Shown piece after piece: positions 1 to 33,072 of a DNA stretch of 33,072 nucleotides; the first letter of the stretch is position 1, and every line of letters begins with the position of its first letter. The translations under genes and the position numbers were made by a program. The stretch is from Pseudomonadota bacterium (lineage in GTDB: Bacteria > Bdellovibrionota > FAC87 > UBA2466). The stretch is from contig JAYUGC010000081.1 in the NCBI GenBank assembly GCA_043767805.1, positions 1 to 33,072 of the forward strand, given 5' to 3'. The notes beneath the pieces are model-generated. The model was not told where the DNA came from. It ran no database searches and was given only the letters and a program-made list of their open reading frames with translations.

Positions 1-28
1 GATACTTTTAGCTTTGGCTAAAAGTATC
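1..28. repeat. Perfect 12-bp inverted repeat (terminator or operator)
   Basis: GATACTTTTAGC-TTTG-GCTAAAAGTATC; may extend beyond the window edge. Confidence 0.5.
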
Positions 29-121
29 CACACACCTTTTGGGTTTTATTGTTTTTTTAACTTGTGGTTTTATTTCAGTTCCTTATTATGAAGGTGAAAC
101 TTTCCAGCGAAAGGAGGACGA

Positions 122-202
122 ATGATTTGTGAAATCTATAAACAATCCCCCGAGAGACAAATCGTACGTTCCTCCGTCGATACTTTGACGACGTGGGACT
201 GA
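122..202 (+). CDS. Putative 26-aa small ORF/leader peptide MICEIYKQSPERQIVRSSVDTLTTWD
   Basis: AGGAGG directly upstream; possible TTGTGG-16-TATTAT promoter at 62-89; GACGACG...CGTCGTC hairpin and pyrimidine run overlap the stop. Confidence 0.35.
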   Translation: MICEIYKQSPERQIVRSSVDTLTTWD

Positions 203-288
203 CGCGTCGTCTTCTCTCTCTCAATCCAAAACTAAACACTGATTTTTAATCGCGGCGGAGCTTTTTTCCGTCTGCTTAGAGGTTTGTC

Positions 289-453
289 ATGAAGCACTTA
301 TTGAAGACGTTTTTGCGCCTTGGGGCGGAGCTATGGGCTCTGTTCTTAAAAGGCCCAGAGTTATTTATCCACGAAGGGCCCCACTCCCGTCCGACGAGAC
401 GCTCTGAGTGGGACCGAGGTGGGCATTTCGATCGTAGTCCGGGGTGGAGGTAA
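289..453 (+). CDS. Putative 54-aa small protein with amphipathic N-terminal helix
   Basis: AGAGG upstream; MKHLLKTFLRLGAELWALFLKGPELFIHEG...SPGWR; similar to the next ORF. Confidence 0.45.
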   Translation: MKHLLKTFLRLGAELWALFLKGPELFIHEGPHSRPTRRSEWDRGGHFDRSPGWR

Positions 454-456
454 CCA

Positions 457-603
457 ATGCTAATACAAAGACTGAAACGGCTCGCAGCGAAGCTATATGC
501 TCTGCTGAAGGAGCCTCGTGGCCGCTACGGCGGGTTCACGAGTGGCGATAAAACCGCGAGATCGATCTCGAGCTTCTCGAAGCCAGAGAACGCCAGACTG
601 TGA
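457..603 (+). CDS. Putative 48-aa small protein, paralogous N-terminus to 289-453
   Basis: GGAGG at 446-450; MLIQRLKRLAAKLYALLKEP...; overlaps the 3' end of the P450 gene convergently. Confidence 0.35.
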   Translation: MLIQRLKRLAAKLYALLKEPRGRYGGFTSGDKTARSISSFSKPENARL

Positions 604-1760
604 TGCTTGCGCTGAACCGCGCCCGAAAGGCGAAGGTCCGGAAATCGACGGAGTAGCTCTCCGAAGCAAGCCACCATCTGGATCCGCGCGAGTTTTGCGC
701 CCAGACAAAAATGAGGTCCGTACCCATACGCGAAGTGCGGGTTGTGCTTTCTATCCAGAACGCATTCCTCCGCGCGCTCGAATTGAGACGGATCGCGGTT
801 CACGGCGTGGTTCGCGATGAATACGACTCCGTTATCCGGAATCGTGACGCCGCCCAGCTGCGTCTCGTGCTTGGCGACGCGAAAAAGAAACGTCACCGCC
901 GGGTCTAAACGGTTGAACTCCTCGAGCGCCGCCGGAAGAAGCTCGGGACTTGCCACGATGGCCTGCTTGGCGCCCGGCCGGGTAAGCAGCGAGTACATGT
1001 TGTTGCAAAACTGGTCCGTCGTCGTCACTTGGCCCGCGACGAGCATCATCATGGCCTGAGAGACCACCTCCTCGTCGGTAAGCCCGAAGCGCGCCTGATT
1101 GCGGAGCAGGATGCTCAAGAAGTCTCCGCTCAAGGCGTCTCGCCGGCGCCCGATCAAATCACGGAAGTAATCCCTGAGACGGCTCGCGCTCTTATTTACT
1201 TCGACCCCGTCTTCGTTGCGGTACCGTGAGGCCCCGCCGAAGAACTGGGTCATGTTGTTCGACCAGCGGTAGAAATCCGCGCGGCTTTCTTCAGGGATGT
1301 GAAAGAGATCGGCCAAAACGATCGAAGGCAGAGGGACCGCGATTTCTTCGACGAACTCCAGCCTTCCTGAGTGGCTTGCGTCGTCGACGAGCTTTTTCAC
1401 GGTGCGCTCGATCAGGGGCCGGTAATAGTCCAAAAGTTCGTCGGTCAAACCCATTCCCGCGGTTTTGCGGCGGGTCGCGTGCTCCTTACCGTCGCTCATG
1501 ACCATCATCTTGCTGATGACGCCAAAGAAATCGGTGATGAGACGCAGGTCGAGATTAGGCATGCGAGAAATGAAGAACGAAGACCGGTCCGCGCTGTAGT
1601 CCTGGCTGCGCAGTACGGTTTCGGCGAGCGCGTAGTCCGTGACGATGAAAAATTCGCCGCGTTGCCACCAGGATACGGGCCCCTGCGCTCGCAGCAGCCC
1701 GGCGAAGACATCCGGCGAAGTTTGAGTCTTGGTGTCCAAGAGCGGTTGATCGGGCAACAT
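525..1760 (-). CDS. Cytochrome P450 (411 aa)
   Basis: Heme motif FAYGYGPHFCLG, ExxR (EFNR), I-helix AGQVTT; start re-called to ATG 1760 behind GTAGGAG because the longer ORF overlaps pvcB. Confidence 0.95.
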   Translation of the reverse strand: MLPDQPLLDTKTQTSPDVFAGLLRAQGPVSWWQRGEFFIVTDYALAETVLRSQDYSADRSSFFISRMPNLDLRLITDFFGVISKMMVMSDGKEHATRRKTAGMGLTDELLDYYRPLIERTVKKLVDDASHSGRLEFVEEIAVPLPSIVLADLFHIPEESRADFYRWSNNMTQFFGGASRYRNEDGVEVNKSASRLRDYFRDLIGRRRDALSGDFLSILLRNQARFGLTDEEVVSQAMMMLVAGQVTTTDQFCNNMYSLLTRPGAKQAIVASPELLPAALEEFNRLDPAVTFLFRVAKHETQLGGVTIPDNGVVFIANHAVNRDPSQFERAEECVLDRKHNPHFAYGYGPHFCLGAKLARIQMVACFGELLRRFPDLRLSGAVQRKHHSLAFSGFEKLEIDLAVLSPLVNPP

Positions 1761-1771
1761 GAGCCAATCTC

Positions 1772-2575
1772 CTACAAAATCTGAACGCGTCTCAAATGCC
1801 TCGGGGTTTCCCGGGTAAAAGCGTTCCGGCCATGCACTAACGTATGATTGTCGGCGATGAGGTAATCCCCCGGCTCCCACTGATGCAGGTAACTCGCCTT
1901 GGGATCGTAAAAACGATGGGCGAGGTCGCCCAAGAGATCGGCGCTGTGCCCGCCTTCGCAGGAGACGGTGACCGGGTTTAGCTTCGTCTCGACCGGCTCC
2001 GCGAAGCGCAGAACGGGGACGCCTGACTTGGGATGGCGCTGAACGAGATCGACGGTGAGGGAGCCGCCGTAATGAGCGACTTTCTCCGTCGTGTACGTCA
2101 GTCTTGCCTTGGCCCAGACCTCGCGATCGGCCTTGGAGGCCGATTCCCAAACTAGTGCCGTATTGGTGAATCGGGTCTCACCCCCCGCATCCCTCGCCGG
2201 AGCTTCGAGACAATGGAACACCAGGAAGCTCGGCACGCGGTGAAAAGCTCCGTCCCAGTGAAGGGGCACCGCCTCGCGAGAGAAGAGATAATTCTTGGCT
2301 TCGGAAGCCGGCGTCATCTCCATCACGGGGCCGGACTCCCAATGCAGAAGCTCTCCCTGAGGATAAGAGAGACAAAAGTCGAGCAGACCTTCTTTTGAGA
2401 CCCGCTTGAAGCCGCGAAACACGACGAGCGGCGAGGAGGCCAGAAGATCTTGCCTCAAAGCGCCAGACAGCTCGGAGAGCACTTCGTGCTTTCTCGCCGT
2501 CACCAGGGTGCCGAACGGGCTCAGAGGCTCGACCTGATACAGCTCTTTCAGCTGAGGCAAAGTTTGAACAATCAT
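1772..2575 (-). CDS. pvcB: Fe(II)/2-oxoglutarate-dependent oxygenase, PvcB/IsnB (TauD fold)
   Basis: PLHWDG and DNHTLVHGR facial-triad motifs, LRRVQIL C-terminus; ATGA overlap with pvcA stop. Confidence 0.9.
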   Translation of the reverse strand: MIVQTLPQLKELYQVEPLSPFGTLVTARKHEVLSELSGALRQDLLASSPLVVFRGFKRVSKEGLLDFCLSYPQGELLHWESGPVMEMTPASEAKNYLFSREAVPLHWDGAFHRVPSFLVFHCLEAPARDAGGETRFTNTALVWESASKADREVWAKARLTYTTEKVAHYGGSLTVDLVQRHPKSGVPVLRFAEPVETKLNPVTVSCEGGHSADLLGDLAHRFYDPKASYLHQWEPGDYLIADNHTLVHGRNAFTRETPRHLRRVQIL

Positions 2576-3540
2576 ACCCAACCCTCCTCGCCCGAAGAGA
2601 TCTTAAAGTAACCATAGCCTTTGTCGCAGCGGACGAGTCTCGCGCCGGCTTGCTCCGCCGCGCGGCGGGTGGAGAGCTCGAACCGCTCGCCTTTTCCGAC
2701 AACGACGCCATGCCAGGGTGTGCGCCAGATGTTGCGGCTGGGCAAAAGCTTCACGCCCAGCTTTTCGGAATCGAAGCCTTGCGGGTGAATCGAAAGGCGG
2801 ACCGCCTCGGGAAATTGTTTCTGCACGAGCTCGCTCCAAGCATTGCTCCGCTGAATGACTTCGTAAGCGAGGGACTTCGCTTCCTCTCGCACGCGCGAGC
2901 GGCTTTTCGCGGGCTCCATCACGATGCGATCTTCAAAGAGAAAACGGTGAATGCCGTTAAAGAGACTGCGGTGGTCGGCGTCCTCTTTCGTGCGGCGGTG
3001 AATGACTTCCACCGGTTCGGCGAACGTCTCGACGAGCTCCCGGCGCATGTCACCGAACTCAAAGCCCTTAAAGCAATCATCCAGATCGAAAGTGGAGAGA
3101 CGAGTGAGCCCCCACGAAGACAAAATCTCTCGGATACCGAGACTGTAAGCGTTCACGTCCTCGTCCTTCACTCGCACGAGGTCGCTGAATACCCTTCCGT
3201 CCGAACAAATGATCAGCTGAGCTCCGGGGCTATGGAAGACCTCGATCTTGCGGCAAAGCTCGTCCAGCCGCTTGAGGGCTAGCACTTCGCCGTAGTCAGG
3301 GAGATGGCTCAGGGTTTTTTCCGGGTTCGGTGATTTCGCGGGAAAAGCGGGAAGCACCATCTCGAGAAGGGCTTGAGTCTCCACCGCCCGTTCGATCTTT
3401 CCGCGCAGCTTGGCGAGCACCTCGGGGCTTTTGACTTCCCCTTCCGTCAGGGGATTCGCAATCTCGAGCAGCAACTCGAGGATGGACTCGACGGCCCCCT
3501 GATTGATTTCGTTCGGTCTGTAGGTCGGCACGGCCAACAT
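2572..3540 (-). CDS. pvcA: L-Tyr/L-Trp isonitrile synthase, PvcA/IsnA/Dit1 family (322 aa)
   Basis: LPAFPAKSPN, SDGRVFSD, RLSIHP, TPWH motifs; start re-called to ATG 3540 behind GGAGG. Confidence 0.92.
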   Translation of the reverse strand: MLAVPTYRPNEINQGAVESILELLLEIANPLTEGEVKSPEVLAKLRGKIERAVETQALLEMVLPAFPAKSPNPEKTLSHLPDYGEVLALKRLDELCRKIEVFHSPGAQLIICSDGRVFSDLVRVKDEDVNAYSLGIREILSSWGLTRLSTFDLDDCFKGFEFGDMRRELVETFAEPVEVIHRRTKEDADHRSLFNGIHRFLFEDRIVMEPAKSRSRVREEAKSLAYEVIQRSNAWSELVQKQFPEAVRLSIHPQGFDSEKLGVKLLPSRNIWRTPWHGVVVGKGERFELSTRRAAEQAGARLVRCDKGYGYFKISSGEEGWV

Positions 3541-3640
3541 GAGAGTCTCCCTCCAAGAAACAGTCTCTCCGGCGCGGGGCGATAAATAAAATTGAAAGAC
3601 CGCATGCGTGTCATAGGCCCGATTAATGCCCAATTAGGCT

Positions 3641-4777
3641 CTAATTGCCGTACCAGCGTGGGTCAACCCCGGGCGGAGGCGCCTTAAAAAAGCTCAGGGC
3701 GGTGCTACAGAGACCGCGAAGCAAAGAGAAAGTAGCGCGCGGAGCCGCGGCAAGTCCCGAAGCAAGCATGCGGGCCGCGGGCACGACCCCGCTTTTCACG
3801 CGAACATAACCCGGCACCATCGGAGAGACACCCACTCTGAACCAGGGGATACGAGTCAGCTTCGAGGTAATAACGGCTAACTCGCTCACCCCTGGCGGGG
3901 TGATTCCAATCGCCTTACCAATACCGAGACGAAGACTCTCCGAAGTCTGGGTCCCAAGAATGGGCCCTGGGCCGCTGATACTACGTCCCGACTCGATGTA
4001 CGTGGGCTTGTTCCAATCGTTGTGAATGATGTTCCCCATGATCGCGCCATAGACGGCGACGCCCGCGGTAAACGGAATGGCACGCTCGAGCCGCTCGATG
4101 TCTTGGTAGAACTCCAGCGAGACGAACTTTTGCTTTCGGTCCAAGTTGACGGCCAACGCGAACGCGGTGGTGCCGTACCATCCGCGAGTTCCCGCCGCAA
4201 AGCCTCCACCAGTTCCGATCTCGAAGGTAACCCCTACTTCATTGGAGTGGGCCACCATGGGCGCCTGATCCCAAAGCTGAGAGTCCGCGAGGCGGATAAC
4301 GGTTTGAATGGCTCGGCGTCCCCGCTCGCTCAAGGTGGGCTTATCGATCTCCGGCTCGCCCGTGGCCTTCCCGAAAGCCACTCGAAACTTGCCGGAGACT
4401 TTCTTTCCCGCCGCCGAAATAAATCCAGCCGGCAGCCGTCCCTTGTCGAGAACGTTCAAGAGAACCTTCAGGTATTCCGATCGCCGTTCTTTGAAAGCGA
4501 CTCTTTCCGCCTCGGTCAGGCGCGCGTAGGTCTCTCTTTGCTCCGGCGTCAGGGGATCGTCGGGCAAGATATAGCGCTGCCCGTTCTTGAGGGTCAGATG
4601 CAATAAGGTCGTGTGATTCGGCTCCTCCGAAGTCGTGACTTCGGCGAGCTCACCCAGTTCGGCAGTCGGCAATACCGCTTCCGCCTCGGGCTTCAAGGCC
4701 CCCTCTTCTCCTTCCGCGCGCGCTTTGAGCGGCAGCGCGCAGGCGAGAAACAAGACTACGAAGAAGACGTGCTTCAT
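3641..4777 (-). CDS. Secreted hypothetical protein (378 aa)
   Basis: Sec-like signal MKHVFFVVLFLACALPLKARA; ATGA overlap with upstream gene; beta-rich central part. Confidence 0.75.
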   Translation of the reverse strand: MKHVFFVVLFLACALPLKARAEGEEGALKPEAEAVLPTAELGELAEVTTSEEPNHTTLLHLTLKNGQRYILPDDPLTPEQRETYARLTEAERVAFKERRSEYLKVLLNVLDKGRLPAGFISAAGKKVSGKFRVAFGKATGEPEIDKPTLSERGRRAIQTVIRLADSQLWDQAPMVAHSNEVGVTFEIGTGGGFAAGTRGWYGTTAFALAVNLDRKQKFVSLEFYQDIERLERAIPFTAGVAVYGAIMGNIIHNDWNKPTYIESGRSISGPGPILGTQTSESLRLGIGKAIGITPPGVSELAVITSKLTRIPWFRVGVSPMVPGYVRVKSGVVPAARMLASGLAAAPRATFSLLRGLCSTALSFFKAPPPGVDPRWYGN

Positions 4778-6375
4778 TCTTCATCCGCGTAAATGTCGAT
4801 GCCCACCGGAGCCACGGCCGTGCTCTGCACCGTCCAACTCTGCTCCATACGAAGCGGCGCATAGCGATCTTTCGCGCCCTGGTGACCGTCGTCGCCTCCG
4901 TGCTCCTGCCGATTGATATACTTGATGTGATAGGGAGACGCGTCCATGGCAACGGTCGCTTGAGCGACACGCAGCTCTCTTAAGGCTTCCACGGCCTTCA
5001 TGAGCTGAATGACGTCCGGATTCTTGCTCTTCTCCAAGACCTCGTCGGGAATTCCTTTTTTCTCGAGTGACTTCACGCCTTGTTGAAGCGACCAGAGCTT
5101 CAGACTCTCCCAAACCGGAAGCGTTTCCGGCTTCTTGAAGATGTCAGTGGGGCTCGCTCCCATGGCTTTCCAGAAAGCCATGGCGGGTCCGAGCGGCTGA
5201 AAGCCGTGCTTACTCATCTCGGCCAAGTTCTTCGACTCCTTCAAAAGCCGGACTACCTCGGCCACTTTCAAGCCGTGCAATCCTTCCGTCTCTTCCCAAA
5301 GCTCGATCTTATTCAACGCTTCCTTCGCTTCCGGAGTTTGGTTTACTTTGAGAGATTCTTTCGCCATATGCAGCACGAAACGCTCGTTGATGACCTGATA
5401 AGTCGCCTTCTTGACGCCCGATACTTCAGGTAAAGCTTTTTCCGAATAGACGACGAGGGTGTTCGGGTTCACCTGCTTGCCGAGAGTCGAGGCGACGATT
5501 TTTCCGTCGACGAGGACGATACCGCCCTTCATGCTCAGGCGATCGAACCCATCCAGCATGCCGCGCGTTCCGGCCATTTCCTCCGCGAAGTCCCGGCGCT
5601 CGTTACCCCGACGATCCACGGTCCACTCGTTCAGGAACTCGTGTATCTGGGGAATCAAAGCCTCGCGCTGCTCCGGAGTCAGATCCTGGAGCGCCACGAA
5701 CTTGGCGCGCGGCTCGTCTCCCTTATCCGGGAACTCACGAAAGAAACCGCGCACGGCATTGCGCCGCTTGGGCAAGTCGCCCAAGGTCGCCAGCGAGGCG
5801 CTGTCGTAAACATATTCCGCCTTGCCATCCACGTGACGGGTCAGCACGTTCGGGTCGCTCATTAGAAAATCGGCCGTTTCCTTCGAGATATGGCGGAATA
5901 CGTAAGGCTTTCCCTTCTCGTCGTTCGGGTGCTCGCGAAGAAACGCCTGAATCACCTTGGCGCGTTCCTGATAGGAGACTCCCATGGGCTCCAGCATGGA
6001 GTGATAGGTGTCAGGCGGCGACGTGCGCGCCCGCATCAGGACCGCGCCCTGATACCGAATGACCTCATAAGAGTGTGGCTGGGCCCAGGCCCAAAAGTTC
6101 GCGAAAGTATAAATGGAGAGTTTGGGCGGAAACTTGTGGAAGGCCTCGTTGAAAATAAACCCGTCTCCGGGAGAGAGGGAACGAAAGCCCCTCTCAAACG
6201 TCGGCAGGGATTGAAAGTGCGCCGCCGCATCGGTCGAAAGATAGCCAGCCGCCGATCCGCAATTATCAAAGGGAGTCTGCTCGACGGCGAGCGCCGGCCC
6301 GAGGATCGCAACGAACGTAAATAAGATTGCCCATCGAATGGCGCGAGCGCCATTCCGCTTCCAGATTCCACTCAT
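4774..6375 (-). CDS. DUF2156 / aminoacyl-phosphatidylglycerol synthase C-terminal (GNAT-like) protein with signal peptide and internal insertion
   Basis: EYVY...KRRNAVRGF, VDGKIVA.TLG...SEKA, YQVINERF and KYINR...AKDRYAP resemble DUF2156 motifs; N-terminus ends ...ILGPALA. Confidence 0.7.
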   Translation of the reverse strand: MSGIWKRNGARAIRWAILFTFVAILGPALAVEQTPFDNCGSAAGYLSTDAAAHFQSLPTFERGFRSLSPGDGFIFNEAFHKFPPKLSIYTFANFWAWAQPHSYEVIRYQGAVLMRARTSPPDTYHSMLEPMGVSYQERAKVIQAFLREHPNDEKGKPYVFRHISKETADFLMSDPNVLTRHVDGKAEYVYDSASLATLGDLPKRRNAVRGFFREFPDKGDEPRAKFVALQDLTPEQREALIPQIHEFLNEWTVDRRGNERRDFAEEMAGTRGMLDGFDRLSMKGGIVLVDGKIVASTLGKQVNPNTLVVYSEKALPEVSGVKKATYQVINERFVLHMAKESLKVNQTPEAKEALNKIELWEETEGLHGLKVAEVVRLLKESKNLAEMSKHGFQPLGPAMAFWKAMGASPTDIFKKPETLPVWESLKLWSLQQGVKSLEKKGIPDEVLEKSKNPDVIQLMKAVEALRELRVAQATVAMDASPYHIKYINRQEHGGDDGHQGAKDRYAPLRMEQSWTVQSTAVAPVGIDIYADEE

Positions 6376-6761
6376 GCACGTACCTCAATGGCCCACAGGA
6401 ATTGTCGTGACCTCAATACGTGCAGCAATACGTTCGTTTTAGAGGTTAACTTTCATTATACGGAGCATCGAGAACCAAAAACAAAGTGTTCCCGACGTGG
6501 ACAGGAGATTTACTCGGTAGACAAAGTGAATACGCTGGATTTTATCGATTCGAAATGGATTAAGGCGTCCTTGGCGAAGCTACCGGCCTGTTGGTTGCCG
6601 CACCAAGGACGCCCTAAAGTCGCCCTACTCTTTCCCTAGGTTACCCCCGGATAGAAGCTGATACCTCAAGTCCCGGAACCTCGGACCCCTCCCCCGAGGG
6701 GTGTGTGAGCCTTAAGGAACTTTTGCTTGAAGCCCGCCCCTTCGATCCTATCTTGCCACCC

Positions 6762-7043
6762 ATGGAAAATACCGCCAAGCGCCACCCGAGTCTGAACCAA
6801 TACTTCTGTCTGGAACGGAGTGGCCTGCGTGGCTCGCCGCTTTGCCTCGGCGCCATGACCTTCGGCACCGAATGGAGCTGGGGCAGTCCCGCCGACACCG
6901 CTCAGCGGATCCTAGACACCACTTGGACGCGGGCGGTAATTTCGTCGATACCGCCGACATGTATACCAGCGGCAAGAGCGGTCATGCAGGGCATGATCAC
7001 GGGCGGAGCGATTGTCCGGGCCGAGCCAAAATCGTTTCGCTAG
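6762..7043 (+). pseudogene. Aldo/keto reductase remnant (frameshift plus large internal deletion)
   Basis: RSGLRGSPLCLGAMTFGTEWSWG in one frame, LDAGGNFVDTADMYTSGKS in another (shift near 6920), then a jump near 6980 to a C-terminal-like VMQGMITGG segment. Confidence 0.85.
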
Positions 7044-8866
7044 GGCAGCGTAAGTAAGCTCGACGGCTCCGGAGTTTTCCAGAGCGACAGCACGGGAAGG
7101 CTCGCGTCCTGCACTTGATTCGCGCGCACGATACGCACGAATCTCTCGGGATTCTGCTTCAGAATCTTTTCCCAAGCCTGCGCCTGCGCGGGGCCTCGGC
7201 GCGGGTTACGCCAGAAAGCGCGTACGCGATCCTTGCCATCGGAATCCGTTACCTGCACCAGGTACATTTCCCAGTTGCTCGGATCGGTATTCACCGGCGG
7301 CAAATTCTTGAAGTACTTGCCCAGATCGAGCGGAGAGCGTCCCAGCGCGACGATGTAACTTCCGTTCTGACGGCGGCCGGCGAGCTGCACGGCGCCCTTT
7401 CCTAAGATCCCTTCGAGAGCCTGATAGACTCCGCCTTGCATTTGCTTGAAGGTGTCCAAGCCGAGATCGGTGATGCCCGCGCGCTCACTGGTAAGCTTAG
7501 CGGCACTCACGCGCTCGGCCTGCGTGAAGCGAAGCACGTCGGCCGTGGTAAGACCCGGCTGATGCGCTTTGAGCATGGCGAGCACGCCTGCGAACAAAGC
7601 CGCCGCATTGGAAGTGCCCGAGCTGCCCATACCATCGGTAAACTCGATGGACGAGCTGGCGAGCACCAGGTCGGGCTTCGAGCGCCCATCGGCGGTGGGA
7701 CCGAGAGCGGAAATTTGCGATTTGTCTCCGACGGCGATGACCTTCGGATGATCCGCGGGAATCATGATCTCGCCGCCTTCGGTGGCGTCGAGGAACTCGA
7801 GCGGATCCACGGAGCTGCCCACGTTGGAGTCGAAATAGGGAGCGCTTTGCGAAAGCAGCGTGATGCGCACTCTATCGAACGAATCGAACGTGCCGCCCTT
7901 GGCTTTCACCTTGATGAAATAGGTACCGCGCGAAACGCGTCCTTCGACGATCTCGCGGGGGACATAGCTTTCGCCCGTCGCGCGCTCGACGCCTTCTTTT
8001 TTGACGACCTGCTTGAGATCCGCCTTCATGATCTCTTTGCCCGCTTCGTCGAAGACGTAGAGATCCAGATCCTTCTCCGTACCGGAGGTCTCTTCGTCCG
8101 TGTACTGGTTCCAGGAAAGCACGGCCTTGAACGGGTTTCTGTCGAGGCGGCTCTTCACGCGAAGACCGGCGCCCTGGGCTCCGAGACGTACCCATTGATC
8201 GGCTCCGACGGAAACGGTCGCGTTGTGCACGCGGCGGCCGTAGTTCCCCGCGGCGTTGACCCACAAGATGCCGGCATCCGTCGCGGAACTTACGATCTTG
8301 TTGATGAAGCCTTTACCGTCGAAGTTACCGCCGTACTCCCAGTTCTGGCTAAAGAGGACGATGTCGACCTTTTCGTCGATGCAGTACTGAACCGCGCGGC
8401 CAAAGTTGGTGAGGCCGTTGGAATTGAGCAAAAGAATTTGAGGCGCGTCGATGGAGGAGTTTCCGGTGACGGCCCAGAGAGCGAGCGCCATGGCGCGGCC
8501 ATGATCGTCATTCTCGTCCAGAGCGTTCTGATCCGAGGGCTTACCGAGCTTGTGTTTCTCGAGGAAAGCCGCGTCGTAGGTGGAGGTTAGCTTGAAGATC
8601 GAAGGCGGAAGCTCTTGATCCAAAGTGAACGTCTGCCCGAAGCCCTTGTCGAGCACGGCGACTTTCAGCGTGCGAAGACGGTCCTTCACGCCACTTACCG
8701 AGTCGTACTTATCGACTCCAAGAGTTTTGCGCAGCTCTTCGAGCCGCCGGACTTCGATACTTTGAGCAAAAGCCAAGGCTGAAGCCCAGGCCAACGCAAG
8801 AGCGAGAAAGCGACGCACCACCACAGACGCCACCCTTCCTTTAAAAAAACGGAGGAGCCTCCACAA
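7040..8866 (-). CDS. Secreted S8 (subtilisin-like) serine peptidase with inserted beta domain and C-terminal extension
   Basis: VAVLDKGF (Asp), DDHGRAM (His), NAAGN (oxyanion Asn), GTSNAAA (Ser); signal peptide ...SALAFA; GGAGG before TTG start. Confidence 0.9.
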   Translation of the reverse strand: MWRLLRFFKGRVASVVVRRFLALALAWASALAFAQSIEVRRLEELRKTLGVDKYDSVSGVKDRLRTLKVAVLDKGFGQTFTLDQELPPSIFKLTSTYDAAFLEKHKLGKPSDQNALDENDDHGRAMALALWAVTGNSSIDAPQILLLNSNGLTNFGRAVQYCIDEKVDIVLFSQNWEYGGNFDGKGFINKIVSSATDAGILWVNAAGNYGRRVHNATVSVGADQWVRLGAQGAGLRVKSRLDRNPFKAVLSWNQYTDEETSGTEKDLDLYVFDEAGKEIMKADLKQVVKKEGVERATGESYVPREIVEGRVSRGTYFIKVKAKGGTFDSFDRVRITLLSQSAPYFDSNVGSSVDPLEFLDATEGGEIMIPADHPKVIAVGDKSQISALGPTADGRSKPDLVLASSSIEFTDGMGSSGTSNAAALFAGVLAMLKAHQPGLTTADVLRFTQAERVSAAKLTSERAGITDLGLDTFKQMQGGVYQALEGILGKGAVQLAGRRQNGSYIVALGRSPLDLGKYFKNLPPVNTDPSNWEMYLVQVTDSDGKDRVRAFWRNPRRGPAQAQAWEKILKQNPERFVRIVRANQVQDASLPVLSLWKTPEPSSLLTLP

Positions 8867-8893
8867 GAGGCCCCTCCGAAATGTTTTTAACTA

Positions 8894-9445
8894 TTACCAG
8901 CCGTAGTTGCTGTAGAGCGAGTAGTAGCAGTTATTGTAACCGCCACCGTAGTAACTATTGCCGTAGTAGCCACCGCTATAACCACCGGCGTAGTAGCCGT
9001 AGTTGTAACCGTAGTTCCAGGCCGGGGTGTAGTAGCTGCGGTATCCGCCGTAGTACCCGTAGTAGCCGCCGCCGTAGTAGTTACCGGAGTAACTACCGCG
9101 CCAACGCCACCAACAGGCAGCCGTCGAACCGTCGGAGTCGAGCTCGCTGCCGACTTTCTCGACTTTTTCTTCCGAGATCTTGTTCTCAGGCTTCGCCGCT
9201 TTCTTGACGAAAGCGTCGATGCGGGCGGTGCGCTCGGCATCCGAAAGACCTTTGAGGGCCTCAGGGCTGACCGAAGCGTCGATCGCGTCGACCTTGAACT
9301 GGGTCACGGTTTGGGTCTCGTGATTCAACTGCTGAAGAATCAAAGACGGGACTTTTTTAGGGCCATCGAGTTCGCTGTCAGCCCGAACGCCCGTACCGAG
9401 TACGAGGAGAGCCAAAGCGAGGATCGCATACTGATTGAACTTCAT
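8894..9445 (-). CDS. Secreted prepropeptide-like protein with Tyr/Gly/Trp-rich C-terminal domain (183 aa)
   Basis: GGAGG before ATG 9445; signal MKFNQYAILALALLVLGTGVRA; charged pro-region; 73-aa tail with 25 Y, 19 G, 5 W. Confidence 0.85.
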   Translation of the reverse strand: MKFNQYAILALALLVLGTGVRADSELDGPKKVPSLILQQLNHETQTVTQFKVDAIDASVSPEALKGLSDAERTARIDAFVKKAAKPENKISEEKVEKVGSELDSDGSTAACWWRWRGSYSGNYYGGGYYGYYGGYRSYYTPAWNYGYNYGYYAGGYSGGYYGNSYYGGGYNNCYYSLYSNYGW

Positions 9446-9867
9446 TATAGGAACCTCCAAATTAATCGCGCTGAACATGTCTCTGCTGGGAAAGGGCTGG
9501 TTAGCATGATCGCAGAAGTCGATCAACGCTAAAGGTCGGGACAGAGGTTTTATTTATCATTTCAAATGGTTATTTGATGTGACCCGCTTCGTCACCTCGA
9601 AAAGAATCACGTAATTTTGACCCGGTTTTCCGGAAAAATTGCCTGAAAGCAGGCGGCGGGGACGCCTCCCTGGGCCACCGGATGTCGAAGGAGTGACACC
9701 CCTGAAAGCCCGCCACTTTAAAGGAGTTAGCCCGAAATCCGGAAACGGCGTGACCAAAGCTTCGCCACGGGAAAGGGGTGAATACGCAAGGTCTACTCTC
9801 GGCACCCGCCTTGCACAAGGGACCTGCGGGTTTGTTGTGGCTCGTTTCTGGTTTTCGAGGTGAGTGG

Positions 9868-10503
9868 ATGTTGGTTCGGCGCGGTCTTCTGGTTGGTAGT
9901 TTGGTTCTCCTGTCCTTGGCTCACCCGGCTCTCGCCGGCGATCACGCAACGGAAACGTCGGCCCGCTCGGCCGCGCTTAGCCGCCAAGCGAGCAAGCGCT
10001 CCCTCGAAGCGCTGACCCGTCTCAATGAGATGATCGAGCTCTTCGACGAGATGAAGAAGAACGGCACGCCGTTCGCGACTCAGGCGAATAAAGATCTGAC
10101 CGCGCTCTCAAAAAGCGCGGGCACGTCGAAGCGCTGGCTGCTAAACCTCATCCTGGATAAAGGGATGGCAGACGATCTCGATCTCGATCGGGACAATAAC
10201 TGCGTTCAGCTCACGGAATTTTCGGATCGGACTGTCGTCGTGGACTTTTTCGACGCCCATTGCCCGAACAATAGCGAGCTCGGTAGCACGGATCACCTCA
10301 AATTCACGACCGCTTACTCACCCATGGAAAAAAGAGACCACTACAAGCTGAAGCTAACCGGGCGGGAAGTCGGCGAGATGGAAATCAACGGAGAAGGCAC
10401 CGAGATCACCTTGGTCAAGCTCTGCACGGACAATTACGATGCCAACTGCATTCCGAGCGTCTCCGCCAGCAAGTTTATCGGGGCCCCGACTCTCCTCTAC
10501 TAG
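9868..10503 (+). CDS. Secreted hypothetical protein (211 aa, 4 Cys)
   Basis: GAGGTG before ATG 9868; signal MLVRRGLLVGSLVLLSLAHPALA. Confidence 0.7.
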   Translation: MLVRRGLLVGSLVLLSLAHPALAGDHATETSARSAALSRQASKRSLEALTRLNEMIELFDEMKKNGTPFATQANKDLTALSKSAGTSKRWLLNLILDKGMADDLDLDRDNNCVQLTEFSDRTVVVDFFDAHCPNNSELGSTDHLKFTTAYSPMEKRDHYKLKLTGREVGEMEINGEGTEITLVKLCTDNYDANCIPSVSASKFIGAPTLLY

Positions 10504-10537
10504 GAGCAGAGTCGGCAAGGGGCGCTACCGGGGGGAA

Positions 10538-10581
10538 CATGAGATTAAGTATTAATCTTAAGATTAATACTTAATCTCATG
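10538..10581. repeat. Perfect 44-bp AT-rich palindrome between convergent genes
   Basis: CATGAGATTAAGTATTAATCTTAAGATTAATACTTAATCTCATG equals its own reverse complement. Confidence 0.9.
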
Positions 10582-11572
10582 CCGGGGAGTCGCTTCTCTC
10601 AGGATACCTAATCTCTCCATGCGCGTGCCGTAAACGCTCAACTAGAGCCAGAGCCAGCTTCACCAAAGGCAGTTCGGAAAGCGACGCCTTTAAAGTGGTT
10701 CGCTCAGGGCAAAACGGCGATCCGATCCAAAGCACCGCGAGCACCGGGATGGTCTGTAGGAACGGCACTTCCATGCCGAGCAGCGCTCCTAAATGAAAGC
10801 CGATGAGACCCACTCCCCAGACCCGGTGGACTTTGGGCCGGCTTACCGCGAGCAAAGAGAAGAGCTGAAAATACAGCACGAGCCAAACCGACAAGGTCGA
10901 TAGCCACGGATAGCTCGCCAGCCACGCCGCCATCACGGAAACGCTGCCCGTTTGCCCGGCCTTCACGCCGATGGAATACCCAAGGCCTCCGAAGTCGAGA
11001 AGACTTACCGAGCCCGGGGGCGTTCGCAAAAATCCCACGATCTTCCAAAAGCCCGCGAGGGAATAGAAGAGCGCCACCATCCACTGGCAGGCGGCAAAGG
11101 TGCCGAGCCAGCCCGCGCGCACGCGAGCTCTAGCGAGATCGCTGGCCCTTGCGTGAGGCGCCAAACACAAGAGGACGGCGACCCACAAGCTCACGTGATC
11201 GCTGTGGCTGATCTTGCCGAGAGACAGAGATAGCGCCAATGCCTGGACGTAGCAGAGAGCGAAGGAAACCCGTGCCCAACGGCTCATCGGTTTGAGTAGT
11301 ACCCAAAGCCCCGTTGTCAAAGCCGCCACGAAGAGTAAGTCGACGCCGAGACCCGGCGGCAAGCGCTTCATCCAGGCGACGGGCCAGAGAGCGAGATGCT
11401 TCCACTGGCGCATCTCGGACCAATGATTGGCGATTTGGGTGAGGCGGAAGAAACAAAGCGCGTAGATCGCAAATACCAGATGAGTCACGCGCTCGGCCGC
11501 CCGGCGATGGGTTTCAAAAGGAGTGACGGAGGAGGCTACTTCAATTCGAACGTACCGAGCGTCTCGCGCCAT
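10577..11572 (-). CDS. Multi-pass membrane protein, HTTM-like (start uncertain)
   Basis: Several hydrophobic helices; KISHSDH, YSLAGFWK, GFHLG patterns typical of HTTM-domain proteins. Confidence 0.6.
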   Translation of the reverse strand: MARDARYVRIEVASSVTPFETHRRAAERVTHLVFAIYALCFFRLTQIANHWSEMRQWKHLALWPVAWMKRLPPGLGVDLLFVAALTTGLWVLLKPMSRWARVSFALCYVQALALSLSLGKISHSDHVSLWVAVLLCLAPHARASDLARARVRAGWLGTFAACQWMVALFYSLAGFWKIVGFLRTPPGSVSLLDFGGLGYSIGVKAGQTGSVSVMAAWLASYPWLSTLSVWLVLYFQLFSLLAVSRPKVHRVWGVGLIGFHLGALLGMEVPFLQTIPVLAVLWIGSPFCPERTTLKASLSELPLVKLALALVERLRHAHGEIRYPERSDSPA

Positions 11573-12036
11573 GTGACCCTCCTCGAAGTCAGATAGGACG
11601 CGGCATCGTATTTTTCCGCGAGCACCTGATAACGTATGGGCTTTAACTTATCCAGAAACGCCGTCTCGAGCAGGCCTCGGTACTCTTCGGCCGAGGGCTG
11701 TTTGTCTTGCAACGCGAGACCAAGCTTGCGAACGAGAGAGCGCGAATCAATAGAGCTCAGAATGCGGGCCGGCCCGCCCACGTCGAGCGTGTTCTTCGCG
11801 GGCGTTAGGCGCTTTCCCTTCACTTCTTCCAAGAGAAGCGTGTAGCGAACGTTCTGCCCGTCCCGGAAATGAAATAGCTTCCAGGAAAAGAACGGAAAGA
11901 GCTCCGCTTCCCGGCTCGAGCTGATTCCGACGTAAAGGGCCATGACCAGGCCAATTCCGAGGCGGATCCGGCGGAACCTCGGGCGCCAGAGAGACTTCAC
12001 GGTAAAGTCTCTGAATGCCCGAAAGGAAAACCGCAA
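11536..12036 (-). CDS. Single-pass membrane partner of the HTTM-like protein
   Basis: One TM helix followed by ELFPFFSWKLF; AAGGAG before TTG start; overlaps the downstream gene. Confidence 0.6.
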   Translation of the reverse strand: MRFSFRAFRDFTVKSLWRPRFRRIRLGIGLVMALYVGISSSREAELFPFFSWKLFHFRDGQNVRYTLLLEEVKGKRLTPAKNTLDVGGPARILSSIDSRSLVRKLGLALQDKQPSAEEYRGLLETAFLDKLKPIRYQVLAEKYDAASYLTSRRVTWRETLGTFELK

Positions 12037-12051
12037 ACCTGCTCCTTGAGA

Positions 12052-14049
12052 CTAGCGCGTGACCGGATGCTCGATGGTGACGAGGTCTCCGAGCACGTTC
12101 AAGCCTTCCTGCAAAGACGGATTGTCTAGGTACTCTTTGAGGTCATCCGCTTCGCGGGTGGCCTTGTTCTTCCTGGCGTCTTTCTTCTTGTCCTTATCGG
12201 CCTTCGTCTCTTCTTTGTACTTCTTGCGGATTTCGGCGAGCTTCACGATGCCCTTGTTCTTAGCGCGCTCTTCAATCTTCTTTTTGATTTCAGCGAACTT
12301 GGGCTCGGCATCAATGCGCGTCTTGGCCTGGGGAACGAGCTTCGCGATGATTTTCTCGTCGATAGGCGTCCAATGCTTGTCGCCTTCCGGACCGTTCGCC
12401 TCATTCGAAGTAAACGACTTGATGGAGTTGGGCGGTAACGAGTAATCGAGCGTCTTTTCGCCTATTTCATCGTTATCGAGAACGCTCGGCATGACTACGT
12501 GAGACGAGACGCCAAGAGCTTGAGTGCTCTGTCCGCCCGGCAAGAAGAACTGGCCGACGGTGACCTTGATGGCACCAAGACCGGGCGGAAGCCCGTTCAC
12601 GGATTGCACGGTGCCTTTACCGAAGGTGTGATCTCCGCCCACGATGACCGCGCGCTTATAGTCTTTGAGGGCGCCCGCGAGAATTTCCGAAGCGGAAGCG
12701 CTGATCCGGCTGGTCAGCAGTACGAGGGGTCCGGAGTAAACGACGTCCTCGTCGGGATCGGTGAGCACGTCGACCTTACGATCCTGGCCGTTGGTGGCAA
12801 CCACGCCGCCGGAACGGATGAAGAAGCCCGAGATCTTCACGGCTTCCTCGAGAAGGCCGCCGCCATTGCGGGAGACATCTAACATGATCCCGTCGACCTT
12901 CTTATCGTTGGCTTCTTTCAAAAGCTTCTTCAAATCGACGGAAGCCACGCGCGAGCCGGCTTCGCCGCCGCCGTAGAAGGAGGGCAAATCGATGATGCCG
13001 AGCTTCAGATCTTTTCCGCCCACTTTGCGGGTTTGGTAGACAATCTTCGCGGCCTGCTCCTTGATGTCGATCTTGTCGCGGACGATGGTCGCCTCGAAGC
13101 TCTTGGTCTTCTCCGTCTGGCGGAGAATGGTGAGACGCACTTTCGTGCCCTTCTTACCGCGGATGAGCTTTACGACTTCGCGCAGCGGCATGTCGATGAC
13201 GGAGGTCGCTTCCTTGCCTTCTTGCGCGACCATGATGATCTTATCCTTCGGCTCCAGCTCGCCTGAGCGATCGGCGCTGCCGCCGGGAATGAGCGCTTCG
13301 ATTACGACGAAGCCGTCTTGCGAGCTAAGGGAGGCGCCGATGCCTTCCAAGGAAAGCTGCATCTGGATTTGGAAGTCCTGCATGTCGTCCCACGAGAGAT
13401 AGCTCGTATGGGGATCGAGACCGACGGCAAATGCCCCGACGAACTCTTCGACGAGATCCGCCATCTTGCGCTCCTGGAAGCGCTTGGTGATCAGCTCGTA
13501 GCGGTGGATCATGCGCTTCTTGGCGTCGGCGAGCTTAATGTCGGCGAGAAGCAGGCTCGACACTTCGAAGTGGAGCACTTTCGCGAGAAGCGCCTTCTTC
13601 TCATCCGGCGTCTTCGGGTAGTCGCGGGTCTTCGGATCGAGATTGAGCTCCACTTTCTCGTCGAGAACGTACTTCGGTCCCAGGAACTCGCGAACGAAGT
13701 TCTCCGATTCCTTGGCTCGGGTCTGAACGATCTTGGAAAGAGAGTCCAGCGTCTCGCAGTTTCCTTTTTTGGCGGACTCAAAAACCGGGGGCAGCTCTTT
13801 TCTGAATTTCTCGACGTCTTCCTGAAGGAGGAACGTCTTCAAGGTGTCCATCCGGCGGATGAACTGCTCCGTGGTGTGATTCTTAAGATCGTCGCTGAGG
13901 CCTTCGTATTGGTAATGATGCTTGAGGAAAAGATCGACCAGCTTCGGCAGGTACATGCACTGGAGGGCTGGGCCCGCCGCGTTCGCTCCGACGGAGAGAA
14001 TGAGGGCGAGAAGAGCCAAGAGAGAAGTAAGATAGCGCCGGGAAGCCAT
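12052..14049 (-). CDS. prc: Tail-specific protease Prc/Tsp (S41A, PDZ)
   Basis: LDPHTSY, LEGIGA (PDZ loop), IDLPSFY, RNGGG, SASASE (Ser), FGKGTVQ (Lys); signal peptide; long N- and C-terminal Prc-type domains. Confidence 0.92.
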   Translation of the reverse strand: MASRRYLTSLLALLALILSVGANAAGPALQCMYLPKLVDLFLKHHYQYEGLSDDLKNHTTEQFIRRMDTLKTFLLQEDVEKFRKELPPVFESAKKGNCETLDSLSKIVQTRAKESENFVREFLGPKYVLDEKVELNLDPKTRDYPKTPDEKKALLAKVLHFEVSSLLLADIKLADAKKRMIHRYELITKRFQERKMADLVEEFVGAFAVGLDPHTSYLSWDDMQDFQIQMQLSLEGIGASLSSQDGFVVIEALIPGGSADRSGELEPKDKIIMVAQEGKEATSVIDMPLREVVKLIRGKKGTKVRLTILRQTEKTKSFEATIVRDKIDIKEQAAKIVYQTRKVGGKDLKLGIIDLPSFYGGGEAGSRVASVDLKKLLKEANDKKVDGIMLDVSRNGGGLLEEAVKISGFFIRSGGVVATNGQDRKVDVLTDPDEDVVYSGPLVLLTSRISASASEILAGALKDYKRAVIVGGDHTFGKGTVQSVNGLPPGLGAIKVTVGQFFLPGGQSTQALGVSSHVVMPSVLDNDEIGEKTLDYSLPPNSIKSFTSNEANGPEGDKHWTPIDEKIIAKLVPQAKTRIDAEPKFAEIKKKIEERAKNKGIVKLAEIRKKYKEETKADKDKKKDARKNKATREADDLKEYLDNPSLQEGLNVLGDLVTIEHPVTR

Positions 14050-14266
14050 GGTGTTTTCCTTATCTTGCGAAGGCCTGAAAATTGAAGTTACCCCTTATCG
14101 AAATGATGGCAAGGGGCATGGAGAAACTCTGGGACGAGGTTCGACGATGCTCTTATTCTACCAGACGGCGGGTGATTTCGTCCCGCCCCTCTAAGCCCAA
14201 CTCCCCCGGCTTAACGACGATTTATTGCCGGTTTTCGTGACACTCTGCCCTAGAGATCGTTTCGCT

Positions 14267-15346
14267 TTAGTAATGACGAGCGAGCTCCGGATCGGGACTA
14301 GCGAGCTCCGCGAGGCGAAGGCCCAGATAGCGATTCAGAAAAGGCACGCGCGCGAACCGCTTCCATTGCTCGTATTTGGCCGTGGGAAAATCGGGGGGCG
14401 TCTTTCCTCCGACTCTTTCCAAACGTCGCTCCCGCCGCAAACTCGCGATGGGCGCGCCACTACGGTCCGCCCAGGCGCGGCGTTGCGGCTCGAGCCGGCA
14501 GTTGGTTTGCGTCTGAGTCAGCACTTGCCCGAGCACCCGGAAGCGCTCCGGATAGGAAGTTTCCAGAAAGTCTCTGAGCCGCATTTGAAGATCGACGCCG
14601 TGCTCGATGGCGGCGCAAAGTCCGACACGATGAGCCGGATCGCCGAAGACGGCGGCAAGGGTCGTGGGCTGCCAGCGAAAGTCGAAAAAATCTCCCGCCA
14701 CTTCGATGACCCGGCTGGCCCTTTCCAAAGTCTCTCTTTCGAAAGGATTCAGTGCCGAGGGAGCGTGCTTATCCGCGGCCAAGCGATCGTACTCGTCTCT
14801 TTCGGAATGAAGGACGAGCATCATGTCCATGGCATCGGCCCAGCGGTGCGTGGAACCCGCGAGCCGGGCGAGCTCGCGGACTTCGAGAAACGCGGGAGAT
14901 ATTTCACCTCGCCGCTCTCCTTCCATTCTGCGCACCATCGACCACAAGAGCCAAGGCGGAGCCTCTCCCCCCGCCGGCCAGTAATCAAATCCGGAAAGCT
15001 TCGCCATCCACGCAAGTCCCGCGGGCACCGGCTCTTTGGACTTCTCCACGCCGGACGCCAAGTCGCGCGACTTAAATCTTCTCATTAGATCGTCGGGCAC
15101 GATCTCGGCGGCGCGTACGATCTCCGCCGGCACGGGCACGCGATCGTGCGGGCTTCTAAACCAGAGGTTTTGAGAGGCCTTATTTTGATCCTGAAGGTAA
15201 CGGCTGATCCGCGCTTCCCATCCGGGACCCGAGAAGAGAACGCGTCGTTCCAAGCTTCTCAAAGACAGAAAACCCGCTATCGCCAGACCTCCTATAAGGA
15301 GGACCAATCCCAGCCCCAAGCGCTTAAACTTCCGCAACGCCGCCAT
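14267..15346 (-). CDS. Hypothetical N-terminally anchored protein (359 aa)
   Basis: GGGAG before ATG; N-terminal TM helix; orientation matches neighbours. Confidence 0.65.
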   Translation of the reverse strand: MAALRKFKRLGLGLVLLIGGLAIAGFLSLRSLERRVLFSGPGWEARISRYLQDQNKASQNLWFRSPHDRVPVPAEIVRAAEIVPDDLMRRFKSRDLASGVEKSKEPVPAGLAWMAKLSGFDYWPAGGEAPPWLLWSMVRRMEGERRGEISPAFLEVRELARLAGSTHRWADAMDMMLVLHSERDEYDRLAADKHAPSALNPFERETLERASRVIEVAGDFFDFRWQPTTLAAVFGDPAHRVGLCAAIEHGVDLQMRLRDFLETSYPERFRVLGQVLTQTQTNCRLEPQRRAWADRSGAPIASLRRERRLERVGGKTPPDFPTAKYEQWKRFARVPFLNRYLGLRLAELASPDPELARHY

Positions 15347-15548
15347 GCCTACTCCCTGTATACCGGGTGTCTACCTGTCTGACTGTTGTTGAATAAGAAA
15401 AAAGTAGCGAGTTCTCACTACTTATACCATACGAGGCTCCGGGCGGAGGCGCCACGCGATGGGCGACGTACATAACGCCTCGCGACGCCTCTCGCAAATT
15501 CAACCAGTTAGACATGGGTACGACCCTTGCTCTACAGTGAGCTGCACC

Positions 15549-15902
15549 ATGAGAGACATCTGTGAAAAACTCGCGCTACTCTGGCTCTTGGTCCTCATTG
15601 TGGCCTGCACTCAGCCGCGTATGCGCCGGTACTCCGAAGTCATCGATCCGATGGTAGGTAGCGGTAAGAAAGAAGAGCTAGATAGGCTCTTGGGTAACCC
15701 TACGTTCTGCCAGCAGGAGAAAGCTTTTCAGAAGTGCGAATACCGCACCGCGATGGGGCATAACGCTCCCACGCCCATCGTTTTCACCAAGATGACTCAT
15801 ATGCCGGACGTCTCGCCCTACGAATATTTCGACGTCATTCATCTCTTCTACGACGACCTGCGCGTGCTCAAAGAGTGGCAAGCTGTCGTCTTGAAACCCT
15901 AA
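15549..15902 (+). CDS. Putative lipoprotein
   Basis: Hydrophobic stretch with lipobox IVA-C; LLGNP motif reminiscent of BamE/SmpA-like folds (tentative). Confidence 0.65.
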   Translation: MRDICEKLALLWLLVLIVACTQPRMRRYSEVIDPMVGSGKKEELDRLLGNPTFCQQEKAFQKCEYRTAMGHNAPTPIVFTKMTHMPDVSPYEYFDVIHLFYDDLRVLKEWQAVVLKP

Positions 15903-15925
15903 CCGGTTCGCTCTCCCGGCCCCGC

Positions 15926-15953
15926 TCAACTTTCCGCCGCAAGTTGCCGATAA
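15926..15953 (+). promoter_or_regulatory. Putative sigma28 (FliA) promoter
   Basis: TCAA-N16-GCCGATAA immediately upstream of the GTG/ATG starts at 15959/15962. Confidence 0.5.
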
Positions 15954-15961
15954 GACACGTG

Positions 15962-17929
15962 ATGCGGAAAATCCCTATATTCCGAACGGTAATCATTGCG
16001 CTCGTCGCGGGTCTCGGCGTGTGCGCTTTTTTTGCCTTCCGCACCCTGTCCGACGATCAGCATCTCTTCGTGATGGAGCTCAATCACACGCTTTTGCAAT
16101 CGACCACGACCCGCGTGAAGAGCGAAATGAAAACGCGGCTCACGGAGCTGGAGACTTTCATTCCGCGAGTCTTCGCGGCGGCTCCGAAGAATGCTTATAA
16201 GAAAGAAAATTTCTTCGCCGACCTCAGGCCTCAGCTGAGAGACGAGCTGGTAGCGGTAACCTTCTTTAGATTGGTCGATAACACCAAGATCGAAGTGTTC
16301 CGCCAGTACCGCAATCAACGCACGCTCAAGAAGCGCCACCTCGGCCCCGAAGCGCTCACTTCCGTTTTCCAGACCCGGCCCGTGGCGCTCAAAGAATTTT
16401 ACGAGAACAAGAAGCTCATCTTGATGAACCGGTCCATCCGGGCCACGGGAAAAAAAGGCGAGGTCGAGTTCAATCTGATTACGATCGTCATGGACGGCGC
16501 GTTCATTCCCGGGGCACCTCCGGGAATCGCGGTGGTGGTGGATCTCGCGCCGGATTTTCTGCGCGCCATTCTCAGAGACACCGAGATCGCCGACATCTTT
16601 TTGGTCTTCGCCGACGGCAAGATGTTCTGCCATACGGATCCCGTCTTGATGCGCGAGTACTCCGAGCGTCCGCTCAATCATCCGATGATCGCGCGCTTAA
16701 AGAGTGGGCCTCCGGTGAAAGAAGCGCTGGAGATGAAAGCAGGCGATAGCTATTACTTCGTGAGCGCCGCCGAAAGTGGTTTCGAGAACATCTACGCCAT
16801 CACCCAGACGAAAAAGAATCACTTCTTATTGATCGCGCGCATCCTCATGGGAAAAGGTGCCGCGCTCGGCATGGCGGCGCTCGGGTTGCTTCTGGTACTG
16901 GTCGTGATCGTGGCGAAAGTTTTCAAGCGGGGGCCGAAAAAGGCTTCCGCGGATCAAGACGCCCCGGCGGCGGATCGCCGGGTGGCCGAGCGGCGGGCCG
17001 CGGAACGCAGAACCGCGACGCCCAAATCGGCGGCGAGCCGAAGCCCTTCTCCGGAAGAAGCTCCGGGCGCGAATGAAATTTTAAGTAGCGAGGAAAGCCG
17101 GGCCCATCTCTATTTCCCGGGCGCCGACTCTCCGTCCGCGCTCACCGGCGTCCGCCAAACCACGGAACACTTCGAATTTCACGTGGGCGAAGTGCGGCCC
17201 GCGGAGCTTCCCAAGAACCTCATCCGGGACGCCCTGGACCTCACCAAAAAAGCGCTCGCCGAGGCCGCCGAAAAGAAACTCGGTCCCGGCGACACGCTCG
17301 CGCATTGCAATGCCATGCTGCATGGCACGTTCCGCGGAAGGCTATTTTTGACCTTGGCTATCGGGCATTTGGACCTGATCACGGGAAAATTCGAGATCGC
17401 GACCGCGGGCCACCCGCCTCCGCTTCGTTTCAAGCCGGTAAGTGGCGAGGCCAGTTCTTCCGATAAGGAAGACAAGCGCAAGATCGAGGTCCTCCTCGCT
17501 CGCGGCGAACGGCTCGGGACGAAGGCCGAAGTGGGGTATCCCTCGGTGGTCTATCAGCTCGAGCCGGGCGACAGGCTACTCGCTTTCACCCAAGGTTCGG
17601 TGGAAGCGAAGAACCGAAAAGGCGAGCCGTGGGGTACCGAAGGGATCGCGGGCGCCTTTCTTTCCGGCGTGGAGTCGGGAGGCGGATTGCCGAAAGTGGC
17701 CGGAGCGCTGGAAGCCCATGTATCGGGCGGCCTTCCCCGGGGAGACTGGGCGATTTTGTGGATCGAATGGAACCGTCGGCTCGCCGAGTCTCCCCAGGAG
17801 ACGGCTTTGCTGGCGGACGAGCCGGTAGCGCGGGAGTCCATCCCCCCGGAAACCCGGCAAGAGTATTTATATACGCGAGAGATCGCGGCGGAAGCCGAAA
17901 CGGAAACGATTTTGAAAAAAGCAGCCTAG
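15962..17929 (+). CDS. Membrane sensor with extracytoplasmic Cache-like domain and degenerate SpoIIE/PP2C domain
   Basis: Two TM helices; ATAGHPPP, LEPGDRLLAFTQG, GDWA match the PP2C fold with metal-binding Asp residues changed. Confidence 0.8.
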   Translation: MRKIPIFRTVIIALVAGLGVCAFFAFRTLSDDQHLFVMELNHTLLQSTTTRVKSEMKTRLTELETFIPRVFAAAPKNAYKKENFFADLRPQLRDELVAVTFFRLVDNTKIEVFRQYRNQRTLKKRHLGPEALTSVFQTRPVALKEFYENKKLILMNRSIRATGKKGEVEFNLITIVMDGAFIPGAPPGIAVVVDLAPDFLRAILRDTEIADIFLVFADGKMFCHTDPVLMREYSERPLNHPMIARLKSGPPVKEALEMKAGDSYYFVSAAESGFENIYAITQTKKNHFLLIARILMGKGAALGMAALGLLLVLVVIVAKVFKRGPKKASADQDAPAADRRVAERRAAERRTATPKSAASRSPSPEEAPGANEILSSEESRAHLYFPGADSPSALTGVRQTTEHFEFHVGEVRPAELPKNLIRDALDLTKKALAEAAEKKLGPGDTLAHCNAMLHGTFRGRLFLTLAIGHLDLITGKFEIATAGHPPPLRFKPVSGEASSSDKEDKRKIEVLLARGERLGTKAEVGYPSVVYQLEPGDRLLAFTQGSVEAKNRKGEPWGTEGIAGAFLSGVESGGGLPKVAGALEAHVSGGLPRGDWAILWIEWNRRLAESPQETALLADEPVARESIPPETRQEYLYTREIAAEAETETILKKAA

Positions 17930-17933
17930 ACGA

Positions 17934-18662
17934 ATGAAAGCGGCAAAGAAAAAAACCAGTTTCGTTCCCCAGCTCGCAACGGGACTCTTCTCTAAAAAAG
18001 AAGGCGCCCAAAAAATCGCGAGCGGCATCTCCCACGTGCATTCCGCCGTGCTGGGAGAACGGGATGCCTATGCCCGCTTGACCAACGAAGCGCTGAAGGC
18101 GGGAGCCGTTCCGGCGTTTCCCTGGGAAAGCCCCACGGGCACGCAAACGGTGACCGTCACCACCAGCGCCGAGCGCTATCAGATCGCCTCCAAACTCATG
18201 AACGATCCGCTCGTGGCCAACCGCCGCAAAGTCCGCGAGCGCCTTGAAGTGGTGCTCGAAGAACTTTTGACCAATGCGCTTTACCACGCCTACCGGACCC
18301 CGGCGGGCACCGAAAAATACCCTCGTAAGCTTCCCGTGCAGCTCGCCCCCGAAGAAAAGATCACCGTGAAGTACTCGATCTCGAAGGAAGGCGTTTACCT
18401 TTCCGTTTCCGATCAGGGCGGCCAGCTCCGCTTCTCGGATCTCTCGGCGGCCTTCGCCCGTACCTACGGTAGCGAGTCCCCCGAGATTCAGGGCAAAGAA
18501 GGCGGCGCTGGGCTCGGCATCTACATGGTGTTCGAGGCCGTCAGCCACTACAAAGCGGTTTGCACGAGTGGCAAAAGCTGCGAGATTTCGGTTTGGATTT
18601 CAGACAAGCGTTTGGAAGATTTGGATCATTATTCGTTCAACTACTTCAATGTAGAGGAGTGA
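17934..18662 (+). CDS. RsbW/anti-sigma-type HATPase Ser/Thr kinase
   Basis: N box EELLTNALYH, G1 VSDQGG, G2 GAGLGIY; no His-phosphoacceptor domain. Confidence 0.8.
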   Translation: MKAAKKKTSFVPQLATGLFSKKEGAQKIASGISHVHSAVLGERDAYARLTNEALKAGAVPAFPWESPTGTQTVTVTTSAERYQIASKLMNDPLVANRRKVRERLEVVLEELLTNALYHAYRTPAGTEKYPRKLPVQLAPEEKITVKYSISKEGVYLSVSDQGGQLRFSDLSAAFARTYGSESPEIQGKEGGAGLGIYMVFEAVSHYKAVCTSGKSCEISVWISDKRLEDLDHYSFNYFNVEE

Positions 18663-18664
18663 CC

Positions 18665-19129
18665 GTGTTACCCAACGAGAAATTTAGCTTTCAGGTAGTC
18701 AAGAACGACGGCCGGAACTGCGTGATGTTGCAAGGGCAGATAGACGAGGATACGAGCTTCGAGGACCTCACGGGCATCGCGGCTCCCATCGTGTTCAACT
18801 TCAAGGGGCTGACGGGCATCAGCTCCATCGGCATCCGGTCCTGGGTGAACTTTTTGAAGGAACTGGGCGGCAAGGAAATCTTCTACGAAGAGTGCTCGCC
18901 GCTTATCGTCCGGCAGATGAACATGGTCCCTAGTTTTCACGGAGGCGCGAAAGTCCTTTCGGTTTTCGTCCCGTACGTGTGTGAAAAGTGTGAGAGTGAA
19001 AAGCTGGTTCTCGTGAACGAGGATCAGTTCGGCAAGAATGTAACGGAAACTTTCCCCTGTGAAGCATGCAAACAAGGGGAAATGGAGTTAGATGGGCACC
19101 CCCAGCAATATTTCGCCTTCGCCAAATAG
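18665..19129 (+). CDS. STAS (anti-anti-sigma-like) protein with C-terminal zinc ribbon
   Basis: LQGQIDE, ISSIGIRSW phosphoacceptor motif; CEKC...CEAC; AGAGGAG before GTG 18665. Confidence 0.8.
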   Translation: MLPNEKFSFQVVKNDGRNCVMLQGQIDEDTSFEDLTGIAAPIVFNFKGLTGISSIGIRSWVNFLKELGGKEIFYEECSPLIVRQMNMVPSFHGGAKVLSVFVPYVCEKCESEKLVLVNEDQFGKNVTETFPCEACKQGEMELDGHPQQYFAFAK

Positions 19130-20102
19130 CGCGAACGAGCGAGAGAGGCTAGAAGCCTGGGTTCAAAAGAACCAGGGCATTCTCGACCTTTTGCTCGACG
19201 CCTATTGCGTGGTGGACAGCGGCAATCGCGTGACGCACTTCAATGTGGCGTTCACGGAGCTTTGCGGTGAGTCCTACCGGAAGGTAACGAAGATCGGGGA
19301 TTTCTGTGCGCTCGTGCACACGGAATTCTGTCCCGATAAGTGCCCCGCCATCCAGGTGCGCGGGTCCGGCAAAGCCGTGCGCTGGGACGAAGTCCGTGGG
19401 GCGTCGAAAGCGTTTCCCGACTTGAACATGATCTTGAGCGGCGTTCCCATCAAGGACGACGCCGATACGGTCCTGGGCTCTCTGGTTACCATCCGTAACG
19501 TCACGGCCGAGATGCAGCTGCAGAAGAAGTACGACGAAAGAAAGCGCGAGTCCATCATCGATGGTCTCACGGGCCTCTTCAACAAGGCCTACTCCGAAGA
19601 ATATCTCGCCAGCATGATGCGCTCGGCTTTGCGCGACACCCAGCCCATCACGGTAGTGATGTGCGATATCGATCACTTCAAGAAAGTGAACGATACCTAC
19701 GGCCATCAAGCCGGAGATTTCGTCCTGGCTCGCGTCGCTCAGATTTTAAAGGGCGAGACCCGCGAAACGGATGCGGTGGGGCGCTTCGGCGGCGAAGAGT
19801 TCGTCTCGATGCTTTACAAGAGCGAGCCCGTGGGCGCGAAAGTTTTCGCGGAAAGATTCCGCAAGCGGGTCGAGAGCACGGAGTTCCTCTACGAAGGCAC
19901 TCGTATTCCGGTCACCATCAGCGTCGGCACGGCGTCTCTGAAAGCCATCTGGAAGCCGGGGCTCGATCCCACGGCTCTCGCGAAGGACCTTGTTCACCGC
20001 GCCGATACCGCTCTCTACTTCGCCAAGAACCACGGCAGGAACCGCTGCGTACAGTGGGAAAGCTTGCCCCCCGCCGACCAAGAGCTCAAAAAAGCTTCGT
20101 AA
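19092..20102 (+). CDS. PAS-GGDEF diguanylate cyclase
   Basis: DGLTGLFN, DIDHFKKVNDTYGH, RFGGEEF active site, RETD (RxxD) I-site, N-terminal PAS-like domain. Confidence 0.93.
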   Translation: MGTPSNISPSPNSANERERLEAWVQKNQGILDLLLDAYCVVDSGNRVTHFNVAFTELCGESYRKVTKIGDFCALVHTEFCPDKCPAIQVRGSGKAVRWDEVRGASKAFPDLNMILSGVPIKDDADTVLGSLVTIRNVTAEMQLQKKYDERKRESIIDGLTGLFNKAYSEEYLASMMRSALRDTQPITVVMCDIDHFKKVNDTYGHQAGDFVLARVAQILKGETRETDAVGRFGGEEFVSMLYKSEPVGAKVFAERFRKRVESTEFLYEGTRIPVTISVGTASLKAIWKPGLDPTALAKDLVHRADTALYFAKNHGRNRCVQWESLPPADQELKKAS

Positions 20103-20221
20103 AAGCAGAGCATGCGTTCGCGATCGCGTATGCCTCTTTCCTATCCGAACACCCAAACACAAATGCCCGCTTACCTCGAAAGGTAAGCGGGCACGTCAAA
20201 ACGCTAAACCAGAGAGGCCGA

Positions 20222-20374
20222 TTACTTCTGGGAGAGGATCTTGTAGACGCCGGTTCCGCAAACCGCACAGTTGCCTTTAAGGGCCGGGCGACCGTTCTTC
20301 ATCTTCGTTTCCACGCCATCTTTAATCGCCGTCTTCTGTCTGCACTTCACACAGTAAGCTGTTTCTTCTGCCAT
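20222..20374 (-). CDS. 50-aa basic zinc-ribbon protein, DUF5679-like
   Basis: AYCVKCR...MKNGRPALKGNCAVCGT; AAGGGGG before ATG 20374. Confidence 0.8.
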   Translation of the reverse strand: MAEETAYCVKCRQKTAIKDGVETKMKNGRPALKGNCAVCGTGVYKILSQK

Positions 20375-20479
20375 GCTGTGATCCCCCTTAGTATGGACAA
20401 AGCCCAAATTGTTTAATGAGCGTACCACACTAGGCGCACGTCGCCAAACAACGCGCGGTATCGATGGTGAGAAGTCGGT

Positions 20480-22471
20480 CTAGGGCTTTCGCGACACGGC
20501 GCTCCGCTCAGCGGATTCACGTCTCTCGATAGCCGCGAGCTCGGAAGCGATATTCACCGCGAGGCCAAGCTCCGATTCACGGCTTTCTTCCCCGCTAATT
20601 CGCTTGGCTTCTTCTCCGGGAGAGAAAGGATGAGCCGCGCGAAGCTCGGCGGCGTGCTGCTCGAGCACGGCGCGCTTGCTTCCGATTCGCGCGAGCGACG
20701 AAGCATCCATGAAAGGCTCGAGGTCGCGCACCTTGCCCGGCTGAGCCGGCTCGGCCGCGTTCGCAATCGAGATGTGCGTGAGCACGCCGCCGTTCGCGGG
20801 GGTGTGACCCAAGGGAGAATAGAAGAGCGAAGTGGTGAGCTTCACCACGCCCGAGGCCGGCAAGCCCGCCCACTGCGCGCCGAGAAACTCGTCGCCCAGG
20901 TGAAAGAGCTTCTGGACGCTGCCTTTGCCGAAAGTATGAGGCGTCCCGACAAGCAGAGCTCGTTGATGATCGCGAAGAGCGCCCGCGAGGACTTCGGACG
21001 CGCTCGCGCTATCGCCGTCCACGAGGACCACTAAGGGACCGGCGTAGGTGAGCTCTCCTTTATCGTCTCTGAGAATGCGCTGAGAATCCTGGCCGACGAC
21101 CGCGACCACGGGAGCGTCCGCGATGAAGTTCCCGGCCATGGAGACCGCTTCTTCCAGGTAGCCTCCCGGGTTGCCCCGCAGATCGACGATGATGGAGGAC
21201 ACCGGCTTTTGATTGTCCAAGATTCCCTTGAGCGCGTTCTCGAAATCTTCCGCGCTGGAATGCTCGTCCGGATCGCTCAAAGAGCCGCGGCCGTAAAAGG
21301 AAGGCACTTCGATGACGCCGACAGCGCCCTTGCCTGCTTCAGGCACAATGACCCGGCTCGACACGCGTGATTCCTGAAAATCGAAATGGCGGCGGGCAAG
21401 CGAGATGATTTTCGTCGCCCCGCTTTTGGGTTTTTCCACCGTGAGCCGGACCACGGAGCTCGGCGCTCCTTTGAAAAGTTTCTTCGCGTCCCGGTCGCCC
21501 ATCTCGTTCAAGCGCCGGCCGTCCAAGGCCAAGATGAGATCGCCCGTTTGCACTTTGCCCGAGTCCATGGCGGGCGAGTCGGGAATGAGACCTTCCACGA
21601 GATAGCCGCGCGGAACGCGGCGCACGCGGACGCCGATGCCGGACACGCCGCCCGAAAGATCGGAATAGAAATCATCGAACTCGTCCGAGGAAAAGTAAGT
21701 GGAGTACGGATCGAGCGCGCCGAGCACGCCCTTCGCAAAAAGAAGCCGGCTGAAGCCGGAGTCGGGAAACAAGGCTTGCTCCATCACGGCGCCAATGAGC
21801 TTCGCGCGGTTATCGCCGTAAGCCGCGATGAGCGCGGGGCTCGCCGTATCGTTTAACTGGCGGGCGTAGTTCTCGAGACGCGCGGAGAGCTCCGCTTCGT
21901 CCTTCGCAAAACCCTGATAGGTTTCCCGAGGCGAGTCCCACTCTTCATTGCCGGAAACTTTTTTGGGAGCCGCCGCTCCGAGCTTCGCGGTGAGAGCCGC
22001 GACTCTGGCGTGAAAGCTTTCGCGAAGGCGCACGCGCTCTTCGAAAATCCAGCGATCGAAATATGAGCAATCGCGGTGCTGAAGGAACTCGTTCCACGGC
22101 CCTTCGGCCGAAGCGGCGAACGCGTCCACTTCCGATTGTACGAGGAGTAAGCGGGAAGGATCGAGACGACGGCTCACTTCCTTGGCGACATCCGCGCCGA
22201 AACTCTTCCCGTGGAGAGAAACCCCCCGCTTTCCGCCGTAACGCTCTTCACTCCAAGTGCTGATGCGATGCACTTCGGAACAAGAAAGTTCCCCCGCACC
22301 GCCCGCCTGAACGTGAGCCGCGAGTTTCGCGGTTTGGCGTTTCTGAATGCCTTGGAAAAAGAAAAAGGCGACTAAACCTGAGAAAGCCCCTAACGCAACC
22401 GCACGTACCTGACGACTCAAAACGCGCAACCCCCGCTTAGCGGCCCCTAAACTTCCTCCGACTCCCGGCAA
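20480..22471 (-). CDS. Second S41 carboxyl-terminal processing protease (start uncertain)
   Basis: LDPYSTY, SGIGV (PDZ loop), VPSFYG, DLRGNPGG, SASASE, FGKGSVQ; N-terminal TM helix. Confidence 0.88.
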   Translation of the reverse strand: MPGVGGSLGAAKRGLRVLSRQVRAVALGAFSGLVAFFFFQGIQKRQTAKLAAHVQAGGAGELSCSEVHRISTWSEERYGGKRGVSLHGKSFGADVAKEVSRRLDPSRLLLVQSEVDAFAASAEGPWNEFLQHRDCSYFDRWIFEERVRLRESFHARVAALTAKLGAAAPKKVSGNEEWDSPRETYQGFAKDEAELSARLENYARQLNDTASPALIAAYGDNRAKLIGAVMEQALFPDSGFSRLLFAKGVLGALDPYSTYFSSDEFDDFYSDLSGGVSGIGVRVRRVPRGYLVEGLIPDSPAMDSGKVQTGDLILALDGRRLNEMGDRDAKKLFKGAPSSVVRLTVEKPKSGATKIISLARRHFDFQESRVSSRVIVPEAGKGAVGVIEVPSFYGRGSLSDPDEHSSAEDFENALKGILDNQKPVSSIIVDLRGNPGGYLEEAVSMAGNFIADAPVVAVVGQDSQRILRDDKGELTYAGPLVVLVDGDSASASEVLAGALRDHQRALLVGTPHTFGKGSVQKLFHLGDEFLGAQWAGLPASGVVKLTTSLFYSPLGHTPANGGVLTHISIANAAEPAQPGKVRDLEPFMDASSLARIGSKRAVLEQHAAELRAAHPFSPGEEAKRISGEESRESELGLAVNIASELAAIERRESAERSAVSRKP

Positions 22472-22758
22472 AAACCGAGACTCGCGAAGCTTTTGAGCCG
22501 CGTCCCCTGGAACCCCAAACTTGCCTCTCGTGAACTTTAACTATGGAAAACGTGACGCACTGTATCAAATCGGACCGCCCAATACACCTATATTCTGCGT
22601 GTTTACACCCAAGGTGATTTTCCCTGCCCAACCCGTTGACGGCGGGACCAGAATTCCCTCATCCAAAGTTGTTGATATTCCGATCAGTTTAGTGAAAACC
22701 GTAAAACCTTTAGACGGGTAAAGATTTGTATTTTCAAGTGGTTAGAATATGACGCGCT

Positions 22759-22787
22759 TTGACTAAATCCTCAGGGGTAGCTATACT
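22759..22787 (+). promoter_or_regulatory. sigma70-type promoter of the flp/tad operon
   Basis: TTGACT-17 bp-TATACT about 55 nt upstream of the flp start. Confidence 0.7.
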
Positions 22788-22841
22788 TTATGAAACGGTT
22801 AATTGCAGAACGGCAATAAACACCCAACGGAGGACGACAAC

Positions 22842-23036
22842 ATGTTGAAGCAATTCCTGAGAGAAGAAGAAGGACAGACGACGGTCGAATATCTGCTCAT
22901 CATCGCGGTAATCGTGGTGGTCATCAGCGTAATGGGCCGTGAGCTCCAGAAACGTCTGCCCGATACGGTCGCTAAGGTGTTCAGCGGGGTCAACAAGAAG
23001 ATCGACGACTTGATGACGGCCGCTGGTGGAAAATAA
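22842..23036 (+). CDS. flp: Flp (Tad) major pilin, 64 aa
   Basis: EEEG|QTTVEYLLII prepilin motif; GGAGG RBS. Confidence 0.9.
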   Translation: MLKQFLREEEGQTTVEYLLIIAVIVVVISVMGRELQKRLPDTVAKVFSGVNKKIDDLMTAAGGK

Positions 23037-23051
23037 CCGTGGAGTTTTAAT

Positions 23052-23252
23052 CTGTTACGTAAATCTCGAAAGAAGCCCCGAGGGCAAAGCACTATCGAAT
23101 ATGTCTTGATGGTGGCCTTCGGGGCTATTTTCGCGATTAAAATCACGCAGTTCTTCAACGGCGTCTTCCAAGACGGGTTGGCGAAACTCGAGACCAACGT
23201 ACAGAGCGAAATGGCCACGGGCCAAGGCTACGAAGGCGGACGTACTAATTAG
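23052..23252 (+). CDS. Second Flp-like pilin, 66 aa, probable CTG start (absent from ORF track)
   Basis: LLRKSRKKPRG|QSTIEYVLMVAFGAIFAIKITQFF...; GGAG at 23041-23044, 7 nt before CTG. Confidence 0.8.
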   Translation: MLRKSRKKPRGQSTIEYVLMVAFGAIFAIKITQFFNGVFQDGLAKLETNVQSEMATGQGYEGGRTN

Positions 23253-23279
23253 GAGGCTGCCCCCTAGGGGTAGCTTCCC
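23252..23279 (+). terminator. Stem-loop after the pilin genes
   Basis: GGAGGCTGCCCC / GGGGTAGCTTCC arms; no strong U-tract, so a partial terminator or mRNA stabiliser. Confidence 0.5.
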
Positions 23280-23342
23280 GCGTCAGTTCTAACAAAATTT
23301 AGACCCGGTTTTCAGGCGGCTAATTTCACGTTTGGGGGACGT

Positions 23343-23855
23343 ATGCCTGGGGGGTTCGAAATCACGCTATGGGCACTTCTGGCCATCGCCAGCGTCACAG
23401 ATCTGCTTTGGGGCAAGGTCTTTAACGCGACGACTTTTCCTTTTCTATTCGCTGGATTGATCTGCCGATTCGTCTGGCTTGGTGCTTCCTCTCTCCAAGA
23501 GGGAGCTATTGCCATTGGCGTCGCCTTTACCCTCTTCTTCCCTCTTTGGATTTTGAAAGCCATGGCGGCGGGCGACGTGAAGCTCCTCATGGCGGCGGGC
23601 GCGTGGAGCGATTCCAAAACCATCATCTCGGTGGCCATCACTTCCATTTTGATCGGCGCGCTTGTCGGCCTCGTGGTCCTTCTCGGCAAAGAAGGCCCCA
23701 GGAAAGGTGCCGCGAGCTTTCTTTCTCTTTTTCGCAAGGACGCCAACGTAAAGCCGAGATACCGGATGCCGTTTGCCCCGGCGTTTCTCGTCGCGTACGC
23801 GTTTTTGCAAATTGCCCAGATGAAAGGATGGCAGCTGCCGTGGATTGGCGTCTGA
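23343..23855 (+). CDS. cpaA: Prepilin peptidase CpaA/TadV (A24)
   Basis: SVTDL and AAGDVKL aspartates, MPFAPA motif, multi-TM. Confidence 0.9.
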   Translation: MPGGFEITLWALLAIASVTDLLWGKVFNATTFPFLFAGLICRFVWLGASSLQEGAIAIGVAFTLFFPLWILKAMAAGDVKLLMAAGAWSDSKTIISVAITSILIGALVGLVVLLGKEGPRKGAASFLSLFRKDANVKPRYRMPFAPAFLVAYAFLQIAQMKGWQLPWIGV

Positions 23856-24103
23856 AATCACGACGGGGACAAAGCGGGCAAACGTCCGTGGAGTATTTAC
23901 TGCTCCTCTCCGTCGCGTTCATCACGGCGTACATCGTAATCACGGGGCCGGTCGCGACCTTCGCGAACGGCATGATCAACGGAATCAAAGTGGGACTTTT
24001 GAATGTGGTGCAAAACGCGGAGCTGACGACTTCGGCTCCGGTCACGGCGGGATCGGCGGGACACCCGAGCGATCCGGCCCGGATGAGGCCTTTGCACTTA
24101 TAG
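23828..24103 (+). CDS. Minor pilin (Flp/TadE-like); start ATG 23828 or GTG 23840
   Basis: GQSG|QTSVEYLLLLSVAF. Confidence 0.75.
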   Translation: MAAAVDWRLKSRRGQSGQTSVEYLLLLSVAFITAYIVITGPVATFANGMINGIKVGLLNVVQNAELTTSAPVTAGSAGHPSDPARMRPLHL

Positions 24104-24110
24104 GAGATAG

Positions 24111-24641
24111 ATGAACTGGAAACGGAAAATTCGATCGCAAGCCGGACAAGCCGGAATCGAGTTCATGGGGATCATGGTCGTGGTCTTCTTTTTCCTTTTC
24201 TTCTTCATGAGCCTCGCCATCACTTTGATCGTGAGCGACTACCTCGAGTACGCGACCTTCATGGCGGCGCGCACCTATAAGGCGGGAGCCAGCACCAAAG
24301 CCAAGCAAGAGGAGCACGCGCAGCTCGTCTTCGATACCTATTTCCAGAAGATTCAAGGCATCGCCCGCAACCCGGGCCGGCTCACGTTCCTCGCGGCGGA
24401 CTCCAAAGACGAGCAAACCCAGGGTGTACTCGCCAATTACACGGTGGACCTCTTTTATCTGCCGCCGGTTTTCATCGGCAAAGGCTCCCCCGGCAGCACC
24501 ATGAACCTGAACGCGGAAGCCCATCTGGGCCGAGACCCTTCGTTCGAGGATTGCATCGGGTTTTTCGACAATTTCGGTTCCAAGGTACTCGGGATTCAAA
24601 ACTCCAATTTGATTGATCAGCTGGAGGACAATGGGTGCTAG
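24111..24641 (+). CDS. TadE-like pseudopilin
   Basis: AG|QAGIEF, TM helix, YATFMAAR motif. Confidence 0.8.
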   Translation: MNWKRKIRSQAGQAGIEFMGIMVVVFFFLFFFMSLAITLIVSDYLEYATFMAARTYKAGASTKAKQEEHAQLVFDTYFQKIQGIARNPGRLTFLAADSKDEQTQGVLANYTVDLFYLPPVFIGKGSPGSTMNLNAEAHLGRDPSFEDCIGFFDNFGSKVLGIQNSNLIDQLEDNGC

Positions 24642-24975
24642 AGCGAAAAAACGAACGGGTCAGCGTGGGCAGGCCACCATCGAGATGGCCATGTGCCTTC
24701 CGATCATCATTACGCTCATTTTTTACACCATCAATTCCTATTACTCCATTCACACGGCCCACGTGGGCCAGCGGTACGCCGCCATGAACATGTACCAGCG
24801 GCTAAATAACCGCTCGAAGTTCGTGGTGGACGACGTGGCGAATCTGCCGACGGGAAAAAACTTCATCGCGGTGAAGTACGGGGATCGGGAACGCAACGCG
24901 CCTAAGAGAAAAATTTTGCTGGGACCCATCGATATCAATACGACGGTGGGAATTTGTAGAGAGCCAGGCTGTTAA
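24631..24975 (+). CDS. TadE-like pseudopilin
   Basis: RG|QATIEMAMCLPII; GGAGG before ATG 24631. Confidence 0.8.
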   Translation: MGARAKKRTGQRGQATIEMAMCLPIIITLIFYTINSYYSIHTAHVGQRYAAMNMYQRLNNRSKFVVDDVANLPTGKNFIAVKYGDRERNAPKRKILLGPIDINTTVGICREPGC

Positions 24976-24976
24976 C

Positions 24977-25897
24977 ATGGAAAATAAGAAGGCATTCATA
25001 GTCTCAGGAATCTGCTGCATCGTTTCGTTGCTGCTTATTTCCGGCTACGTCACGCAGCGGGAAAAAGAGCTGACCAGCGACATGGGCGAGCGTGTGGAAG
25101 TCGTCGTCGCGAAACAAGGGATCGAAGAGTACCGCCTCATCCGCGAAGACATGGTCGAGACCACCACCGTCTTTAAAAAGTTCTTTCAGCCTTCCGCCGT
25201 GAACAACATCAGCGACGTCGTCGGTAAATCGGCCTACGTGCCGCTCTACCCCGGCGAGCAAATCGTTTTGACGAAACTCGTCTCTCAAGACGGAAAGCCG
25301 GTCCTGGATCGCCAAGTCGAGCGCAACATGCGGGCGGTCACCATCAAGATTTCCCCGCACACCAGCGTCGCGCAACTCGTGCGGCCCGGCGATCGCGTGG
25401 ACATCATGGCGGCCCCCAACTACGACATGGGCGGCGTCATGATTTTCGAGATCAAGACGGTAGTGCAGAACGTAATCGTTCTCGCCACCGGCAAGAGCAT
25501 CCAGAACTCGGTGCCCACCCGCATCGACAAGGAGCTCATGGGAAGCCTCGAAGAGGAGTTCCAGAAGGAAGGACGCCGGGACTTCGGCGGCAGCGGACGG
25601 GACGCCTTAAATACCCATCGGCCCGACGCGGACTACGCGACGCTCACCCTTCAGCTTTCGCCCGAAGACGCGAAGCGGGTTTTGTTCCTGAGCCACACGT
25701 TCGGCGACAACCGCCTCTACTTCACCCTTCGCAACTCGGGCGACGTGGAAGTGGCGAAGCTCGACACGACCCTTTTGGACGACGTTTTAGGACCGGAAAG
25801 CGATTACGGACGCAGTATGAAGAAGCCGCCGCCGATATCTCCTCCCAAAGAGCGGTTTAACGACTTAAAGGGCGGCCTAGCCGTGCCCGTTTACTAA
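24977..25897 (+). CDS. cpaB: Flp pilus assembly protein CpaB/RcpC (copy 1)
   Basis: TM helix, SAF-like VVVAKQGI, MRAVTI...VRPGDRVDI, QNVIVLATG. Confidence 0.9.
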   Translation: MENKKAFIVSGICCIVSLLLISGYVTQREKELTSDMGERVEVVVAKQGIEEYRLIREDMVETTTVFKKFFQPSAVNNISDVVGKSAYVPLYPGEQIVLTKLVSQDGKPVLDRQVERNMRAVTIKISPHTSVAQLVRPGDRVDIMAAPNYDMGGVMIFEIKTVVQNVIVLATGKSIQNSVPTRIDKELMGSLEEEFQKEGRRDFGGSGRDALNTHRPDADYATLTLQLSPEDAKRVLFLSHTFGDNRLYFTLRNSGDVEVAKLDTTLLDDVLGPESDYGRSMKKPPPISPPKERFNDLKGGLAVPVY

Positions 25898-25910
25898 GGT
25901 GATTTGAGCC

Positions 25911-26822
25911 ATGGAACGTAGAGCCTTATTAATGTCCCTCGGCATCTCGGCCTTCGCGGCCTATATGGTGTGGAGCTATATCTCGGGCAAAGACGCCGAG
26001 CTCCGCGACATGTACGCGGTGAAGTTCCCGATGGTGGTCGCCTCCCGGGACATCTTGCAGTACCAAACGATTCGCCCCACCGACATTGAAGTAGTGAGCG
26101 TCCCGAAAGCCATGGCGCCCCTCGGCCGCATCTCGGAACCCAAAGACGTCATCGACGCCGTCGCTGCCGTGCCCATCCAAAAAGGCGAGCACGTCTTGGA
26201 TAACAAGATTATCTCGAAGAACGTCTACTCGGGCCTGAACACCCAGATTGGTCTCGGCCGGCGCGCCATCAGCATTCCCGTCAACGTGAAGAGCTCCGTG
26301 GCCTATCAGATTCGCCCGGGCAATCGCATCGATCTCGCCGCCCACTTCGAGTACAAGGCGAAAGCCGCGAACATCTCGGAAGTGAAAGTTTTCCTGCAAG
26401 ACATACTGGTGCTCGCCGCCGGTAAGACCATTCAATCGACCTCTCCCAAGGGCGTCGATCAGAAGTTCTTGCGCTCGCTCATGAGCCAGATCGGCCAGGA
26501 CGCGCCAAAGAGCGCCGACGAAGCACGCGAAATGCTCAACTTCGCGAAGACGGAAGCGAACTACCTGACGGTCAGTCTCGAGGTCACCCCCGAGCAGGCC
26601 CAGAGAATCGTTTACGTCATGACCGTTTTCCCGGACTCAATCATTCTTCTTCTCCGTCACTCGGACGACCGGACCCTCGATCGCATCCCGACCGCCAACA
26701 TCTATGACGTCATGGGACCCGACTCGTACCTGGTGAAGGGCAACCAGAGGCCGCCCCCCAGGGCGGTGCCAAGACCTAAATTCTTCGACTACGTCGGAGA
26801 CCAAGCAGTGCCCGTCTATTGA
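25911..26822 (+). CDS. cpaB: Flp pilus assembly protein CpaB/RcpC (copy 2)
   Basis: VVASRDI, RRAISI...IRPGNRIDL, LQDILVLAAG, VSLEVTPEQA. Confidence 0.9.
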   Translation: MERRALLMSLGISAFAAYMVWSYISGKDAELRDMYAVKFPMVVASRDILQYQTIRPTDIEVVSVPKAMAPLGRISEPKDVIDAVAAVPIQKGEHVLDNKIISKNVYSGLNTQIGLGRRAISIPVNVKSSVAYQIRPGNRIDLAAHFEYKAKAANISEVKVFLQDILVLAAGKTIQSTSPKGVDQKFLRSLMSQIGQDAPKSADEAREMLNFAKTEANYLTVSLEVTPEQAQRIVYVMTVFPDSIILLLRHSDDRTLDRIPTANIYDVMGPDSYLVKGNQRPPPRAVPRPKFFDYVGDQAVPVY

Positions 26823-26844
26823 CGGTGGAGAGAGCAAGGGAAGT

Positions 26845-28503
26845 ATGGAAAAGAAACTTAACATAGGAAGTTACGGGAAGGTGGCCTTCGGCCTCTTTCT
26901 CGCTTTCGCCACGGTATCGGCGGGTCTTCTCGTTGCGGAAGAGAGCTCGGTCAGCGCAGCGGCGAGCAAAGCTAAAGCGAAAGAGGACGAAGAGGAAAAG
27001 ACGAAGGACCCGGCACGAGAAGTGACGGCTCCCCGGCGCGTGGCCCTCACCCTTTCCACCGGCGTATCAAAGACGCTGGAATTTGATTTCGACATCGGTC
27101 CCATTTTCGTAACGGACCCGACGCTCTTTGAATACCGCCGCGTAAAAGACGGCGACAAGGAAAGACGTTTGCTCCTCCGTGCCACGTCTTCCGGTTATAC
27201 GGACATGACCGTCCACGACTTGAACGGCGCGCCTCGCGTGACCTACACGGTTCAGGTCTTGCGCGAAGACGCCCCCCGGGTCATCAGCCAACTCGACGAG
27301 TTGCTCGGCGACATCGAAGGCTTAAAGATCCGGGTCATCGGCGGCACCATCATGCTGGACGGCGAGATCCTCTTGCCCAAAGACATGATCCGCATCATGC
27401 GCGTGGTCGCGGCTTTGAAAGACCGCGATCCCAAGAAGAAAGAGATGAATATCAAGAACCTTGCGACCATCAGCAAGATGACGATGAACATCCTGGCCGA
27501 GCGCATCGAGCGCGAGATCGGCTCTCCGGAAATCACCTCTCGCGTAGTGAACAACAACGTCTTCCTGGAAGGCACGGCGGAAAGCGACTTCGAAGCGGAT
27601 CGCGCGGTGGAAATCGCGAAGACCTATCTGCCTGAAGTCTTCATCGAGCCCACCAAAGGCGAAGGCGGCGAAGTGAAGCCGAAAGCCGCCGGCGGTACGG
27701 GCGGCCTGCCGGCCATCGTCGATTTGCTCCGGGTACGCCCGCGCCAAGCGTCGCCCCCGGCTCAGGACATCAAGATTACGGTGGACTACGTAGAATTGAA
27801 CAACGAGTACGAGAAGACGTTCAACTTCGAGTGGAAACCGCTCGCGGGTGACACCAGCACCATCAAGTACGATAGCGCCTTGGGCGAACTGTCGGCGAGC
27901 TTGGTGGCGACCGTAAGTAACCTCTTTCCGAAACTCGTTACGGCGAGAAGCCATCAGCACGCCCGTGTACTGAAGGAAGAGTCCATCATTGTGAAGGATC
28001 GCTCCGACGTGCCGAGCGTGATTGAGAGCTCCATCAAGCTCTACTCGCGTATCGTGAACGAAAAAGGCGAGGCTTCGCTTCAGGAAATCCCGGTCCAGAA
28101 CGTGACGAAAGTTCGGGCCGCGACCATTCCGGGATCGGACAGCATCGATCTCGGCGTGCAGATTTCCTTGAACAGCTTGCTCGGCCAAAACTCGGGCGCG
28201 CCCATCATCGCCACCAACTCCCTCCAAACCCAAGTCACCGTAAAAAACGGCGACTCGGCGGCTTTGGGCGGGTACGCGGTCGATTCCGCGCTCTCGGGTT
28301 ACAACCGGGAACCGACGCGCTCCGTGGGCAGCGCCCAGGCGGCCGGTTCGAGCTCACCTCTCTTCAACCTGTCTCGGTCGAAGAGCTTCCGGCGAGACAA
28401 GCAGCAGTACATCATCTTCGTCACTCCCGAGATCCTCAGAACCGCGAGCGGAGCGACGGAAGATATAACCAGGAAATTCCGTCTGAACGCCGGAGAACGT
28501 TAG
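26845..28503 (+). CDS. cpaC: Tad secretin CpaC/RcpA with BON-like domains
   Basis: Signal peptide; secretin C-terminal TQVTVKNGDSAALGG and IIFVTPEIL; position between cpaB and the ATPase. Confidence 0.85.
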   Translation: MEKKLNIGSYGKVAFGLFLAFATVSAGLLVAEESSVSAAASKAKAKEDEEEKTKDPAREVTAPRRVALTLSTGVSKTLEFDFDIGPIFVTDPTLFEYRRVKDGDKERRLLLRATSSGYTDMTVHDLNGAPRVTYTVQVLREDAPRVISQLDELLGDIEGLKIRVIGGTIMLDGEILLPKDMIRIMRVVAALKDRDPKKKEMNIKNLATISKMTMNILAERIEREIGSPEITSRVVNNNVFLEGTAESDFEADRAVEIAKTYLPEVFIEPTKGEGGEVKPKAAGGTGGLPAIVDLLRVRPRQASPPAQDIKITVDYVELNNEYEKTFNFEWKPLAGDTSTIKYDSALGELSASLVATVSNLFPKLVTARSHQHARVLKEESIIVKDRSDVPSVIESSIKLYSRIVNEKGEASLQEIPVQNVTKVRAATIPGSDSIDLGVQISLNSLLGQNSGAPIIATNSLQTQVTVKNGDSAALGGYAVDSALSGYNREPTRSVGSAQAAGSSSPLFNLSRSKSFRRDKQQYIIFVTPEILRTASGATEDITRKFRLNAGER

Positions 28504-28512
28504 GGTAGATCT

Positions 28513-30690
28513 ATGGCCGGGCAACCTCATGTGATCGCAGTCTTGGGTGGTAAAGGAGGCGTGGGTAAAACCACGTTCGCCGTCAACTACGCCATTGCGA
28601 CCGCGGTCGACAGCAAGAGCAAAGTCATCTTGCTCGACATGGATCCGAAAGCGTGCGGCGACGTGTCCATGCTCCTCGGCATCAAGCCGAGAAGAACTAT
28701 CGCAGACCTGGGCGGCCACGAAGGGCGCCTGGATGCTACCGCCATGCTGGCCCACGTAGCCCAGCATCCCTCAGGCATCCATTATATGCCGCTGACTCTC
28801 GATCCCGAGCAAGCGGCGAGTATGGAGCCGGACTTGGCCGACAAGGCCATCAAGCACCTCAAATCTTTCTACCACTACATCATCGTGGATCTCGGCAATG
28901 ACGTAGACGAGACCACCGTGAAAGTCCTGGAAAACACCACCCTCATCTTCGTGCTCACGAAGCCCGAGATCATCGTGCTTCACCACACGAGGCGCATGAT
29001 CGAGAAGATCCAGAACCTGCTCTTTCCGCCCGAGATGATCAAAGTCGTCTTGAACAGCTTCAGCACCAAAACGGGCATCACGCCTCAGATGGTGCAGAAC
29101 AACCTCAAGAAGCAGCTCCTCTCGATCATTCCGGAAGACGAAATGACGACGGTACAGTCGATGACGAAAGCCTCGCCCTTCGTCATCGCGGCCGCCCGCA
29201 CCGAAATCACCAAAGCTTATTTCACGCTCGCTCGCGCGCTCGCCGAGCACCAGGTCTTGGATAAGCTCGCGCAGCTGAAAAAGCCGTCGGACGCGAGCAT
29301 GAAGCTGAAGAAGGCGCATACCGGCCAGCAGGTCGGCAAAGACGGACTGAAGGCCGCGCCCTCCTCCATCGTTTTCGATCGCAGCCAGATGAAGGGCGAA
29401 AAGCCCAGCGATGAGTGGTCGTCTTTGAAGCAGCGCATTCACCGCCAGCTCATCGAGACCATGGACTTGAAAAAGGTCGATACCGAGACCGGTAATGACT
29501 CCAAGAAGAAAGCCGTCCTTCGTGAAAAAACGAAAACGGTCGTCGTCGAGCTCCTCGACAAAGAAGTCCATCCGTTCCGGTCCCGCGACGAGATCCAGAT
29601 GCTCGTCAAAGAAGTCTTGGACGAGGCCTTGGAGCTCGGTCCCATTCAGGATCTCTTGCTCGACGAGTCCGTCTCGGAAATCATGGTGAACCGGAAAGAC
29701 CAAATTTACGTGGAACGCTCCGGTAAGCTCGTTCTTTCGAACAAGACCTTCTCCGGCACGAGCCAGCTGCTATCGGTCATCGAGCGCATCGTCGCGCCTC
29801 TCGGACGCCGCATCGATGAGAAAACGCCTTACGTGGATGCCCGTCTTCCGGACGGCTCTCGCGTACACGCGATCATCCCTCCCCTCGCCGTTCAGGGACC
29901 GATGATCACCATCCGTAAGTTCGCCAAGAGCCGCATCACCTACAAAGATTTGGTGAAGTACGGCTCCATGACGGATGAAATGGCCGATTTCCTACGTTCC
30001 TGCATCGAAGCGCGCCTTAACTGCGTGATTTCAGGCGGCACGGGATCGGGAAAAACGACGTTACTCAACGTCATGGCCTCTTTCATTCCGACCAACGAGC
30101 GTATCTTGACCGTCGAAGACGCCGCCGAGCTTCAGCTCCCGCAGGATCACTGGGGACGTCTCGAAACGCGCGCGCCGAACCTCGAAGGCCAAGGCGCGGT
30201 GACCATCCGAGACCTGGTGAGAAACACGCTGCGTATGCGACCTGACCGCATCATCGTCGGTGAGTGCCGCGCGGGCGAAGCGCTTGACATGCTTCAAGCC
30301 ATGAACACCGGTCACGATGGCTCGATGACCACGATTCACTCGAACACGCCTCGCGACTGCATCTCTCGCATGGAGACGCTGGTCATGATGGCGGGCATGG
30401 ATCTGCCGGCGAAAGCCATTCGCGAGCAGATCGCTTCCGCCGTGAACCTCATCGTGCAGCAGACGCGTCTCAGTGACGGGTCTCGTAAGGTGACCAGCAT
30501 CACGGAAGTCTGCGGTATGCAGGGTGAAGTGGTCACCCTTCAGGAAGTTTTCGCTTTCAAGCGCACTGGCATGGACAAAAATCGCAAGGTACTCGGTAAA
30601 TTCGTCGCCACCGGCTTCATTCCGAAGTTTGTCGACGAGCTCGAGCAGCAAGGCATCAAGATCCCCCGCGGTATCTTTTCCGTGGGCTGA
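28513..30690 (+). CDS. tadA: Fused CpaE/TadZ (MinD-like) and CpaF/TadA pilus ATPase
   Basis: Deviant Walker [11 protein letters not shown] at the N-terminus; [35 protein letters not shown] in the C-terminal half. Confidence 0.93.
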
Positions 30691-30701
30691 GGATAGACGA
30701 C

Positions 30702-31580
30702 ATGGAACTTTCGACAATCTTAAAATACGTCTCGATCGGCTGGGTGGGCGGCGTCATCCTGGTAGGGCTTCTCATCAACGGCGACAAGCTCTACTCGTGG
30801 GCGGGCGGCAAGATCATGGGCGAGACCGAGTGGATGGTCGCGAAGCTCGATCTCATGTTCATCGAAATAACCGTGCAGCGCTGCTTACGTAACTACAGCA
30901 TCTACCTGGCTTGTCTTTTTCTCCTTGGGCCCTTCCTCCTGTATCCGTCCCTCGGGGGCGGCGTGGTGTTCGGGCTCCTTTTCCTTTTCATCGGCTGGAA
31001 GCTTCCCGGCAAAGCCATCAACATCATGCATAAGCGCCGGGTGAAGAAGTTCGTCCTCCAGATGGTGGACGGCCTTTCCCTCATGTCGAACTCCCTTCGC
31101 TCCGGCCTTAACGTGAACCAGGCCTTGCAGCTCGTTTCCGACGAGCTGGCGAATCCGATCTCTCAGGAGTTCAACCTGGTGCTCAGCCAGAACAAACTCG
31201 GTCAGACGCTCGAAGACGCCATGTCGAACCTGGCCGTGCGCCTCCCGGCCGATGACGTCGAGATGTTCACCACCAGCGTGAACATCTTGAAAGAGACCGG
31301 CGGTAACCTCGCCGAAACCTTCGAAACGATTTCCTATACCATCCGTGAGCGCATCAAAGTGGAGTCAAAAATCTCCGCGATGGTCTCTCAGGGCGTCATG
31401 CAAGGAGTCATCGTCGTATTGATGCCCTTCGCCCTAGGCGCGGTGCTCTACACCATCGATAAAGAGCGCATCCTGCCGATGTTTACGACGATTCCGGGCT
31501 GGGTGTTGCTCACCCTCATGATGATGCTTCAGTTCGCGGGTGGATTCGCCATCTGGAAGATCATTCAGGTCCGCGTCTAG
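30702..31580 (+). CDS. tadB: TadB inner-membrane platform protein (T2SSF)
   Basis: NSLRSGLN, NPISQEF, ETGGNLAETF; directly after tadA. Confidence 0.9.
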   Translation: MELSTILKYVSIGWVGGVILVGLLINGDKLYSWAGGKIMGETEWMVAKLDLMFIEITVQRCLRNYSIYLACLFLLGPFLLYPSLGGGVVFGLLFLFIGWKLPGKAINIMHKRRVKKFVLQMVDGLSLMSNSLRSGLNVNQALQLVSDELANPISQEFNLVLSQNKLGQTLEDAMSNLAVRLPADDVEMFTTSVNILKETGGNLAETFETISYTIRERIKVESKISAMVSQGVMQGVIVVLMPFALGAVLYTIDKERILPMFTTIPGWVLLTLMMMLQFAGGFAIWKIIQVRV

Positions 31581-31656
31581 TTATACGGCGCGCCATTCAG
31601 AACCCTCGGTTGAATCGCGGGCTTAGGTAGTCTCAATGCACGGCCGATAAGTAACT

Positions 31657-32838
31657 ATGGCCGAAACGCCCGCGAAGCGGACTCCCAAGTTTTTTCCGGG
31701 GATAGATCTGCTCAGAGCGATCGCCGCGATGCTCGTCGTGGTGAACCACATCCGCAATCTCTTTTTCATGGACTACGCTGAGGTGGTCCACAAAAGCTGG
31801 CTGGTGAAATCTTCTTACTTCGTGACCGGCCTCGGTCATCAGTCGGTCATCATTTTCTTCGTTCTGAGTGGCCTGCTCGTGGGCGGCAAGGTTGTGGAGA
31901 CCATGCAAAGCGGTTCCTGGTCCTGGGTTCAGTATTTGATCGAGCGCGGCACTCGCCTGTGCATAGTCTTGTGGCCCGCGCTCGTGCTGACCTTTTGCTG
32001 GGACTACCTCGGCAACCAGTTATTTGATTTCGCTCGCGCTTACGCCATCGCTCCGCTCGGCGACAACGTCATCCCGCTGGACATGGCGGCGGCCTCCACG
32101 CTGCGCGTGTATCTCAGTAACGCGTTTTTTCTTCAGGGAATCTTGGCGCCGAGTGCCGGGACAAATGGATCGTTATGGAGCTTGAGCAACGAGTTTTGGT
32201 ACTACCTGGCTTTTCCCGCGATACTCCTTAGCTGGAGCTCTCGCGTTTCTCTCAGAAACAAAGGGATCAGTCTTTTCATCCTCTTCGTGTCGTTAGGAAT
32301 CGTTCAGCGCGGCGGCATGAAGGAAGGCTTTGCGATTTGGCTTTTGGGCGTGGTTGCCGCCCGTCTTGGACGGCGCTTGTCCTCGGAACGAGGCGGGCGG
32401 CTCGTGGCTGGAGTCGCCGTAGGCTTACTCATCGTGGCGCTCTCGGTGGCTCGCTCCAGACTCGTGCCTCACGCCGATTACTTGATCGGGCTCGCCACCG
32501 CGCTCCTGGGTTTGGCCATTCTTCGCCTGCCTTCGAATCAGAACGGGCCGATCTCGAAAACCGCGAGCTTCTTCTCGAGCTTTTCGTACACGCTCTATCT
32601 CACGCATCTGCCTTTTTTGGTTTTCCTACGAGCCTGGCTGAAAGCCACGCCTCGTTGGCAACCCGATCTCACGAGCGCGGCATGGGCCGCGGCTTTCTGT
32701 TTAGCCGCGACGGTTTGGGCGTATCTCGTCTTCCGAGTCACCGAGGCCCACACGCCTCAATTGCGCCAGTTCCTCACACGCCGTTTCGTAAAGCCCGAAA
32801 CGGCGCAGCCTCAAGAACGCAAATCCAAAGCCGCTTAA
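31657..32838 (+). CDS. Acyltransferase family 3 (OafA-like) membrane O-acyltransferase
   Basis: IDLLRAIAAMLVVVNH, FFVLSG, SLWSLSNEFWYY, SYTLYLTH. Confidence 0.9.
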   Translation: MAETPAKRTPKFFPGIDLLRAIAAMLVVVNHIRNLFFMDYAEVVHKSWLVKSSYFVTGLGHQSVIIFFVLSGLLVGGKVVETMQSGSWSWVQYLIERGTRLCIVLWPALVLTFCWDYLGNQLFDFARAYAIAPLGDNVIPLDMAAASTLRVYLSNAFFLQGILAPSAGTNGSLWSLSNEFWYYLAFPAILLSWSSRVSLRNKGISLFILFVSLGIVQRGGMKEGFAIWLLGVVAARLGRRLSSERGGRLVAGVAVGLLIVALSVARSRLVPHADYLIGLATALLGLAILRLPSNQNGPISKTASFFSSFSYTLYLTHLPFLVFLRAWLKATPRWQPDLTSAAWAAAFCLAATVWAYLVFRVTEAHTPQLRQFLTRRFVKPETAQPQERKSKAA

Positions 32839-32885
32839 GCGCTCTCTTAAAAGGTAGGCCCTACCCTTTTAGGCTAGGCTACTGC

Positions 32886-32967
32886 AAAAAAGAATGAGAA
32901 TGAGAATGAGTGGGGAATTCCTTCCGAGAACTCATGCTCATTCTCGATCTCATTCTCATTCTTTTTT
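32886..32967. terminator. Long inverted repeat of GAATGA/TCATTC hexamers flanked by A6/T6 (bidirectional terminator or REP-like)
   Basis: AAAAAAGAATGAGAATGAGAATGAG...CTCATTCTCGATCTCATTCTCATTCTTTTTT. Confidence 0.7.
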
Positions 32968-32974
32968 CCCCTTC

Positions 32975-33072
32975 ATTGGGTAGGAGGGGGGCTCACGCCC
33001 CCCGTCCTCCCACACCACCGTACGTACGGTTCCGTATACGGCGGTTCATGTCCGAATTAAGTTTGAGCTGCT
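32975..33072 (-). mobile_element. 3' end (domains V and VI) of a class IIC group II intron, continuing beyond the window
   Basis: Minus strand reads GAACCGCCGTATACG-GAAC-CGTACGTACGGTGGT (short DV, CGC triad), then a DVI hairpin ending CCTACCCAAT. Confidence 0.92.

Follow-up and report, generated by a model that had tools for sequence, protein, structure and literature searches.

A candidate processing pair conserved in Bdellovibrionota: a Tyr/Gly/Trp-rich precursor protein and a propeptide-less S8 protease

Why should a gene for a small protein with an extremely aromatic C-terminal half stand directly upstream of a gene for a subtilisin-like (S8) protease? We studied this question in a window of 33,072 nucleotides, the whole stretch of DNA analysed, from contig JAYUGC010000081.1 of a member of the Bdellovibrionota. 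A preliminary description of this DNA proposed that the protease cuts the small protein and releases its aromatic part. In the present study, we found that both proteins have signal-like N-termini and that their genes are linked across the phylum. The best reading, to which we give a probability of about one half, is a dedicated processing pair that would release a self-assembling aromatic beta-peptide.

The precursor gene and the adjacent protease gene

The features of the locus are listed in Table 1.

Table 1. Positions of the features of the precursor-protease locus in the window
Feature	Position	Strand	Description	Basis
Precursor gene	8894..9445	(-)	183 aa; signal, pro-domain and aromatic core	ORF reading and family alignments
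Ribosome-binding site of precursor	9454..9458	(-)	GGAGG	read in upstream sequence
Sec-type signal peptide	9380..9445	(-)	aa 1-22, ending in GVRA; no lipobox Cys	by eye
First SELD	9365..9376	(-)	at mature N-terminus (residue 24)	
Folded pro-domain	9161..9355	(-)	aa 31-95; beta-hairpin, helices, strand	structure model
Junction SELDSDGSTAA	9116..9148	(-)	aa 100-110; second SELD at residue 100	
Tyr/Gly/Trp core	8897..9115	(-)	73 aa; no D/E/K; C-terminal Trp	
Intrinsic-terminator-like hairpin and T7, between the genes	8843..8878	(-)	13 bp, 9 G-C; hairpin 8850-8878, then T7	
S8 protease	7040..8824	(-)	594 aa, probable start GTG 8824; signal, about 35 aa, catalytic domain	
Catalytic Asp of S8	8648..8650	(-)		aligned to subtilisin BPN'
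Catalytic His of S8	8501-8503	(-)		
Oxyanion Asn of S8	8243-8245	(-)		
Catalytic Ser of S8	7610-7612	(-)		
Beta-sandwich (jelly-roll) insert	7784..8233	(-)	about 150 aa, after the oxyanion Asn	structure model
C-terminal alpha/beta insert (the second insert)	7100..7522	(-)	lineage-variable; no Pfam match in protease scan	

The sequence bore out the earlier account of a secreted protein with a signal, two SELD motifs and an acid-free core. In the structure model, the signal peptide contains a helix at residues 6-17. The core begins at Cys111 and includes 25 Tyr, 19 Gly, 7 Ser, 7 Asn, 5 Trp, 3 Arg and 2 Cys residues. At least 15 Tyr and no Asp, Glu or Lys within 50 residues occurred in 4 of the 16,792 six-frame ORFs of at least 100 aa in this genome. 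Tyr is encoded by TAC in 24 of 26 codons, compared with 66% genome-wide, and this codon use suggests that the precursor is a real and well-expressed gene; a sigma-70-like promoter was looked for at the locus and not found. The pro-region had been taken for a charged segment bracketed by the SELD motifs. The motifs are there, but the model replaces a mere charged spacer with a folded domain (mean pLDDT 94-97 over residues 41-90), so that the pro-region, as modelled, is a compact domain followed by an ELD-x7 linker of fixed length.

The neighbouring protein was identified as an S8 protease by its match to PF00082 above the cut-off (E 1.5e-12) and by its subtilisin fold (Z 20-26). The triad had been called intact, and indeed the Asp, His and Ser as well as the oxyanion Asn were all found in it; in the subfamily, these positions are occupied by D/E in 90, H in 94, N in 90 and S in 94 of 99 members. 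At some loci, a catalytically dead second S8 copy follows, a trait shared with the clostridial Csp proteases. The start of the protease had been placed 27 nt downstream of the precursor, at TTG 8866, which sits within the terminator hairpin. GTG 8824, 9 nt after AGGAAGG, is a likelier start (alternatives, 8821 and 8818); the gap between the genes is therefore about 70 nt, with the terminator inside it.

No I9-type propeptide was recognized: the window protease has no I9 Pfam match, and in 71 subfamily members, a median of 36 aa separates the end of the signal h-region from the catalytic Asp. In 7 of the 10 measurable other S8 proteases of this genome, 118-162 aa lie between the Met and the Asp motif. 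As judged from sequences and models, the S8 subfamily is distinct in lacking a propeptide and in carrying a Csp-like jelly-roll insert.

Linkage, conservation and expression of the pair

Of 401 genomes from the phylum, 95 encode a member of the S8 subfamily. After exclusion of 5 genomes in which contig ends cut the locus, a precursor lay within about 2.1 kb of the protease in 88 of 90 genomes, related genomes not being independent in such counts; the proteases L143 and L191 had no precursor nearby. The linkage persists in divergent, convergent and reversed gene arrangements. Conversely, the protease was found in 86 of the 87 genomes matched by the precursor profile, the exception lacking an aromatic core; the count obtained with profile A5 is partly circular because this profile was built from S8-adjacent precursors. 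With the less circular profile A2, the protease was found in 63 of 64 matched genomes. The co-occurrence foreseen in the preliminary description thus holds across the phylum, and the pair is specific: this genome contains 17 other S8 loci, and a neighbour of this kind is missing from all of them. Two matches of the precursor profile (G291 and G310) were discarded as false positives without a core. A correlation of pair distances (Spearman 0.65; nearest neighbour shared in 42 of 81) was set aside as evidence of co-evolution since it is confounded by kinship.

At about 94 loci, neither a third conserved gene family (beyond single lineages) nor conserved CsgG/FapF-like export or assembly genes accompanied the pair; no conserved immunity gene was found nearby. 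PvcA/TauD/P450 neighbours, considered as a Tyr-modifying unit, recur only in the close relative L021 and are not conserved neighbours. Homologues of the protease, such as WP_145242438.1, exist in Planctomycetes; the protease was found in none of 250 further genomes of the phylum to which G401 belongs. A comparison with plasmids gave no match, and one with viral contigs gave nothing useful.

For the precursor family, we used 133 members and counted 120 Bdellovibrio-type sequences separately. In Pfam/NCBIfam scans of the precursor and its 133 relatives, no family matched more than two members at E 0.01 or better, in agreement with the earlier expectation of no characterised family. Both ELD motifs proved to be family features: the N-terminal one, as [EQ][LFMIY][DE], in 107 of 133 members and the second in 115. 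The junction has the consensus ELD-x3-S-T-x-A followed by W or C. E[LMFY][DE]-x7-[WC] occurs in 97 of 133 members, ELD-x7-W occurs in all 120 Bdellovibrio-type sequences, and the P1 residue is small (A in 90, S in 28 of 133). The spacing between the second ELD and the switch from pro-region to core is constant, as expected of a cleavage site. In the window precursor, cleavage is predicted after Ala110.

The cores consist of Tyr, Trp and Phe to 46%, with 4.9% Arg, about no Lys and almost no aliphatic residues. They run to the stop codon, ending in W, Y or F in 107 of 133 members, and Trp is within the last three residues in 104 (38 expected). Among the 120 Bdellovibrio-type sequences, mean column identity is 0.71 in the core, a figure inflated by low complexity, versus 0.55 in the pro-region, and core columns show near-invariant G and P with alternating Y. 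The motif P-x-Ar-x-Ar-x-Ar-x-x-Ar-x-Ar was found in 111 of these 120 cores (8.7 in shuffles); in the wider family, the strict motif occurs in only 23 of 133 (shuffles 7.4, maximum 13), and the window core itself has no strict match. For an i+2 periodicity of aromatic residues, the sole sign is a depletion at lags 1 and 3. The column identity, the motif in the Bdellovibrio-type cores and the terminal Trp suggest that the core is under selection, and we counted this in favour of a processing module. In the AlphaFold monomer model, the core is disordered (pLDDT about 40). A closing disulfide, as imagined earlier, is no family feature: of the 133 cores, 24 lack Cys and 62 contain a single one.

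In a strict scan, a terminator follows the precursor at 29 of 76 loci and is lacking at 47; it follows the S8 gene at 5 of 93 and co-directional genes of this genome at 9 of 322. Four genomes have additional precursors distant from the protease. A terminator between the genes and precursors without an adjacent protease fit a substrate and its enzyme. The preliminary description did not include this terminator, the folded pro-domain, the missing S8 propeptide or the homologous pair of a tractable strain.

That pair is in Bdellovibrio bacteriovorus HD100, where the precursor family member Q6MQL5 (by inference Bd0450) adjoins the protease Bd0449 (Q6MQL6; putative subfamily member). In PMC3627812, the precursor has a growth-phase RPKM of 198 and the protease one of 66; in the attack phase, both are below 1. 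In the data of PMC12546842, the protease reaches its maximum at 3 h, ahead of exit, and declines once exit has occurred. It was detected in culture supernatant (PMC3898049, Table 2). Bd0450/Q6MQL5 was absent from the proteome files that we searched. The HD100 core, 41 aa long and predicted to start at the Trp that follows ELDQDGGASS, contains neither Lys nor Arg. It would therefore escape routine trypsin proteomics, a possible reason that it has gone unnoticed.

A proposed mechanism and its alternatives

We consider it likely that, after Sec export, the propeptide-less S8 protease recognises the ELD-x7 linker and cuts between A or S and W (or C), and that the cut releases an acid-free aromatic peptide of 40-70 aa that has a Trp at, or close to, each end. 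The inserted beta-sandwich probably helps in linker recognition. Given cleavage, we also favour, with less assurance, the view that the core owes its solubility before the cut to the acidic pro-domain and that it assembles once freed: its beta-hairpins would stack via Tyr ladders, and the insoluble product, a fibre, film or coat, would lie extracellularly or in the periplasm. The HD100 data point to growth inside prey or prey-independent growth, not attack, as the time of these events. The precursor would be made in excess of the enzyme, and a single protease could serve several precursors.

The small protein might instead act chiefly as a trans-acting propeptide, that is, as a chaperone and temporary inhibitor; its tail would then serve to plug or target the enzyme, and might be discarded. 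This explanation, which is compatible with a processing pair, appears unlikely as the whole account. It is favoured by the absence of a propeptide throughout the S8 subfamily and by the folded pro-region of the model. The ASP/ORF2 system of Aeromonas sobria (PMC5638518) is a precedent, and its structure (PDB 3wqb) aligns with the window protease over 251 residues (Z 17.9, rmsd 3.2). A predicted complex of precursor and protease scored 0.38, against 0.00 for the best control, and gives weak support to the processing pair and to the propeptide role alike; the runs agreed in at least 74% of contacts, with a partner pLDDT of at least 57. Of 157 solved pairs, 116 passed the mark used, as did 2 of 215 mismatched pairs; those that passed it with scores of 0.60 or less were just 18 of the solved pairs and both of the mismatched ones. 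However, the excess of precursor, the orphan extra precursors and the stronger conservation of the core than of the pro-domain are more in keeping with a product than with a 1:1 chaperone. The precursor profile also matched nothing in the PDB, not even ORF2, at a better E value than 0.4. The two roles could also be joined, as the pro-domain may double as the missing propeptide of the protease. One protein would then be both trans propeptide and substrate, with folding of the enzyme coupled to the release of a Tyr/Trp beta-hairpin peptide, which would polymerise into a fibre or coat as predatory bacteria grow inside prey. The product would then represent a new class of biological material gated by a protease; we regard this combination as unlikely.

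No more probable than the propeptide role is the release of a membrane-active peptide, either an oligomerising beta-hairpin or an antibacterial or prey-damaging agent from which the pro-domain shields the producer. Trp at both ends, Arg as the main charge and the aromatic last residue would suit such a peptide, the hosts are predatory, and the HD100 protease shows its 3-h peak and its presence in supernatant. But the low-charge, aliphatic-poor cores are unlike typical cationic amphipathic peptides, and the neighbourhood offers no conserved immunity gene. Expression is also absent in the attack-phase values cited above, and in PMC3898049, the same HD100 supernatant had no effect on the growth of S. 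aureus.

It is rather improbable that the precursor is never cut and works whole, as an adhesin, scaffold or protease anchor merely co-regulated with the protease: the conserved motif could be a binding site, but the small P1 residue, the fixed ELD-x7 spacing, the composition switch exactly there and the intact triad argue for cleavage. Least probable is a store of aromatic amino acids filled while prey is abundant and later mobilised by the protease, since, despite the aromatic content, growth-phase expression and high-expression codons, the positional invariance of G, P and Y and the fixed junction exceed the needs of a store, the HD100 protease drops rather than rises after exit in the PMC12546842 data, and the proteins are predicted to be exported, not cytoplasmic.

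Comparison with known systems and significance

The processing pair resembles several known systems in part. Csp proteins carry a prodomain, and CspB removes the propeptide from pro-SleC. Curli (Csg) and Fap subunits are secreted, aggregation-prone and rich in Gly, Asn and Ser. No curlin or Fap match was found among the 133 precursors; the pair differs also in having no dedicated secretion genes, in its Tyr/Trp rather than Gln/Asn ladders and in a putative protease-gated pro-domain. The best Foldseek matches of the protease were the clostridial germination proteases CspA, CspB and CspC (PDB 9pr9, 4i0w, 6mw4; E 3e-16 to 1e-13), and the alignment with CspB (Z 25.4, rmsd 5.1, 362 aligned residues) covers the inserted jelly-roll. 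Nevertheless, identity is 12-18%, the phylum and the substrate differ, and the prodomain is absent here.

LanP/NisP leader peptidases likewise are S8 proteases encoded beside acidic-leader precursors with a distinct core (PMC10885120). Here, in contrast, a Sec-type signal and a folded pro-domain belong to the precursor itself, and the roughly 94 loci include no conserved modifying enzyme or transporter. Unlike NisP, which is made as a prepro-protein, the protease lacks a propeptide. The cyanobactin S8 protease PatG removes a follower after the core to cyclise it (PMC10885120); such head-to-tail cyclisation was rejected here because the cores reach the stop codon and have no follower. ASP/ORF2 likewise combines a propeptide-deficient S8 with a small secreted partner encoded next to it (PMC5638518). 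The pair studied here differs in the upstream position of the partner, its conserved aromatic core, its extra copies and the lack of a sequence match to a PDB chain. ORF2 was not listed among the fold matches of the pro-domain, which does not exclude homology. These fold searches gave no clear match (best Z 3.3; no Foldseek E of 0.001 or less), and the absence of a match does not prove a new fold. The top ESM Atlas matches (0.82-0.85), unnamed clusters of Planctomycetota, Nitrospirota and phage, are leads only. In coccidia, the Tyr-rich oocyst-wall precursors GAM56 and GAM82 are cut by subtilisins into Tyr-rich peptides from which the wall is built (PMC4345034), a eukaryotic analogy only. The bacterial pair has no conserved peroxidase or oxidase gene next to it, so dityrosine cross-linking is unsupported here.

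Our full-text searches turned up no account of the pair, and subscription journals may bear on its novelty. Bd0450, Q6MQL5, CAE78432 and NP_967439 occurred in no main text in these searches, and Bd0449/Q6MQL6 occurs only in a table of PMC3898049; the Bd0449/Bd0450 tags were not found in the supplements of PMC6561027, PMC11271337 and PMC12228718, where other locus tags are possible. Two families are apparently undescribed, namely a precursor without a fold match for its pro-domain and a propeptide-less Csp-like S8 protease, and both occur in roughly one in four of the genomes sampled from the phylum.

Our finding offers a candidate substrate for Bd0449, so far an orphan among the growth-phase proteases of B. 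bacteriovorus, the model predator, and the homologous pair is available in the genetically tractable laboratory strain HD100. If the core self-assembles, the pair would parallel, in bacteria, the Tyr-rich wall proteins that subtilisins process; for very aromatic peptides, it would also supply a natural solubility tag and a specific protease to go with it. Should the pro-domain fold the protease as well, chaperone and substrate would be united in one chain, an unusual economy.

Precursor and protease genes in the window

The 183-aa precursor agrees with the preliminary description in its signal, its two SELD motifs and the composition of its core (73 aa, free of Asp, Glu and Lys, containing 25 Tyr, 19 Gly, 5 Trp and 2 Cys). 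Such Tyr-rich stretches (50 aa, at least 15 Tyr, no Asp, Glu or Lys) are rare, occurring in 4 of the 16,792 ORFs of the source genome. The gene has the ribosome site GGAGG and a biased codon usage (TAC 24/26 and GGY 23/25, versus 66% each genome-wide). Two further ORFs of this genome, C79:8466-8936 (+) and C187:18189-18839 (-), are Tyr/Gly-rich and acid-free; the pro-domain profile matches neither.

The downstream protein, described earlier as a secreted subtilisin, belongs to peptidase family S8. Its start had been placed 27 nt downstream of the precursor, at TTG 8866. This codon sits within a terminator-like hairpin, and GTG 8824, with a Shine-Dalgarno sequence, is the likelier start.

Features of the window and related loci (C, contig of the source genome G000; L, protease-centred locus)
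Feature	Location	Strand	Remarks
Precursor ORF, 183 aa	8894-9445	-	signal-like N-terminus; SELD at residues 24 and 100
TauD-type dioxygenase	1772-2581	-	
PvcA/Dit1-like isonitrile synthase	2572-3633	-	
Isonitrile synthase, dioxygenase and cytochrome P450 in a row	525-3633	-	
Short remnant, apparently frameshifted	6762-7057	+	intact 373-aa ORF in L021:8442-9560
Two tail-specific (S41) proteases	12052-14049 and 20480-22471	-	
Tad/Flp pilus cluster	23343-31580	+	prepilin peptidase, two CpaB/RcpC, secretin, ATPase, T2SSF
Orphan precursor, divergent	G000:C36:13000-13647	-	signal, P-x-V-I-V-V hairpin, Tyr-rich core
Dead second protease copies	L092:1411-2685, L097:1161-2774, L114:1654-3090, L125:4350-5852, L140:4150-6273		

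The three-gene row resembles a small biosynthetic cluster of the isonitrile type; elsewhere such genes are found in the vicinity of the pair only in L021, where the intact counterpart of the remnant directly follows the protease. Pfam gave no match for the remnant, which we take to resemble an aldo-keto reductase.

Two families and their linkage

Profile A2, built from the signal and pro-region of 16 sequences, matched 64 of the 401 genomes of the phylum and 126 cluster representatives. The broader A5, built from precursors adjoining the S8 gene, matched 87 of the 401 genomes and 160 database proteins, some of them named Bdellovibrio or Pseudobdellovibrionaceae. Our alignment of 133 precursors joins the window protein to 18 locus proteins and to 114 of the 126 representatives, the others being fragments or of atypical length. 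An ELD-like motif stands after the signal in 107 members and ahead of the junction in 115; at the junction the consensus E-L-D-x3-S-T-x-A leads to W in 91 and to C in 26. Cores measure 56 aa in the median and consist of 32% Tyr, 17% Gly, 10% Trp and 8% Asn, with no acidic residue in 116/133 and 0 to 8 Cys (0 or 1 in 86/133). No Pfam or NCBIfam family is common to the 133 members. AlphaFold gave a confident fold for the pro-region (residues 41-90 at a block pLDDT of 94-97) and left the core disordered, and structure searches with the pro-domain gave no clear match.

The partner is a distinct S8 subfamily, present in 95 of the 401 genomes (E 1e-20 or better) and matching 646 database proteins, including some from Planctomycetota. 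Close homologues there (P0173, P0207, P0210, P0223 and P0240; 44-47% identity) belong to Gemmataceae, Urbifossiella and Zavarzinella. Catalytic residues are kept in most of 99 sequences (Asp/Glu 90, His 94, Asn 90, Ser 94). Because a median of 36 residues (n=71) separates the signal h-region from the catalytic Asp, the enzyme has no propeptide; 7 of the 10 measurable other S8 proteins of the source genome differ in this respect. In the model (pLDDT 93.7) the subtilisin core carries two inserts, one of them a beta-sandwich following the oxyanion Asn, the other close to the C-terminus. Its closest Foldseek matches are the clostridial germination proteases CspA, CspB and CspC, and a wider search placed CspB (Z 25.4, 362 aligned) among its top rows; site-1 protease, Vpr and Tk-SP stood there too, at Z 25.6-26.4 across about 250 residues. 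Five of the 99 aligned sequences are second copies, directly downstream of the protease, whose catalytic residues are lost; they resemble the Csp pseudoproteases.

The proposed co-occurrence of pro-region and protease was borne out: the precursor lies within about 2.1 kb of the protease in 88 of the 95 protease-positive genomes, which are kin, and the A5 count is partly circular. Among the rest, five loci end at a contig edge, and L143 and L191 have no nearby precursor. The count comprises 89 protease-centred loci, with the precursor called automatically in 81 and by hand in two, and six supplementary genomes. The precursor is mostly directly upstream; some are divergent, one is convergent and one downstream, and in three loci about 2 kb of other genes intervene. 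The 306 protease-negative genomes gave one match per profile, both without an aromatic core, and of the 18 S8 matches in the source genome, the 17 other loci had no such neighbour within 1.5 kb. Flanking genes vary by lineage, and no third conserved partner was found among the neighbours.

Four Verrucomicrobia-labelled MAGs encode both proteins, while a search of 250 other genomes of that phylum did not find the protease, which fits transfer as a unit. In these four (L025, L027, L029, L030) Glu replaces the catalytic Asp, the proteases have long C-terminal extensions (ORFs of 813-940 aa), and the cores are richer in Pro, Arg and His.

Proposed processing of the precursor

The most economical reading is that both proteins are exported, the protease recognises the ELD-x7 linker, and cleavage before W/C would free an aromatic peptide, which the acidic pro-domain would keep soluble until then. 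We put the probability that this protease cuts the precursor at roughly 70%. Sequence features suggest a substrate rather than an equal partner. A strict terminator scan was positive 3' of the precursor in 29/76 loci, versus 0/380 coding windows, 5/93 after the protease and 9/322 co-directional genes of the source genome. Four genomes that encode the protease at another site (G001, G243, G282, G339) have extra precursors with no protease adjoining. The orphan on C36, with a counterpart in L180, has neither an ELD junction nor a protease nearby. Across 120 Bdellovibrio-type sequences, conservation was 0.89 in the junction, 0.71 in the core and 0.55 in the pro-domain; Gly, Pro and the alternating Tyr residues hardly vary. 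A hairpin-like motif occurs in 111 of the 120 sequences, versus 8.7 in shuffles, and in only 23/133 of the wider family. Complex prediction of the protease with the pro-domain plus junction scored 0.38 (best control 0.00), weak support, as predictions that pass with a score of 0.60 or less are wrong in most cases, except for pairings that are likely beforehand.

Our leading candidate role for the freed peptide would be to self-assemble into a fibre or coat, followed by membrane activity and then storage. For such a product the closest parallel is found in Eimeria, where Tyr-rich proteins of the oocyst wall are processed by subtilisins (PMC4345034). As the enzyme lacks a propeptide of its own, folding or inhibiting it may be a further role of the pro-domain, by analogy with ORF2 of Aeromonas sobria, which folds and inhibits the propeptide-deficient protease ASP (PMC5638518). 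The pair would work like a leader-peptidase module; LanP-type and PatG-type S8 systems served for comparison (PMC10885120).

On the features tested, the pair falls outside the LanP, cyanobactin, curli/Fap and Csp systems.

A probable pair in Bdellovibrio bacteriovorus HD100

A database protein of 132 aa (P0300; E 5e-23 to A5) is listed by its sources as CAE78432.1/Q6MQL5 of B. bacteriovorus HD100. Q6MQL6 is Bd0449, a 57-kDa S8 'putative protease' (PMC3898049 Table 2; PMC12546842 supplement), and Bd0450 is an adjoining hypothetical gene of 399 nt (PMC3627812 supplement). Consecutive accessions and length suggest that Q6MQL5 is Bd0450; adjacency, size and label would place Bd0449 in this subfamily. 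From attack to growth phase, as we read the RPKM columns from the dnaA and Bd0108 rows, Bd0450 rises from 0.8 to 198 and Bd0449 from 0.8 to 66 (PMC3627812 supplement). At the protein level, Bd0449 reaches its maximum at 3 h (log2FC 0.86, FDR 2.6e-7, 20 peptides) and then declines (PMC12546842 supplement); Bd0450 was not found in the readable parts of the proteome files. In the microarray supplement of PMC2797640, prey-independent growth raised Bd0449 2.0-2.8-fold (p 0.003) and Bd0450 1.3-2.1-fold (p 0.095), and neither changed significantly on prey entry. Term searches gave nothing relevant in the main texts of PMC13689555 and bioRxiv 10.1101/2025.09.24.678257 or in the supplements of PMC6561027, PMC11271337 and PMC12228718, where other locus tags may be in use.

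The precursor-protease pair is real, specific and widespread, and apparently previously undescribed; its putative function is directly testable in HD100.
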